DNA from: an uncultured Burkholderiaceae bacterium
GTDB lineage: Bacteria > Pseudomonadota > Gammaproteobacteria > Burkholderiales > Burkholderiaceae_F
DNA length: 40,000 nt
Reading direction: 5' to 3'
Assembly (NCBI GenBank): GCA_944390675.1
Contig: CALXQR010000003.1
Span: forward strand, 123,896 to 163,895
In this document: in pieces, positions 1-40,000 of the stretch
Layout: the number at the start of each line of letters is the position of its first letter
How positions within the stretch are numbered: the first letter of the stretch is position 1
Made by a program: the position numbers and the translations under genes
The notes under the pieces: model-generated
Database searches by the model: none
What the model was told of the DNA's origin: nothing
Seen by the model: only the letters and a program-made list of their open reading frames with translations

Positions 1-641
1 TTATTGACTTCAGCGTCGGAACGCTCGGCAAGCCAGGCTCCGAGATGAGTGGCTTCCATTGCGCCGGCTCCTCCGCCGCTCACCATAATGAATCCGATTT
101 CGGTTAGTCGCTTACTTAAGAAAACAATCTGTCGGTAAAAAGGATCGGTTCTGAGCAAATCGTGCCCACCCATGATGCCGACAATTTGTCTTTCGTGATA
201 GTTGGAAAGAAAATCCTTGATGGCGTTGCTCATCGAGTGATCGTGCATATAACGCGACAAGGTTTCTTTAATGTTTTTGCAGAGAACACCGCTTTGAAGG
301 TAATGCCGATAGACGCGCCGATCGTATGTGTTTTCGATGCTGTCTTCGTTTCTGGGATCAAAGCCCGAGTAAAGCGAATTGGCTGAATAAAGATAGCTGC
401 GGTAAATGTCAAACGGAGCGTCTAGTTTTGGGAAAATCAAATTGGTTTTATCCAATTTATGAGAGAACGCATCGGGTAAGACACAACCTAAGAACAGGCA
501 ATCCGTATAAGTGGATTGCGCTGCCAAGTCAGCCAGGTCTGTGAAGTCAATATTTTGAAAGACGTGGTGGTCAATGTGACCGGGCTCGGTGACTAAACCT
601 AAAAGCTGCGTGACTGTTTCAATTTCCGTGTAATCTCTCAT
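1..641 (-). CDS. LOG-family / PpnN(YgdH)-like Rossmann-fold protein, N-terminal ~213 codons; 3' end lies beyond the window
   Basis: Absent from the ORF track because it runs off the left edge. Manual minus-strand translation from ATG at 641-639 is stop-free to position 1: MRDYTEIETVTQLLGLV...QIVGIMGGHDLLRTDPFYRQIVFLSKRLTEIGFIMVSGGGAGAMEATHLGAWLAERSDAEVN. GGH...GGGxGAMEA resembles the LOG/PpnN nucleotide-binding signature. Confidence 0.6.
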   Translation of the reverse strand, partial: MRDYTEIETVTQLLGLVTEPGHIDHHVFQNIDFTDLADLAAQSTYTDCLFLGCVLPDAFSHKLDKTNLIFPKLDAPFDIYRSYLYSANSLYSGFDPRNEDSIENTYDRRVYRHYLQSGVLCKNIKETLSRYMHDHSMSNAIKDFLSNYHERQIVGIMGGHDLLRTDPFYRQIVFLSKRLTEIGFIMVSGGGAGAMEATHLGAWLAERSDAEVN

Positions 642-742
642 GTCAGACTCCGTAGTTCCTTAACTCAATTGTAGCGAAGCAATCGGCTTTCTCTGTGTGT
701 TTGCTAGCCTGGCGCTAAAATTTAGAAAAAACAGGACGAATT

Positions 743-2437
743 ATGATTGTTATTGACCGTATTCGAATTAACGGATTCAGAAGTATCCGATCTCTTCAGA
801 TGCCGCTTGGGCGCTCGGCAGTTTTATTGGGGGCCAACAATTGCGGTAAAACCGCGGTATTGAAGGCATTGGAGTTGGCATTAAGCGACGAGACCGCGGT
901 CAATCTTGAAGACTTTCACGTCAATCGTGCGGGCGAGGCAGAAAAGGTTCTATGGGTTGATGTGCGTTTTATTTCTCAAAATCAGAACGGTAATCGCCAA
1001 ACAGAATTTCAGGGCGCCTGGCAAAAAGAATTTTCGGGCATGATTCGTCGCGATCACTACCGGCGGGAATATTTCGCATTTAGAACTATTTTTACATGCA
1101 CAGACGGCCGAATTGATAAAAAACGCATCGTTATCAATCATTGGGATAGAGCTAAATTGGGCGAAGAGCTGACGGCGTTGCCCCAATCGCTGCAATTTGT
1201 CAGCGTGGACGCAGAGGAGAGCCTGCGTGAAAATCTTCAAAATCCCAACTCTTTTGTAACCCGTATCGTGGAAATGTTAGGATCAGCTTTGGCTAAACAC
1301 CCCGACTACGGTGACAGGCCCATTGATGACCTAAAAGTGCTTTTGGATTCGCTTTGTCATTCACTTGAAGGGCAAGGCGCGCAGATTCCTGAGGATGTCA
1401 ATCTAACGGCTGATAACATTTTGGAATTTTTCTCATTGGTGAAAAGTGACTCTGAGAAAATTCGTCCGCTTTCTGCTCTTCAGGGCAAGGGCAGTCAAAA
1501 AAGCGTTGCGGTTTTATCAATGGTTGCCTTGGTCGATCTTTTAAGCAAAAAGGCAGAGCTTGAAAACAGTCCGCTATTTATGCTGATAACTGCAGAAGAG
1601 CCTGAAACACATCTGCACCCTAATGCGCAAAGAACGCTTATTCGTCGGCTGCAGTCCTTGTCTCATCAATTCATTGTTTCCACTCACTCGCCCTATGTGG
1701 CGGCGGCTTTTGAACCTAATGCGTTCAGAAGTATGCAAAAAAATGATGAGGAGATTGAAGTCAGATGGCTGCCTCAAAATATTGATCCCTTAGAGACACG
1801 CGCCATTAAACGTTTGATTTTGAGATTCCGAGGTGAGACGCTTTTTGCCAGAGGCTTGATTTTTGTTGAAGGGGTAACCGAAGAACAACTCATTCGTGGA
1901 ATGTTCCAAACCTACTTTGGTGAAGATCCCTCTTCATTGGGCATCAGCATTATCGGTGTTGACGGCAAGAGCTATGCGCCATTTTTGATGATGGCTCTAA
2001 GCCTCAGAAAGCCTTTTTGCGTTATCAGTGACAATGACGGCGACGCCAGACACGTTGTCATGAAGCAGCTGTCTGATGTGGAGCGGCGTCTGCATAGTTC
2101 AGCTCGCGATAATCAGAGCGGCCTGTTCTTCTTGTCCCCCGGCCTGGCGATGGAAGGGGAACTGGTTTATAAGACAGGGCTCAAGCGTGAGATTTACGAT
2201 GCGCTTATGGCCTGCAACATACCAGAGAACGTTTCAGCCAAGTCTAAGCGTCAACGTTATGAACGATTGGTGGCTATGAGCCCTCGAGATTTAAAGCGTC
2301 GTTTGGAAAAGAAAAAAGCGGAGTATTCAGGATTCCTGGGAGAAATCATTGCCCAGAATACATACGAGCAACCCATTGAGCTCTTGATGCCTGTGGCTGT
2401 GAGAAAAGCTTTTGAATTGATTGAAACTTGGAGTTAA
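743..2437 (+). CDS. OLD-family ATP-dependent endonuclease (ABC-type ATPase + C-terminal Toprim), stand-alone
   Basis: 564-aa ORF. Walker A GANNCGKT near the N-terminus, Walker B/D-loop LITAEEPETHLHP, and C-terminal Toprim motifs FVEGVTEEQL and VISDNDGD. No adjacent UvrD-like helicase. Confidence 0.8.
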   Translation: MIVIDRIRINGFRSIRSLQMPLGRSAVLLGANNCGKTAVLKALELALSDETAVNLEDFHVNRAGEAEKVLWVDVRFISQNQNGNRQTEFQGAWQKEFSGMIRRDHYRREYFAFRTIFTCTDGRIDKKRIVINHWDRAKLGEELTALPQSLQFVSVDAEESLRENLQNPNSFVTRIVEMLGSALAKHPDYGDRPIDDLKVLLDSLCHSLEGQGAQIPEDVNLTADNILEFFSLVKSDSEKIRPLSALQGKGSQKSVAVLSMVALVDLLSKKAELENSPLFMLITAEEPETHLHPNAQRTLIRRLQSLSHQFIVSTHSPYVAAAFEPNAFRSMQKNDEEIEVRWLPQNIDPLETRAIKRLILRFRGETLFARGLIFVEGVTEEQLIRGMFQTYFGEDPSSLGISIIGVDGKSYAPFLMMALSLRKPFCVISDNDGDARHVVMKQLSDVERRLHSSARDNQSGLFFLSPGLAMEGELVYKTGLKREIYDALMACNIPENVSAKSKRQRYERLVAMSPRDLKRRLEKKKAEYSGFLGEIIAQNTYEQPIELLMPVAVRKAFELIETWS

Positions 2438-2450
2438 CTTTTTCAGACAA

Positions 2451-2476
2451 TAAAAAAGCGACCCGGGCAGTCGCTT
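2451..2476 (-). terminator. Rho-independent terminator 3' of the displaced tRNA-Pro 3' fragment (also closes the convergent OLD gene)
   Basis: Hairpin AAGCGAC-ccgggca-GTCGCTT (2456-2476), followed on the minus strand by a T-run (complement of caataaaaaa). Confidence 0.6.
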
Positions 2477-2485
2477 AAATCATGA

Positions 2486-2505
2486 TGGTCGGGTGAGAGG
2501 ATTCG
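2486..2505. repeat. Prophage left att junction: partial copy of the tRNA-Pro 3' end
   Basis: TGGTCGGGTGAGAGGATTCG matches 37962-37982 (TGGTCGGGGTGAGAGGATTCG) except for one G fewer in the G-run. Confidence 0.8.
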
Positions 2506-2546
2506 TCACCCAATAAAATCAGGGCTTAGATGGCCTATTTTTGTAA

Positions 2547-2560
2547 TTGTTACTTTAATA
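2547..2560. repeat. Possible integrase arm-type site near the left junction
   Basis: TTGTTACTTTAATA resembles the TTGTTACTTATA repeats next to int (37750-37817). Confidence 0.35.
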
Positions 2561-2679
2561 GGCGCTTTTAGCGCTGATTGGGGTCTTGACTAAAAACAAA
2601 TTTTTGTGTTCAAAATAATTAAATTCTTTTGTGTAATCCTGTACAATCCGAGCCAGAAGAACTTTGGACGTGGCCGCTC

Positions 2680-2794
2680 TAAAAGAGGGACTTCTGTCTG
2701 GGCTCTTCTCCTTTAAAAATCACCAGCGGACAGTTGTTGAGGCCGCGCATTGCGTGACATTATTGACAACATGCCTGCCTTAAAAGGGGGACTT
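2680..2794 (+). repeat. Two copies of TAAAAGRGGGACTT, 101 bp apart, in the noncoding left arm
   Basis: TAAAAGAGGGACTT at 2680-2693 and TAAAAGGGGGACTT at 2781-2794. No ORF covers them. Confidence 0.4.
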
Positions 2795-2948
2795 GCTACT
2801 ATGGGCGGTTCCCTTTTTTTCGCCAATTATGCTAACGGTCACGACAACTAGCAACACTAGGCAACAAAGAATGATTGAGTTTCATGGATTGTTCGTATAA
2901 ACTCAAACAGCGGGGCGTAGTGATCGCCCTAGAAAGGAATTCCAGATA

Positions 2949-3182
2949 ATGAAAAATAATACTACGATCGCCCAAACCTTAAAAAAAGGGTTTGTGAAGG
3001 GGTTGCTGTCTCCATTGGCTGCCGTGTATGTCGGCCACGGGGCTCAAGTTCCCGTGCCTCCGGCGATTAAGGTTGAGACTGGATCTTTTGCTACTGATTT
3101 GGAAAAAATTGGTCTTGACTTTAATCGGGCAATGAGGGACTATGGCGAACAACAATCAAGTACCCGTAAGCACGTCAAGTAA
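2949..3182 (+). CDS. Hypothetical protein (77 aa)
   Basis: ORF with AAAGGAA RBS upstream of the ATG. No recognisable family. Confidence 0.5.
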   Translation: MKNNTTIAQTLKKGFVKGLLSPLAAVYVGHGAQVPVPPAIKVETGSFATDLEKIGLDFNRAMRDYGEQQSSTRKHVK

Positions 3183-3618
3183 CGAAGCTCTTACTGAAAA
3201 AGATCAGCCGCTTTCGCAGCATCCCGGAACGAAAGCTCTCCCAGATGCACAGCTGAAGCAAGGGCAGATGTTGACTATGTGGCAAGGGCCTTTGCCGCCG
3301 CCTGCAGTTTTAAGTGAATACGATAGGATAGAGCCTGGCTTTTCTGGGCGAATCGTGGTGATGGCGGAAAAGGAGCAGAACCATCGACACGAGACAGAAA
3401 AAACCTCCGTCGGTGCGCAAGCTTTCTACGTTAAGTTGCTTGCTGTCTCGGATTTTATGAGTAGGATGTTTGGCCAGCTGTTCTTGGTTGCAACTTTTGC
3501 TGTAAGTTTATATTTTGCCTTTAACCAGGAAATAAAGCTTGCTGCGATTTTCTTTTCTCCGTTTATCGTTGTAGCTTTGGCTAAACTTGCAGGTGGCAAC
3601 AAAGACAAAAGCCAGTAA
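3142..3618 (+). CDS. DUF2335-like membrane protein
   Basis: Motif GPLPPPAVLSEYDRIEPGFSGRIVVMAEKEQNHRHETEK followed by two hydrophobic helices. GAGGGA RBS. Confidence 0.7.
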   Translation: MANNNQVPVSTSSNEALTEKDQPLSQHPGTKALPDAQLKQGQMLTMWQGPLPPPAVLSEYDRIEPGFSGRIVVMAEKEQNHRHETEKTSVGAQAFYVKLLAVSDFMSRMFGQLFLVATFAVSLYFAFNQEIKLAAIFFSPFIVVALAKLAGGNKDKSQ

Positions 3619-3623
3619 TAAGA

Positions 3624-3646
3624 AAGGGCACCGCGCTGGTGCCCTT
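3624..3646. terminator. Bidirectional hairpin terminator between convergent genes
   Basis: AAGGGCACC-gcgct-GGTGCCCTT, a 9-bp perfect stem. Confidence 0.65.
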
Positions 3647-3653
3647 AATCGCT

Positions 3654-4016
3654 TCATGCGACCCGTTTTCGCATGGCTCTTTTTATGAACTCCGGCGGCT
3701 CCGGCTGCCGGTTTATTTTTTTCGTGTTCTTGGCGCTCGGAGTGATCGGCCCGGTGATCTCGTAGCTGTTGGTCTGTACGGCGTTTGCCCAGGCAATCAC
3801 CTCTATAGCCTTCCAGCGCGTAGCGTTTGAGATCTTGATGGGCTTAGGGAACGTCGGCTCTGCGTGAGTCAGAAAGGTGACGGTCGATTGACCGATTCCG
3901 AGCACCTTGGCCACCGTTGGCCGATCCCAAAAGAGCTGGCCGTATTCCGGAAAATCCTGAGCTTTCACAGCGGCCACCGCCTTGGCGCGAGCCATCATTT
4001 CGTTTGTGCTTTCCAT
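3654..4016 (-). CDS. AlpA/excisionase-family HTH DNA-binding protein (candidate Xis / recombination directionality factor)
   Basis: WDRPTVAKVLGIGQSTVTFLTHAEPTFPKPIKISNATRWKAIEVIAWANA fits the HTH_17/AlpA pattern (HTH then ...RW...ev..W). Confidence 0.6.
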   Translation of the reverse strand: MESTNEMMARAKAVAAVKAQDFPEYGQLFWDRPTVAKVLGIGQSTVTFLTHAEPTFPKPIKISNATRWKAIEVIAWANAVQTNSYEITGPITPSAKNTKKINRQPEPPEFIKRAMRKRVA

Positions 4017-4025
4017 GGTCTCTCC

Positions 4026-4271
4026 TTATTCCGGCCGATTGAAGTAGCGCCAGTAGCAGCCTTCAAGCCACCGTTTGAACTGTTCCGGATTGAGCCTGCA
4101 GACGGCCTCCTGGCGGCGCTCCGGGATCACGTTGACAAAGCGCTCGCTCACATCAAAGGCGTCGCCGGCATCGGTTTTGATCCGGATGACAAAAAACACT
4201 TTGCCGTTTTGGAAAACTTCAAGGATCTCGCCGCAGGGCAAAACCGGGTTTTTGATTCGCTGCCAACTCAT
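4026..4271 (-). CDS. Hypothetical protein (81 aa)
   Basis: I prefer the internal ATG (MSWQRIK...) because a GAGG RBS lies 5 nt upstream and it avoids overlap with the upstream gene. The track ORF extends to 4343. Confidence 0.5.
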   Translation of the reverse strand: MSWQRIKNPVLPCGEILEVFQNGKVFFVIRIKTDAGDAFDVSERFVNVIPERRQEAVCRLNPEQFKRWLEGCYWRYFNRPE

Positions 4272-4278
4272 GACGGCC

Positions 4279-4674
4279 TCATTTAACCCAGGTTTCCACG
4301 CAGTGGTTTGCGCAGAGCACGCCGAGTTTTGAGTACAGCTCATCGAGCGTGGTGCTGATCTTTTTGGTCTTTTCGAAATCCGTCACGTTTTCGACCATGG
4401 CGCTCTGGTTGTCAGCGATCTCGCGCTTGATCGCGCGAAACTCTTCGCGCTCGGTGATGATGATCACCTGACACGCCTCACCGCTTTCCTCTTCAGGCTC
4501 CTCGGATTTGAGCAGAGCCTCTTCACAGCGTGCGAGCAGGTTCTCAAGCTGCTTTTCGTCTCCTTTGCTCAGGCCGTAATCGCCTGCCATGCCGTAGTGG
4601 TAGTCAATGACACTGCAAATGTCGGCCAGAAGCGATGTTGGGATTTTCACGGTTGGTTCGATTCGTTTTGTCAT
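4279..4674 (-). CDS. Hypothetical acidic protein (131 aa)
   Basis: ORF 4279-4686. The second ATG (MTKRIEP) has a GGAG RBS. No recognisable family. Confidence 0.55.
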   Translation of the reverse strand: MTKRIEPTVKIPTSLLADICSVIDYHYGMAGDYGLSKGDEKQLENLLARCEEALLKSEEPEEESGEACQVIIITEREEFRAIKREIADNQSAMVENVTDFEKTKKISTTLDELYSKLGVLCANHCVETWVK

Positions 4675-4719
4675 GTTGGGCTCCATTGTCCGGACACGCG
4701 AGCGGTGTCCGGTTTGAAT

Positions 4720-4986
4720 TTAAGAAACTTGAGTGAAGTGCGAGCTTTGCAAAATCAAAAGCTCTGCACCGCCGGTGATCGATATGCTCCCATCGAGCAT
4801 GACTGAGGCTTGAGGGATGGCGCGCTCGGGGAGGTACTTTTTGGCGTTGTTAAAGCTCGCCTCAGCAGCGATAAACCACTGTTCGACCATCTTTGCCGAT
4901 GGCTTGGTGCGGCACTTGGCGTGCAAAAAGATTTTGACGGTCTCGCGGCCGGATGCATTCAGTTGAAAAAGCATTTGTAAATCCAC
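4720..4986 (-). CDS. Hypothetical protein (88 aa)
   Basis: ORF in the leftward early operon. No recognisable family. Confidence 0.45.
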   Translation of the reverse strand: MDLQMLFQLNASGRETVKIFLHAKCRTKPSAKMVEQWFIAAEASFNNAKKYLPERAIPQASVMLDGSISITGGAELLILQSSHFTQVS

Positions 4987-5088
4987 AAGTTAAAAACGTG
5001 AATAACGAAAAACGAAAAATGTTGATTTTTATCTTAGCGCAAAATTTCGCTTTTGGCGAATCGCGAGCACGAAAAAGTGTGATTGCGG

Positions 5089-5119
5089 AAAAGAAAAGGG
5101 CGATCAAGAGCGATCGCCC
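5089..5119 (-). terminator. Rho-independent terminator downstream of the repressor gene
   Basis: GGGCGATC-aagagc-GATCGCCC (5098-5119), followed on the minus strand by TTTTCTT. Confidence 0.6.
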
Positions 5120-5134
5120 GCGGTAGAGAAGGGG

Positions 5135-5755
5135 TTACTGGTGGTTGCGGTGTTCGACAACGGTGCCGAGGATGGTGATTTGGTTTTCCGGTTCCTCAAA
5201 GCTGGGGTAGTCGAGGTTGATGGCAAATAGCGAGATCTTGCTGATGCGGGGGCTGCGGAATTTTCTGAGATAAACCGCGCCATCCACGATGGCCAGAACG
5301 TGAGAGCCAGGCACCGGCGGGATGTCCGGATCTACGATGATTTCGTCGCCAGGCTTGAAAGCCGGCAATGAGCTTTCGTCCTGGACGATGTAACCGAAGG
5401 CCTTCGCAGAAAAGTAGTGCGTGGAAATCAGAACCCCGGCGACTTTGTTGGGATCTTCTCTGCCGAGGAGTTGGCCGTCTGTACGAATGGTGATGGCCTG
5501 AATCGGCACATTGATGTTTTGCAGCGTGGTCAGCCCCAGGAGGTAGTCGGCTGAGCAGCCGAGAAGCTGGGCGCAGAGCGCGAGCTTGTCGGCCGGGATC
5601 GATGTGGCTTTCCCATCCGATCGGGCTTTCCAGTTGGTGATGGTTTGAGGATTGACTCCGATGCTCTTTGCGAGCTGCTTTTGCGTGATGCCCTTGCTAT
5701 CCGCAAGCTTCAGGAGCCGATCAATGATGCTAGTGGTATTCGTCATGCGGGTCAT
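5135..5755 (-). CDS. cI: CI/LexA-like phage repressor (N-terminal XRE HTH + C-terminal S24 peptidase domain)
   Basis: KGITQKQLAKSIGVNPQTITNWKA is the HTH. The C-terminal domain carries ...DESSLPAFKPGDEIIVD...AIVDGAVYLRKF. The gene is divergent from a cro-like gene. Confidence 0.85.
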   Translation of the reverse strand: MTRMTNTTSIIDRLLKLADSKGITQKQLAKSIGVNPQTITNWKARSDGKATSIPADKLALCAQLLGCSADYLLGLTTLQNINVPIQAITIRTDGQLLGREDPNKVAGVLISTHYFSAKAFGYIVQDESSLPAFKPGDEIIVDPDIPPVPGSHVLAIVDGAVYLRKFRSPRISKISLFAINLDYPSFEEPENQITILGTVVEHRNHQ

Positions 5756-5823
5756 TGTAAGTTTTCCTATCCGATACTACAAATTTTTGTGATTGCCTTC
5801 GGTTGGCTTTTGCCTTCGAGGAA

Positions 5824-5848
5824 GTGTATATTTCGGAAAATAATACAC
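5824..5848. promoter_or_regulatory. Candidate operator (inverted repeat) in the cI/cro intergenic region
   Basis: GTGTAT-N13-ATACAC. It overlaps a possible rightward promoter: TTGGCT 5803-5808, 18-nt spacer, TATATT 5827-5832. Confidence 0.4.
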
Positions 5849-5880
5849 GGAATCCAATTTTAACGATCAACAAAATTTAT

Positions 5881-6135
5881 ATGAAAACGCCCTCTCCTGT
5901 TGAAGTGGCCGCCTACAAGCTCATGATGAGTGAAATTGAGCGCCTGGGAAGTCAAATTGCCTTTGCTCGGCAGCTGTCTGTGACGCAGCAGTGTGTACAG
6001 AACTGGGTCAGGCGCGGTTACGTGCCCGGCAGCGTGGTCGTGCGCCATCCGGAGATCTTTCTGATGCGCAGCGCATCAACTTGTCGATCGGCCGAGGGGG
6101 TTTCCGTGACGGTCGTGAGCGCCCGGGGAGCCTGA
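5881..6135 (+). CDS. cro: Cro/YdaS-like HTH regulator
   Basis: MKTPSPVEVAAYKLMMSEIERLGSQIAFARQLSVTQQCVQNWVRRGYVP. Start placed at the internal ATG 5881; the track ORF begins at 5803. Confidence 0.65.
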   Translation: MKTPSPVEVAAYKLMMSEIERLGSQIAFARQLSVTQQCVQNWVRRGYVPGSVVVRHPEIFLMRSASTCRSAEGVSVTVVSARGA

Positions 6136-6415
6136 CCATGCCCGCGTGCAGCTTGCATTCTCTCGGCGTTTGCCGCATAATCATTTCGTCTGCAAATAAA
6201 AAGCAGATCGGGATTGGCGTCCCGAGTTACACGGCACTGTGTGCCGCGCCTTGTCGCGGTATTTTTGTGCAAGCAAATCTCCCTTATGGGTGGATCGTAC
6301 GGGGCATCGAAAGATGCGCCGGATCCGTGTACCCGGTACGCCAACCCGTACGGTCTGCCCACCCTCAATTGGCGTTGAGCTGGGCAGGTTTAAGACCTGT
6401 ACACGGAGGTTTGCT

Positions 6416-7717
6416 ATGACAGCAAAGAATCAATCCCAGAGTGTATCTACGCTCTCGGTCCCCATCGTCACACTCGTTGACGATATTCCTACAACGCTTT
6501 CGACAGACGTGGCTGCATATTTTGGCAAGCGCCATCGTGATGTCATTAGGGCGATCGAAAAGCTACTCACTTCAATGCCAGACGACCGTCTGCGCAATTT
6601 TGCGCAGACAGAAGTTGAGCGCGAAAGCCCTCTGCAACCTGGCACCAAAATCAAGTCAAAAGCCTATCGCCTCACACGCGACGGCTTCACGTTTCTGGCC
6701 ATGGGCTTCACCGGGGCCAAAGCTCAAGCTTTCAAGTGGTCCTACATTGACGCCTTCAATAAGCTCGAGGCCTCAACCCTTCGCGCGTCTGCGAAGCCTT
6801 TGCTTGGGGTAGAAAGGCCTGCAGTCGAAATCAATCTCTACGGCACGCGCGTGGATGTGGAGAGCTTCACGGTTTGCGACTACTTCGGGATCAATCACAA
6901 AGAGTTTATGGAAAACGTCTCGGAGTACGTGCGCGAGCATCCCTACATGCTCCGGCGCTTTGAGCTTAAGACGCGCTCCCGGACGGTGGATGGCAAAACC
7001 GTTACGCAGCACTACTGCACGATCGACAAGCCGGGCCTTGTGGCCATCATCCGAGACTACTACGGTGAAAATGAGGAGCTGGTGCGCTTTTGCAAGCGTT
7101 TTGATCCGCTTCTGGAGAACATTCGCCGATACGACTATGTGGATCATCCGCAGGAGGTGGTGCTCAATGAGCTTGCCCGCCCCATTGTCCGCATTGAGGA
7201 CAATACGGCCATGACCACAACGCAGGATGTGGCGTTTTACTACGGCAAAACGCCTGAGGCAGTGGCTGAGGCCGCACAAAAGGCAGCTGCAGCGCTGGGC
7301 ATTAGTGTTGATGACGGATCCGACAAAATCATCAGTTGGCCGCAGTGGGATGAGCCGGGCTACTTGATTGGGCGCGACGTTTTCACGGTCATGGTGGCCA
7401 GCTGGAAAGGCGTCCGAGATCTCAAGCACACTCGGGCTTACTTGATGGAGTTTGACATCAAGGATCAGGCCGAGCGCGACCGGCAGCTCGATTTTGTCGC
7501 CAGAACGAGCGACAGCTTTGCCCGTAAGGCCTTGGTAACGATTGAAGGCGACTCGGTGACTGCTGTGCGCTTGACGTCGCGCACCATGGTGCTTACTGAA
7601 GAGGAATTGCTCGAGCGCATTGAGGGCAAGAAAAACGCCTTTGATCTCTCAATGGTGCGTCAGATCTCTGACGCGGTGTTTCGTCGTTTGAACCGGGAGG
7701 CAGATCATGGCTTCTAG
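6416..7717 (+). CDS. Rha-family phage regulatory protein (antirepressor-like), 433 aa
   Basis: TLSTDVAAYFGKRHRDVIRAIEKLL...AYRLTRDGFTFLAMGFTGAKAQAFKWSYIDAFNKLE is the Phage_pRha signature. Start at ATG 6416 with a GGAGG RBS; the upstream part of the track ORF is rejected. Confidence 0.8.
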   Translation: MTAKNQSQSVSTLSVPIVTLVDDIPTTLSTDVAAYFGKRHRDVIRAIEKLLTSMPDDRLRNFAQTEVERESPLQPGTKIKSKAYRLTRDGFTFLAMGFTGAKAQAFKWSYIDAFNKLEASTLRASAKPLLGVERPAVEINLYGTRVDVESFTVCDYFGINHKEFMENVSEYVREHPYMLRRFELKTRSRTVDGKTVTQHYCTIDKPGLVAIIRDYYGENEELVRFCKRFDPLLENIRRYDYVDHPQEVVLNELARPIVRIEDNTAMTTTQDVAFYYGKTPEAVAEAAQKAAAALGISVDDGSDKIISWPQWDEPGYLIGRDVFTVMVASWKGVRDLKHTRAYLMEFDIKDQAERDRQLDFVARTSDSFARKALVTIEGDSVTAVRLTSRTMVLTEEELLERIEGKKNAFDLSMVRQISDAVFRRLNREADHGF

Positions 7718-10193
7718 TTTTGACGACATCGCCCGGCAAATGGCCGAAGTAGGGATCTTTGTTCCGGAACGGCATCAGCTGCACGTGACGGCACCCGGCT
7801 ATGACCGGTTCCGTCCGGACGGCCAGAGATCCAAGAAAAAGAGCGCTTGGTACCGGATCTATGAGAACCGCACGCTCAAGGGCCGTGTGTTTTATTCCGG
7901 CAGCTTCGGGATCCGCACCGAGAGCTACCTCATCAAACCCGGCAAGGAAACCTTTACAGAAGAGGAAAAGGCCGAGGCCAAGGAATTTGCCAAGAAAGCA
8001 GCCGAACAGTTTGAAAAGGACCGACAGGCTATGGCTGCCGAAGCCGCCGCACGTGCCGCGAGGCTTTGGAAAATGGGGCATGACGTTGACGGCAAGCAGG
8101 GCTATTTAACCCGCAAGGGCATTAAACCTTACGGTGCTCGGCAGCTTAATGATCAGCTCCTGGTGCCGATGTTTCGTGCCGGCCAGCTCGTGGGCCTGCA
8201 GACGATCTCTCCCGTAAAAGATGAGGATGGACGTGATAAAACGTTCATGCTTGGCAGCCAAATTGCTGGCGCATACATGAAAATCGGCGATTTTGATACG
8301 CGTCCGGATCTCATCTATGTGGTGGAAGGATATGCCACCGGGTGCTCCGTGCATGAAGCCACGGGCGCACCTGTGGTGGTGGCCTTCAATGCCGGCAATC
8401 TGGACAGTGTGACTGCGACTGTGCGCAAAAAGTACGATCAGGCCAAGGTGGTGATTGCCGGTGATGATGATCACTTTTGTGTCAAGCGCGCCAAAGAATT
8501 TTTTGAAAAGACCTTTGGTGTGACGCCGGTTGTGGCCTCAAGCGTCAAGGATCCGGAGGAGACCTTTACGCATCCGGAAAAAGGCGAGGTGGCCTATAAG
8601 TGCTTTAAGCGCATCACAGACGGCGTGCTGGGCGTCTATGGCTATGCACGCTACGTCGAAAAGGGGCGCAAGGTCACGAAAAAGCTCTCCTTTGTCAATG
8701 CCGGCAAAAGCAAGGCCATGGAGGCTGCACGCAAGCACCGCTGCTGCGTGGTGTTTCCGCGTTTTAAAGCAAAGGACTCCACTGGCAGCGACTTCAATGA
8801 CCTCGCTCAGGCCGAAGGCCTTGAGGTCGCGGCAGAACAGCTCAAGGCTGATGACCTTAAGCCGTTGGCTTCGCGCGAAGCGGCTGAGAAAGCGCCGGGC
8901 TTCATGGATGAGCGCATTCGGCGCATGAATGAGCACCTTGTGTACGTCTATCCGGTGGGCTATTGGGATACCGAGCTGCGTGAGCTCGTGGGCGCGCAGC
9001 CTTTGAAGGACCGCTATGACGATGAGACCTTCAAGAACTGGAAAAAGAATCCGGCCAGGCGCGTGATCATGAAAGATCAGCTCTTGTTTGAGCCCGGGCG
9101 CAATGTGCCGGAGGGCTGCATCAACATGTTTGATGGCTGGCCTCTGAAGCCAGACAGCCGCAAGGCCTGTGATCTCATCATTGAGAATCTTTACGACCTT
9201 TGCGGTCGTGATGATGACGTGTTTTGGTGGGTGGCCAAGTGGTTGGCGTATCCCCTGCAGCATCCGGGGGCAAAGATGCACCAGGCGCTTTTGGTGCATG
9301 GGGCCAAGGAGGGCACCGGCAAAAGTTTCATGTTTGAAGTGGTCATGCGCGAGATCTATGGGCGCTACGGGGGAACGATCAACCAGGACATCATGGATGA
9401 CAAGTACACCACGTGGCAGAGCCAAAAGCTTTTCATTCTTGGTGAGGAAATTGTGTCATCGGCCGAACGCCGAAAGCAAAAGAACCTCATTAAAACGTGG
9501 ATCACCGGCAAGTATCACCAGGTGGTGAGCAAGTACGTCAATTCGCGTGAAGAGGTGAATCTCACCAATTTCGTGTTTCTCTCAAACGAGCTGCAGCCTT
9601 TGGTGCTTGATGAGTATGACCGGCGGTTTATGGTCATCTACAACGATCTTAAGCACGACCAGGCGTACTTCAAAAACCTGGCCGAGCAAGTGGATGCCGG
9701 CGGTGTTGAGGGGTTTTATGACTGGCTGCTGCACATCGATCTGGGGGATTTCGGGCCGGATACGCCCGTGCTTGAGACAGAGGCTCACCAGGCGCTTAAA
9801 TCGCTTGGTAAAGCCTCGGATGCCCGTTTCCTGGATGATTGGCTCAGTGAATCGCTGGATTATCCCGTCGGGCCCGTGGCCGGCATTCATCTGTATGCGG
9901 CCTATGACCTATGGCGCAAAAAGACTAATGAGCGGCCGGTAACGCAAACAGCGTTTCTTACCGCATTGGGTCGAAAGATGCGCAGTGAACGCCGGCGGGT
10001 CGATCTGTACCCGGAAAATGAGTATTACGGCCCGGACAAGGTTGTTAGCGGTCTTGTGACGGAAAAGCGGATGCTGACGGTTTATTTCCCGGTTGAAAAG
10101 CAACTCGATGCCAATGAAGTGGCCGACAGCGTGCGGGCGTTTCAGTTGAAAATGCTGCAGAACCGGCAGCAGTATCACAGCTATGGGGGCTAA
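7707..10193 (+). CDS. Bifunctional DNA primase (Toprim) / SF3 helicase, P4-alpha-like replication protein
   Basis: Toprim region LIYVVEGYATGCSVHEATGAPVVVAFNAGNL...VVIAGDDD. C-terminal P-loop HGAKEGTGKSFMFE with downstream LFILGEE (Walker B-like). The start overlaps the Rha stop and has a GGGAGG RBS. Confidence 0.85.
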   Translation: MASSFDDIARQMAEVGIFVPERHQLHVTAPGYDRFRPDGQRSKKKSAWYRIYENRTLKGRVFYSGSFGIRTESYLIKPGKETFTEEEKAEAKEFAKKAAEQFEKDRQAMAAEAAARAARLWKMGHDVDGKQGYLTRKGIKPYGARQLNDQLLVPMFRAGQLVGLQTISPVKDEDGRDKTFMLGSQIAGAYMKIGDFDTRPDLIYVVEGYATGCSVHEATGAPVVVAFNAGNLDSVTATVRKKYDQAKVVIAGDDDHFCVKRAKEFFEKTFGVTPVVASSVKDPEETFTHPEKGEVAYKCFKRITDGVLGVYGYARYVEKGRKVTKKLSFVNAGKSKAMEAARKHRCCVVFPRFKAKDSTGSDFNDLAQAEGLEVAAEQLKADDLKPLASREAAEKAPGFMDERIRRMNEHLVYVYPVGYWDTELRELVGAQPLKDRYDDETFKNWKKNPARRVIMKDQLLFEPGRNVPEGCINMFDGWPLKPDSRKACDLIIENLYDLCGRDDDVFWWVAKWLAYPLQHPGAKMHQALLVHGAKEGTGKSFMFEVVMREIYGRYGGTINQDIMDDKYTTWQSQKLFILGEEIVSSAERRKQKNLIKTWITGKYHQVVSKYVNSREEVNLTNFVFLSNELQPLVLDEYDRRFMVIYNDLKHDQAYFKNLAEQVDAGGVEGFYDWLLHIDLGDFGPDTPVLETEAHQALKSLGKASDARFLDDWLSESLDYPVGPVAGIHLYAAYDLWRKKTNERPVTQTAFLTALGRKMRSERRRVDLYPENEYYGPDKVVSGLVTEKRMLTVYFPVEKQLDANEVADSVRAFQLKMLQNRQQYHSYGG

Positions 10194-10215
10194 TAACATG
10201 CAGGATTCTACGTGT

Positions 10216-10494
10216 TGTGCAGGGTCTGTGCAGGGTTTGTGCATGGTTTGTGCAGGGTTTGAGAATGGAGAAAACGCAATGAAAACAACAAGTTATGACA
10301 ATGTGTGCAGGGTGTGCAGGGTTTACGCAGGCGCGCACGTATGCGCACGCGTACCCGCGCGCGCAGGTACGCGCGCATACGAATGTTTTTTAACGCAAAA
10401 CCCTGCACACTATGCACAGTTTTCTTTTTCTCTTTTAAAAACAAACGGTTAAAGGAATTAAGACCCTGCACAAACCCTACACAAACCCTGCACA
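10216..10494. repeat. Iteron array / candidate phage origin of replication
   Basis: TGTGCAGGGT-type units start at 10216, 10227, 10238 and 10249 (11-bp period), and at 10304 and 10313. Inverted ACCCTGCACA-type units start at 10400, 10463, 10474 and 10485 (11-bp period). The two arms flank a GC-rich alternating Pu/Py tract and an AT-rich stretch. Confidence 0.65.
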
Positions 10495-10527
10495 TACTAT
10501 GCACAGACCTTTTGAGGGAGTTTTTTG

Positions 10528-10872
10528 ATGAGATTGAAGTGGGTACGCCAAAAATTGCAACGCTGGGCAGCCTGGCTCGAAGGACGCGGAAACATCAAAG
10601 GCATCCAGCTCTCTCAGGTCGGCGGGGGATCCGGATCCGGTAAAGATGCCGGAGTCAAAATTGATGAGGATTCGCTCTTGGTTGATCAAGTGGTCAGAGA
10701 ACTCGAAAATGATCACCAGGAGATCATCCGGATGGTTTACTGCGAGACGCCCGGGGGAGATCTGAATCGAGTGGCAGAAAAGATGGTATTAAATCGGAGT
10801 AGCGTCTATAGAAGGATTTTCGAAGCAGAAAAGGAGTTTGCCATCCAATATGATGAAAAAATAGGCAACTAA
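10528..10872 (+). CDS. Q-like late-gene antiterminator (phage 21/82/933W Q-type pattern)
   Basis: LQRWAAWL near the N-terminus resembles LERWGAWA of 933W-type Q. The C-terminal part DEDSLLVDQVVRELENDHQEIIRMVYCE...LNRVAEKMVLNRSSVYRRIFEAEKEF parallels the Q C-terminal HTH-like region. GAGGGAG RBS before ATG 10528. Recognition by eye only. Confidence 0.5.
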   Translation: MRLKWVRQKLQRWAAWLEGRGNIKGIQLSQVGGGSGSGKDAGVKIDEDSLLVDQVVRELENDHQEIIRMVYCETPGGDLNRVAEKMVLNRSSVYRRIFEAEKEFAIQYDEKIGN

Positions 10873-10882
10873 ACAAAAAGAC

Positions 10883-10912
10883 TTGAACAGCGTGCACAAA
10901 ATATGATATAGT
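10883..10912 (+). promoter_or_regulatory. Candidate late promoter (PR'-like)
   Basis: TTGAAC (10883-10888), 18-nt spacer, TATAGT (10907-10912), directly downstream of the Q-like gene. Confidence 0.5.
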
Positions 10913-10963
10913 TTCGCTAAAATCTGGCAGAGCTTGCAAGTAGAGCTCGGAAAACACCAAAAG

Positions 10964-10988
10964 ACCCGCACAAAACCGCGGGTTTTTT
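10964..10988 (+). terminator. Rho-independent terminator about 50-75 nt downstream of the candidate late promoter
   Basis: ACCCGC-acaaaacc-GCGGGT followed by TTTTT. Confidence 0.7.
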
Positions 10989-11055
10989 GTTGCTCTTTCA
11001 GTTTTTCCGTCGGCTTGGGATAATCCTCAAAGTATTTTGTTTTAAGGGTTCATAA

Positions 11056-11670
11056 ATGACCGATTGGATTAAAGTGCTGCTTGAGTTTTTATCTGCCAAC
11101 AAGGCGGCAGTCATCTTAGTTTTTGTGCTGGTGATTTGCCTGGGTGGTTCTTTCATTGATGGGTTTGCGACATTGCATCAACAATATGCGACGTGGCTGT
11201 ACCTGGCGGCGGCTTTTGCCATCAGTGTGCTGATTGTTCAGCTGTTTGTCTGGCTTAAAGATCAGTATTTCGCCCGGCGTGCTCAAAAGCTTGAAGAAGA
11301 AAGGGCTGAGCGAGCCAGGATACTTGAAGAAGAAAAGGCAGAGCGTGCCCAAAAGCTCGAGGAGGAAAAGGCCCTGCAGAAGCGGCGTCAGGCTTTAGAG
11401 CGTGATATCCGTTATTTCAATTATTTGACTGTAGCAGAGCGAAAGATTTTGCTTGAGGCGTTTCAAAAGAAACGAACAACATTCGAGGTTAACGCTCAAA
11501 ACCCATCAATAATTCGATTGATCAGCGGACACTATCTTGATGAGCTGCCGACTGGCGACCCGATGGAAATTTTCCCGGACACAAAAACAGTGGTTTTAAG
11601 CCCTTCAACAATCGATTTGCTTGATGAATGTTTTGATGAGCTTATGAACCAGTACAAGCAGGATAAGTAA
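11056..11670 (+). CDS. SieB-like superinfection-exclusion membrane protein (moron)
   Basis: N-terminal DWIKVLLEFL plus two TM helices, then a repeated EERAERARILEEEKAERAQKLEEEKA coil, then C-terminal LTVAERKILLEAFQKKRTTFEVNAQNPSIIRLISGHYL, which resembles the SieB-family pattern. It has its own extended -10 (TGgGATAAT, 11016-11024) and is flanked by terminators. Confidence 0.5.
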   Translation: MTDWIKVLLEFLSANKAAVILVFVLVICLGGSFIDGFATLHQQYATWLYLAAAFAISVLIVQLFVWLKDQYFARRAQKLEEERAERARILEEEKAERAQKLEEEKALQKRRQALERDIRYFNYLTVAERKILLEAFQKKRTTFEVNAQNPSIIRLISGHYLDELPTGDPMEIFPDTKTVVLSPSTIDLLDECFDELMNQYKQDK

Positions 11671-11795
11671 TTCGGACTCTCTGAGTCGACCGTATGGCGA
11701 CATGCGGACCCAAGCCGTCACGGGAATAAGTTGCGATCCTTAGCAAGCAGACGGTAATCGGTGACAGGCCGGAAAGACGGCCACAGGTTTTTAGG

Positions 11796-11822
11796 GCCTT
11801 CTGCGAAAGCGGAGGGCTTTTT
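11796..11822 (+). terminator. Rho-independent terminator after the SieB-like gene
   Basis: GCCTTCTGC-gaaa-GCGGAGGGC (two G-U pairs) followed by TTTTT. It is preceded by a second small hairpin, GGCCG-gaaaga-CGGCC (11767-11782). Confidence 0.6.
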
Positions 11823-11838
11823 CGTATCCGGAGCAAAC

Positions 11839-12045
11839 ATGAAAGTGAGACGTGCAAAGAAAGTCAGACAGCAGCGAAAGCCCCTGAGCGACAACTGGGC
11901 GATCATCGGAGAAACCGGTGTGCCGGTTTGCCGGCGCGACTTTCGGCATGACGTCGATCATGACGATCGTTGGCACCGCATCATGATGGTGGTTGCGTTT
12001 GTGGGCTTGGTGTTTACGCTCGCGGCTTGGTTGTGCCGAGATTGA
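11839..12045 (+). CDS. Small basic protein with C-terminal TM helix (68 aa)
   Basis: MKVRRAKKVRQQRKPL...IMMVVAFVGLVFTLAAWLCRD. GGAG RBS 7 nt upstream of ATG 11839. Confidence 0.4.
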   Translation: MKVRRAKKVRQQRKPLSDNWAIIGETGVPVCRRDFRHDVDHDDRWHRIMMVVAFVGLVFTLAAWLCRD

Positions 12046-12057
12046 GGAGGTCTAACA

Positions 12058-12231
12058 ATGAGAAAAGACTCTGTGTGGTGGGGTCTGGCAGCGTTTTTGT
12101 TGGGTGGCCTCGGAGGGATCATTGTCGTCTTGCTGGGTGTGTTCTGGGGTGAAAAGGCCATCCTTGGGTTTATTGCCATCTTGCTTTGGGATTTTTTAGT
12201 TATCAAGCTTATGACATCAACCAGGTCGTGA
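12058..12231 (+). CDS. Small two-TM membrane protein (57 aa, below the ORF-track cutoff)
   Basis: Manual translation gives MRKDSVWWGLAAFLLGGLGGIIVVLLGVFWGEKAILGFIAILLWDFLVIKLMTSTRS. GGAGG RBS 6 nt upstream. Confidence 0.35.
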   Translation: MRKDSVWWGLAAFLLGGLGGIIVVLLGVFWGEKAILGFIAILLWDFLVIKLMTSTRS

Positions 12232-12676
12232 GTAAGGTGGCAGCCGCAGCGCATATCCCGGATCCAATAATGGTTTTCCATGTTTGCCTGGTTTGGAAAT
12301 CATGTTCTTTTTCCAGGGTGGTTTCAGCAAGTTTGTTTTGATCTTCCATGATTTCCTTGATGACATCACTCATAGCATCAGCCACTGCCTGAGCTTGGGC
12401 TTCGCGTTCAAATTGTTCGCGTTTGATGATGGAGTCAGTCAGCGTATCGCCGATCTCTGAGAAGCTGGGTTTGAGAGGTTCAGGCATCTTAGGAATCGGT
12501 GGCACAGAGATTTTGCTGAGGTTGGCAATTGCCTCTTGCATCTTTGGGCTCATGACGGGGATCTTGATGTTTTGAGACACAGCATCCTTTATGCCCTCTG
12601 GTTGGGCTGGGATTCGGTTCATGGTTGCGGCTGCATCAATGAAAGGTTTTAATTTACTGCGAGTGTCGTTGGTCAT
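12209..12676 (-). CDS. Hypothetical tail-anchored protein (155 aa), opposite in orientation to the surrounding late genes
   Basis: ORF 12209-12688. The second ATG (MTNDTRSK) has a GAGG RBS. C-terminal hydrophobic helix IIGSGICAAAATLLTTWLM. Confidence 0.55.
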   Translation of the reverse strand: MTNDTRSKLKPFIDAAATMNRIPAQPEGIKDAVSQNIKIPVMSPKMQEAIANLSKISVPPIPKMPEPLKPSFSEIGDTLTDSIIKREQFEREAQAQAVADAMSDVIKEIMEDQNKLAETTLEKEHDFQTRQTWKTIIGSGICAAAATLLTTWLMS

Positions 12677-12957
12677 ATGTTGCCTCATTGGTTATTTGAT
12701 GTTGATGATAACCGTGAGGCAAATTCCTTGCAGAACCGCTACCGGTGGCGGAGTAATTCACCGGACCAATCGCTACCTTAGTGCCGTTGTTTTCAACAGG
12801 AGCAGCTAGGGCTTTGGGGTGTCGTTTGATGCCCCGTTTTTTATTCAAAGCTGCAGCCTCCGGGTCCTTCCGGGGGCTGTGGCGGTACGGTGCGGAAGAC
12901 CCCGAAATTTTTCTACTCACGAGACGCCTTAAGGGGTTGTTTTTACTGGATTTACTG

Positions 12958-13485
12958 ATGTCTGGATTGACACAAAAAGAGATTGCTGAACATCTTGGAA
13001 TGACTCAGCAAGCCGTTTCGAAAACGCTCGGAAAGATGGGGATTGAGTGGCAGTCGATGTCGCTCGATGAGGTGCGTCTGGCCTATATCAAAAGGCTGCG
13101 CGAAGTCGCAGCCGGATACGCGAGCATTGACGGTCAGTACGACCTCAACCGCGAGCGCGTTCTGACCGAACAGGTGGATCGTGAGCTCAAGCTTTACCAG
13201 CTTGCTGAGAAAAAGCAGATGCTGGTCAATGTTGACGTTTTCATGACGGAATTGGAGCCGGTTTTTCAAGCCATGCGGCAGGAGATGCTTGCAAGGGATG
13301 ACAAGTTGAAGCTGGAGCTTGACACGCTGTACGGCATCAATGTGGATGTGACGATTTTGAATGAATACACAAACAATACTCTCAATCACCTGTCTCGATA
13401 CCTCAAAGAGTATCCAGAGAATCATGGCGAGATTGAGCGAGATTCTCCGGGCCCCGGAGAAAATGGGGACGACTCAATGGGCTGA
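12958..13485 (+). CDS. Terminase small subunit (N-terminal HTH, Nu1-like position)
   Basis: MSGLTQKEIAEHLGMTQQAVSKTLGKMG is an HTH at the N-terminus. The gene lies immediately upstream of, and overlaps, the GpA-type large terminase. The start is uncertain; upstream in-frame starts exist at 12829 and 12781. Confidence 0.6.
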   Translation: MSGLTQKEIAEHLGMTQQAVSKTLGKMGIEWQSMSLDEVRLAYIKRLREVAAGYASIDGQYDLNRERVLTEQVDRELKLYQLAEKKQMLVNVDVFMTELEPVFQAMRQEMLARDDKLKLELDTLYGINVDVTILNEYTNNTLNHLSRYLKEYPENHGEIERDSPGPGENGDDSMG

Positions 13486-15391
13486 AAACTATCGAGGCAT
13501 GAGCTCGAAGTCAACGGCAATGCCCGGTCGCTACAACGCATCAATCACGCCCTGGATCAGCGGGATTCATGAAGCTCTGGATGATCCAAAAGTCGAGCGC
13601 GTGGTGGCGCAAAAAAGTGCTCAGGTGGCCTGGACTGACGGTGTGCTTTTGAACTACATCGGACGCCGCATTGATCTGGATCCGTGCCCGATGATCGTTA
13701 TGTTTGCCAAGCGAGAATCGGCCAAGGATTTCAATGATGAGAAGCTCGTGCCGATGATTGAGGCGACGCCTCACCTGTCGACCAAGATTCCGATCACTTC
13801 CAAGCGTGACAAAAACAACCGTTTTGACTTCAAGGGATTCCCTGGAGGTTTTTTGAAGCTTGTGGGATCCAATTCACCGTCTGAAGTGAAGTCAACGCCG
13901 GCCCCGGTCGTGTGCGTTGAAGAGCCGGACGATTGCAACACAAACGTAAAAGAGCAAGGCGACACAATCGCGCTACTGATTGAGAGAACGAAGTCCTTTG
14001 CCAGGCGAAAGATCATTTACGGTGGAACGCCGACAGTTGAAGGATTCTCGGCTGTTGAGTTTGCCTATAAAACGTCTGACAAACGCAAGTTTTATGTGCC
14101 GTGCCCGGACTGCGGCGAAGAGCATGTGCTCAGTTGGGATAACGTGCGCTGGAATGAGGATGAGACCTTAAACCATGAGATCTTTGGAAAGGCTGTTCTG
14201 GATTCTGCTGCCTACATTTGTCCGCACTGCGGCTCAGTCTGGGATGACGTTAAGAAAAACCGGGCTGTGCGAAAAGGTGTGTGGCGTGCTGAGGGGCCGT
14301 TCAACGGAACAGCGGGCTTTTACATCAACGAGCTTTACTCACCGTTTCCAGGTTCAAAGCTGAAAATTCTTGTCGAAAAATACTTGACGGCCAAACATGA
14401 GCTTGATCAGGGCAAAGACGGCAAGATGCGTAGTTTTTTCAATTCGCAGCTGGGTTTGCCTTATGCCTTTAAGAGCGGTCTGCCGGATGCCGATGTGCTT
14501 GCAAAGCGAGCCGAGTCTTACGACGAATTTACAGTGCCGGTTGTGGGTTGCGTTCTGACGGCTGGCGTTGACGTGCAGCACGACCGTCTGGCAGTGATCA
14601 TCCGAGCCTGGGGTCCGGGTGAGGAAAGCTGGTTGGTTTACTGGGGCGAAATTCCCGGACAGACCATGACGCCGGAGCGGGGTGCTTGGGTCGATTTGGA
14701 TGCGCTCTTAAAGCGTGACTTTAAGGCAGTCAATGGTGCCAGTCTCAAGATACGGGCGGTTTCTATCGACTCATCGGATGGCCAAACAAGCGATGCGGTC
14801 TACTCGTTTGTGCGCCGGCGTATGGCTCGGGGTTTGATGGCAATTAAGGGCTCTTCGGTCAATGATGACCGCAAAGAGATCTTTACGCCTCCAAAGCCTT
14901 CAATCGATGTCAATGGGCGGCAAAAATCGCTGCGTTTTGGCTTAAAGCCGTTCATTGTCGGCACCAGCAGAGCAAAAGACTTGATCCTTGGAGTGGATGC
15001 CAATGCCGGCCGCATCAAGCTTGAGGGAGACGGCCCTGGGCACATGCACTGGTACAGTGGCGTGCGTCCGGACTACTGGGAGCAGATCACCAGCGAGGTG
15101 AAGGTGCCGAGCAGCCATAGCGCAAAGCGCGTCTGGCAGAAAAAGTCCGGCGTGCGCAATGAGGCGCTTGACTGTGAGGTTTATGCGCTTCACGCTGCCA
15201 GATCCTTGAAGCTGCACCTTTGGAATGCGGCCAAATGGGATCTGGAAAGGCAAAAGCAGCTGCAGATGGATCTGATTGATGTTGCAGAGCAAAAACCTGC
15301 AGAGGAAAAGATTGAAGAGAAACGCGAAGAGGCAAAACCGGTTCGGGATGACTTTTTCGATGCGTTTAACCGAAGAGGTGACGAATGGTAG
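13424..15391 (+). CDS. Terminase large subunit, lambda GpA family
   Basis: RLSEILRAPEKMGTTQWAENYRGMSSKSTAMPGRYNASITPWISGIHEALDD parallels the lambda gpA N-terminus. A zinc-ribbon-like CPDCGEEH...CPHCG is present. Start chosen at MARLSEIL. Confidence 0.9.
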   Translation: MARLSEILRAPEKMGTTQWAENYRGMSSKSTAMPGRYNASITPWISGIHEALDDPKVERVVAQKSAQVAWTDGVLLNYIGRRIDLDPCPMIVMFAKRESAKDFNDEKLVPMIEATPHLSTKIPITSKRDKNNRFDFKGFPGGFLKLVGSNSPSEVKSTPAPVVCVEEPDDCNTNVKEQGDTIALLIERTKSFARRKIIYGGTPTVEGFSAVEFAYKTSDKRKFYVPCPDCGEEHVLSWDNVRWNEDETLNHEIFGKAVLDSAAYICPHCGSVWDDVKKNRAVRKGVWRAEGPFNGTAGFYINELYSPFPGSKLKILVEKYLTAKHELDQGKDGKMRSFFNSQLGLPYAFKSGLPDADVLAKRAESYDEFTVPVVGCVLTAGVDVQHDRLAVIIRAWGPGEESWLVYWGEIPGQTMTPERGAWVDLDALLKRDFKAVNGASLKIRAVSIDSSDGQTSDAVYSFVRRRMARGLMAIKGSSVNDDRKEIFTPPKPSIDVNGRQKSLRFGLKPFIVGTSRAKDLILGVDANAGRIKLEGDGPGHMHWYSGVRPDYWEQITSEVKVPSSHSAKRVWQKKSGVRNEALDCEVYALHAARSLKLHLWNAAKWDLERQKQLQMDLIDVAEQKPAEEKIEEKREEAKPVRDDFFDAFNRRGDEW

Positions 15392-15930
15392 AGACATTGA
15401 TTGTCGGCGACAGTGCCAGTTGGAGCTTTCGACTTGCTGATCTGCCGGCTTTTTCCGGTGCTCCTGAAGGTGCGACGCTCTCGGCATTCTTGAGATCGGC
15501 CGGGGAGTTGATCAACCTAAAGGCCGAGGCGCTCAATGGTCGAATCTTTGCGAGCCTGGATCCCAAAGCATCGGCAAAGCTTACCGTTGGGAAAGCGTTT
15601 TTGCTGCTGCGCTTGGTATCAGAGGCGGATCAATACCAAAAATCTGCAGTGGTCAAAGAGCTGCAGGTTGTGCCGGCGGTTGATGATGAAGGTTTTGATC
15701 ATCGAACCGAAGCTCAAAAGTGCTTGGCACAAGCCGAAGCGGCTTTGGTTGACTACACAAAAGGCGGCGGTCGCGTGAAAAGCTACACAATCGGCACGCG
15801 GTCGACGACTTTTAACAATCTGCAGGAGTTGACGGATTTAGTTGAATACTGGCGGAAGCGAGTTTATTTGGAGGCCTGTGCGCAGCAGGGCATTGATCCT
15901 CGCCGGATGTTGGTGGAGTTTGTTCCATGA
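15385..15930 (+). CDS. Head-tail joining protein with a gpW-like C-terminal region and an N-terminal extension
   Basis: The C-terminal AEAALVDYTKGGGRVKSYTIGTRSTTFNNLQELTDLVEYWRKRV resembles lambda gpW. The gene sits between terminase and portal, as in lambda. Confidence 0.5.
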   Translation: MVETLIVGDSASWSFRLADLPAFSGAPEGATLSAFLRSAGELINLKAEALNGRIFASLDPKASAKLTVGKAFLLLRLVSEADQYQKSAVVKELQVVPAVDDEGFDHRTEAQKCLAQAEAALVDYTKGGGRVKSYTIGTRSTTFNNLQELTDLVEYWRKRVYLEACAQQGIDPRRMLVEFVP

Positions 15931-17429
15931 GTATTTATGACGAACTAATGAAACGCTTTGAGCGAGGCAAAGACGGCAAGCTCAAGTTTCGCATGTTTGC
16001 TGGCGCAAAAGGCGGACGGCTGACTAATGATTGGGCTGCCGGCGGCACGTCTCAGGATAGTGAGTTATTCACGAGCCTGGCAGCGCTTAGAAATCGGTCC
16101 CGGCAGATGATTCGGGACAATCCGCACGCTGCAAACCTGCAGCGCATTGTGATTGACAATGTGGTGGGCACTGGTATTGGCCTGCAGGCTCAGGTAACAA
16201 AGCGCGATGGATCTCCGGATCAATCGGTTAACGATCAAATCGAAGAGGCTTGGCAGCGGTGGTGTGAAAAAGATACCTGCCACACTGCCGGGCAGCTTGG
16301 CATGACCGAGCTTTTGCGCATGGCTATCGGTGGCGTGTTTCAGGACGGTGAGGCCATCATCCGGAAAGTACGCCGGCCTTTTGGTCAAGGTCGAATTCCG
16401 TTTGCCTTGGAGGTGATTGAACCGGATTTGCTTTTGGACCATGGCGTGGGCACATACATGGGGCAAGCCGGCAACACGATACGTTTTGGCGTTGAAGTTG
16501 ATCAGTGGCAGCGTCCCGTCGCCTATTGGATGAGGCGCTTTCACCCGGGGGACTTTGCCTATGCGGGTGAGATTCATCGAGAGGCCATGCGCCGGATTCC
16601 TGCAAAGGACATCGAGCACTTGCACTTGGTTTCCCGGTGGCCGCAAACGAGAGGCGTCCCTTGGATGCACATGGTTATCCGCAGGTTGCGGGATATGGGC
16701 GGCTACACCGAAAGCGAACTGACGGCAGCTCGAGCGGCGGCAAACATCATGGGTTTTGTGCAGCAAAGTCTGGACACGTTGGACCCGAGTGATTTCGACA
16801 AACTCAAGAAAGTTGATCGCTTCATCAAAAGTGAGCCGGGAACATTCCAGCGATTGCTCCCAGGTGAAACTTTTAACGGCTTTGCTCCAAGTCGGCCCAA
16901 TGCACAGCTCGATGGCTTTATGCGCTACATGCTGCGCGAGGTTGCTTCTGGTGTTGGCGTTTCGTATGAGTCTCTGAGCCGCGATTACAGCCAGAGCAAC
17001 TACTCTTCGAGCCGTCTGGCGCTGCTTGATGACCGCAATCAATGGAGAGTGCTGCAAAGTTGGTTGATCCGCAATTACTTGCATGACATTTACCGAGAGT
17101 GGCTTGATGCTGCAGTAATTAGCGGAGCGGTTCGGATTCCCGACTATTTCAACCGCAAGGAGCACTACCAAAAGGTGCGCTTCAAGCCGCGTGGATGGTC
17201 CTGGGTGGATCCGCAAAAGGAAGTGCAGGCTTACGTGTTGGCTGTTCAGCACGGCTTCATGTCCCGCAGTGATGTGATTGCCGCAATTGGCAACGGCCAA
17301 GATCGTGAGGATGTTGACAAGATGATCAAGAGCGATCGGGAGCGAGCGAAGGCATTAGGGCTTGATTTCGATACCGAAACAATCAAAGAGCAGTCAACAG
17401 GAAATGGCGAAACAGAAACCGGTGAATGA
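15927..17429 (+). CDS. Portal protein, lambda (gpB) family
   Basis: ALRNRSRQMIRDNPHAANLQRIVIDNVVGTGIGLQAQ is typical of Phage_portal_2. 500 aa, with an ATGA overlap with the upstream gene. Confidence 0.9.
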   Translation: MSIYDELMKRFERGKDGKLKFRMFAGAKGGRLTNDWAAGGTSQDSELFTSLAALRNRSRQMIRDNPHAANLQRIVIDNVVGTGIGLQAQVTKRDGSPDQSVNDQIEEAWQRWCEKDTCHTAGQLGMTELLRMAIGGVFQDGEAIIRKVRRPFGQGRIPFALEVIEPDLLLDHGVGTYMGQAGNTIRFGVEVDQWQRPVAYWMRRFHPGDFAYAGEIHREAMRRIPAKDIEHLHLVSRWPQTRGVPWMHMVIRRLRDMGGYTESELTAARAAANIMGFVQQSLDTLDPSDFDKLKKVDRFIKSEPGTFQRLLPGETFNGFAPSRPNAQLDGFMRYMLREVASGVGVSYESLSRDYSQSNYSSSRLALLDDRNQWRVLQSWLIRNYLHDIYREWLDAAVISGAVRIPDYFNRKEHYQKVRFKPRGWSWVDPQKEVQAYVLAVQHGFMSRSDVIAAIGNGQDREDVDKMIKSDRERAKALGLDFDTETIKEQSTGNGETETGE

Positions 17430-17454
17430 GCCGGTTTTTTATTAGGGGGAAAAG

Positions 17455-19341
17455 ATGCCCAAAGAACTTAGATTCCGATCGCTGGCGGTCGCTGAGTCGG
17501 AGGTCAATGAGGAAAGCCGCACAGTGCGTTTTCCGGTGGCCTCTGATACGCCGGTGGATGTCGGATATGGGACTGAAACGCTTAGCCACGACATTGGGGC
17601 TATGCGCAACGGTGAGCGGCAGCAGTCGATGTCGCTTTTGTTTAACCACGATCGAGACAAGCTTTTGGGTGTGGTTGAGCGGCTCGAGCAGGATGAGCAC
17701 CGAACCTATGCAACGGTTCGATTTGCAAAAACTGACGAGGCGCAGCGGGCTTTTGAGCTCGTGAAGGACCGCATTCTGGTCAATGTCTCGTGCGGTTATC
17801 GCGTCTATGCCTTTGACCAGTCGAGGGATGGCACGAAGTTTTTAGCAAAAGACTGGGAAATTTATGAAGTCTCCCTGGTAACTGTGCCGGCCGACACGTC
17901 GGTGGGTGTTTACCGGAGTTTGAGTGATCCTAATGAAGGAGAAAAAGCAATGACGACGAGTCAACAGCCCGGCAAGAATGGGGCGGCCGGAGATCCCAAG
18001 CCCGCAGATATTGATGTCGAAAAAGTGCGCAGTGCCGAGCGCAAAGCCGAACGTGAGCGCATCCAGGCAATCGAAACGATGTGCCGTGATTTCAACGTGC
18101 CTCTCGAGCAGCGCCAGAAGCTGATCAATGAAGGGCACTCGATCGATGAGGCTCGAGCCATGGTTATGGAAACGATTCGTGGCCGTAGCGCCAATCCCAC
18201 CGGTGATTCGAGCCGTGCACACAATGACTTTGACATTGGTCTGAGCGAAACCGAACGCAGCCGTTACAGTCTGGTGCGCGCCTTAAATGCGGCTTTGACG
18301 AACGATTGGCGTCAGGCCGGATTCGAGCGCGAAGTGTCCCAGGAATTGGCCCGCCGTATGCAGCGCGATACCGCAGGCTTTTTTATGCCGACCAACATCA
18401 CGTTGGGTCGCCGTGACGATCCTACGCCTGGCTACTTTGCAAGTCCTGCAACCCAGGGCGGAAATTTGATTGCTACGCAGCTTTTGACTGGTTCCTTTAT
18501 CGAAGCGTTGCGAGCTCGAGCCATGGTGATGCGCTTGGGTGCCACGCTTTTGACAGGCCTTGTCGGCAATGTTGAGATCCCGCGCCAAAGCGGCGTTTCC
18601 ACGGTTTCTTGGATTTCGGAAACCGGTACGGTGACAGGCACCAATGCGACTTTCGACAAGGTTCCTTTGTCCATGAAGACGGTTGCGGCAAAGTCTTTCA
18701 TTTCCCGCAATATGCTCAAGCAGGCCTCTTTGGATGTGGAGCTCTTTGTACGCAATGAGTTGATCACTTCAATTGCTTTGGGCGTGGATTCTGCGTGCTT
18801 GATCGGCACCGGCAGCAACGGTCAACCTAAGGGCATTTTCAACCAGACCAATGTCGGTAAGGTAGGCGGCACGACCGGCACGGATCTGAGCTTTGATCTC
18901 TTGATCGACATGGAAACCCAGGTTGCGGCAGCCAATGTGGTCGGCGATGCCATGGCTTACATGTGCAACGCCCGCACCATCGGAGCGCTCAAGAAACTCA
19001 AGGATGACAACGGCCAGTATCTCTGGAAGTCGATCGACAAGGGATTTGCCAACGGTACACCCGGCGAAGTCAATGGCTATCCGGTTGCTCGCAGCAATCA
19101 GCTTCGCTCCAACATCACTGTTGGTGAGTCGCCTAGCCAAAAGACCTGCTCTGAACTTGTGTTCGGCAACTGGTCTGACATCGTGATCGGCGAATGGGGC
19201 GTGGTTGAGCTCTTGCCCAATCCGTTCTCTGCAACGGCCTATGACAATGGCGGCGTGGAAATCCGCGCGCTGCAGTCGCTTGATGTGGCCGTGCGTCATC
19301 CGGAAAGCTTCTGTATTTTCAATGACGCCGTTTTGGCTTAA
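17455..19341 (+). CDS. Fusion of HK97-type prohead protease (S78/U35), scaffold-like linker and HK97-family major capsid protein
   Basis: N-terminal LLFNHDRDKLLGVVE...ILVNVSCGYRV...WEIYEVSLVTVPADTSVGV carries the protease His/Ser motifs. The middle is a coiled linker, EKVRSAERKAERERIQAIE. The C-terminal ~400 aa have capsid motifs (GGNLIATQLL...VEIPRQSG...WISETG...). Confidence 0.85.
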   Translation: MPKELRFRSLAVAESEVNEESRTVRFPVASDTPVDVGYGTETLSHDIGAMRNGERQQSMSLLFNHDRDKLLGVVERLEQDEHRTYATVRFAKTDEAQRAFELVKDRILVNVSCGYRVYAFDQSRDGTKFLAKDWEIYEVSLVTVPADTSVGVYRSLSDPNEGEKAMTTSQQPGKNGAAGDPKPADIDVEKVRSAERKAERERIQAIETMCRDFNVPLEQRQKLINEGHSIDEARAMVMETIRGRSANPTGDSSRAHNDFDIGLSETERSRYSLVRALNAALTNDWRQAGFEREVSQELARRMQRDTAGFFMPTNITLGRRDDPTPGYFASPATQGGNLIATQLLTGSFIEALRARAMVMRLGATLLTGLVGNVEIPRQSGVSTVSWISETGTVTGTNATFDKVPLSMKTVAAKSFISRNMLKQASLDVELFVRNELITSIALGVDSACLIGTGSNGQPKGIFNQTNVGKVGGTTGTDLSFDLLIDMETQVAAANVVGDAMAYMCNARTIGALKKLKDDNGQYLWKSIDKGFANGTPGEVNGYPVARSNQLRSNITVGESPSQKTCSELVFGNWSDIVIGEWGVVELLPNPFSATAYDNGGVEIRALQSLDVAVRHPESFCIFNDAVLA

Positions 19342-19385
19342 TCCATGAGCGAAGGGGCCGCAAGGTCCCTTCAAACGGAGATCTC

Positions 19386-19700
19386 ATGAGCTACTTCAAA
19401 GACATGGTGGCTGCGGATGTCAAACGGATTTTTCTCAATCCGGATGAGTTTGCGGAAAAACACAACATTGACGGCAAAGAGATCTTGTGCGTGCTGGACA
19501 AAAACATCAACTCAGATCCGACTCTGGCAAAGGCCTTGGGCGTCTATTCCAACACGGTCACGCTTTACGTGAGCGGGAAGGATATGGAGGTGCCGAAGGC
19601 AACTGGATCAATCCGAATTGATGGCAGTGTGCACCTTGTGGTGAGTGCTGGCGTTGAGTCGGGAATGATTGTCATCGTGGCCGAGGAGCGCAGATCATGA
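19386..19700 (+). CDS. Head-tail attachment protein (lambda gpFII-like pattern)
   Basis: 104 aa. FLNPDEFAEKHNIDGKEILCVLD...IRIDGSVHLVVSAGVESGMIVIV parallels the gpFII layout. Located after the capsid gene. Confidence 0.45.
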   Translation: MSYFKDMVAADVKRIFLNPDEFAEKHNIDGKEILCVLDKNINSDPTLAKALGVYSNTVTLYVSGKDMEVPKATGSIRIDGSVHLVVSAGVESGMIVIVAEERRS

Positions 19701-20302
19701 AAATCCAACTCCAAGCCGATGAGGCAAAGCTAAAGACTCTCAGAGACTTGCTTGCCAGCGTTCCCAAAGGCATCGAGAAGGCCACTATGAGGGCCGTTAA
19801 TCGCGCTTTGAGCTCCGGCAAGGCACAGATCTCTCGCGACGTTAGAAAGGCCTTTACGGTGCGATCTGACGCGATTGGTGAGACTGTGAAGGAGCGCAAG
19901 GCGACGCTTGCCAATCTTTCCGGCGAATTGAGTTCAAAAGGCAGCAGACTGCCTTTGAGAGCGTTTAAGCACACGCCGACGGACGCCAGTACAACCGGCG
20001 GCAACCGCAAGCCGGTGCGCGTTACGGTGAAAAAAGGTCAATCGTTTGATCTGCAGCGAGGCTTCAAGTGGAAAGGCCACATTTTCGAGCGAAACGAAAA
20101 TGCGCCCCGAACAAGGGTGTATCAGGATCGACGAAACGGCCGCAAGCGCCTGGGAGCTCCGATTGAGAAAAAGTTTGACCGCGCTGTGCCGCAAATGATT
20201 GAGGAGGTGGCAGTGCAGAGTGTGCAGGCAAAGATGCAGGACGTGATGCAAAAGCGACTGGATCATGAGGCCCGGCAGCTGTTGAAAGGATCATCCAAAT
20301 GA
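19697..20302 (+). CDS. Tail completion protein, lambda gpZ-like
   Basis: MRAVNRALSSGKAQISRDVRKAFTVRSDAIGETVKERKAT parallels lambda gpZ AINRVASSAISQSASQVARETKVRRKLVKERARLKRAT. Confidence 0.6.
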   Translation: MKIQLQADEAKLKTLRDLLASVPKGIEKATMRAVNRALSSGKAQISRDVRKAFTVRSDAIGETVKERKATLANLSGELSSKGSRLPLRAFKHTPTDASTTGGNRKPVRVTVKKGQSFDLQRGFKWKGHIFERNENAPRTRVYQDRRNGRKRLGAPIEKKFDRAVPQMIEEVAVQSVQAKMQDVMQKRLDHEARQLLKGSSK

Positions 20303-20808
20303 TTGAGGTTTTGCTTTGCAAGGCGCTGCGTGATGAGGTGGAAAAGGCGCTCAAAAACGTAGTGTTGAAAAACCCAAAAGGAGAACTTGTCCATCCGGCG
20401 GTGATCAATGGCTTTCTGCCTCCAAACAACCGCAGCGAGAGCGACTATCCGTGCGTGGTGATTGCCTTTGAGAGCTCGAGCGCTGACCAGGAAACAACAG
20501 AGGTTGAGGTGCGAATTTCGATTTGCACTTACGACGAATGCTTGGATTCTGATGGCAAAGAGCTCTATCCAATCAAAGCGCACGAGGATGGCCTCAATGC
20601 GGCCTCCCGCATCCGGCTGGCGTTGAAAACGCTGCCCAATGGTTTGCTGGCCAGGCGCTACGTGCTGCAGCTGCCGATCGAGGTGCAAAACACCGACATT
20701 GATGACTATCCGTATTGGCAGGTCAACATGAAAACGCGCTGGCTGATGCGCAATCCGCATCCGATCACTGATTTCACGGGGGATTTTGATGGAGTTAAGA
20801 AAACGTAA
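20299..20808 (+). CDS. Virion structural protein, function unassigned (neck/tail terminator position)
   Basis: 169-aa ORF with an ATGA overlap with the upstream gene. Located before the sheath gene. Confidence 0.5.
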   Translation: MIEVLLCKALRDEVEKALKNVVLKNPKGELVHPAVINGFLPPNNRSESDYPCVVIAFESSSADQETTEVEVRISICTYDECLDSDGKELYPIKAHEDGLNAASRIRLALKTLPNGLLARRYVLQLPIEVQNTDIDDYPYWQVNMKTRWLMRNPHPITDFTGDFDGVKKT

Positions 20809-21040
20809 AAAACGAAGGGCTGTTGTTTACATCGGCCCTTCGCTCAAAGGGCTTGTGAAGCACACGGTTTTTCTTTCCGGTGACTACACGGCTCCGGTCA
20901 AAAGCTTGATTGAGAAGTACCCGAATATTGCGCACTTGATGGTGCCGGTTGAAGGTCTGCAGCAAGCTCGAAAGGATGTGAACCGTAAAGGACACATCCT
21001 CAATTTTTATCTGACGAATCTTTTTAAAAGTAAGGAGTAA
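20789..21040 (+). CDS. Hypothetical protein (83 aa)
   Basis: ORF between structural genes; starts at ATG 20789. Confidence 0.45.
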   Translation: MELRKRKKRRAVVYIGPSLKGLVKHTVFLSGDYTAPVKSLIEKYPNIAHLMVPVEGLQQARKDVNRKGHILNFYLTNLFKSKE

Positions 21041-21046
21041 AGAATC

Positions 21047-22525
21047 ATGGCCTATAACCATGGTGTGAAGGTTTCGGAGGTTGCGACCTCCGTGCTGCCT
21101 CCGGTGACCGTTTCGGCCGGTGTTCCCTTCATTGTGGGTTGCGCTCCGGTCAACATGACCGATCCGACAAACGTCAATCGCCCTGTGATGTGCTCGAGTT
21201 ATGAGGAAGTCGTGGCGGCGTTTGGGTTTGTGCCGGCGGAGCTTGATGCGACAAGTGGGTTGAAAAAGTACGCCTACTCGATCTCTGAGTTTGCCTATGC
21301 CCAGTTTTCGCTTTTTGGCGTTGGTCCGGCCATTATCGTCAATGTGCTGGATCCGACGAAGCACAAAAAGTCTGCCGATACCAAAACGGTCACGCTCGAT
21401 GCTAAAACGGGCGCTGCGACGGTGGCGGAAACCGGCATTTTGCCCTCGAGCGTGGTGCTCAAAAACAATGAGACGACTTACACGCTCGATGAGGATTATG
21501 CCCTCACGTTCGACAGCGACGGTTACTTGGTCATCACGTCCTTGCAGGGCGACGATGAGTTTAAGTGTGCGGTGGGCACCGCCTTGACGCTGACGGCTGA
21601 AAAGCTTGATCCGAGTCTGGTTGATGAGGATGACATTGTGGGTGGCGTCAGCACTGCCGGCGTTAAGAGCGGCTTTGAGCTTGTCAACGATGTCTTCCCG
21701 AAATTCCGTTTGGTGCCAGGCATTCTGCTTGCTCCGGGATTCTCGGACAATGCCACAGTGGCCGCCATCATGGCGGCAAAATGTGTCGGCATCAACGAGC
21801 ATTTTTCTGCGGTGAGCGTGATCGATGTCCCCACAAAGACGGTGAAAAACTACACCGATGTGGCTGCCTGGAAAAACAACAATAACGTTGTGGATCCTCG
21901 GCAGATTTGCTGCTGGCCGATGGTGGCGCTCGATGACACGGTGTATCACCTTTCGACTCAGGTGGCTGCACTGTTGGGCCGCACTGATGGTGAAAACGAT
22001 GATGTGCCTTACGTGAGCCCATCCAACAAAACGCTGCAGATGACAGCAACAGTGCTCGATGATGGCTCTGAGGTAACGCTTGGTCCGGATACCGGAGCCT
22101 ACCTTAATAGCCAGGGCGTCGTGACGGCCTTGAACTTTATCGGCGGCTGGGTCTGCTGGGGCAATCGCACAGCGTGCTATCCGGGCAATACCGATGTCAA
22201 GGATGCGTTCATTCCGATTCGTCGTATGTTTGGCTGGATCGGCAATACGCTGGTGCAAACCTTCTGGCAGCGTGTGGATGCGCCGCTTAACCGCCGTCAG
22301 ATCGACACCATTTTGGACTCGGCCAATATCTGGCTTAATGGATTGGCTGCCAAGCAGTACATCCTGGGCGGACGGGTCGAATTTTTGGAAACTGAAAACG
22401 CTACAACGGATTTGATGGACGGCATTGCGCGTTTCCATGTGTTTGTCACACCGCCTTCGCCCAATCGTGAAATTGATTTCGTTGTTGAGTACGACGTTTC
22501 GTATCTTGAAACGCTGTTTGGGTAA
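21047..22525 (+). CDS. Contractile tail sheath protein (P2 FI-like)
   Basis: MAYNHGVKVSEVATSV... parallels P2 FI MSDYHHGVQVLEI.... 492 aa, AAGGAG RBS. Confidence 0.9.
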   Translation: MAYNHGVKVSEVATSVLPPVTVSAGVPFIVGCAPVNMTDPTNVNRPVMCSSYEEVVAAFGFVPAELDATSGLKKYAYSISEFAYAQFSLFGVGPAIIVNVLDPTKHKKSADTKTVTLDAKTGAATVAETGILPSSVVLKNNETTYTLDEDYALTFDSDGYLVITSLQGDDEFKCAVGTALTLTAEKLDPSLVDEDDIVGGVSTAGVKSGFELVNDVFPKFRLVPGILLAPGFSDNATVAAIMAAKCVGINEHFSAVSVIDVPTKTVKNYTDVAAWKNNNNVVDPRQICCWPMVALDDTVYHLSTQVAALLGRTDGENDDVPYVSPSNKTLQMTATVLDDGSEVTLGPDTGAYLNSQGVVTALNFIGGWVCWGNRTACYPGNTDVKDAFIPIRRMFGWIGNTLVQTFWQRVDAPLNRRQIDTILDSANIWLNGLAAKQYILGGRVEFLETENATTDLMDGIARFHVFVTPPSPNREIDFVVEYDVSYLETLFG

Positions 22526-22537
22526 TTGGAGGGGATC

Positions 22538-23071
22538 ATGGCGAACGGAGCCAATCAAATCATTGAGCGTGTGGTCAATGCCGCCGTTTTCAATGAAGCA
22601 GGAAAGTTTTTGGGTATTGCGTCAATTGATTTGCCGCAGATCCAAGCGATGGCAGACACCGTAAGCGGTGCCGGTATTGCCGGGGAAGTTGAGTCGCCTG
22701 TTTTGGGTCACTTCCAGGCAATGACGACAACCTTTCACTGGCGCTCGATTGAGCCGGATGCGGTCGCGCTTTGCGAGCAGCGTGCTCACCAAGTGGATTG
22801 CCGTGCTTCGCAGCAGGTGACGGAAACAGCAACCGGTGAAATCACCACGATGCCGGTACGGACTACGATGAAAATCATTCCGAAGTCCTTCAACATGGGC
22901 AGTCTGCAGCCGGGTACGGCAACCGACAGCGAGCAGGAGTTTGAGGTGATTTACATCAAACTCTTTGTGGGTGGTGCTGAGGTGCTTGAAATTGATAAGT
23001 ACAACTTTGTGTGCCGAATCAATGGAAACGACTTGCTTGCCTCGGTGCGAAGCGATTTGGGATTGAACTAA
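22538..23071 (+). CDS. Tail tube protein (P2 FII-like)
   Basis: The C-terminus LFVGGAEVLEIDKYNFVCRINGNDLLASVRSDLGLN parallels P2 FII ...MDGKELVEIDTINMIEKVNGVDRLEQHRRNIGL. GGAGGGG RBS before ATG 22538. Confidence 0.85.
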   Translation: MANGANQIIERVVNAAVFNEAGKFLGIASIDLPQIQAMADTVSGAGIAGEVESPVLGHFQAMTTTFHWRSIEPDAVALCEQRAHQVDCRASQQVTETATGEITTMPVRTTMKIIPKSFNMGSLQPGTATDSEQEFEVIYIKLFVGGAEVLEIDKYNFVCRINGNDLLASVRSDLGLN

Positions 23072-23110
23072 CTAAAGGGCCCGGGGCGGAAACGTCTCGG
23101 GCAAATTGAA

Positions 23111-23509
23111 ATGAACTCTCCAACTTTCAAACTTACCCGTCCGGTTGAATTTGAGGGCGAAACCTACAAAGAATTGCGGTTTGATTTTGAGGCCATGAGC
23201 GGCCGCGATGTGGTTGCAGCTAAAAGGGAATTTGAACAGCGAAACCCGTTGCTGCAGAAGTCTGTGATTGCGATGGACACGGATTTCGCGGCTTGCTTTG
23301 CCGCTCGTGCAGCCAAGGTGCCGGTTGGTCTGTTCGATCACGTGAGCGCCCCGGACTACATCGGGATTACTCAGTCGGCCATCAATTTTTTGCTCTTTTC
23401 CGGTCTCCTGTCAGCCGAATTTCAAGAAATGAAAAAGGCGCGAGAGGCCGTCGTAGAAGAGATGAGCAAACAGACATCGACAGAACCCTCTGGGACATCC
23501 GCATCTTAG
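23111..23509 (+). CDS. Tail assembly chaperone gpE-like
   Basis: 132 aa, between the tube and tape measure genes. FKLTRPVEFEGETYKELRFDFEAMSGRDVVAAKREFE is typical of P2 E-type chaperones. Confidence 0.8.
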   Translation: MNSPTFKLTRPVEFEGETYKELRFDFEAMSGRDVVAAKREFEQRNPLLQKSVIAMDTDFAACFAARAAKVPVGLFDHVSAPDYIGITQSAINFLLFSGLLSAEFQEMKKAREAVVEEMSKQTSTEPSGTSAS

Positions 23510-23652
23510 GGCTAAAGCTGGTTTGGGCCGGTGCCGGAGGCAGTGCTCTGGAGTGGTTCGGTGTGCCGATTGTTGAGCTTTATCAGTGGAGCTACCACGT
23601 GGCTATGGAGCAGCAGCGGCAGGAAAAGGGCAATGCTAACCGAAAAAGATGA
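23111..23652 (+). CDS. gpE+E'-like -1 frameshift extension product
   Basis: The -1 frame ORF (track 23293-23652) overlaps gpE and extends 143 nt past its stop. Slippery T_TTT_TTG lies at 23386-23392 in the correct phase (AAT TTT TTG). The E'-like tail is ALEWFGVPIVELYQWSYHVAMEQQRQE. Confidence 0.65.
23386..23392 (+). promoter_or_regulatory. Programmed -1 ribosomal frameshift heptamer TTTTTTG
   Basis: The zero-frame codons AAT TTT TTG give X_XXY_YYZ = T_TTT_TTG, the same heptamer type used by P2 E/E+E'. Confidence 0.7.
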
Positions 23653-23842
23653 CGACGGCCGGGAAGAAAAGAAAGAGCGCAATGATCCCAATTAGGACAA
23701 TGATGTTCTCAAAATGTTCCCAGAAAACGCCGAATTTTGATTTAGGAGTGGGAGCAAGAACATCAAGCCAGCAATAACCGCCGCCGTACCATTTGTGGCG
23801 CTCCCAGTGTGGGCAATTTCTACAGTATTTCCTTTGGCACAT
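23636..23842 (-). CDS. Small Cys/Trp-rich membrane protein (68 aa), antisense to the tail operon
   Basis: MCQRKYCRNCPHWERHKWYGGGYCW... plus a C-terminal TM helix IIVLIGIIALFLFFPAVVIFF. GAGGAG RBS 9 nt upstream. Confidence 0.45.
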   Translation of the reverse strand: MCQRKYCRNCPHWERHKWYGGGYCWLDVLAPTPKSKFGVFWEHFENIIVLIGIIALFLFFPAVVIFFG

Positions 23843-23877
23843 TTTTGACGACTCCTCTCATTTGATTGTACAAAAAA

Positions 23878-26469
23878 ATGGCAAATCAATACGAAGTTTT
23901 ATTCCGCTTGGATGCAGAGCTAGAGCGCCGATTTTCTACAAGCTTTACCGGGGCTGATGAAAAGATGGCTATGCTCGCAAAGCGCTCTGCAGAACTCAAT
24001 GAAGCTGCGTCAAAAATTGACGGACTGCTCAAGTTACGTAGGGAAACAGGGGCGCTTTTTAGTGATTATTCCCGGCAGAAGGCTGTCGTGGATAATTTGC
24101 GCTCAGCCATGAGTCGATTGCAGGAACCGTCTTTGCAAATGCAGGCAGCTTTGGTGCAGGAAGAGCGCAAACTTGCCAAAGTAAAGAGCGCTTTTGATAG
24201 GCAGTCGGAAGCACTACGCAAGGCCAATGTGGCGATGGCTGGCTTCGGCCGCAGTACGACAGAACTGACGCAAAAGCAAGCACAGCTCGTGCAAGGGACC
24301 GAAGAGGCTAACCGAGCCCTTGCTAAGTTCAATGCACTTTCGGCAAAACAAGCGCAGCTCAAAAGTCAGCAACAGGCGATCGGGGAAGCGGCGGTGCAGT
24401 CGGCCGTTGCGGTCACAACATTGGGGCGCGCTGCTGTCAATGCATTGTCCGCTCCGGTGCGTCAAGCAATGGACATGCAGGATGCCATGGCTGACATCAA
24501 CAAAGTGGTGGATTTTGAGGATCCTAAAGGGCTGCAGAAAATGCAGGCCACGCTCGAAAAAATGAGCTTGGAGATCCCGATGTCTGCGGTGGGTCTTGCG
24601 CAGATTGCAGCAGCTGCTGGACAAGCCGGCATTGCTGCTGATGAGCTGGTGCCGTTTGCCGAGCAGGCGGCCAAGATGGGTGTTGCTTTTGACATCACGG
24701 CTGAAGAGGCCGGCAACATGATGGCCAAATGGCGATCCTCTATGGGGCTTACGCAAGCCCAGGCGCTTGAGCTTGCGGACGCAACTAACGCTCTGAGCAA
24801 CTCAAACGCAGCCCAAGCCAAGCAGATCGGCGAGGTTCTGCTGCGATATGGTGCTCTGGGCAAGGTGGCCGGTTTAACGGAAAAGCAAACGGCTGCGCTG
24901 GCGGCAACCGCGATCGGTGCCGGCGCAGAGGCTGAAGTGGCTGCAACCGGTATTAATGCCTTTATGCGCTCGATGGTGAAGGGCGGCGGCATGACCGAGC
25001 TGCAGGCGACGGCCTTCAGCAACATCGGGTTTGATCCGACGCAGTTGCAAAAGGATGTGCAAACCAACGCTCCAAAAGCCATTTTGGATGTATTGGAGGC
25101 TATTAAGGCCAAAGTGCCTAAAGAGCTGCAGTCTCAGTATCTCACGGCCATGTTTGGTGAAGAGGGTGCCCGAGCCATGGGTCCTTTGATGGTCAACACT
25201 GAGGTTTTACGAAAAAACTTCGAGATGGTGGCCGATTCTGAGAATTACGCCGGATCCATGCTCAAAGAGTTTGAGTCGCGCGTTGGTACGGCCTCAAACG
25301 CTTTGACGATTGCTCAAAATGGTTTTGCTTACATTACTGGGGCTATGGGCGAGCCATTGTTGGAGCCGGTGAGAGAATTTTTCCTGGCTCTTGGCAAGGG
25401 AGCCTCTGTCATCGGCGGGTTCATGAAGGAAAACCAGGGTCTGACTACGGCTGTGGTGACGTTAGGGCTTAGTGTTGCCGGTGCTGCACTGGCATTTCAT
25501 GCGGTCCGAGCAGCCGTGCTCTTTACCAAAATGCCGTTTATTGCAGCTCAAAGTGCAGTGATTTCGGTTCAAAAGGCTCTGATGACATCCACTGCGGCGG
25601 CCAAGGCTTGGTCTCTGGCGTGCGTCGGAGCATCTAAAACAGTGCAGCTCATGACGGTTGGCGCTCGAGGTTTAGGTGCTGCTTTGAGTTTTGCCATGAC
25701 TAATCCGACTGGGGCGGTTTTGGCGGTTCAAAGAGCACTTTTAGGACTCAAGGCCTCCATAGTTTCATCAACCGTTGCAACAAAAGCCTGGAGTCTTGCT
25801 TGCGCCGGTACCAGTAAGGCCATGGCTCTCATGGCAGTTGGTGCTCGAGGCGTTGGAGTCGCTTTGCGCTTTGCCATGGCCAATCCTATTGGGATTGCGA
25901 TCAGTGCTGTTTCTGCGTTGGTGGCTGCGGGTGTTTATCTATACAAAAACTGGGATGCGGTGAAAGCCAAAATGGCCTCGATTGGGCAGGCGATCGGAGC
26001 GGCTTTTGCGGGACTTGTGAATTTTGTCAAGGCTCCAATTAACAGCATCATCGGCATGATCAACCAGGTGATTGCAGCCATCAATTCCTTGGGATCTTTC
26101 AAGGTGCCGGACTGGGTGCCAGGAATTGGCGGGCAGCAGATGGGTTTGAGCATTCCTCAAATTCCTCAGCTTGCAGCCGGAGGTGTGGCAACCGCTCCAA
26201 CGATGGCCATGGTGGGGGAAGGTGCAGAACCGGAGGCAATCATTCCGCTTTCTCAACTGGCGGACATGATTAAGCCGATGCCGGCAGCTGCAACGAGTCC
26301 CGGGGCGGGCGGCGGTCTCACAGTCAATTTTGCCCCGGTGATCAATATTTCCGGCGGTGAAAAAGATGCTTATGAGGGTGTGCGTCGAGGTTTAAATGAG
26401 GCTCAGAGAAGTTTCAGACGAGAGTTTGAGCGAATGCTGGCAGAGGATGAGCGATTGTCTTACGCCTGA
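23878..26469 (+). CDS. Tail tape measure protein
   Basis: The core region MSLEIPMSAVGLAQIAAAAGQAGIAADELVPFAEQAAKMGVAFDITAEEAGNMMAKW is typical of TP901-type TMP cores. It is long and Ala/Gly-rich, with a 60-aa internal tandem repeat. Confidence 0.9.
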   Translation: MANQYEVLFRLDAELERRFSTSFTGADEKMAMLAKRSAELNEAASKIDGLLKLRRETGALFSDYSRQKAVVDNLRSAMSRLQEPSLQMQAALVQEERKLAKVKSAFDRQSEALRKANVAMAGFGRSTTELTQKQAQLVQGTEEANRALAKFNALSAKQAQLKSQQQAIGEAAVQSAVAVTTLGRAAVNALSAPVRQAMDMQDAMADINKVVDFEDPKGLQKMQATLEKMSLEIPMSAVGLAQIAAAAGQAGIAADELVPFAEQAAKMGVAFDITAEEAGNMMAKWRSSMGLTQAQALELADATNALSNSNAAQAKQIGEVLLRYGALGKVAGLTEKQTAALAATAIGAGAEAEVAATGINAFMRSMVKGGGMTELQATAFSNIGFDPTQLQKDVQTNAPKAILDVLEAIKAKVPKELQSQYLTAMFGEEGARAMGPLMVNTEVLRKNFEMVADSENYAGSMLKEFESRVGTASNALTIAQNGFAYITGAMGEPLLEPVREFFLALGKGASVIGGFMKENQGLTTAVVTLGLSVAGAALAFHAVRAAVLFTKMPFIAAQSAVISVQKALMTSTAAAKAWSLACVGASKTVQLMTVGARGLGAALSFAMTNPTGAVLAVQRALLGLKASIVSSTVATKAWSLACAGTSKAMALMAVGARGVGVALRFAMANPIGIAISAVSALVAAGVYLYKNWDAVKAKMASIGQAIGAAFAGLVNFVKAPINSIIGMINQVIAAINSLGSFKVPDWVPGIGGQQMGLSIPQIPQLAAGGVATAPTMAMVGEGAEPEAIIPLSQLADMIKPMPAAATSPGAGGGLTVNFAPVINISGGEKDAYEGVRRGLNEAQRSFRREFERMLAEDERLSYA

Positions 26470-26515
26470 TTGGGGCTCCGGATTCGGGGCCTTTGCATTG
26501 TCGGAGGCAAGGGAA

Positions 26516-26719
26516 ATGTACAAAACGGTGCAGGGTGATACCTGGGACATCATTTCAAAAAAGGTTTACGGAACGGAAATGCAGATGCATGTGTTGATAG
26601 CGTCTAATCCTGAAGTCCGTGATGTGGTGATTTTTCCGGCTGGCGTCGAATTGCAAACGCCGGCAATAACTGAAACGGCGGCCGAAACGCTGCCGCCCTG
26701 GAAAAGAGGCCAAGCATGA
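26516..26719 (+). CDS. Tail protein X (P2 gpX-like, LysM-type)
   Basis: MYKTVQGDTWDIISKKVYGTEMQMHVLIASNPEV...FPAGVELQTP parallels P2 gpX. GGAGG RBS. The track ORF start at 26396 is rejected. Confidence 0.75.
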   Translation: MYKTVQGDTWDIISKKVYGTEMQMHVLIASNPEVRDVVIFPAGVELQTPAITETAAETLPPWKRGQA

Positions 26720-27804
26720 ATGAACCCAGACAAACGAGGCTGCGGTTATTGTTTACCAGGGACGAAAAGGATGTGACGCAGGATGTGGCTGCGGATCTCT
26801 TGGCGTGGTCTTATAGCGATCACGAAACCGGGCAAGCCGATGAGATCTCTTTGACGCTAAAAGATCCGGAGGGTAAGTGGGCTCAGTCATGGCGTCCGGA
26901 TGGCGGCGAAACGATTCGGATGTATTTGTCGGCCGGCACTGTATCCGCGCCGGGCCCGGAGCTTTTTTGCGGCACGTTTTATGTTGACAGTATTCGATTG
27001 TCCGGGAAGCCTTCGGTTATTGAGATTCGAGCAACATCAATTCCGCTTAACCAGCCTATTCGAAAGCTGGCGAAATCCCGTGCTTGGGAATCCAGAAAAC
27101 TGAGCGACATTGCAAAAACAATCGCGGCAGAAGCTGAGTTGGAGCTTTTAATGGATGTTTCGGAGGATCCGACGTATGACCGCATTGACCAGGACAAAGA
27201 ATCTGATTTGGCGTTTTTGAAAAGACTTTGCGAAGCAGCTGGACTTTCTCTGAAAGTCACTGATGAGCAGCTGGTGATTTTCAGCCAAGATCGTTATGAG
27301 CAAAAAGAGCCAGCAGCGAGTTTTGTATTGGGCGAGTCCGGAGTGTTGAGTTACGACTTTGAAACGGCTCAAAGCGGCAGCTACGGTGCTGTGACAGTTG
27401 AATGGCGGGATCCTAAGCAGAAAAAGAAAGGGTCGGCAGCAAGCTACAACTTTAATTTGGAGAAGGTGACGGACAAAAAGATCAATCCGGCAGTGATGTC
27501 TTACACCTATCGGGATCCGAATGCCGGCCCCAATGACCAGGAATACAAAATGCGCAAGCGTGCGACTTCTCTGGATGAAGCAAAGCGGTTGGCCAAGGCC
27601 AAGCTACGTCAGCTCAATGGCCGGCGCATGACAGGCTCATTGAGGGTGTTGGGAGATCCGTTTTTGGTAGCCGGTGAGGTGATTGAGTGCCAGGGGTTCG
27701 GCTCTTTTGATGGTCGGTTCATTATCGAAGAGGCGTCGCATTCGGGCGGGGGATCCGGTTACGAAACGAGTCTTTCCGTGCGGCGCGTCAATAACAATTA
27801 TTGA
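26716..27804 (+). CDS. Tail/baseplate hub protein gpD-like (late control D family)
   Basis: SRAWESRKLSDIAKTIAAEAELEL...IDQDKESDLAFLKRLCEAAGL parallels P2 gpD ...IDQSQESDAKFLTRLAERNG. Confidence 0.85.
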   Translation: MNEPRQTRLRLLFTRDEKDVTQDVAADLLAWSYSDHETGQADEISLTLKDPEGKWAQSWRPDGGETIRMYLSAGTVSAPGPELFCGTFYVDSIRLSGKPSVIEIRATSIPLNQPIRKLAKSRAWESRKLSDIAKTIAAEAELELLMDVSEDPTYDRIDQDKESDLAFLKRLCEAAGLSLKVTDEQLVIFSQDRYEQKEPAASFVLGESGVLSYDFETAQSGSYGAVTVEWRDPKQKKKGSAASYNFNLEKVTDKKINPAVMSYTYRDPNAGPNDQEYKMRKRATSLDEAKRLAKAKLRQLNGRRMTGSLRVLGDPFLVAGEVIECQGFGSFDGRFIIEEASHSGGGSGYETSLSVRRVNNNY

Positions 27805-27815
27805 GGTTGGATCTC

Positions 27816-28535
27816 ATGAATTTTTATGACGTTTTTAATCGTTCCGGCAGCTACTTTACCGGGGCGATTGGCGAGGTGACGGACGTTGATCCCAAAATGT
27901 GCCGTGCCCGGGTCACGTTTGATGATGACGACTCGGTGACAAGCGACTGGCTGCCGGTGCTGCAGCCAAACACGATTGACAATCACGATTACCGGCTGCC
28001 GGACATTGGCGAGGATGTGCTCTGCGTCTTTCTCTCGAAAGAGGATGGCTACATCGTGGGCAGCTTTTATGCCGGAGAGGTCGTGCCGCCGGAAAACGAT
28101 CGGGACAAGCGAACGGTAGTTTTTTCTGATGAAACGAGGGTGAGTTACGACCGCAAGGCCCATGCCCTGGACATTGTGATTGGCAATACCAAAATCCATG
28201 CCGATCAAGCTTCGGTGAGCGTTGAGGCACCGCAAACGGTTTCGCTTGAGGGTAAGCAGACCTTGGCGGGTAAAGGAGGCCAGAGCGTGGCTATTGAAGC
28301 CGGACAAACAGCTTCAATGTCTGCCGGGCAATCCATTGCTTTGACCGCTCCGACACTCACGCTCACCATGGGTGCGACGAAGATGGTTTTAAACGGATCC
28401 TCGGCGCAGATTGAGTCAAACAGTCTGACTTTTAAGGGAAACATGACGGTAACTGGAAATTTAAACGTGAGCGGTGATGTCTCCACAACTGGGAATGTCA
28501 ACGCGTCCGGAACCGTTTCTGGAGCCAATATCTAA
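27816..28535 (+). CDS. Baseplate central spike protein gpV-like
   Basis: GEVTDVDPKMCRARVTFDDDDSVTSDWLPVLQPNT...LPDIGEDVLCVFL...GYIVGSFY is the Phage_base_V pattern, with a C-terminal repetitive beta-helix-like tail. Confidence 0.8.
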   Translation: MNFYDVFNRSGSYFTGAIGEVTDVDPKMCRARVTFDDDDSVTSDWLPVLQPNTIDNHDYRLPDIGEDVLCVFLSKEDGYIVGSFYAGEVVPPENDRDKRTVVFSDETRVSYDRKAHALDIVIGNTKIHADQASVSVEAPQTVSLEGKQTLAGKGGQSVAIEAGQTASMSAGQSIALTAPTLTLTMGATKMVLNGSSAQIESNSLTFKGNMTVTGNLNVSGDVSTTGNVNASGTVSGANI

Positions 28536-28544
28536 GGAAAAATA

Positions 28545-28937
28545 ATGCTTGGAGTCATAGGAACTTTTGGGAGTCTCCCGTTTGTGTGTTCGGCCGATGT
28601 CGTGCACACATTTAAGGATCTCTCGCGCGAAACATCGACTCGATGGGCTCGGCATGAAGTCATTGGACAGAAACCGGTTTTGGAGTGGATCGGTGACGAT
28701 TTGGCCAGAGTCACTTTCAAGATTCGGTTTGATGCGACGCTCAGAACGCCTCCTGTTGCCGGACTGATTGTGCTCAATCGACTTTTGAAAGGTCACGAAA
28801 GTCATGTGTTGGTGATTGGCGGCGAGTACCTTGGTAAGTTTGTGATTGAGTCGGTGAGCGAAAACCGAAAGCACTTTGCGGGAGCCGGCGTTTGTTTGGT
28901 GGCTGAAGCAACTATTACCTTGACGGAGGCCGCATGA
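28545..28937 (+). CDS. Tail protein gpU-like
   Basis: FGSLPFVC...HTFKDLSRETSTRWARHEVIGQKPVLEWIGDDLARVTFKIRF...GKFVIESVSE parallels the P2 GpU family pattern. Confidence 0.6.
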   Translation: MLGVIGTFGSLPFVCSADVVHTFKDLSRETSTRWARHEVIGQKPVLEWIGDDLARVTFKIRFDATLRTPPVAGLIVLNRLLKGHESHVLVIGGEYLGKFVIESVSENRKHFAGAGVCLVAEATITLTEAA

Positions 28938-29260
28938 GTGAATACCTGGTGAATTTAAAGCAGGGAATTGACTTTGCTCCCTCATCGGAAATTGCAGAGA
29001 TTCTGCAGAACGTCCGAACCATTTTGACGACGCGCCTGGGATCTGTACCGCTCGAAAGAGATTTTGGTCTGTCCTGGGAGCACATCGATCAGCCGATCAA
29101 TGTGGCTAGAGCTCTTATGAAGGCCGAAATTATTGAGGCTGTTGAGCGTTTCGAGCCGAGGGCCATTGTTGAGGCCGTGAGTTTTGATGAGAGTGTCGAG
29201 GATGGCCAGGATGGTCTGACTCGGCCCAGAGTGACAATCAGCATTAAAGGAGAGGCTTAA
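28934..29260 (+). CDS. Baseplate wedge protein gpW / T4 gp25-like
   Basis: ILTTRLGSVPLERDFGLSWEHIDQPIN...KAEIIEAVERFEPRA is the GPW_gp25 pattern. Confidence 0.8.
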   Translation: MSEYLVNLKQGIDFAPSSEIAEILQNVRTILTTRLGSVPLERDFGLSWEHIDQPINVARALMKAEIIEAVERFEPRAIVEAVSFDESVEDGQDGLTRPRVTISIKGEA

Positions 29261-30400
29261 ATGAGTCAAGAGGTTATTCCTCGGTGGGGATTGCCAGCTG
29301 TTGATTTTCTGAAAACAGATCCGGAGACAATCAAAACCGAGATCATTCGAGAGTACGAAAAAATCGCTAATGTGACGCTCGCAGCCGGGGATCCTCGCCG
29401 GCTGTTTTTATTGGGGCTTGCAGCAACCATCATCCAGTTGAGAACAGATGTGAATTATGCTGCGCAGCAAAACTTGCTTTCCTATGCGCAAGGCGAGTAT
29501 TTGGATGCCTTGGGGGAATCGATCGCGGTTGAGCGCCTTGGAGCATCCAAGGCTGCCACAACCTTGAGGTTTACCTTGTCTCAAGCATTGGGCAATGCGT
29601 TTGTGATTCCTGCTGGCTTTGAGGTCTCGGCTGGCGAAGTGACCTTTTCAACCGATGAGGAGTGCGTAATCGAGCCCGGCGATCTGACCGGTGATGCACC
29701 GGCTTCATGCGTGCAGGCCGGCGAAGTGGGAAACGGTTTTTTAGCGGGACAGATCTCCACAATCGTCTTACCGATGGCGTATTTGGCTTCGGCGGAAAAT
29801 CTCACTGAAAGCCAAGGCGGAACGGATGTCGAGGGAGATCCAGCGTATGCCGAGCGCATCCGGCTGCGTCCGGACAGTTTTTCAGTGGCTGGTCCCGAGC
29901 TTTCCTACATCTATTACACCAAATCGTATTCCCCGGCGATAGTGGATGTTGCCGTCACCTCTCCTGTTGCAGGCGAAGTGGATGTGTATCCCCTGCTTGA
30001 GGGCGGGGAGCTTCCAAACGAAACCTTTCTTGAGGGATTGCTTGAGCACTTAAGTGACGAAACTATCCGGCCGCTGACTGACTATGTAAAAACCATTGCG
30101 CCGACGGCTGTCAACTACAAAATCGTGGTGGATTACTGGGTTAATCGAACCGATGCCAATAAGCTCGAGACGATCCAAAGGGCTGTGACTGAAGCAGTGG
30201 AGTCTTACCGCTTATGGCAGCAGTCGAAAATCGGCAGAGACATCGTGCAGGATGAGCTGATTGCCAAAGTCAATGCAGCCGGTGCGGCGCGAATTGATCG
30301 AACGACGCTTTTGCCGGTGGCTTTTACCGCTCTTGGTGCTACCGAAGTGGCGCAGTGCACCGGCGTTACAGTCAATTTCAAGGGCTATAAGGATGAGTAA
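29261..30400 (+). CDS. Baseplate protein gpJ-like
   Basis: 379 aa. Its position and length fit the Baseplate_J family. Coupled starts, GGAGAGG RBS. Confidence 0.8.
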   Translation: MSQEVIPRWGLPAVDFLKTDPETIKTEIIREYEKIANVTLAAGDPRRLFLLGLAATIIQLRTDVNYAAQQNLLSYAQGEYLDALGESIAVERLGASKAATTLRFTLSQALGNAFVIPAGFEVSAGEVTFSTDEECVIEPGDLTGDAPASCVQAGEVGNGFLAGQISTIVLPMAYLASAENLTESQGGTDVEGDPAYAERIRLRPDSFSVAGPELSYIYYTKSYSPAIVDVAVTSPVAGEVDVYPLLEGGELPNETFLEGLLEHLSDETIRPLTDYVKTIAPTAVNYKIVVDYWVNRTDANKLETIQRAVTEAVESYRLWQQSKIGRDIVQDELIAKVNAAGAARIDRTTLLPVAFTALGATEVAQCTGVTVNFKGYKDE

Positions 30401-31110
30401 TGAAAACGATCAAGGATGTACTGCTTGAGGATTTGCTGCCTGAAAGTCTGACGCATGATCAGCAAATGGCTACAGCGGCTGCAGCGGTGGATCCTCAGTT
30501 AAGAGCAGTTGCCGGCGTCGTGGATGTGGTTGCGATCTACGCGCACATTGATGAGTTGACGAGCGAGCAGCTCGATCACTTTGCGGTTGGCCGCAATCTC
30601 ACGACGTGGCGCGAATCGTGGCCGTTGGATCTAAAACGCTCGGTTGCGAAATCCATTATTGCTCAAAAGGCAAGAATGGGCACGTTGTCGGCCGTTAAGA
30701 ATGTGCTGGCCTCTTTGGGATCTGCCGTCTCCATTGTTGAGTGGTGGCAGGAAAGCCCAAAAGCGGCTGCGCATACATTCAAAATCACAGCGACGTTAGG
30801 CGACATTGAGGGGACGCTCACCGAGCAAATGCAAGAGGATTTTTTCCTGCTGCTTGATGCCTCAAAGCCGGTGAGATCTCACTACACCTTCACGCTCAGC
30901 CAAAACGTCAAAGGAGGGATTCAAGTCGGAGGTGCGGCAAGCACAGCAAGTTTTGCAAGGGCGTCAGGGCAACGAAAGCCATGGCGTTTGGGCATTCAGA
31001 TCGGGCCGATTATCCGGCCCGTTTCTGTAAGTGCTTTTCAGGTCGGCCGCAAGGCCGTTTTTTGTCACATGCGACTGGCAAACGTTTTGCGCGTGGTGAC
31101 AGTCGCGTAA
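30400..31110 (+). CDS. Tail protein gpI-like
   Basis: LLPESLTHDQQMA...ARMGTLSAVKNVLASLGSAVSIVEWWQESPKAAAHTFKI parallels P2 gpI ...HKGTIGAIRRVVEPLGYLINVTEWWENSDPPGTFRL. Confidence 0.8.
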   Translation: MKTIKDVLLEDLLPESLTHDQQMATAAAAVDPQLRAVAGVVDVVAIYAHIDELTSEQLDHFAVGRNLTTWRESWPLDLKRSVAKSIIAQKARMGTLSAVKNVLASLGSAVSIVEWWQESPKAAAHTFKITATLGDIEGTLTEQMQEDFFLLLDASKPVRSHYTFTLSQNVKGGIQVGGAASTASFARASGQRKPWRLGIQIGPIIRPVSVSAFQVGRKAVFCHMRLANVLRVVTVA

Positions 31111-31123
31111 TAAGGAGCTTTTA

Positions 31124-32887
31124 ATGGCTTACGTTTTAACCATCACTGATGCAGGCCTCGCCGCGTTGGTGAATGCCCAAAAGAACGGGACAACACCCGT
31201 GATTTTTGAAACGGTACAGTTCGGCACTGGGAAATATACGCCGACAGGGCAGGAAACTGCGCTGCAGGCGTCGTTCAAAACCCTGGACACGATTCAAGGC
31301 GGTGCGGTTGGAGACAATATCATTCATGTGACTGTTTCTGACTTTTCTGCAGAGGCCTATACGGTTTATGAGGCCGGTATCTTTACTGACGATGGTGTGC
31401 TTTTTGCTGTGATCAGTCAAGATACGCCGTTGGCCCAGAAGGCCGCCGGCTCTCAACTTTTGATGTCCTTTGATCTGGTGCTCGAGCAAGCCGGAGAAAC
31501 AGACATCGAGTTGGGTAACACGAACTTTTTCAATCCTCCGGCCACAACGACAACAGCCGGCATTGTCCGGATGGCCACGGCAGCAGAGGTAGAGGCTGGT
31601 CTTTTGTCTGGTGTTGCTGTCTCGCCAGCCGGGCTTAAAGCCAAACTTGAAAAACCCGGGAGCCTCAACGGCAGTGCTTTCCAGGACGGGTCGATCGGCT
31701 TAGGCAAGCTTTCCGAAAAGCCGGTAAGCACCGCCGAGCAAACACTGACGCCGCAAGAGCAGCAGCAGGCTCGAGAAAACATGGGCTTGACAGAGGCTGG
31801 CACGACGCAGCTCATCATTGCTTCGTCGCCTCGTTGGTACAAGCGGCCGAATTTGCCGACGGTGGCCAAAACGTCCGTAACGATTCCCGCCAATACGCAG
31901 GTCAACATTGGCAACGCGGGCTACATCAGCACAACGGATACCACGCTGCAGCTAAGCACTGTGGGAGAGGCGGCCGCTCGAGCGGGCAAGGATGTATACA
32001 TCTACGCCTGCAAGCCGACATCTGGATCCGAACCGGTGTTTGTGCTTTCTCTCAACAGTACAGTGCCGACCGGATATAACGCTCAAAACTCTCGGAAAAT
32101 CGGCGGATTCCATTGCTTGTGCGCCTCTGTTGGCACGATTTCGGGGCATACGTTGAGCGGCTATGCAGCCGGCGACATCTTGCCTTTGTCCGTTTGGGAT
32201 CTGCTGCACCGGCCGGTGAGCGAGCCGGAGGGCATGGTTTGGATTGAGGGATTGGGCATTTGGGTCGATATTTATCTCGGGTCTTACAACGGCAGCAAGC
32301 TTGTGAGCGCCTACGGAGCATTGACTGCTGACGGCTCTTCGAGTCCCGCTTTCCACGGTGAGAAGTTCGCTGAGTATGCAGGATTGGTCGGCAAGCGTTT
32401 GGTTCGTCGCGATGAGTTCATTGTGTTTGCAAAGGGCTCAAACGAGGAAACAAGCATTTCCGGAGGTGTGGATCCAAATACGACCGGCGGACACGTGGAT
32501 ACGGCTGGCCGCAGAATGATTTCGAACTATGGTATTGAGGACTGCTGCGGGGCGTTGTGGCAATGGACTTCAGATGTTTTTGATTCCTGGGATGGTCACA
32601 GCGCGACTTGGCGAACAGAGTCCAATTCCGAAACGTATACCGAGGGCGAGATGCGTTACTACCTCGATGGCTATTCGTGGAAAAAGGAGAGCGTATTTAA
32701 TCCCGCTTTCGATTCCACTGGGCACGGCTCTTGCATCGGTTTGCTGCGTCGCGGCCTTGTTGGGGCGTTCTGGGGCGACGGGTCGCTTTGCGGTTCTCGC
32801 TCGGCGGTTCTGTACTACTTTTCGTCTCGCGGCTGGGCTTATAACGGGTGCCGGCTTTCGTCCGAGCCACGGGTCGTAAACCTCTAA
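31124..32887 (+). CDS. Tail fibre / receptor-binding protein, DGR target (gpH-like N-terminus, variable C-terminus)
   Basis: The N-terminus VLTITDAGLAALVNAQKNGTTPVIFETVQFGTGKYTP...YEAGIFTDDGVLFAV parallels the P2 gpH N-terminus. The last ~50 codons are the VR. WQWT and ...GFWGDGS.CGSRS....GCR features resemble Mtd/FGE-type CLec variable domains. Confidence 0.85.
   Translation: MAYVLTITDAGLAALVNAQKNGTTPVIFETVQFGTGKYTPTGQETALQASFKTLDTIQGGAVGDNIIHVTVSDFSAEAYTVYEAGIFTDDGVLFAVISQDTPLAQKAAGSQLLMSFDLVLEQAGETDIELGNTNFFNPPATTTTAGIVRMATAAEVEAGLLSGVAVSPAGLKAKLEKPGSLNGSAFQDGSIGLGKLSEKPVSTAEQTLTPQEQQQARENMGLTEAGTTQLIIASSPRWYKRPNLPTVAKTSVTIPANTQVNIGNAGYISTTDTTLQLSTVGEAAARAGKDVYIYACKPTSGSEPVFVLSLNSTVPTGYNAQNSRKIGGFHCLCASVGTISGHTLSGYAAGDILPLSVWDLLHRPVSEPEGMVWIEGLGIWVDIYLGSYNGSKLVSAYGALTADGSSSPAFHGEKFAEYAGLVGKRLVRRDEFIVFAKGSNEETSISGGVDPNTTGGHVDTAGRRMISNYGIEDCCGALWQWTSDVFDSWDGHSATWRTESNSETYTEGEMRYYLDGYSWKKESVFNPAFDSTGHGSCIGLLRRGLVGAFWGDGSLCGSRSAVLYYFSSRGWAYNGCRLSSEPRVVNL
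32730..32865 (+). repeat. DGR variable repeat (VR)
   Basis: Gap-free alignment to 33050-33185 (offset 320). There are 20 mismatches, 19 of them opposite TR adenines. Confidence 0.9.
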
Positions 32888-32989
32888 CCGGAGGGCCGAG
32901 GAGGTCGCGGTCTGCAAACCGCAAGTCGGAAAGTAATGCCGGCGAAGCCGGCCGCGCAATTTTTTAAGGAGGGCTTTAACAAAAGGGTA

Positions 32990-33019
32990 TTGCCATCAGC
33001 GCCCCCCCCCATCTAAAAT
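32990..33019 (+). promoter_or_regulatory. Candidate promoter for the TR-RT transcript, with a C9 tract in the spacer
   Basis: TTGCCA (32990-32995), 18-nt spacer containing CCCCCCCCC (33002-33010), then TAAAAT (33014-33019). TR begins about 30 nt downstream. Confidence 0.45.
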
Positions 33020-33049
33020 GCCTTACGGCTGAAAGATCTCCAGTGAAGG

Positions 33050-33185
33050 CTTGCATCAGTTTGCTGCGTCGCAGCCATGTTGGGGCGAACTGGGGCAACA
33101 GGTCGAATTGCGGTTCTCGCACGGCGAATCTGAACAACTTTTCGTCTAACAGCTGGGCGAATAACAGGTGCCGGCTTTCGTCCGA
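33050..33185 (+). repeat. DGR template repeat (TR)
   Basis: 136 nt with 27 adenines, concentrated in AAC/AAT/AGC codons when read in the fibre frame. Noncoding in its own context; the track ORF start at 33168 is spurious. Confidence 0.9.
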
Positions 33186-33311
33186 TACGCAGAGTACAGG
33201 CTTTGCCTAATCCCGCGGCTGGATCTTTTGGCCTTCTCGAAAGGGAAAACACACAAAGGGAATGAGGTGCGGCTAGTAGCAATAAGCGAACGTCGTGCCT
33301 CATACATTTCA

Positions 33312-34337
33312 ATGAAAAGACATGGACATCTTTGGGACAAGCTCGTGGATCCTGAAAATCTGCGGCTTGCGATCAAGAATGCCTCAAGGGGGAAGCGCTG
33401 GCAGCGCAAAGTTAAAAAAGTGCTTGCCAGGGAGGATGAGTGTGTGCAGGAATTGCACAACATGCTCATCAGCGGCCAATACCATACAGCAAAGTACAAA
33501 ACAAAGGTCATATACGAACCCAAGCAGCGCACAATCTTCATTTTGCCGTTTTATCCGGATCGAATAGTGCACCATGCCATCATGCAAGTGTTGGAGCCCA
33601 TTTGGGATGGGCTTTTGATCTCCGATTCCTACGCTTGTCGAATTGGCAAAGGTCAGCACGCCGGATCTCGGCGGTGCATGCAATGGACAAGGCAATTTAA
33701 GTATTGCTTGAAATGTGATGTGAGCAAGTTTTATCCCTCGCTCGATCATGAGGTCCTCAGAAAAATCATTCGTAAGAAACTCAAGGATCCGTTCCTTTTG
33801 AATCTTTTGGATGAGATTATCGGCAGTGTGCCAAATGGCAAAAATGTACCGATTGGAAATTACTTGAGCCAATGGTTTGGCAATATCTACCTCAATGAGC
33901 TTGACACCTTTATTAAGCAAGAAAAGCGAATCAAGCCCTATTTGCGCTATTGCGATGATTTCGTCATTTTTTCAAACGACAAAAGCGAGCTTCATGCGCT
34001 TGCCGGTGAAATCAAAGATTTCCTTGGCAGCAAGTTGCTCTTGCGTTTGAGCAAGTGTGAAGTTTTTCCGGTAACTCAGGGAATTGATTTTCTTGGATAT
34101 CGTCATTTTCCGCAAGGTTACATTCTGGTGAGGAAATCGACGGCCAAGCGAGTCAAAAAACGGATGTCGGTTGTATTGCATGAATTGGAGTCAGGCAGGC
34201 TGACGGTTGAGAGAGCGACCGCGAAAGTGGCCAGCACCGAAGGGTGGCTTAAACATGCCAACACGAGGCATTTCAGTTTGTCATTAAAACTGGCAGAGAT
34301 CAAAAAGGAGATAGCAAATCATGAAAAAGTTCAGTGA
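33312..34337 (+). CDS. DGR reverse transcriptase
   Basis: MKRHGHLWDKLVDPENLRLAIKNASRGKR N-terminus, SYACRIGKGQHAG, DVSKFYPSLDH, the DGR-specific IGNYLSQWFGNIYLNELD, the catalytic RYCDDFVIF, and GIDFLGYR. Confidence 0.9.
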   Translation: MKRHGHLWDKLVDPENLRLAIKNASRGKRWQRKVKKVLAREDECVQELHNMLISGQYHTAKYKTKVIYEPKQRTIFILPFYPDRIVHHAIMQVLEPIWDGLLISDSYACRIGKGQHAGSRRCMQWTRQFKYCLKCDVSKFYPSLDHEVLRKIIRKKLKDPFLLNLLDEIIGSVPNGKNVPIGNYLSQWFGNIYLNELDTFIKQEKRIKPYLRYCDDFVIFSNDKSELHALAGEIKDFLGSKLLLRLSKCEVFPVTQGIDFLGYRHFPQGYILVRKSTAKRVKKRMSVVLHELESGRLTVERATAKVASTEGWLKHANTRHFSLSLKLAEIKKEIANHEKVQ

Positions 34338-34605
34338 CTTTGCGGATGAGCAAGGGCTCGTTGGAGAAAAAATGCCCGTCGCTGAGGTTTTCAATAAAAC
34401 CATTGTCGTGACCGGTTTTCGCGTCATCGACTCTAAAGCAGTCAAGGGCAAACGCTGCCTGCAGCTGCAGTTTGAACTGGACGGCGAAAAGCATGTGCTT
34501 TTCAGTACCAGCGAAGTGCTGTTGCGGCAAACCGAAAAATATGCCGAGCATATTCCGTTTGAAACGGTTATTAAAAAGGTCGGCAGTTATCACACATTTA
34601 CTTAG
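34321..34605 (+). CDS. Hypothetical protein (94 aa) translationally coupled to the RT
   Basis: The ATG overlaps the RT 3' end by 17 nt. No family recognised, and it is not Avd-like by eye. Confidence 0.6.
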   Translation: MKKFSDFADEQGLVGEKMPVAEVFNKTIVVTGFRVIDSKAVKGKRCLQLQFELDGEKHVLFSTSEVLLRQTEKYAEHIPFETVIKKVGSYHTFT

Positions 34606-34614
34606 GTGATCAAA

Positions 34615-34926
34615 ATGCAAGGTTTTCCGAAAACTTTAAACACCCGCGAGGATTATGAATATGTCCGTTTGAATTTTGCAAAAGAGCTCTGGGCTCCTGA
34701 GTTTCAGGCTCTTTTGGATTCGAATTACGGATGGTTTTTCGTCAAGGAATTGGGCGAGGATGAACCTGGCGTGACCGATGACACGCATAAGGTTGAAGAG
34801 CAGCACGACACGTCCGGCGATGCCGAAAAAGTGGTGCGCTATCAGTTTGAATATCGAGAGGTTGAAAACAGCAAACTCAAGCGCTTGGGATATAGCGTTT
34901 CAGAGGTGCAAACATTGCTTCAATAA
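34615..34926 (+). CDS. Hypothetical acidic protein (103 aa), last gene of the DGR unit
   Basis: AGGTGA RBS before ATG 34615. Followed by a strong terminator. No family recognised. Confidence 0.6.
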   Translation: MQGFPKTLNTREDYEYVRLNFAKELWAPEFQALLDSNYGWFFVKELGEDEPGVTDDTHKVEEQHDTSGDAEKVVRYQFEYREVENSKLKRLGYSVSEVQTLLQ

Positions 34927-34948
34927 AGTTTTCGGAGAGCAATAAGAA

Positions 34949-34972
34949 ACCCGCCAGCGTGCGGGTTTTTTA
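34949..34972 (+). terminator. Rho-independent terminator closing the fibre/DGR unit
   Basis: ACCCGC-cagcgt-GCGGGT followed by TTTTTT. Confidence 0.7.
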
Positions 34973-34995
34973 TTGCCTCCGATCAGGAGAAAACA

Positions 34996-35460
34996 ATGTT
35001 GACAACGATTTTGCCTCAGGGCGCAGAAAGATCTCTCATGATTTTAGGTGGCACCGTGGGCGGATTTTTAAGTTTTGCATTCGGAGATATAGGCCCGCTT
35101 TTTATGTGGCTGATTATTTTCGTATGCATCGATTTTATTACAGGGACATTGGCCTCTATTGTCCGGGGGACCTGGACCAGCAAGCAGTGCGGTATCGGAG
35201 TCATCAAAAAGGTTCTGTACTTCTGCATTGTGGCCTTGGCTCACGGGCTTGATGTCGTTTTTAGTTCGCTCATTCATGTTGAGATTTTGCAATCGATTGT
35301 TATCTGCGCCTACGCGGCTGGGGAAGTCGGCAGCATCTTGGAAAACATTGAGGCTTGTGGATTTGGCAGCGTCATTCCGTCCGGCATTCGTCGATTGATC
35401 AAAGCGCTTAATGAACGGGTTGAAAACGCTGTGGATGATTTTGAGGGAGGAAAAAAATGA
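34996..35460 (+). CDS. Holin (Phage_holin_4_1 / TcdE-like family)
   Basis: WLIIFVCIDFITGTLASIVRGTWTSKQCGIGVIKKVLYFCIVALAHGLD matches the family pattern. Several TM helices; lies directly upstream of the lysozyme gene. Confidence 0.75.
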   Translation: MLTTILPQGAERSLMILGGTVGGFLSFAFGDIGPLFMWLIIFVCIDFITGTLASIVRGTWTSKQCGIGVIKKVLYFCIVALAHGLDVVFSSLIHVEILQSIVICAYAAGEVGSILENIEACGFGSVIPSGIRRLIKALNERVENAVDDFEGGKK

Positions 35461-35912
35461 AAGCGGACAGTTTTGGTGCGTTTCAGCCGGCAATCGCTGC
35501 AGATTTTGTGGCGCAGTTTGAAGGCTTGAGACTTAAGACTTATCGATGCCCTGCTGGGGTTTTAACGATCGGCTATGGGCATACCGGTCCCGATGTGACG
35601 GAGGATCTTGAAATTACCGAACAGAGAGCCAAGGTGCTTCTTTGTGAGGATCTTGCAAAACATGCGCAAGCCCTTTCCCGGTACGTCAATATTCCAATTA
35701 ACGCCAATCAGTTCATTGCGCTGCTTTCCTTGGCGTTCAATGTCGGCGTGCATGCCGTGGCCAGTTCAACTCTCTTGCGACTGATCAACACGGGGCGCAT
35801 CCAGGAGGCTGCAGACCAGTTTCTGCGCTGGAATAAGTCCGGCGGCAAGGTGCTCGATGGCCTGACTCGCCGGCGCGAAGCAGAAAAGGAGTTGTTTTTA
35901 AAAGATGAGTAA
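35457..35912 (+). CDS. Endolysin, GH24 lysozyme
   Basis: FEGLRLKTYRCPAGVLTIGYGHTG and NQFIALLSLAFNVG motifs. ATGA overlap with the holin gene. Confidence 0.85.
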   Translation: MKADSFGAFQPAIAADFVAQFEGLRLKTYRCPAGVLTIGYGHTGPDVTEDLEITEQRAKVLLCEDLAKHAQALSRYVNIPINANQFIALLSLAFNVGVHAVASSTLLRLINTGRIQEAADQFLRWNKSGGKVLDGLTRRREAEKELFLKDE

Positions 35913-36342
35913 GTACCTTTACGCGATCTGCGCTCTGGCTGGGTTTGTCTTGGGGTGGTTCGTTACTTCGTCTGGGTATAAGGCGGAAATCGCGGACATG
36001 GAAAGAGAAAATGCTCGAGCCGTTGAAAAGTTAGTGGAGTCACACAATGAAAAACTGGAAAACGAAAGTCGGGTACTGGCTCAAGCTATTAGCGAGCGTG
36101 ATGCTGAGATTGATCGTGCTCGCCGGCTTGAGCTTGATCTTGCTCGTTATGCTCAGCGGTTGCGCGACGCGCAGCGTGCCAGTAGAGTGCCCGCAGCCAA
36201 CACCGATTCCGGCCAGTCTGGTAAGCGATCAGACGACCGCTGTGGAGAGTTGCTTGTCCGACTTTCGGAAAGCGGTTCAGGATGCTGCGTATTACTTGGA
36301 AAGCTTAACACGGACCGGAACGCAGTAAGAAAGCTGCAGTGA
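35905..36342 (+). CDS. i-spanin (Rz-like)
   Basis: N-terminal TM helix YLYAICALAGFVLGWFV followed by a charged coiled region. Located after the endolysin gene. Confidence 0.7.
   Translation: MSKYLYAICALAGFVLGWFVTSSGYKAEIADMERENARAVEKLVESHNEKLENESRVLAQAISERDAEIDRARRLELDLARYAQRLRDAQRASRVPAANTDSGQSGKRSDDRCGELLVRLSESGSGCCVLLGKLNTDRNAVRKLQ
36101..36328 (+). CDS. o-spanin (Rz1-like lipoprotein) embedded in the +1 frame of the i-spanin gene
   Basis: MLRLIVLAGLSLILLVMLSGC has the lipobox L-S-G-C, followed by a Pro-rich mature part (CPQPTPIP). The gene lies entirely within 35905-36342. Confidence 0.65.
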   Translation: MLRLIVLAGLSLILLVMLSGCATRSVPVECPQPTPIPASLVSDQTTAVESCLSDFRKAVQDAAYYLESLTRTGTQ

Positions 36343-36347
36343 ATTTT

Positions 36348-36374
36348 GCCCGGGCGCGCCCCGGGCTTTTTTTT
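36348..36374. terminator. Bidirectional terminator between the lysis cassette and int
   Basis: GCCCGGG-cgcgc-CCCGGGC followed by TTTTTTTT. Confidence 0.75.
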
Positions 36375-37737
36375 ATTCAATGCCGAGCGTTTTCTTTTTA
36401 ATGGCTGAAACTTCGCTCATGCAGAACTTAGCCCAGGCATCAAAGACCAGTCGCATTTCTCCAATCGCCTGGTCGCGATCATAGGCACAAGAGTAGTTTT
36501 CATGGCTGTGATCCAAGCAGCTTTCACGGATATCCCAAGAAAATTGAGGATGGTTAAAGCCGCTTGCATCTTTTGCCCAGGTGTTGAAAGTCGCTCGAGC
36601 AAGTCCATGAGGCGTCACTCGACGCGGAAAACCGGTGGGGTTGAGTTGATTGAGATCCACCCAGCCGATGCCGTCAAGCTTTTTCTTTTCCATGTGCAGC
36701 GTTTTGATAGGCTTTGAGAGGCCGTCAAGTGACATGGGTTCAAATCGTCCTTCTCGGATGTTTGGAAAGACAAAAGGACACTCAAGTTCGAAGCGCGGAG
36801 CGGTTTTCAAAAGCCAAAGCGCTTCAGGCGACAAAGGTGTTTTTCTGTCGAAAGGGATCTTGTTCTTTTTCACTTTCATGCGCTCGCGAGGGATGACGTG
36901 CATGGATCCTTTTGGGGAATCCCAGACGATTTCATCCCATCGGGCTTCTCTGGCAGTGGAGTTTCTGGCTGCCGTGAGGATGGCAAAGGCGAGACACCGT
37001 GCGCCCTGAGAGGTTCGCACGTGATCGAGCAGCGCGGCAAAAAACGCCGGCATTTGATCCGGTGGCAAGGCTGGTTCATTGCCGCTTTGCGGCCGCTGCA
37101 GAGGCAGGAGATCTCCGAGACGGCCATCTTTGACTTGGGCCGGATTGGGGCCTGCAGGGATGAGTTTTTCTCGCATAGCCCAGTCGATGGCCTGTTTGAG
37201 ATCCGACAGGATTCTTTCAGGTGTGTCGATCATTGTGCGCCATTTTTCAGCGAACACGTCAGCCAGGCGCTCAGCGGTTAGTTGAATGACCGGCATTGTG
37301 GCCACGTCAACCGGTACATGATTGCGCAGATACCCGAGCCATAACTCATCCCGGGGGCGTGAGGCGTCAGCCCAGCGGCCACGTGCCACATTGAAGTCAA
37401 TCCACTTGAAAATCAACTCCTCAACGGTCAGGCTTTTGTGCTGGATGGCCATACGTTTGATTTTTTGCTCTTCAGATGGATCTATGCCTTCATCGAGCTT
37501 TTTGCGCCAGTCTGCAGCCTTTTTGAAGGCTTCGGCCAGAGACATTTCTGGATAGGCTCCCAGGGCAAAATGGCGTGTTGCTCCGTTTCTTTGATAGCGC
37601 AGGAAAAAATACTTTCGAATGTAGCCGTTTTGCAGTTTTGATACCTTGATAATGAGGCCAGGGACGCCGCCGCAGGAGGTTGTTTTTGTGATGCTCTGCA
37701 GCTTTTTGTCGGTGATCTTGGGGAGCAGCTTTGGCAT
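36373..37737 (-). CDS. int: Tyrosine integrase, P4-type (DUF4102 arm-binding N-terminus)
   Basis: GLIIKVSKLQNGYIRKYFFLRYQRNGATRHFALGAYPEMSLAEAFKKAADWRKKLDEGIDP is the N-terminal domain. The C-terminal catalytic region has ...TPHGLARATFNTWA... and HSHENYSCAYDRD (catalytic Tyr). Start at MPKLLPK with an AGGA RBS. Confidence 0.9.
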   Translation of the reverse strand: MPKLLPKITDKKLQSITKTTSCGGVPGLIIKVSKLQNGYIRKYFFLRYQRNGATRHFALGAYPEMSLAEAFKKAADWRKKLDEGIDPSEEQKIKRMAIQHKSLTVEELIFKWIDFNVARGRWADASRPRDELWLGYLRNHVPVDVATMPVIQLTAERLADVFAEKWRTMIDTPERILSDLKQAIDWAMREKLIPAGPNPAQVKDGRLGDLLPLQRPQSGNEPALPPDQMPAFFAALLDHVRTSQGARCLAFAILTAARNSTAREARWDEIVWDSPKGSMHVIPRERMKVKKNKIPFDRKTPLSPEALWLLKTAPRFELECPFVFPNIREGRFEPMSLDGLSKPIKTLHMEKKKLDGIGWVDLNQLNPTGFPRRVTPHGLARATFNTWAKDASGFNHPQFSWDIRESCLDHSHENYSCAYDRDQAIGEMRLVFDAWAKFCMSEVSAIKKKTLGIE

Positions 37738-37749
37738 ATCATTTCCTTT

Positions 37750-37817
37750 TATAAGTAACAATGAAATTTCCCGGATCGCAAAAACGGTGTTTTTGTTACT
37801 TATAGTTGTTACTTATA
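37750..37817. repeat. Candidate integrase arm-type binding sites
   Basis: TTGTTACTTATA at 37793-37804 and 37806-37817 (tandem), and its reverse complement TATAAGTAACAA at 37750-37761. They lie between int and the att core. Confidence 0.55.
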
Positions 37818-37920
37818 AACGCGAGCTTGTGGCAAAAGCGGGCGACAGTGGGCAATAAACTTTTTGCGGAAAAATCGCTCGGAAAGCCTTTGTTTGTAAG
37901 GAAAAGGATAGCAAAGGGCA

Positions 37921-37953
37921 ACAAAAAAAGCGACCTGGCAACAAGGTCGCTTT
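37921..37953 (-). terminator. Rho-independent terminator of tRNA-Pro (on the prophage side of the junction)
   Basis: AAAGCGACCT-ggcaaca-AGGTCGCTTT followed on the minus strand by a T-run. Related in sequence to the hairpin at 2456-2476. Confidence 0.65.
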
Positions 37954-37961
37954 TGGAATCC

Positions 37962-38038
<77 letters not shown>

Positions 38039-38051
38039 ACAATCCGCGCTG

Positions 38052-39074
38052 TTAAGCCTTGCGCTCAACAACGAAGGACAGCAATTCTATCAGAGAATTT
38101 TTGAAAATGGAAGGCCTCAAGCAGTCGAGTGCGCGCTTTCCTTTTTCAAGCTCCTGCGCGGCGCGTGATTTGCATTTTTCGATAGCGCCGCTTTGCTGAA
38201 TAATGGCGGAAATTTTTTCAAAATCCCCGTGTCCGTTTCGAATGGCTTCTTCCACAAAAGCGCGATCTTCCGACGAGCAGCTTTGCAAAGCGTAAATGAC
38301 GGGCAACGTGACCTTGCCTTCTGCGAAGTCTGCGCCGATTTGTTTACCGCTTTGGGAGGGGTCGCCCGAGTAGTCCAGAATATCGTCGGCGATTTGGAAT
38401 GCGTTGCCGAGAGCCATTGTGTAGTCAATAAGCGCCTTTTCTTCCTCTTCAGACGCTTGAGCGAGGGCACTAGCCATTTTTGCCGCCGCCGCGAAAAGAA
38501 CGGAAGTTTTACGTTCAATGACTTTAAGGTAACGAGCCTCATCAACGCTTGGGTCATGAGCGTTTTTCATTTGAATGACTTCGCCTTCGCTAAGCGTATT
38601 TGCTGCGCTGGCGAGCGCCTGCATCACACGCAGGTTTCCGATGCGAATCATCATTTCAAACGAGCGGGTGTACATAAAGTCGCCCACTAAAACCGCCACA
38701 CTGTTGCCCCAAGTCGCATTAGCCGTGGGGCGGCCGCGACGCATCTTGCCTTCGTCCACAACGTCATCATGCATGAGGGTTGCGGTATGCAGCATCTCAA
38801 TGGTGGCGCCCAACTCTCTGTGATTGGTACCCTCATAGCCCAAAGCTCTTGCCATCAGCATCAGCAGGGCAGGGCGCATACGTTTGCCGCCGGCCTGTGT
38901 GATGTAAGAGCCAATTTCTGTAATGGTGGGACTTTGACTGTGGGAAAATTCCCGGGCAAGAATGCCGTCGACAGCTTTTAAGTCGTCAGCAATCGGTGCC
39001 AGTACAGTGCGGGCAGATTTCTTTTGAGAGCTTGTTTCATTCATAGTGAAAGCCATTATACGCATACGGCCCAA
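38052..39074 (-). CDS. ispB: Octaprenyl-diphosphate synthase (trans-polyprenyl diphosphate synthase)
   Basis: First aspartate-rich motif LMHDDVVDEGKMRRGRPT, second FQIADDILDY, plus GKRMRP. The start is uncertain; the internal MNETSS is possible. Confidence 0.9.
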   Translation of the reverse strand: MGRMRIMAFTMNETSSQKKSARTVLAPIADDLKAVDGILAREFSHSQSPTITEIGSYITQAGGKRMRPALLMLMARALGYEGTNHRELGATIEMLHTATLMHDDVVDEGKMRRGRPTANATWGNSVAVLVGDFMYTRSFEMMIRIGNLRVMQALASAANTLSEGEVIQMKNAHDPSVDEARYLKVIERKTSVLFAAAAKMASALAQASEEEEKALIDYTMALGNAFQIADDILDYSGDPSQSGKQIGADFAEGKVTLPVIYALQSCSSEDRAFVEEAIRNGHGDFEKISAIIQQSGAIEKCKSRAAQELEKGKRALDCLRPSIFKNSLIELLSFVVERKA

Positions 39075-39123
39075 ATAACATAAGGGAGAGCCGAGGCTCT
39101 CCCTAGTGCAGACTCATAAAGAG

Positions 39124-40000
39124 TTAAGCGTTTTGAGTCGCCGGAGCTGTTTGCTGATTCGCAGAGGCTGCGTTTAGCTTTTGCTGCAGCATGGCGATGA
39201 TTTCGTAGTGGTTAACCAACTCGCGGGCAAAGAGCAGGAAGCTCAAATAAAGTTCGCAGCCGCGAGAGGAGAAGCCATCTTCGGGGCCATTCAAAAGCAT
39301 CTTTTCCTGGATGACTTCAATACGAGCCAAAAGCGTTTGAGCGTTGGCATGCAAGGCGTTGATATCACCCTTGTTGTTGTGATTGCCAACGATTTCAAGC
39401 AGCAATTGCGACAAGTCTGCCAAATCCTGGGCCAATTCGCCTTGGAACGTTCTGTGGCGGTTAGCGATATGGTCTTTGGTGAGACGAGCCAAGTTTTGCA
39501 AGGAACGACCAACATCTCTCAAATTGGTAAACGTGCGGAAGTAGCTGTAGCGAGCATCGAAGTCTTCTTTGCTCGGTTTGTACCCCGGCGTTTCCATCTT
39601 GTAGTACTTGCTTCGCTCATGAGTGAGCTTGTCGAAGTTTTCGTTGGCCTGCAGTTTCAACTGGCGCAAACCGCTTTCGTCATCGTTGAGGAATTTTTCA
39701 ACGATATTGTTGTAAAGCGTAAGGGTCGAGAGCAGGTTTTCGCCGACACGTTGATTCAAGATTTCGCGAATCTTCGTGAGGTCGTAACGAATAGCTTGTT
39801 CGGCTTTGAATTTTGCTTCCTGTTCCTTAAAGCGCATATTGCTCTTGACGATCAGGAAGAAGGCCAACAAGGCCAACAAGAAGGCAACAAAGCCGCCGCC
39901 AATGAAAATAACGAGACAAACAACCGCGGCCAAGGTGCTCGCCGTCAAAGCTGTCAAGAACCAACCGCTGATCACCGTAAGAACACCGGAAATACGATAA
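39124..40000 (-). CDS. Membrane protein, partial (reading frame open to the right window edge); function unassigned
   Basis: The frame stays open upstream of the track start (a GTG at 39975) to position 40000. A hydrophobic segment (LTALTASTLAAVVCLVIFIGGGFVAFLLALLAFFLIV) is followed by a ~230-aa helical soluble domain. Confidence 0.55.
   Translation of the reverse strand, partial: YRISGVLTVISGWFLTALTASTLAAVVCLVIFIGGGFVAFLLALLAFFLIVKSNMRFKEQEAKFKAEQAIRYDLTKIREILNQRVGENLLSTLTLYNNIVEKFLNDDESGLRQLKLQANENFDKLTHERSKYYKMETPGYKPSKEDFDARYSYFRTFTNLRDVGRSLQNLARLTKDHIANRHRTFQGELAQDLADLSQLLLEIVGNHNNKGDINALHANAQTLLARIEVIQEKMLLNGPEDGFSSRGCELYLSFLLFARELVNHYEIIAMLQQKLNAASANQQTAPATQNA

Follow-up and report, generated by a model that had tools for sequence, protein, structure and literature searches.

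A BPP-1-type diversity-generating retroelement without detectable Avd on a contractile-tail prophage, with an OB-fold-like protein as probable accessory factor

The questions raised by this locus are whether a temperate prophage diversifies the tip of its tail fibre by a diversity-generating retroelement (DGR), and which protein could assist the reverse transcriptase (RT) of a cassette without detectable Avd. The window, the whole stretch of 40,000 nt analysed here, carries a temperate prophage of approximately 35.5 kb with a contractile tail, integrated at tRNA-Pro of a Sutterellaceae-like gut bacterium; a literature search found no paper pairing DGRs with Sutterella. Very probably, the locus is a BPP-1-type DGR residing on this prophage, with the following features.

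31124..32887, + strand: DGR target, tail fibre of 587 aa (Pfam Phage_tail_fib and mtd_2nd; Mtd matches in sequence and structure)
32730..32865, + strand: VR, coding for fibre residues 536-581 (of 587), located by an adenine-directed repeat tally
32847..32865, + strand: candidate IMH-like 3' boundary, a GC-rich stretch of 19 nt identical in VR and TR (copy at 33167-33185), GGTGCCGGCTTTCGTCCGA
32907..32952, + strand: two hairpins 3' of VR, from a fold search
32990..33019, + strand: sigma-70-like promoter match (TTGCCA, 18-nt spacer, TAAAAT; 10/12 positions)
33050..33185, + strand: TR, 136 nt with 27 adenines, every one at a first or second codon position in the fibre reading frame
33186..33311, + strand: TR-RT spacer with a conserved structured RNA, core 33202-33306 (covariation; sub-threshold Rfam matches)
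33312..34337, + strand: DGR RT of 341 aa (Pfam RVT_1; PHROG 1423, E 1e-113; BPP-1 bRT 8ub7)
34321..34605, + strand: ORF94, 94 aa, predicted OB-fold-like, overlapping the RT stop by 17 nt and preceded by an AAGGAG Shine-Dalgarno sequence
34606..34926, + strand: ORF106, an acidic protein of 106 aa (pI 4.7) directly 3' of ORF94, of uncertain cassette membership

The repeat pair aligns without gaps over 136 nt at a constant offset of 320, with identity dropping at once outside these bounds, and was recovered independently as repeat family D1. TR (27 A, 41 G, 35 C and 33 T) differs from VR at 20 positions, 19 of which are TR adenines; the hypergeometric (Fisher) probability that at least 19 of 20 mismatches fall on the 27 adenines is 5.5e-16. 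The adenines are replaced in VR by T (nine), G (eight) and C (two), and the sole mismatch elsewhere is TR G33159 versus VR T32839. None of the 27 TR adenines occupies codon position 3, for which the chance expectation is (2/3)^27, approximately 2e-5, and AAC or AAT makes up nine of the codons that contain adenine. A search of both strands, scored on only the 109 TR positions other than adenine, revealed no further VR-like copy in the window.

By its nearest solved relative and its motifs, the RT is assigned to the DGR class. The BPP-1 DGR RT (bRT, 8ub7) aligns from residue 2 with an E-value of 4e-48, group II intron and retron-type RTs match at 5e-18 or weaker, and the DGR-clade motif (I/L/V)GxxxSQ in motif 4 as well as the YxDD box are present, as IGNYLSQ at 33852-33872 and YCDD at 33948-33959. 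A preliminary description made from the sequence had proposed a DGR on these grounds; its repeat coordinates, offset and mismatch counts are all reproduced on exact alignment, the TR and VR peptides it quoted are correct, the per-base tally it had called for is adenine-specific (19/20), and its coordinates and motifs for the RT are confirmed, as is the grouping of the enzyme with the BPP-1 DGR RT, away from group II and retron-type RTs.

The target is an Mtd homologue by sequence and predicted fold. A P2-type N-terminal domain (residues 2-123) is followed by the Mtd second domain (246-359) and a C-terminal C-type-lectin/FGE-like domain, and residues 252-577 align with Mtd by sequence (E 6e-17). 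An AlphaFold (AF2) model of residues 231-587 (pLDDT 89) finds Mtd 1yu0 as the best Foldseek match (E 3e-22, TM 0.73), then TaqVP, FGE and TvpA, which have the C-type-lectin/FGE fold in common. Sequence and model together support the C-type-lectin (Mtd/FGE-like) fold that had been suspected. The N-terminus matches by tblastn fibres of P2-like phages adjoining gpI, which, together with the Pfam Phage_tail_fib match, bears out the claim of a P2 gpH-like N-terminus. The further claim of a contractile-tail temperate phage holds equally, with sheath, tube, gpV/W/J/I/U/X/D, integrase and CI repressor genes all in the window. A head and packaging module of P2 type is absent; in its place are lambda-type genes for a gpA-type terminase, a lambda-family portal and a protease-capsid fusion, and the prophage is a mosaic of a P2-type tail and baseplate with a lambda-type head.

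Natural relatives provide the record of variation. In the related prophages L001, L002 and L003, which share 95%, 97% and 90% identity with the window across 11.7 kb, TR is identical in the first two and carries one change in the third (135-136 of 136 positions conserved), while the differences between VR and TR, 22, 19 and 21 in number, are all at adenines (22/22, 19/19 and 21/21). Among the four VRs including that of the window, 18 of the 19 varying positions correspond to TR adenines. The fibre cluster at 90% identity has 171 members, of which 15 were sampled for VR comparison; all 15 possess distinct VR peptides, with a mean column entropy of 0.58 bits in VR versus 0.03 elsewhere, where the 541 residues outside VR are nearly invariant (31 variable columns, 30 two-state and one three-state). 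This implies a VR turnover well above the rate of background divergence. Of the 14 variable protein columns in 19 natural VRs, 13 lie at adenine-templated codons, the exception being a single Trp-to-Gly change at residue 571 (W571G) in one member, apart from which all within-repeat variant residues are reachable by A-to-N changes. The heterogeneity at adenine-templated positions that the preliminary description had proposed to look for is thus present across related genomes and cluster members, and a TR that stays constant beside the hypervariable VRs of natural relatives is the trace expected of mutagenic retrohoming. Five adenine-bearing TR codons (539, 544, 553, 570 and 575) are restricted, four being always Gly in the VRs and residue 570 Gly or Cys; as these codons are not freely variable, the retrohoming output must be strongly filtered or biased.

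Between TR and RT, the spacer forms a structured RNA that shows covariation and is related to DGR motifs of Rfam. It consists of a long-range helix, two small hairpins and an AAAAYACA motif (33246-33257), with a covarying stem of 12 bp (33262-33273 with 33292-33303) enclosing UAGUAG, a small hairpin and CGAAC. Pairing is retained in 92.9% of cells versus 73% in shuffles, 18 of 27 pairs show compensatory changes, and the observed covariation score is reached by 0/500 shuffles; the covariance model also matches DGR loci on which it was not trained, including that of ANMV-1. In Rfam, the spacer scores 28.9 bits with RT-14 (RF02921), 22.4 with Phage_DGR (RF03022) and 17.6 with RT-17 (RF03020), all below the respective gathering thresholds of 48.1, 50 and 40.4, and sixteen related loci gave no Rfam match at gathering threshold. 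The window match is full-length; AAAAYACA and, after it, a long stem around UAGUAG, a hairpin and CGAA are common to the three motifs and the window.

At the 3' ends of the repeats, the stretch GGTGCCGGCTTTCGTCCGA has an adenine only at its last base, the homology of VR and TR ends abruptly just 3' of it, and it is followed by GAGCC in VR and GATAC in TR, a difference kept in distant relatives; it is a candidate for the IMH/IMH* boundary that would mark the 3' ends of VR and TR. A GC-rich hairpin or cruciform just 3' of VR is found in BPP-1 and a subset of DGRs and is not universal. Here the canonical structure immediately after VR is absent; the nearest hairpins, GCGGT-CTGCAA-ACCGC (32907-32922) and GCCGGC-GAA-GCCGGC (32938-32952, followed by a T-run and terminator-like), lie at +42 and +73 nt, have an unremarkable fold energy (z=0.06) and are not conserved in distant relatives, which makes a role in homing doubtful. 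The promoter match approximately 30 nt upstream of TR is one of consensus only, and such matches occur in the region at shuffle expectation.

By analogy with BPP-1, we infer cDNA synthesis and homing to proceed as follows. An RNA would be made across TR (33050-33185) and the structured spacer (33186-33311), and the RT would copy this RNA to cDNA, faithfully at G, C and U and with misincorporation opposite adenines. The cDNA would then replace VR (32730-32865), with the GC-rich identical stretch as the 3' bound, so that approximately 14 codons in the C-type-lectin tip of the Mtd-like receptor-binding fibre could be randomised with TR kept as the master copy.

What is missing is Avd, which is essential in BPP-1, the only well-studied DGR. 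No match to its family, Pfam PF05635 (approximately 128 aa, basic, a four-helix bundle), was found among the 39 ORFs of the window in Pfam, nor was Avd found in the ORF subsets compared with PHROGs and NCBIfam; the gap between VR and TR (184 nt, 32866-33049) contains no ORF at all, and avd, HRDC, MSL and CH1 genes are all absent here. Avd-less elements make up about a quarter (26%) of known DGRs, and Avd-independent homing has been proposed for them (Wu et al., 2018, PMC5758913). In the window, the RT is followed instead by ORF94 (pI 7.9; family mean 8.0), which has no match in Pfam, PHROGs, NCBIfam and PADLOC and no PDB sequence match at E-values up to 10. Its AF2 model (pLDDT 86) is an OB-fold-like beta-barrel without significant match to any solved structure, and the best matches among predicted viral structures (BFVD) are RT-domain proteins. 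ORF94 does not match Avd: the profile comparison with BPP-1 Avd gave a probability of 0.2%, and the model is a beta-barrel. ORF106 likewise has no family match (Pfam, PHROGs, NCBIfam and PADLOC), and its occurrence 3' of ORF94 is, among distant loci, limited to L004 and L018-L020.

Association, fusion and predicted fold suggest that ORF94 is probably a non-Avd accessory protein of the DGR. Of 45 distant loci seeded with the RT, 30 have a homologue next to the DGR RT, and the family, of at least 867 clusters at 50% identity, extends over bacterial phages and archaeal viruses including ANMV-1. ORF94 is translationally coupled to the RT and may substitute for Avd as the RT cofactor; binding to either the spacer RNA or the cDNA would be its probable mode of action. 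The wider proposition, that ORF94 stands for a widespread, uncharacterised OB-fold-like family serving as RT cofactor in a large Avd-less DGR clade and unrelated to the Avd fold, is one for and against which we see the balance as even.

ORF94 might instead be an ordinary passenger outside the DGR, such as a gene of the lysis region or one for a chaperone of fibre assembly, syntenic by chance. In favour of this, no family or motif is recognisable in the protein, and some related RTs are without ORF94, with a different small ORF there; genes for fibre chaperones often come right after those for fibres, and in some loci ORF94 directly follows the target. Yet when loci were seeded with ORF94, the DGR RT ends directly upstream in 50 of 56, the other six being partial matches; ORF94 shifts between the post-RT position and, in some loci, the gap between VR and TR, the slot of Avd, but never leaves the cassette, while the genes beyond it differ from locus to locus. 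Three independent proteins are in-frame fusions of RT and ORF94, the structural matches to viral RT-domain proteins point the same way, and ORF94 also accompanies targets without Mtd second domain and occurs in archaeal viruses. A passenger is therefore unlikely, and association with the RT remains the preferred reading of ORF94.

As to the cassette as a whole, this lysogen is represented by a single assembled sequence, and four codons with adenines in TR read Gly in all the VRs compared, while a fifth reads only Gly or Cys, as might be the case for a fossil that diversified in the past and is now silent, the VR differences among relatives being inherited relics. RT with its catalytic YCDD, TR, spacer RNA and ORF94 are all intact, however, TR keeps 135-136 of its 136 positions in prophages that share only 90-97% identity, and fibres more than 90% identical differ in 15/15 VR peptides with the rest almost invariant, so that we regard a fossil as very unlikely. 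An ordinary duplication with neutral or recombinational divergence, beside an RT from an unrelated group II intron, retron or defence element, could appeal only to matches of the RT with NCBIfam and PADLOC models for group II intron and defence RTs, all of which are far below curated cut-offs where these are given. It is already refuted by the tallies: the adenine bias (P=5e-16), the 13 of 14 adenine-templated variable columns of 19 natural VRs with a single Trp-to-Gly in one member as the remainder, the DGR RT as best solved relative by 30 orders of magnitude in E-value, and a search for an intron RNA family that found none.

Cumulatively, the DGR itself is a textbook case of a known system, and the probable non-Avd accessory protein is the point of interest. 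Tail-fibre diversification is well documented for this Sutterellaceae prophage, with unusually clear natural-population evidence of activity from the sequences of relatives. For Avd-less DGRs, the locus and its relatives offer a specific RT-coupled, sometimes RT-fused protein and a defined covarying RNA; if true, ORF94 would fill the role of Avd with an unrelated fold and be a concrete protein for the proposed 'Avd-independent' mutagenic homing. With respect to applicability, RT, ORF94 and TR-spacer RNA form a compact set of approximately 1.6 kb that would lend itself to reconstitution; its comparison with bRT-Avd would also bear on DGR-based directed-evolution tools.

Compared with known systems, the analogy to BPP-1 drawn in the preliminary description stands for the adenine signature, the DGR RT and the Mtd-like target, but not for the accessory gene, as avd is missing and a different small ORF follows the RT. 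The target is genuinely homologous to Mtd, and in both phages VR occupies the last ~50 codons of a C-type-lectin domain, TR lies upstream of spacer and RT (E 4e-48 to bRT), and the cassette is located between tail-fibre and lysis genes near the att end. On the other hand, the order in BPP-1 is mtd-avd-TR-brt, the BPP-1 spacer is not matched by the RNA model built from the clade of the window, bbp4 in the post-RT slot is unrelated to the OB-fold-like ORF, and the window combines a target with P2-type fibre N-terminus and a contractile tail, in contrast to the BPP-1-type tail. The BPP-1-type Architecture B is a cassette with Avd (Wu et al., 2018, PMC5758913), from which the window departs in this very component. 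The target-TR-RT order matches the Avd-less Architecture A (TR-RT core) and Lineage 3 (Wu et al., 2018, PMC5758913), to which the window adds the conserved ORF94, which may be one of, or distinct from, the tentative PAG1-4 genes of that survey. CH1 is acidic and of 160-169 aa, whereas ORF94 has 94 aa and a pI of 7.9.

With P2-like (Peduovirus-type) phages, the window prophage has in common gpV, W, J, I, U, X and D as well as genes for tube and sheath. Over its N-terminal 230 aa, the fibre shares 33-44% identity with those of Smp131, KL3 and further P2-like phages, whereas the head of the window prophage is lambda-type and its distal fibre Mtd-like, not gpH-like. The archaeal virus ANMV-1 (KP703175) differs in its host and in its target AdtA, which has no detectable Mtd second domain. 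A published figure legend draws an 'Avd' ORF in its cassette without showing homology (Paul et al., 2015, PMC4372165), and GenBank KP703175 labels the ORF94 homologue hypothetical. This homologue of 98 aa is 42% identical to ORF94 (E 1e-15), the spacer RNA model matches with 22.6 bits, and the order of target, TR, RT and ORF94 homologue is identical to that of the window.

We conclude that the locus is a functional or recently functional diversity-generating retroelement (DGR), in which an adenine-specific repeat signature, the class of the reverse transcriptase (RT), the fold of the target, a structured RNA and a natural pattern of constant template repeat (TR) and variable repeat (VR) are observed directly.

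Features of the DGR locus
31124-32887, target fibre open reading frame, 587 aa
32730-32865, VR
33050-33185, TR
33262-33273 with 33292-33303, 12-bp stem in the TR-RT spacer, enclosing UAGUAG, a small hairpin and CGAAC
33312-34337, RT, with IGNYLSQ at 33852-33872 and YCDD at 33948-33959
34321-34605, ORF94, 94 aa, with a 17-nt overlap with the RT up to its stop codon and its own AAGGAG ribosome-binding site
34606-34926, ORF106, 106 aa, uncertain member of the cassette

VR and TR form an ungapped alignment offset by 320 nt, with background identity directly outside their bounds, and the same pair is recovered by a repeat finder. Exact alignment reproduces the repeat positions and the 20 mismatches reported in the preliminary description, 19 at TR adenines and one at TR G33159 versus VR T32839; as TR contains 27 adenines in 136 nt, the chance of 19 or more of the 20 mismatches falling on adenines is 5.5e-16. 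All 27 adenines occupy codon position 1 or 2 in the fibre frame, the classic DGR design by which amino acid change is maximised and stop codons are avoided. A search for further VR-like copies finds no second VR in the window. The open reading frames, quoted peptides and RT motif locations of the preliminary description likewise agree with re-examination, and its assignment of the RT to the DGR class holds, as the BPP-1 enzyme bRT (8ub7), aligned from RT residue 2 onwards, gives an E of 4e-48 compared with 5e-18 for the highest-scoring group II intron RT. By megablast, no GenBank phage matches 28900-36400.

Natural variation of the repeats can be followed in three close prophage relatives, L001, L002 and L003, retrieved with the RT protein from assemblies named Sutterella sp. 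and Candidatus Aphodousia faecavium. Over 11.7 kb, their identity to the window is 95%, 97% and 90%, respectively. Their TRs equal the window TR except for one base in L003, while their VRs differ from TR at 22, 19 and 21 positions, respectively, all of them adenines; among the four VRs, 18 of 19 variable positions are TR adenines. On the protein level, the 90%-identity cluster of the fibre has 171 members, and the window fibre together with 14 full-length cluster members shows distinct VR peptides in 15 of 15 cases, with a mean column entropy of 0.58 bits in VR versus 0.03 bits elsewhere in the fibre. Variable VR columns fall in adenine-bearing TR codons in 13 of 14 cases, the exception being one Trp-to-Gly substitution at residue 571, and all residues seen at adenine-bearing codons are reachable by A-to-N substitution (for example ATC to I/F/L/V and CAT to H/L/R). 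VR heterogeneity at A-templated positions, for which the preliminary description called, was examined here across samples rather than within one sample.

Some individual positions call for separate description. The G-to-T change at VR 32839 is synonymous, the sole non-adenine change of the window VR, and missing from the other three prophages. The TR of L003 carries T (L003 5765) in place of the A33077 of the other TRs, and T is also what every VR shows there. TR adenines in 'AG' context (AGT, AGC, AGG; TR nt 33058, 33073, 33100, 33151 and 33166, corresponding to fibre residues 539, 544, 553, 570 and 575) are read as G in every natural VR examined, giving Gly, with residue 570 being Gly or Cys. 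Comparable fixed A-to-G sites (CAG to CGG, AGT to GGT) occur in the distant relatives L014-16, L040 and L049-51; such positions could stem from selection that keeps residues of the scaffold or from a bias in misincorporation.

The diversified protein is a tail fibre. Residues 2-123 constitute a phage tail-fibre N-terminal domain (Pfam), and residues 1-230 match, at 33-44% identity, fibres encoded beside gpI in P2-like phages such as Smp131 and KL3, in line with the P2 gpH-like N-terminus assigned previously. Residues 246-359 are a 'Mtd second domain' (Pfam, E 1e-25), and BPP-1 Mtd crystal-structure sequences align to residues 252-577 with an E of about 6e-17. The AlphaFold model of residues 231-587 (pLDDT 89) matches Mtd 1yu0 with an E of 3e-22 and a TM of 0.73, followed by TaqVP, formylglycine-generating enzymes (FGE) and TvpA, the common fold being C-type-lectin/FGE. 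Sequence and model both support the C-type-lectin fold suspected for the C-terminal part.

By analogy with BPP-1, an RNA comprising TR and spacer would be reverse transcribed with misincorporation opposite adenines, and the resulting cDNA would replace VR. A GC-rich 19-nt stretch lies at the 3' boundary of the repeats, after which the flanks diverge into GAGCC (VR) and GATAC (TR), a difference kept in relatives; stretch and flanks together would set the 3' boundary of homing. A canonical hairpin downstream of VR was searched for as a homing element and set aside: hairpins are located at +42 and +73 nt, but are not claimed as such elements because their fold energy is ordinary and conservation is absent.

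TR and RT are separated by a 126-nt spacer that is itself structured, with an architecture kept in more than 40 related loci. For 21 diverse spacers, both RNAalifold and an explicit count of pairs support five helices, one of them the 12-bp stem listed above. Pairing is found in 92.9% of cells, as opposed to 73% after shuffling of columns and 38-52% after sliding of the partners; compensatory double changes occur in 18 of 27 pairs, and the observed covariation score is reached by none of 500 shuffles. At gathering threshold Rfam yields nothing for the window region, nor for 16 related loci; below threshold, the window spacer gives full-length matches to the DGR-associated motifs RT-14, Phage_DGR and RT-17, with a common core. 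A covariance model built on the spacers recovers the element immediately 5' of the RT in loci outside the training set, with scores of 93 bits for L106, 88 for L017, 54 for L018-20, 34 for L004, 29 for L030 and 23 for the archaeal virus ANMV-1; the BPP-1 spacer is not detected by this model.

No Avd, the accessory protein of the BPP-1 cassette, was found in the window. The 184-nt gap between VR and TR (32866-33049) holds no open reading frame, and Avd families are absent from the 39 window open reading frames (Pfam) and from subsets of them (PHROGs, NCBIfam). The avd gene is present in 74% of DGRs, while an accessory-free 'Architecture A' has been delineated and Avd-independent homing suggested (Wu et al., 2018, PMC5758913). 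ORF94, which follows the RT, has no match in Pfam, PHROGs, NCBIfam or PADLOC. Its candidacy as an Avd relative was rejected, with an hhalign probability of 0.2% against BPP-1 Avd and no PDB sequence match at E up to 10; the profile comparison with BPP-1 bbp4 was negative as well.

ORF94 is tightly linked to DGR RTs, namely in the window, in L004-L028 and L049-L101, at L105 3480-3776 and at L106 3495-3782. Of 45 distant loci seeded with the RT, 30 have a homologue with 31-49% identity next to the RT; the records are named as Clostridia, Bacteroidetes, Rhizobiaceae, Patescibacteria and viral contigs. Conversely, in 56 viral loci seeded with a narrower ORF94 alignment, a DGR RT ends just upstream in 50, the other six being partial matches. 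The position varies from directly after the RT to between VR and TR (L006, L008, L021, L025, L026 and L028), so that in these six loci homologues take the very slot of Avd in BPP-1. Scanned in full with HMMER, a set of 1.84 billion representative proteins yields 867 members of the family, 389 of them with E <=1e-10 and most 93-110 aa long. At 50% identity the family comprises no fewer than 867 clusters; two archaeal viruses, ANMV-1 included, are represented. AlphaFold models ORF94 (pLDDT 86) as a barrel of five strands in which a helix connects strands 3 and 4, the topology of an OB fold. Against the PDB nothing is significant, the weak top matches being OB-fold proteins, while among predicted viral structures (BFVD) RT-domain proteins match best (E 8e-7 and 2e-5), followed more weakly by uncharacterised viral proteins, further RT proteins and some ssDNA-binding proteins.

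ORF94 might be a passenger gene or a chaperone of the fibre, the main rival reading. Against this stand three in-frame RT-ORF94 fusions among the 867 family proteins, in which the ORF94 initiator methionine is retained, the near-obligate linkage to the RT and the variety of targets, as ORF94 also accompanies targets without the Mtd second domain; because of these features we consider a passenger or chaperone role unlikely. At even odds or slightly better, and more tentatively than the DGR itself, we regard ORF94 as a putative nucleic-acid-binding cofactor of the RT that replaces Avd.

ORF106, directly after ORF94, is acidic (pI 4.7) without family match, and among the distant loci its homologues follow ORF94 in L004 and L018-L020 only. 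Related Avd-less RTs without ORF94 (L029, L035, L038, L041-L048) are directly followed by a different open reading frame of ~100-200 aa, which may represent another accessory family; three post-RT frames, from L010, L035 and L041, have no NCBIfam match. RT proteins of a crAss-like phage are among the structural matches of ORF94. The annotated RT of the crAss-like phage cr55_1 (L109 2417-3742) extends ~84 aa past its homology with the window RT; as its C-terminal extension matches ORF94 only weakly (hhalign E 0.011), an ORF94 domain is not claimed.

The surrounding genes are those of a temperate myovirus-like prophage, a module mosaic with lambda-type head and P2-type tail, and sheath, tube, P2-type tail genes, CI-type repressor and integrase corroborate the contractile-tail temperate phage proposed initially.

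Features of the prophage and its borders
743-2437, just outside attL, OLD-family/GajA-like ATPase-TOPRIM nuclease gene (PADLOC GajA, E 1e-115), no GajB-like helicase adjoining
2486-2505, attL, directly left of which lies an old tRNA terminator hairpin
regulation and replication genes: CI-type repressor, Rha, primase
10215-10269, directly after the primase gene, tandem 11-nt repeats, TTGTGCAGGGT-like
11056-11670, inside the prophage, SieB-like superinfection-exclusion protein (Pfam SieB, E 5e-10)
13361-19341, lambda-type head module: gpA terminase, lambda-family portal, 628-aa prohead protease-major capsid fusion
tail module: sheath, tube, tape measure, P2-type gpX/D/V/U/W/J/I
37961-37982, attR
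37962-38038, (-) strand, tRNA-Pro, abutting the integrase

The tail genes are followed, in this order, by fibre, DGR, holin, lysozyme, Rz-like gene and integrase. The attachment sites are a direct repeat of ~20 nt with one indel that matches the tRNA-Pro 3' end, and delimit a prophage of about 35.5 kb. A repeat finder resolves the tandem repeats behind the primase gene into four overlapping 22-nt copies with 11-nt spacing; they resemble iterons and could serve as a replication origin.

Phage receptor-binding proteins are familiar targets of DGRs. BPP-1 (L108 140-4583) and the window (31124-37761) have a common layout of fibre/mtd, DGR, small open reading frames, lysis genes and att end, although the virion types differ. 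The ANMV-1 cassette shows the same order as the window, adtA, TR, RT and then a 98-aa ORF94 homologue. As receptor-binding-protein DGRs are known and this near-identical layout is published, the locus is not a new kind of system. The ANMV-1 cassette has been drawn with an 'Avd' open reading frame, and Avd-like frames elsewhere in the same study were called on pI and mass alone (Paul et al., 2015, PMC4372165); as the ANMV-1 homologue, with a pI of 9.1 and 11.4 kDa, lies within these criteria, the ORF94 family may already have been labelled Avd informally without homology. On an OB-fold or Avd-independent DGR accessory protein, only the hypothesis of Wu et al. was found, and the searchable literature yielded no description of a conserved non-Avd RT-coupled family with an RNA partner, the tentative accessory genes PAG1-4 (Wu et al.) lying outside the comparison. 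What could matter here is that a conserved protein family, coupled to the RT and distinct from Avd, is recognised together with its presumed RNA partner.

Follow-up and report, generated by a model that had tools for sequence, protein, structure and literature searches.

The window analysed here (the whole 40,000-nt stretch of DNA) carries a DGR that is preceded by a run of nine C residues lying between two sigma-70-like hexamers, which raises the question of what drives this DGR and whether its activity can be switched. Judging by comparison with related loci, the 30-bp element is most likely a promoter that drives the DGR RNA and the reverse transcriptase (RT) and is phase-variable, or a rheostat, through strand slippage. 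For the full mechanism, in which the element would be a dedicated sigma-70-type promoter of a self-contained DGR unit with an activity dependent on tract length, we estimate a probability of roughly 60%.

The DGR resides in a P2-like Sutterella prophage from the human gut, with genes for a CI-type repressor, terminase, tail proteins, Baseplate_J, Tail_P2_I, an Mtd-like fibre, holin, lysozyme, an Rz-like spanin and integrase. The nearest genome records, two gut MAGs named 'uncultured Sutterella sp.', have the prophage on 207- and 247-kb contigs; their identity to the window is 95% and 90% over 11.7 kb. A search of phage GenBank records with positions 31000-35000 of the window and a scan of IMG/VR for the 5' anchor of TR gave no match, and the fibre protein encoded in the window had no exact record when replicates with the same VR were sought. 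On one related contig (L011:4685-5491) holin and lysozyme are called as one 268-aa fusion ORF, probably through a frameshift or an assembly difference. The fibre gene comes after the Baseplate_J and Tail_P2_I genes and contains VR; the poly-C element is located between this gene and TR-RT. The parts of the DGR are:

31124-32887, + strand: DGR target gene encoding an Mtd-like tail fibre of 587 aa (Pfam mtd_2nd, 1.3e-25; Phage_tail_fib)
32730-32865, + strand: VR, a 136-nt repeat that aligns with TR and closes the 3' part of the fibre gene
33050-33185, + strand: TR, a 136-nt repeat
33312-34337, + strand: DGR reverse transcriptase, 341 aa (RVT_1, 5.8e-15; phrog_1423, 1.4e-113)
34321-34605, + strand: orf94, overlapping the RT stop, with no family match
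34615-34926, + strand: orf103, the second conserved small ORF of the unit

The DGR is genuine: the TR/VR mismatches are A-specific, RT is situated beside TR, and VR occupies the 3' end of an Mtd-like gene. Nineteen of the 20 internal VR/TR mismatches fall at TR adenines, of which TR has 27. The remaining one, at index 109 (VR 32839, TR 33159), has G in TR and T in VR beside a mutated adenine, and represents a rare substitution outside adenines or else a point mutation that arose later. The C-terminus of the fibre gives a weak Pfam match to FGE-sulfatase/CLec. The RT gene begins 127 nt past TR, and RT has more than 5000 homologues. Among relatives VR is distinct in 23 of the 24 locus groups in which it can be read, and TR is near-invariant. 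When near-identical copies whose fetched DNA covers VR were compared, 14-17 of their 18-24 substitutions lay within the 136-nt VR. Since most substitutions between such copies fall in VR, the DGR is active in nature.

Both small ORFs are kept 3' of RT in all relatives, including one with an RT only 65% identical. Neither had a family or PDB match in Pfam, PHROGs, NCBIfam and PDB sequence searches, and a single-sequence AF2 model of orf94 is beta-rich, but its confidence is low (pLDDT 55) and does not allow a fold search. They may be candidate novel DGR accessory proteins. No Avd or four-helix-bundle family was matched by orf94, orf103 or 10 other small ORFs. DGRs without Avd exist, so a missing Avd does not exclude DGR membership.

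The promoter-like element itself (window 32987-33022) reads gtaTTGCCAtcagcgCCCCCCCCCatcTAAAATgcc and can be divided as follows:

32990-32995, + strand: -35 hexamer TTGCCA, matching 5/6 consensus positions
32996-33013, + strand: 18-nt spacer, TCAGCG + C9 + ATC
33002-33010, + strand: poly-C tract, C9 in the window, making up 9 of the 18 spacer bases
33014-33019, + strand: -10 hexamer TAAAAT, matching 5/6 consensus positions
33025-33027, + strand: predicted transcription start, 6-8 nt past the -10 hexamer

A sigma-70 consensus scan of the 30-36 kb region gave the element a score of 10/12, the top of three matches and the sole one on the + strand. Our own scan of the 40 kb on both strands, with spacers of 16-19 nt, returned it as the sole match scoring at least 10/12, mononucleotide shuffles giving 6.6 +/- 2.6. 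The C9 run is likewise the sole G or C run of at least 7 in the 40-kb window, and 35% of shuffles hold a G/C run of at least 9. Taken alone, the sigma-70 match or the C run is unremarkable, and each could be due to chance; what is notable is that the window's sole example of each feature shares one 30-bp stretch, 24 nt 5' of TR. Between the fibre gene and the holin gene it is also the sole promoter-like site that the consensus scan finds on the + strand. Thus, the sequence and its scan score confirm what the first-pass annotation had described, a C9 run inside the spacer of a near-consensus promoter 5' of TR, and the start that it placed at about 33026, some 25 nt upstream of TR, agrees with a predicted start 24 nt from TR.

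Related loci were retrieved by exact-protein look-ups (RT, its cluster members and orf94) and by genome and metagenome scans. This gave 32 tract-bearing loci from independent assemblies (ENA, Logan, NCBI); together with the window, the 33 loci represent 27 lineages with distinct VR. Tract lengths were read from consensus assemblies, some at low coverage (3.6-14x). The expectation voiced in the first-pass annotation, that tract length should differ among related genomes, was borne out: the tract is not invariant but ranges from C7 to C14, being C7 in one of the 27 lineages, C8 in two, C9 in 13, C10 in eight, C11 in two and C14 in one. It is pure, with no interruption, in all 33 loci. The near-identical cluster (at least 99.6% identity to the window over 4.25 kb) has C9 in four loci, C10 in five and C11 in one strain, and the tract is the sole indel over 4.5-7 kb, save one further indel in L017. 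Further strain clusters are also variable (C9/C9/C14, C8/C10, C9/C10 and C10/C9), so that nearly all clusters contain more than one length; because several separate clusters vary, tract changes are recurrent, which would be compatible with reversible switching in a clonal population.

Could these differences be homopolymer sequencing or assembly errors, the tract being really fixed? Homopolymers are error-prone, coverage of some contigs is as low as noted above, and one Logan contig (L090), which starts at the first base past the poly-C tract, breaks exactly there. However, the C7-C14 range goes beyond errors of +/-1, and 33 assemblies, made by several pipelines, contain the tract. Assemblies with the same VR have the same tract length in two groups of three (L016/L017/L092 all C10; L102/L103/L104 all C9), which argues against random assembly noise. 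A control T8 run in the same loci (36367-36374, between the spanin and the convergent integrase genes) has no indel among copies at least 99.6% identical; indels do appear in it among haplotypes 90-97% identical. We regard the artefact explanation as highly improbable.

Short-read assemblies are broken by both the DGR repeats and the tract. The stretch L019:1-520, for instance, is an assembly chimera with the VR of the fibre gene fused directly to TR, the VR/TR repeat having collapsed. We also weighed whether contig breaks near VR could stand in for heterogeneity and rejected this, because the VR/TR repeat breaks assemblies by itself.

A scan of JGI metagenomes with RT returned only relatives of at most 59% identity, which have no G/C run 5' of TR, with the exception of L031, a member of the tract family. 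The tract is also absent from relatives whose RT is 65% (L093-95) or 64% (L096) identical. Its absence at RT identities of 65% and below confines it to the lineage whose RT identity is 80% or more; it is no general DGR feature.

A separate observation concerns low-GC human-gut phage contigs with a DGR RT 57-58% identical (L042; also L021, L022, L024 and L028). They carry an intergenic G8 run and a poly-C run (L042:4765-4772 and L042:5816-5825), the latter being C10 in L042 and C7 in the others, roughly 60-125 nt 5' of the start codons (ATG) of small paralogous genes with a common leader, 'gcaggtaaaga...cactaactgataaYcctATG'. This may be another case of a length-variable tract in a phage with a DGR, unrelated to the first.

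The sequences flanking the tract fall into five haplotypes:

Haplotype A: TTGCCA-TCAGCG-Cn-ATC-TAAAAT
Haplotype B: TTGCCT-TCGGCA-Cn-ATC-TAAAAT
Haplotype C: TTGCCA-GGGCGA-Cn-ATC-TAAAAT
Haplotype D (L089, RT 87%): CTGCACTTGACA + 16-nt insertion - C11-GTC-TAAAAT
Haplotype E (RT 80%): TTGCAA-TTGACG-C8-TGTC-TAAAAT

The -10 hexamer TAAAAT is invariant in all 33 loci and all five haplotypes, and the -35 hexamer, with the common core TTGC, is kept in four (A, B, C and E). The six spacer bases 5' of the tract are scrambled (TCAGCG, TCGGCA, GGGCGA, TTGACG), and the 7 nt past the -10 hexamer are essentially randomised (GCCTTAC, GATTTTG, GCCTTTT, AATCATT, TTCATAC). A pure tract amid neighbouring bases saturated with changes implies selection for the repeat itself. 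The pattern is the footprint to be expected of a promoter with the repeat itself under selection; haplotype D is the exception. There (L089:100-150), a 16-nt insertion, AATTTAGAGGTATGTG, separates the -35-like region from C11; this region holds a perfect TTGACA, now about 30 nt from the -10 hexamer, and what lies upstream has no relation to the fibre gene. Either the promoter has been rearranged or inactivated here, or regulation is organised differently; the haplotype suggests that the C-run and the -10 hexamer can persist without a spaced -35.

The haplotypes also bear on a translational frame switch, in which a small ORF would run from TTG 32990 through the tract. With C9 the frame reads TTG CCA TCA GCG (CCC)3 ATC TAA, its stop falling inside the -10 hexamer; with C10 it enters TR in the VR frame and stays open to TAA 33208-33210, which would yield a TR-encoded peptide; and an AAGGAGG sequence is located upstream at 32967-32973. 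Yet about 16 nt separate this Shine-Dalgarno-like motif from the TTG, haplotypes D and E lack it, haplotype E has an early stop at every tract length, and TR is open in that frame simply as a copy of VR. Lacking conservation in haplotypes D and E, the small-ORF switch was rejected, and we give it next to no weight.

Conserved RNA structure begins close to the predicted start. RNAalifold, applied to six haplotypes and the relative with RT 65% identical, gives a long-range helix that encloses the whole of TR, and single-sequence MFE folding gives the same TR-enclosing helix (z = -2.8):

33027-33044, + strand: 5' arm of the helix, pairing with 33218-33233
33218-33233, + strand: 3' arm of the helix, at the start of the TR-RT spacer RNA (RNAalifold and MFE)
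33258-33310, + strand: spacer-region hairpin of the DGR RNA, with compensatory changes

The two arms have matching insertions in L031 (one A added in the 5' arm, one T in the 3' arm), and the 65% relative L093 forms an equivalent TR-enclosing helix from an entirely different sequence. Within this family of DGR RNAs, the helix seems to be a conserved element of the architecture. The changes in the spacer-region hairpin are AU<->GC exchanges, with a full swap in L093. Two Rfam models, RT-14 (28.9 bits, gathering 48.1) and Phage_DGR (22.4 bits, gathering 50), match at full length and below threshold at 33175-33304.

The base of the helix at 33027 lies 8 nt past the -10 hexamer, within the expected sigma-70 start zone of 33025-33027. 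The conserved helix structure starts just 3' of the C-run and the -10 hexamer; upstream of it, conservation is confined to the hexamers and the tract. This boundary is relevant to an explanation in which the element is no promoter and TR-RT is transcribed from the late operon only. The C-run and TAAAAT would then have another role in DNA or RNA, such as that of a protein-binding site, or of a processing site, where the DGR RNA has its 5' edge. Haplotype D, which keeps C11-GTC-TAAAAT without a correctly spaced -35, speaks for such a site, and so does L093, where the TR-enclosing helix begins only 3 nt past TAAACA and the RNA must therefore start further upstream. On the other side, four of the five haplotypes have a -35 at a compatible distance, the element is the sole strong sigma-70 match in 40 kb, and the conserved RNA structure excludes both the C-run and the -10. 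Besides, we know of no DGR step that employs a poly-C element. We consider a non-promoter function quite unlikely.

Returning to the promoter reading, we looked at where its transcript would end and what could enter it from upstream. Two terminator-like structures delimit the cassette:

32938-32965, + strand: hairpin GCCGGC-GAA-GCCGGC with T6 7 nt later, an imperfect terminator-like structure in the interval between the fibre gene and the promoter
34947-34971, + strand: strong intrinsic terminator, a fold followed by T6, before the holin gene (34996)

The downstream structure folds stably (34940-34975, -20 kcal/mol, z = -7.3), and the predicted transcription unit would comprise the promoter, TR, the spacer RNA, RT, orf94, orf103 and this terminator. 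The upstream hairpin is kept in haplotypes A, B, C and E and folds at -11.2 kcal/mol with a z of only -0.85; a fold of the whole interval 32866-32990 gave no significant structure (z = +0.5). Termination there would be weak, given the 7-nt gap before the T-run. The DGR cassette is co-directional with the late gene cluster, the lysis genes (34996-36342) have no + strand promoter-like site of their own in the consensus scan, and an ORF at 10525-10872 weakly resembles the phage antiterminator Q (21.5 bits, below the cutoff of 26), which, if real, could carry late transcription past the terminators on both sides of the DGR unit. With a weak upstream terminator, co-directional late genes and a Q-like ORF, late read-through could supply TR-RT RNA regardless of the tract. 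Control by the element may therefore be on/off mainly in the prophage state (lysogens), or act as a rheostat.

According to the mechanism that we favour, slipped-strand mispairing at replication would add or remove C residues in the -35/-10 spacer, giving spacers of 16 nt with C7, 17 with C8, 18 with C9, 19 with C10, 20 with C11 and 23 with C14; the first-pass annotation was correct in its arithmetic for C8 and C10. Spacer length would set the contact of RNA polymerase with both hexamers. The sigma-70 spacer optimum is 17 +/- 1 nt, and promoters are sensitive to 1-bp changes in the spacer. Lineages with C8, and less so those with C7 or C9, would make DGR RNA and RT and keep rewriting the tip of the tail fibre, whereas lineages with C10 or more would make little of either and retain their current fibre. 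The state of the tract would be inherited and reversible. Locked tract alleles (CCCTCCCC variants) would give 17-nt and 19-nt spacers. We infer that the element is an active promoter, that its activity changes with the length of the tract, as expected from the established effect of spacer length on sigma-70 promoters and from the opc and porA precedents, and that tract length affects the frequency of homing. The proposal of a phase-variable promoter is supported by length variation, tract purity, the hexamers and the helix at the predicted start, as far as sequence comparison goes.

The distribution of alleles fits this mechanism in part. Among the 26 lineages that keep the -35, spacers are 16 nt (1), 17 (2), 18 (13), 19 (8), 20 (1) and 23 nt (1), so that about 60% (16/26) have 16-18 nt and 40% have at least 19 nt. 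Such a mix is of the kind expected of a contingency locus, though its peak is at 18-19 and not at 17 nt. Spacers of 18 and 19 nt, off the optimal 17, account for 21 of the 26 lineages; with the commonest alleles off the optimum, either the unit is usually weakly expressed or the optimum model is off. A further counter-point is haplotype D, which keeps C11 despite its displaced -35.

Another explanation also accepts a real promoter with a hypermutable tract and does without an adaptive switch: the tract would be a tolerated hot spot or a crude rheostat, the promoter would work at 16-19 nt, and expression would mostly be late read-through. The clustering of alleles at C9-C10 (21 of 27 lineages) could be a mutational equilibrium, and the weak upstream terminator and possible Q-like antiterminator agree with read-through. 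In the consensus contigs, lineages have a diversified VR whatever their tract length, as this explanation would have it; with VR diversified in all lineages, such contigs cannot correlate tract length with DGR activity. Against it, the tract stays pure although the bases beside it are saturated with changes between haplotypes, which implies that the repeat itself is selected, and sigma-70 promoters respond to 1-bp differences in spacing. In opc of Neisseria meningitidis, the difference between 11 C and 12 C is enough to alter expression (PMC3447861). We judge a tract without a switching role to be rather unlikely.

As a phase-variable promoter, the element would resemble several known systems. 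The opc promoter is a direct precedent; like porA and fetA, it has a poly-C or poly-G run of about 8-14 inside a sigma-70 spacer. In porA and fetA of Neisseria meningitidis the homopolymer lies in the -35/-10 spacer and slippage changes expression stepwise. Comparable features of the present element are a run of at least 7 between the hexamers (haplotypes A, B, C and E) and a length that is polymorphic with fixed flanks in the near-identical cluster. The Neisseria tracts control single bacterial surface proteins, whereas here the target would be a prophage retroelement (template RNA and RT), and instead of a phenotype as such, the switch would set how fast another locus mutates.

In Bordetella fim2 and fim3, a variable poly-C just 5' of the -10, between the activator site and the -10, sets the on/off state. 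The position of the tract just 5' of the -10 is shared, and Sutterella belongs to the same order, Burkholderiales. The fim promoters differ in depending on the BvgA activator in place of a canonical -35; haplotype D, without a spaced -35, would fit the fim type better.

The DGR of Bordetella phage BPP-1 (mtd-avd-TR-brt) is likewise that of a temperate phage with an Mtd-type fibre, a C-terminal VR, adenine mutagenesis and TR beside RT, and what it shares with the present one extends to the second Mtd domain, A-specific mismatches and a structured TR-RT spacer RNA. In contrast to BPP-1, no Avd is recognisable here upstream of TR or elsewhere, and two unrelated small ORFs are found 3' of RT. To our knowledge, a TR promoter-like site of its own with a hypermutable tract has not been reported for BPP-1. 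Phasevarions offer another parallel: there, a simple-sequence repeat, usually within coding sequence, switches a DNA methyltransferase with epigenetic effects at other loci. In both cases a repeat would switch a 'master' activity that acts at other loci, but the effect here would be targeted hypermutation and not epigenetic regulation.

A literature search on DGRs with phase variation, homopolymer promoters, slipped-strand mispairing, start sites and Sutterella, which covered few subscription-journal papers, found no prior description; the first-pass annotation, to whose author no such DGR control was known, thus agrees with this non-exhaustive search. Homopolymer tracts are known in phage genes, for example in Campylobacter phages, and not upstream of a DGR. 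What would be new is the combination of a phase-variable promoter type with a DGR, each already known separately. A 2024 preprint on DGRs of gut Bacteroides found that activity tracks the levels of avd/TR/rt transcripts and stated that regulatory mechanisms 'await discovery'. The element is a candidate answer, readable from sequence, to this acknowledged question of DGR regulation. The element is widespread in human gut metagenomes (the collection's index lists the orf94 protein in 356 blocks), and the existence of natural C7-C14 alleles makes the hypothesis testable on public reads and with simple reporters.

The locus joins two classic generators of diversity, slipped-strand phase variation and mutagenic retrohoming. 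We see about an even chance that a contingency locus here gates a targeted hypermutator, dividing a clonal Sutterella prophage population into heritable and reversible 'diversifying' and 'frozen' tail-fibre sub-lineages, which would be the first regulation to be described for a natural DGR. If this is true, the phage lineage could alternate between exploring new receptors and holding on to a successful one without any sensory regulator, and the tract would exert a stochastic, second-order control of evolvability.

Follow-up and report, generated by a model that had tools for sequence, protein, structure and literature searches.

Two small protein families encoded after the reverse transcriptase as candidate accessory factors of Avd-less phage DGRs

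Organisation and activity of the DGR cassette

The window, i.e., the whole 40,000-nt stretch of DNA analysed here, carries a Sutterellaceae prophage. Its DGR is complete: an Mtd-like tail fibre gene containing the VR is followed by the TR and the reverse transcriptase (RT). An initial annotation had placed an RT, two small genes (ORF1 and ORF2), a VR, a TR and a terminator in this region, and each of these elements was recovered in place. The features are the following:

31124..32887, + strand: tail fibre gene (DGR target, 587 aa, Mtd-like C-terminal part), based on Pfam matches
32730..32865, + strand: VR at the 3' end of the fibre gene, a 136-nt direct repeat of the TR, 85% identical
32938..32952, + strand: GC-rich hairpin GCCGGC-GAA-GCCGGC, about 50 nt 3' of the fibre stop, with 6 G-C pairs and a 3-nt loop (terminator scan)
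33050..33185, + strand: TR, with 27 adenines in 136 nt, based on the repeat alignment with the VR
33186..33311, + strand: TR-RT spacer, 126 nt, between the TR end and the RT start
33312..34337, + strand: DGR RT, 341 aa, pI 9.75 (RVT_1 E 5.8e-15; phrog_1423 E 1.4e-113)
34321..34605, + strand: ORF1, 94 aa, pI 7.9, candidate RT-coupled DGR accessory protein of a conserved family, with a 17-nt overlap with the RT
34615..34926, + strand: ORF2, 103 aa, pI 4.63, second candidate accessory protein, conserved family
34932..34982, no strand assigned: terminator at the cassette end, a long hairpin (dG -35.8 kcal/mol, z -9.0; terminator scan)

The fibre gene is preceded by baseplate J and I genes and matches the Pfam families Phage_tail_fib, in its N-terminal domain (E 2.9e-6), and mtd_2nd (E 1.3e-25), while a match to FGE-sulfatase/CLec is weak and under the cut-off. 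The VR ends 22 nt before the fibre stop codon. Membership among the DGRs is supported both by this location in the 3'-terminal part of a target gene encoding a CLec/Mtd-type domain (mtd_2nd and the weak FGE-sulfatase match) and by a DGR-type RT adjoining a TR/VR pair whose differences fall on TR adenines (19 of 20 mismatches, in an alignment read by eye). The interval between VR and TR had been described as about 160 nt long and devoid of ORFs; the distance from the fibre stop (32887) to the TR start is indeed 162 nt, and no plausible ORF was found inside it among the window ORFs checked. The hairpin at 32938-32952 may correspond to the target-recognition hairpin that follows the VR in other DGRs according to the MyDGR description, and the TR-RT spacer may, by analogy to the spacer RNA of BPP-1, have a role in priming. 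In the clade of related cassettes described below, the median spacer between TR and RT is 132 nt long.

The end of the unit at a strong terminator is likewise confirmed. The hairpin has its core stem at 34947-34968, none of 200 shuffled sequences was equally stable, and its form is bidirectional, with an A-run before it and a U-run after it. Lysis genes (holin, lysozyme and spanin) lie directly 3' of ORF1-ORF2 in the window and in its closest relatives.

Comparison of the window with two near-identical prophages (L092 and L093) revealed no differences in the TR (0/136) or the spacer (0/126), while 13-16 of the 136 VR sites are changed, and of these 12-15 belong to the 27 TR-adenine positions. 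A VR that varies beside a constant TR is the mark of mutagenic retrohoming, and clade-wide 1325 of 1451 TR/VR mismatches fall at TR adenines. In human-gut Sutterellaceae prophages the cassette is naturally active and diversifies its target.

The ORF1 and ORF2 families and their linkage to the RT

The ATG of ORF1 is located 17 nt inside the 3' end of the RT gene, in the +1 frame, with a GGAG sequence 10 nt upstream. Its family comprises 854 representatives at 50% identity, with a median pI of 7.95 and the N-terminal sequence M-K-K-F-S-D-F as a conserved motif. ORF1 had been suspected to be beta-rich, and the AF2 model agrees, predicting an OB-like β-barrel of 5-6 strands (pLDDT 93.8, pTM 0.80) in which DSSP assigns strands to residues 27-37, 45-53, 56-62, 80-87 and 90-93 and a helix to residues 65-73. 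The model thus shows the topology of the five-stranded OB-fold barrel (beta1-3, helix, beta4-5), and it shares with the SSB/RPA-type OB-folds both the beta1-beta2-beta3-alpha-beta4-beta5 order and the domain size. It differs from them in that no significant structural match and no sequence similarity connect them to ORF1: Foldseek against the PDB returned weak, sub-threshold matches (best E 0.05, TM 0.3-0.5), mostly to OB-fold nucleic-acid binders such as RPA, SSB and HIN.

ORF2 starts 9 nt 3' of the ORF1 stop codon and is preceded by an AGGTGA ribosome binding site at 34604-34609, 5 nt before its ATG, so that both this site and the acidic character noted initially are upheld. At least 220 clusters at 90% identity form its family, which has a median pI of 4.78 and a conserved N-terminal motif, M-x-G-[FY]-P-K. 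The AF2 model (pLDDT 88.3) predicts an acidic α/β protein with an alpha-alpha-beta-beta-beta-alpha-alpha order, for which Foldseek found no informative match in the PDB and BFVD, the one borderline hit being an uncharacterised myovirus protein. Both ORF1 and ORF2 are real, conserved protein families, and chance ORFs are ruled out.

Searches of the two proteins against Pfam, PHROGs, NCBIfam, PADLOC and PDB sequences gave no usable match. In particular, HRDC and MSL (MutS-like, MutS_I) domains are absent from both according to Pfam and NCBIfam, and no tail-fibre assembly or chaperone family of Pfam or PHROGs matched either. Among deposited phage genomes, blastn with the ORF1-ORF2 DNA and tblastn with ORF2 found nothing. 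No earlier description of the families was found in the literature, where the PAG1-4 genes (Wu et al., 2018) were considered by their description. By sequence searches, ORF1 and ORF2 are unannotated families.

The initial annotation had also proposed checking whether the genes co-occur with this RT clade. When the RT was taken as the starting point, its 80 closest IMG/VR relatives (49-65% identity) were found without exception to have ORF1 and/or ORF2 immediately 3' of the RT: 32 have both, 36 only ORF1, 11 only ORF2 and one an RT::ORF2 fusion, leaving none with neither. From the side of ORF1, the RT adjoins in 22 of 22 loci, a sample found with a narrow ORF1 alignment; from the side of ORF2, it is directly upstream in 91 of 101 loci (85 with ORF1 between, 6 without), and four of the 10 exceptions are contig edges. 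When 105 RT clusters were considered, 40 had only ORF1 and eight only ORF2, and in some of the "ORF1-only" loci a divergent ORF2-like protein is present. Overall, the combination of ORF1/ORF2 with this RT clade extends to more than 100 related phages of bacteria and archaea, all examples being phages with an Mtd-like fibre as target.

The arrangement is also conserved in its details. ORF1 lies directly 3' of the RT, with its start overlapping or at most 2 nt from the RT stop, in 128 of 129 distinct loci; in 120 of these 129 the start overlaps the RT 3' end (median -11 nt), and the kind of overlap that had been read as translational coupling in the window thus recurs widely. Across loci, ORF1 and ORF2 are separated by a median of 12 nt, counted from stop to start. 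In-frame RT::ORF1 fusions were found in four independent 50%-identity cluster representatives and RT::ORF2 fusions in three contigs (L083, L085 and L087), while one locus (L013) encodes RT::ORF1::ORF2 as a single frame of 558 codons. A further locus, L203, has the order target(VR)-ORF1-TR-RT, in which ORF1 occupies the canonical Avd slot between VR and TR. Synteny ends after the pair, as the gene 3' of it belongs to 71 unrelated clusters across 85 loci. The conserved overlap with the RT stop, the in-frame RT fusions, the position of ORF1 in L203 and the unrelated downstream genes together indicate that the linkage is to the RT. In five or six loci (L101, L100/L069, L067, L088 and L044), ORF2, alone or accompanied by ORF1, sits next to fibre genes that resemble DGR targets, and no RT is in reach. 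ORF1 is truncated in both L100 and L069, which look like decayed former cassettes.

Absence of Avd and comparison with known systems

Avd, the accessory variability determinant of the Bordetella phage BPP-1 DGR, is a protein of about 100-130 aa, and roughly a quarter of DGRs lack it. The initial annotation had recognised no avd at this locus. This was borne out by a six-frame profile search of the window, in which none of 92 ORFs of 85-190 aa matched bAvd (PF22296) or 23S_rRNA_IVP (PF05635) at E<=0.01, while two authentic Avds, from phages Saumur and phiARM81mr, matched PF22296 as positive controls; the search concerns the 40-kb stretch only, and an Avd elsewhere in the host genome is possible. 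Near the clade RTs, none of 146 co-oriented, Avd-sized ORFs from about 62 diverse loci was an Avd, and a spiked Avd control was recovered. In the clade, a median of 326 nt separates the target stop from the RT start, too little to accommodate avd. A few clade loci have larger VR-TR or target-RT gaps, and the ORFs within them are not Avd.

Four distant RT relatives outside the clade were checked, and all are without both ORFs. Two of them, those of Saumur and phiARM81mr, carry Avd, and the others belong to a crAss-like phage (cr55_1) and phage Perkons; the crAss-like phages are a group reported to lack avd (crAssphage LMMB, lineage 3 of Wu et al., 2018). In phiARM81mr, cr55_1 and Saumur small ORFs overlap the RT end, and these were considered as remote ORF1 homologues, with no detectable homology. 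In the sampled loci, the ORF1/ORF2 families and Avd never occur together.

Like Avd, ORF1 and ORF2 are small, encoded inside the DGR cassette and probably expressed together with the RT, and ORF1 of L203 sits in the VR-TR slot as avd does. The judgement that neither looks Avd-like is nevertheless well supported. The hhalign probability of ORF1 or ORF2 against true Avd is 0.2-0.3%, and neither has a PDB sequence match. Whereas Avd is a helical bundle, the AF2 model of ORF1 is a beta-barrel carrying a single helix, and in that of ORF2 a three-stranded sheet stands between two pairs of helices. Avd is strongly basic, with a pI of about 9.5 (Wu et al., 2018), and the control Avds have pI values of 9.14 and 9.87, in contrast to the near-neutral ORF1 and acidic ORF2 families. 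ORF1 and ORF2 are also usually found 3' of the RT, with overlapping codons. In sum, profile match, all-helical fold and strong basicity, by which an Avd would be known, are all absent from the two proteins. An association with the RT like that of Avd is suggested indirectly by the RT fusions and the coupled translation.

Avd-less DGRs have already been described as Architecture A, i.e., target-TR-RT with no accessory gene, in RT Lineage 3 and including crAss-like phage DGRs, and "Avd-independent mutagenic homing" was proposed for such cassettes (Wu et al., 2018). The core order target(VR)-TR-RT without avd is the same here, but those DGRs were described without accessory genes, while in the present clade two conserved families are found 3' of the RT. 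The crAss-like cr55_1, for instance, has an RT 42% identical to that of the window and lacks both ORF1 and ORF2. Also comparable are CH1 and the tentative PAG1-4, small conserved hypothetical genes flanking the RT in Avd-less DGRs (Wu et al., 2018). CH1 is acidic (pI 4.7) like ORF2, but with 160-169 aa, against 103 aa for ORF2, its size fits neither ORF. PAG1-4, for their part, are described as present in only 3-4 DGRs each, compared with hundreds of ORF1/ORF2 members.

Proposed role of ORF1 and ORF2 and alternative explanations

Three possibilities had been raised for the pair, namely DGR accessory factors replacing Avd, fibre-assembly chaperones and unrelated cargo. A function as DGR accessory factors is strongly favoured by our results, the second possibility largely set aside and the third rejected, owing to the RT overlap, the fusions, locus L203 and the variable downstream gene. 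It is probable, in our view, that this clade of phage DGRs, which is without Avd, has ORF1 and ORF2 as its own dedicated accessory proteins. That they might replace Avd is suggested by their position, the mutual exclusivity and the predicted OB-like fold of ORF1.

A mechanism along these lines may be envisaged. The TR, spacer, RT, ORF1 and ORF2 would be transcribed as one unit, closed by the terminator at 34932-34982. On reaching the end of the RT gene, ribosomes would re-initiate at the ORF1 ATG, 17 nt back from that end, and ORF2 comes 9 nt after the ORF1 stop; given this overlap and the short gap within one unit, the RT, ORF1 and ORF2 would be produced together. ORF1, as an OB-like barrel, may bind to the RT, a very basic protein, and/or to TR-spacer RNA or nascent cDNA, and would serve as cofactor in the way that Avd does for the Bordetella phage DGR, with ORF2 as a second subunit or modulator of the RT-ORF1 complex. 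The RT would then copy the TR into adenine-mutagenised cDNA, which would replace the VR of the fibre gene. What is observed is the layout of the cassette, the TR/VR differences at adenines, the natural variation of the VR, the lack of a detectable Avd and the close, RT-centred conservation and fusions of the two ORFs; the physical complex, the nucleic-acid binding and the step at which ORF1 and ORF2 act are inferred. OB-fold cofactors exist for other reverse transcriptases, e.g., telomerase accessory proteins.

It could also be argued that ORF1 and ORF2 act in the DGR elsewhere than at an Avd-like cofactor step, for example in regulation, in SSB-like protection or annealing of the cDNA or in integration at the VR, with the RT priming and synthesising alone. 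The same evidence of RT linkage fits such roles, and an OB-like fold would suit ssDNA binding as well as RNA binding. Furthermore, parts of the clade do without one or the other ORF, a pattern easier to reconcile with a modulator than with an essential cofactor, and the near-neutral ORF1 (median pI 7.95) and acidic ORF2 (4.78) differ from Avd (9.1-9.9). However, ORF1 and/or ORF2 are present wherever the clade is without Avd, ORF1 is able to sit in the Avd slot (L203), and the RT fusions argue for an action on the polymerase itself; we regard this alternative as unlikely. A function in the tail fibre seems to us more doubtful still. In that case the proteins would be gpG-like chaperones or small accessories travelling with the Mtd-like fibre, the TR and RT merely lying between. 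The pair does follow baseplate J, I and the fibre, soon after the fibre gene of a P2-like tail module, where P2 has gpG; Mtd-like fibres are found in all examples, so that context alone is compatible, and the few RT-less loci that keep ORF2, with or without ORF1, by fibre-like genes (L101, L100/L069, L067 and L088) point the same way. Yet such loci are few, and the truncated ORF1 of L100 and L069 resembles cassette decay. In contrast to gpG, neither protein matches a tail-fibre assembly family (Pfam, PHROGs), and both are interlocked with, and at times fused to, the RT: the ORF1 start codon is inside the RT 3' end in 120/129 loci, RT::ORF1, RT::ORF2 and triple fusions are in frame, and VR and TR flank ORF1 in L203. 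Finally, the holin, lysozyme and spanin genes directly 3' of the pair in the window and its closest relatives could suggest unrelated cargo (morons) or part of a lysis module, placed beside the RT by chance. This is very improbable and near refuted by the RT-side co-occurrence, the RT overlap and the variable downstream genes: most loci have an unrelated gene after the pair (71 clusters in 85 loci), ORF2 and the holin gene have a strong terminator between them, the pair occurs without an RT in few loci only, and PADLOC matched neither protein.

Returning to a role as RT accessory proteins, ORF1 and ORF2 are concrete candidates to account for cDNA priming and synthesis in part of the Avd-less DGRs. 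If one or both are RT cofactors, the known DGR mechanisms would widen, and a common accessory protein would link the DGRs of bacterial and archaeal viruses. DGR-based directed-evolution systems at present depend on bRT and Avd, and in that case the proteins could provide alternative parts for them. Finders of the MyDGR type, which are limited to known accessory domains, would likewise gain new markers. A broader reading, which we put forward tentatively as a serious possibility, is that ORF1 and the RT, together with ORF2 in a large sub-clade, make up a DGR ribonucleoprotein of a new, Avd-free type, in which ORF1 would be an OB-fold cofactor that binds RNA/cDNA and is common to the DGRs of bacterial and archaeal viruses. 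Phage DGRs would then have at least two unrelated answers to the RT-cofactor problem, and the cassettes could serve as a compact set of Avd-free tools for targeted mutagenesis. Two archaeal viruses, ANMV-1 and vir525, likewise have ORF1 3' of the RT, and it is the Methanosarcinales virus vir525 that has the closest deposited phage RT (53%), the RTs of crAss-like phages being 36-44% identical.

The retroelement cassette and its prophage

A P2/Mu-like myovirus prophage fills the 3' third of the window with its tail and lysis end. Downstream of its baseplate genes gpV, gpW, gpJ and gpI come the tail fibre gene and the diversity-generating retroelement (DGR). All coordinates in the initial annotation were correct, and the features are as follows:

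31124-32887: tail fibre, 587 aa; Phage_tail_fib at its N-terminus, then an Mtd second domain
32730-32865: variable repeat (VR), 136 nt, at the 3' end of the fibre gene
33050-33185: template repeat (TR), repeating VR at 85% identity
Between TR and RT: spacer of 126 nt
33312-34337: reverse transcriptase (RT; RVT_1, phrog_1423)
34321-34605: ORF1, 94 aa, starting 17 nt inside RT in the +1 frame
34615-34926: ORF2, 103 aa, pI 4.6, 9 nt past the ORF1 stop and preceded by AGGTGA
34932-34982: long hairpin closing the unit (dG -35.8 kcal/mol, z -9)
36373-37761: tyrosine-type integrase, next to tRNA-Pro(cgg), with Arm-DNA-bind_3 in a homologue
37962-38038: tRNA-Pro(cgg), beside which the prophage is integrated

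Read side by side, TR and VR differ at 20 positions, 19 of which are TR adenines. Between the repeats, ~50 nt past the fibre stop, lies a perfect GC hairpin (GCCGGC GAA GCCGGC, 32938-32952), which by analogy may be a target-site hairpin as described for other DGRs. The closing hairpin is followed by a holin, a lysozyme and a spanin-like gene, and a host polyprenyl synthase gene beyond the integrase and tRNA-Pro(cgg) (36373-38038) marks the attachment site. The DNA almost certainly comes from a Sutterellaceae bacterium of the gut: the same locus is present at 98% identity on Sutterella and Candidatus Aphodousia contigs, and HIT96783.1 of Candidatus Aphodousia faecavium, named only 'hypothetical protein', has exactly the ORF1 sequence.

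A TR/VR pair was found in 71 of 79 RT clusters (80% identity), with 1325 of 1451 mismatches at TR adenines. Compared with the window, the nearly identical prophages L092 and L093 have an unchanged TR (0/136) and spacer (0/126) and an RT with 5-13/1026 differences; their VR differs at 13-16 of 136 positions, and 12-15 of these differences fall among the 27 TR-adenine positions. This pattern bears the mark of recent mutagenic retrohoming by a cassette without recognisable Avd, and differing VR alleles alongside invariant TR and spacer are direct population evidence of an active DGR. Together with L094, these loci come from Sutterella / Ca. Aphodousia contigs of different MAGs, and their VR alleles differ almost only at TR-adenine positions.

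Association of ORF1 and ORF2 with the reverse transcriptase

Related loci were sampled from three independent starting points, namely ORF2, RT and ORF1. The ORF2-side set comprised 101 loci (80 IMG/VR loci, 10 genome loci, first-match contigs and the window); RT, ORF1 and ORF2 were collinear and adjacent in 85, RT directly preceded or was fused to ORF2 in six, and RT was lacking in 10, four of which are contig edges. Among the best 80 IMG/VR relatives of the RT (49-65% identity), 32 carried both ORFs, 36 ORF1 only, 11 ORF2 only and one an RT::ORF2 fusion, while none had neither; the co-occurrence with the RT clade that the initial annotation proposed to test is seen, for one or both ORFs, in 80/80. 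Starting from ORF1, RT was adjacent in 22/22 loci. The junction geometry behind the proposed translational coupling is conserved: in 120 of 129 distinct loci ORF1 begins before RT has ended (median -11 nt), and the distance from ORF1 to the ORF2 start has a median of 12 nt. Synteny stops right after ORF1-ORF2, the next gene belonging to 71 unrelated clusters over 85 loci. In L187 (3605-3877) and L195 (3630-3995), RT and ORF1 are separated by an additional small ORF of 90-121 aa that is unrelated to them.

Fusions were also recovered. In-frame RT::ORF1 proteins with an N-terminal RVT_1 and a C-terminal ORF1 domain occur in four independent cluster representatives (P0149, P0223, P0255 and P0264), an RT::ORF2 protein of 467 aa is encoded in L083, L085 and L087, and in L013 the RT, an ORF1-like segment and ORF2 share one stop-free 558-codon frame. 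The L203 cassette runs target (VR 3645-3764), ORF1 (3785-4093), TR (4117-4236) and RT (4384-5415), which places ORF1 exactly where avd lies in the Bordetella phage cassette mtd-avd-TR-brt. We are highly confident that ORF1 and ORF2 are linked to the DGR. L085 also contains a second, weak RT-like ORF (9197-10387; E 2.4e-7 to the window RT), 3 kb past the fusion.

Absence of Avd and candidate roles of the two proteins

The description of this DGR as lacking a recognisable avd was borne out: none of 92 window ORFs (85-190 aa, six frames) matched the Avd families bAvd PF22296 / 23S_rRNA_IVP PF05635 at E ≤ 0.01, while the same library recognised the control Avds of Saumur (E 3.5e-18) and phiARM81mr (E 1.5e-39). 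Of 146 Avd-sized ORFs lying near RT in the same orientation, taken from ~62 diverse loci, the spiked-in control Avd was the sole one recognised. Across the clade (RT relatives with ORF1 and/or ORF2), the target gene ends a median of 326 nt short of the RT start, too little to accommodate avd; where a gap is wider, as in a few loci, the ORFs inside it are not Avd either. The host chromosome beyond these 40 kb may carry an avd. Copies of avd acting in trans have been sought in genomes with Avd-less DGRs, and none were found (Wu et al., 2018).

Neither protein, unrecognised in the initial annotation, has a match in Pfam, PHROGs, NCBIfam or PADLOC, and their profiles have none in a PDB sequence search. 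Single-sequence searches return just a handful of relatives, whereas profiles reach at least 220 clusters at 90% identity for ORF2 and 854 representatives at 50% identity for ORF1 (382 at E ≤ 1e-10), no member having a Pfam domain; these are real, large, unannotated families. Source-given names are few, being 'hypothetical protein' and one implausible JGI label, 'predicted SAM-dependent methyltransferase', on the ORF2 homologue P0028; this protein has 103 aa and no such domain, and the label is almost certainly a mis-annotation. In P0254 (2269 aa, C-terminal PBP domain), 13 separate stretches match ORF1-profile positions 10-44, probably through repeats or composition and not homology.

AlphaFold2 with deep alignments gave confident models for both proteins. 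ORF1, rightly called beta-rich, is predicted to form a small beta-beta-beta-alpha-beta-beta barrel (pLDDT 93.8, pTM 0.80), which in the model is the strand-helix order of an OB-fold; Foldseek against PDB gave no significant match (best E 0.05), the weak list being mostly OB-fold nucleic-acid binders (RPA, SSB, HIN domains, DUF2500). The ORF2 model (pLDDT 88.3) runs from a pair of helices through a three-stranded sheet to two short helices; it resembles nothing in PDB and only one uncharacterised myovirus protein in BFVD (E 1e-3). The acidity noted for ORF2 extends to its family (median pI 4.78); the ORF1 median is 7.95, compared with 9.1-9.9 for control Avds and 9.75 for RT. Neither protein looks Avd-like, in agreement with the initial annotation: hhalign probabilities to true Avd are 0.2-0.3%, and a helical bundle is seen in neither model. 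The N-terminal motifs of both families are highly conserved and lie in lower-confidence model regions, which would fit docking peptides.

The initial annotation had offered DGR accessory factors, fibre-assembly chaperones or unrelated cargo. The first is the best-supported reading, and we consider it probable that both proteins serve the DGR as RT-linked accessory factors in a phage clade without Avd. They would act as RT cofactors in cDNA synthesis, in Avd's place; this role is less certain than the DGR linkage and is suggested by the way these ORFs and Avd exclude one another, by gene position and fusions, and by the OB-like fold. The main rival, action at another DGR step such as regulation, cDNA protection or integration, appears unlikely. 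Less probable still are fibre chaperones, to which only a few RT-less loci would point, in that ORF2, alone or together with ORF1, is retained there next to fibre genes, but which the RT fusions and the interlocked ORF1 start codon contradict. Cargo or lysis-module genes are effectively excluded; fusion to RT and the Avd-slot position would be expected of neither chaperones nor cargo. The RT-less loci with DGR-target-like fibre genes and no RT in reach are L101 (4336-6294, Megasphaera MAG), L100, L069, L067 and L088; in L101 both ORFs are intact and TR-RT is missing, while in L100 and L069 ORF1 is cut to residues 57-95, resembling a decayed cassette.

Earlier descriptions and distribution

DGRs without avd are already known; what is new here is a probable accessory module made of two previously uncharacterised protein families. 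Wu et al. (2018) reported that 26% of DGRs lack avd, described an RT Lineage 3 without it and defined Architecture A as having 'no accessory genes'; their accessory list comprises HRDC, MSL, CH1 and four tentative PAGs of 3-4 DGRs each, and MyDGR searches only for these known domains. Our literature search found no paper describing ORF1 or ORF2; a partial earlier sighting among the PAG1-4 of Wu et al. is possible. Accessory genes are not discussed by Roux et al. (2021) or in the Faecalibacterium prophage study. In Paul et al. (2015), an 'Avd' arrow is drawn in the cassette of the archaeal virus ANMV-1, Avd being mentioned in figure legends only and without stated homology, and nanoarchaeal 'Avd-like' ORFs are named from size and pI, not homology. 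In ANMV-1 (L179, KP703175.1, 2708-4276) we found an ORF1 homologue, AJP62065.1, directly behind RT.

A quick tree of the RT (105 clusters, 85% identity) places both ORFs in 50 clusters, ORF1 only in 40 and ORF2 only in 8, and architecture was mostly clade-coherent (nearest neighbour of the same architecture in 81/102 cases). ORF1 appears to be the more ancient partner, to which ORF2 would have been added within a large sub-clade, because ORF1-only cassettes include the most divergent RTs, among them those of the archaeal viruses ANMV-1 and Methanosarcinales virus vir525. The ORF2 family is broader than its HMM suggests, since some loci scored as ORF1-only (L122, L143, L153, L162) encode a divergent ORF2-like protein of ~90 aa directly after ORF1, sharing with ORF2 only the N-terminal M-x-G-[FY]-P-K...D-[YL]-x-N-L-L, which may be the functional core of the family.

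RT relatives at ≤44% identity (cr55_1, Perkons, Saumur, phiARM81mr) have neither ORF; Avd is present in the Saumur and phiARM81mr cassettes, and crAssphage LMMB, of the crAss-like group including cr55_1, was reported without avd, within Lineage 3 of Wu et al. A small ORF start overlaps the RT stop in phiARM81mr (L184, 3517-3798), crAss cr55_1 (L181, 3726-4061) and Saumur (L183, 3585-4028), with no detectable relationship to ORF1; a translationally coupled small gene behind RT may be a more general, overlooked DGR feature.

Hosts of the clade include Sutterellaceae, Faecalibacterium, Clostridiales, Veillonellaceae/Megasphaera and one Geobacter MAG. The flanks of the clade loci hold Mu Gp36/Gp37, HK97-gp10-like genes and several different lysis enzymes, which shows that unrelated phages of several types have the cassette in their backbones. 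Tad2-like (anti-Thoeris) genes lie near the cassette in three clade loci.
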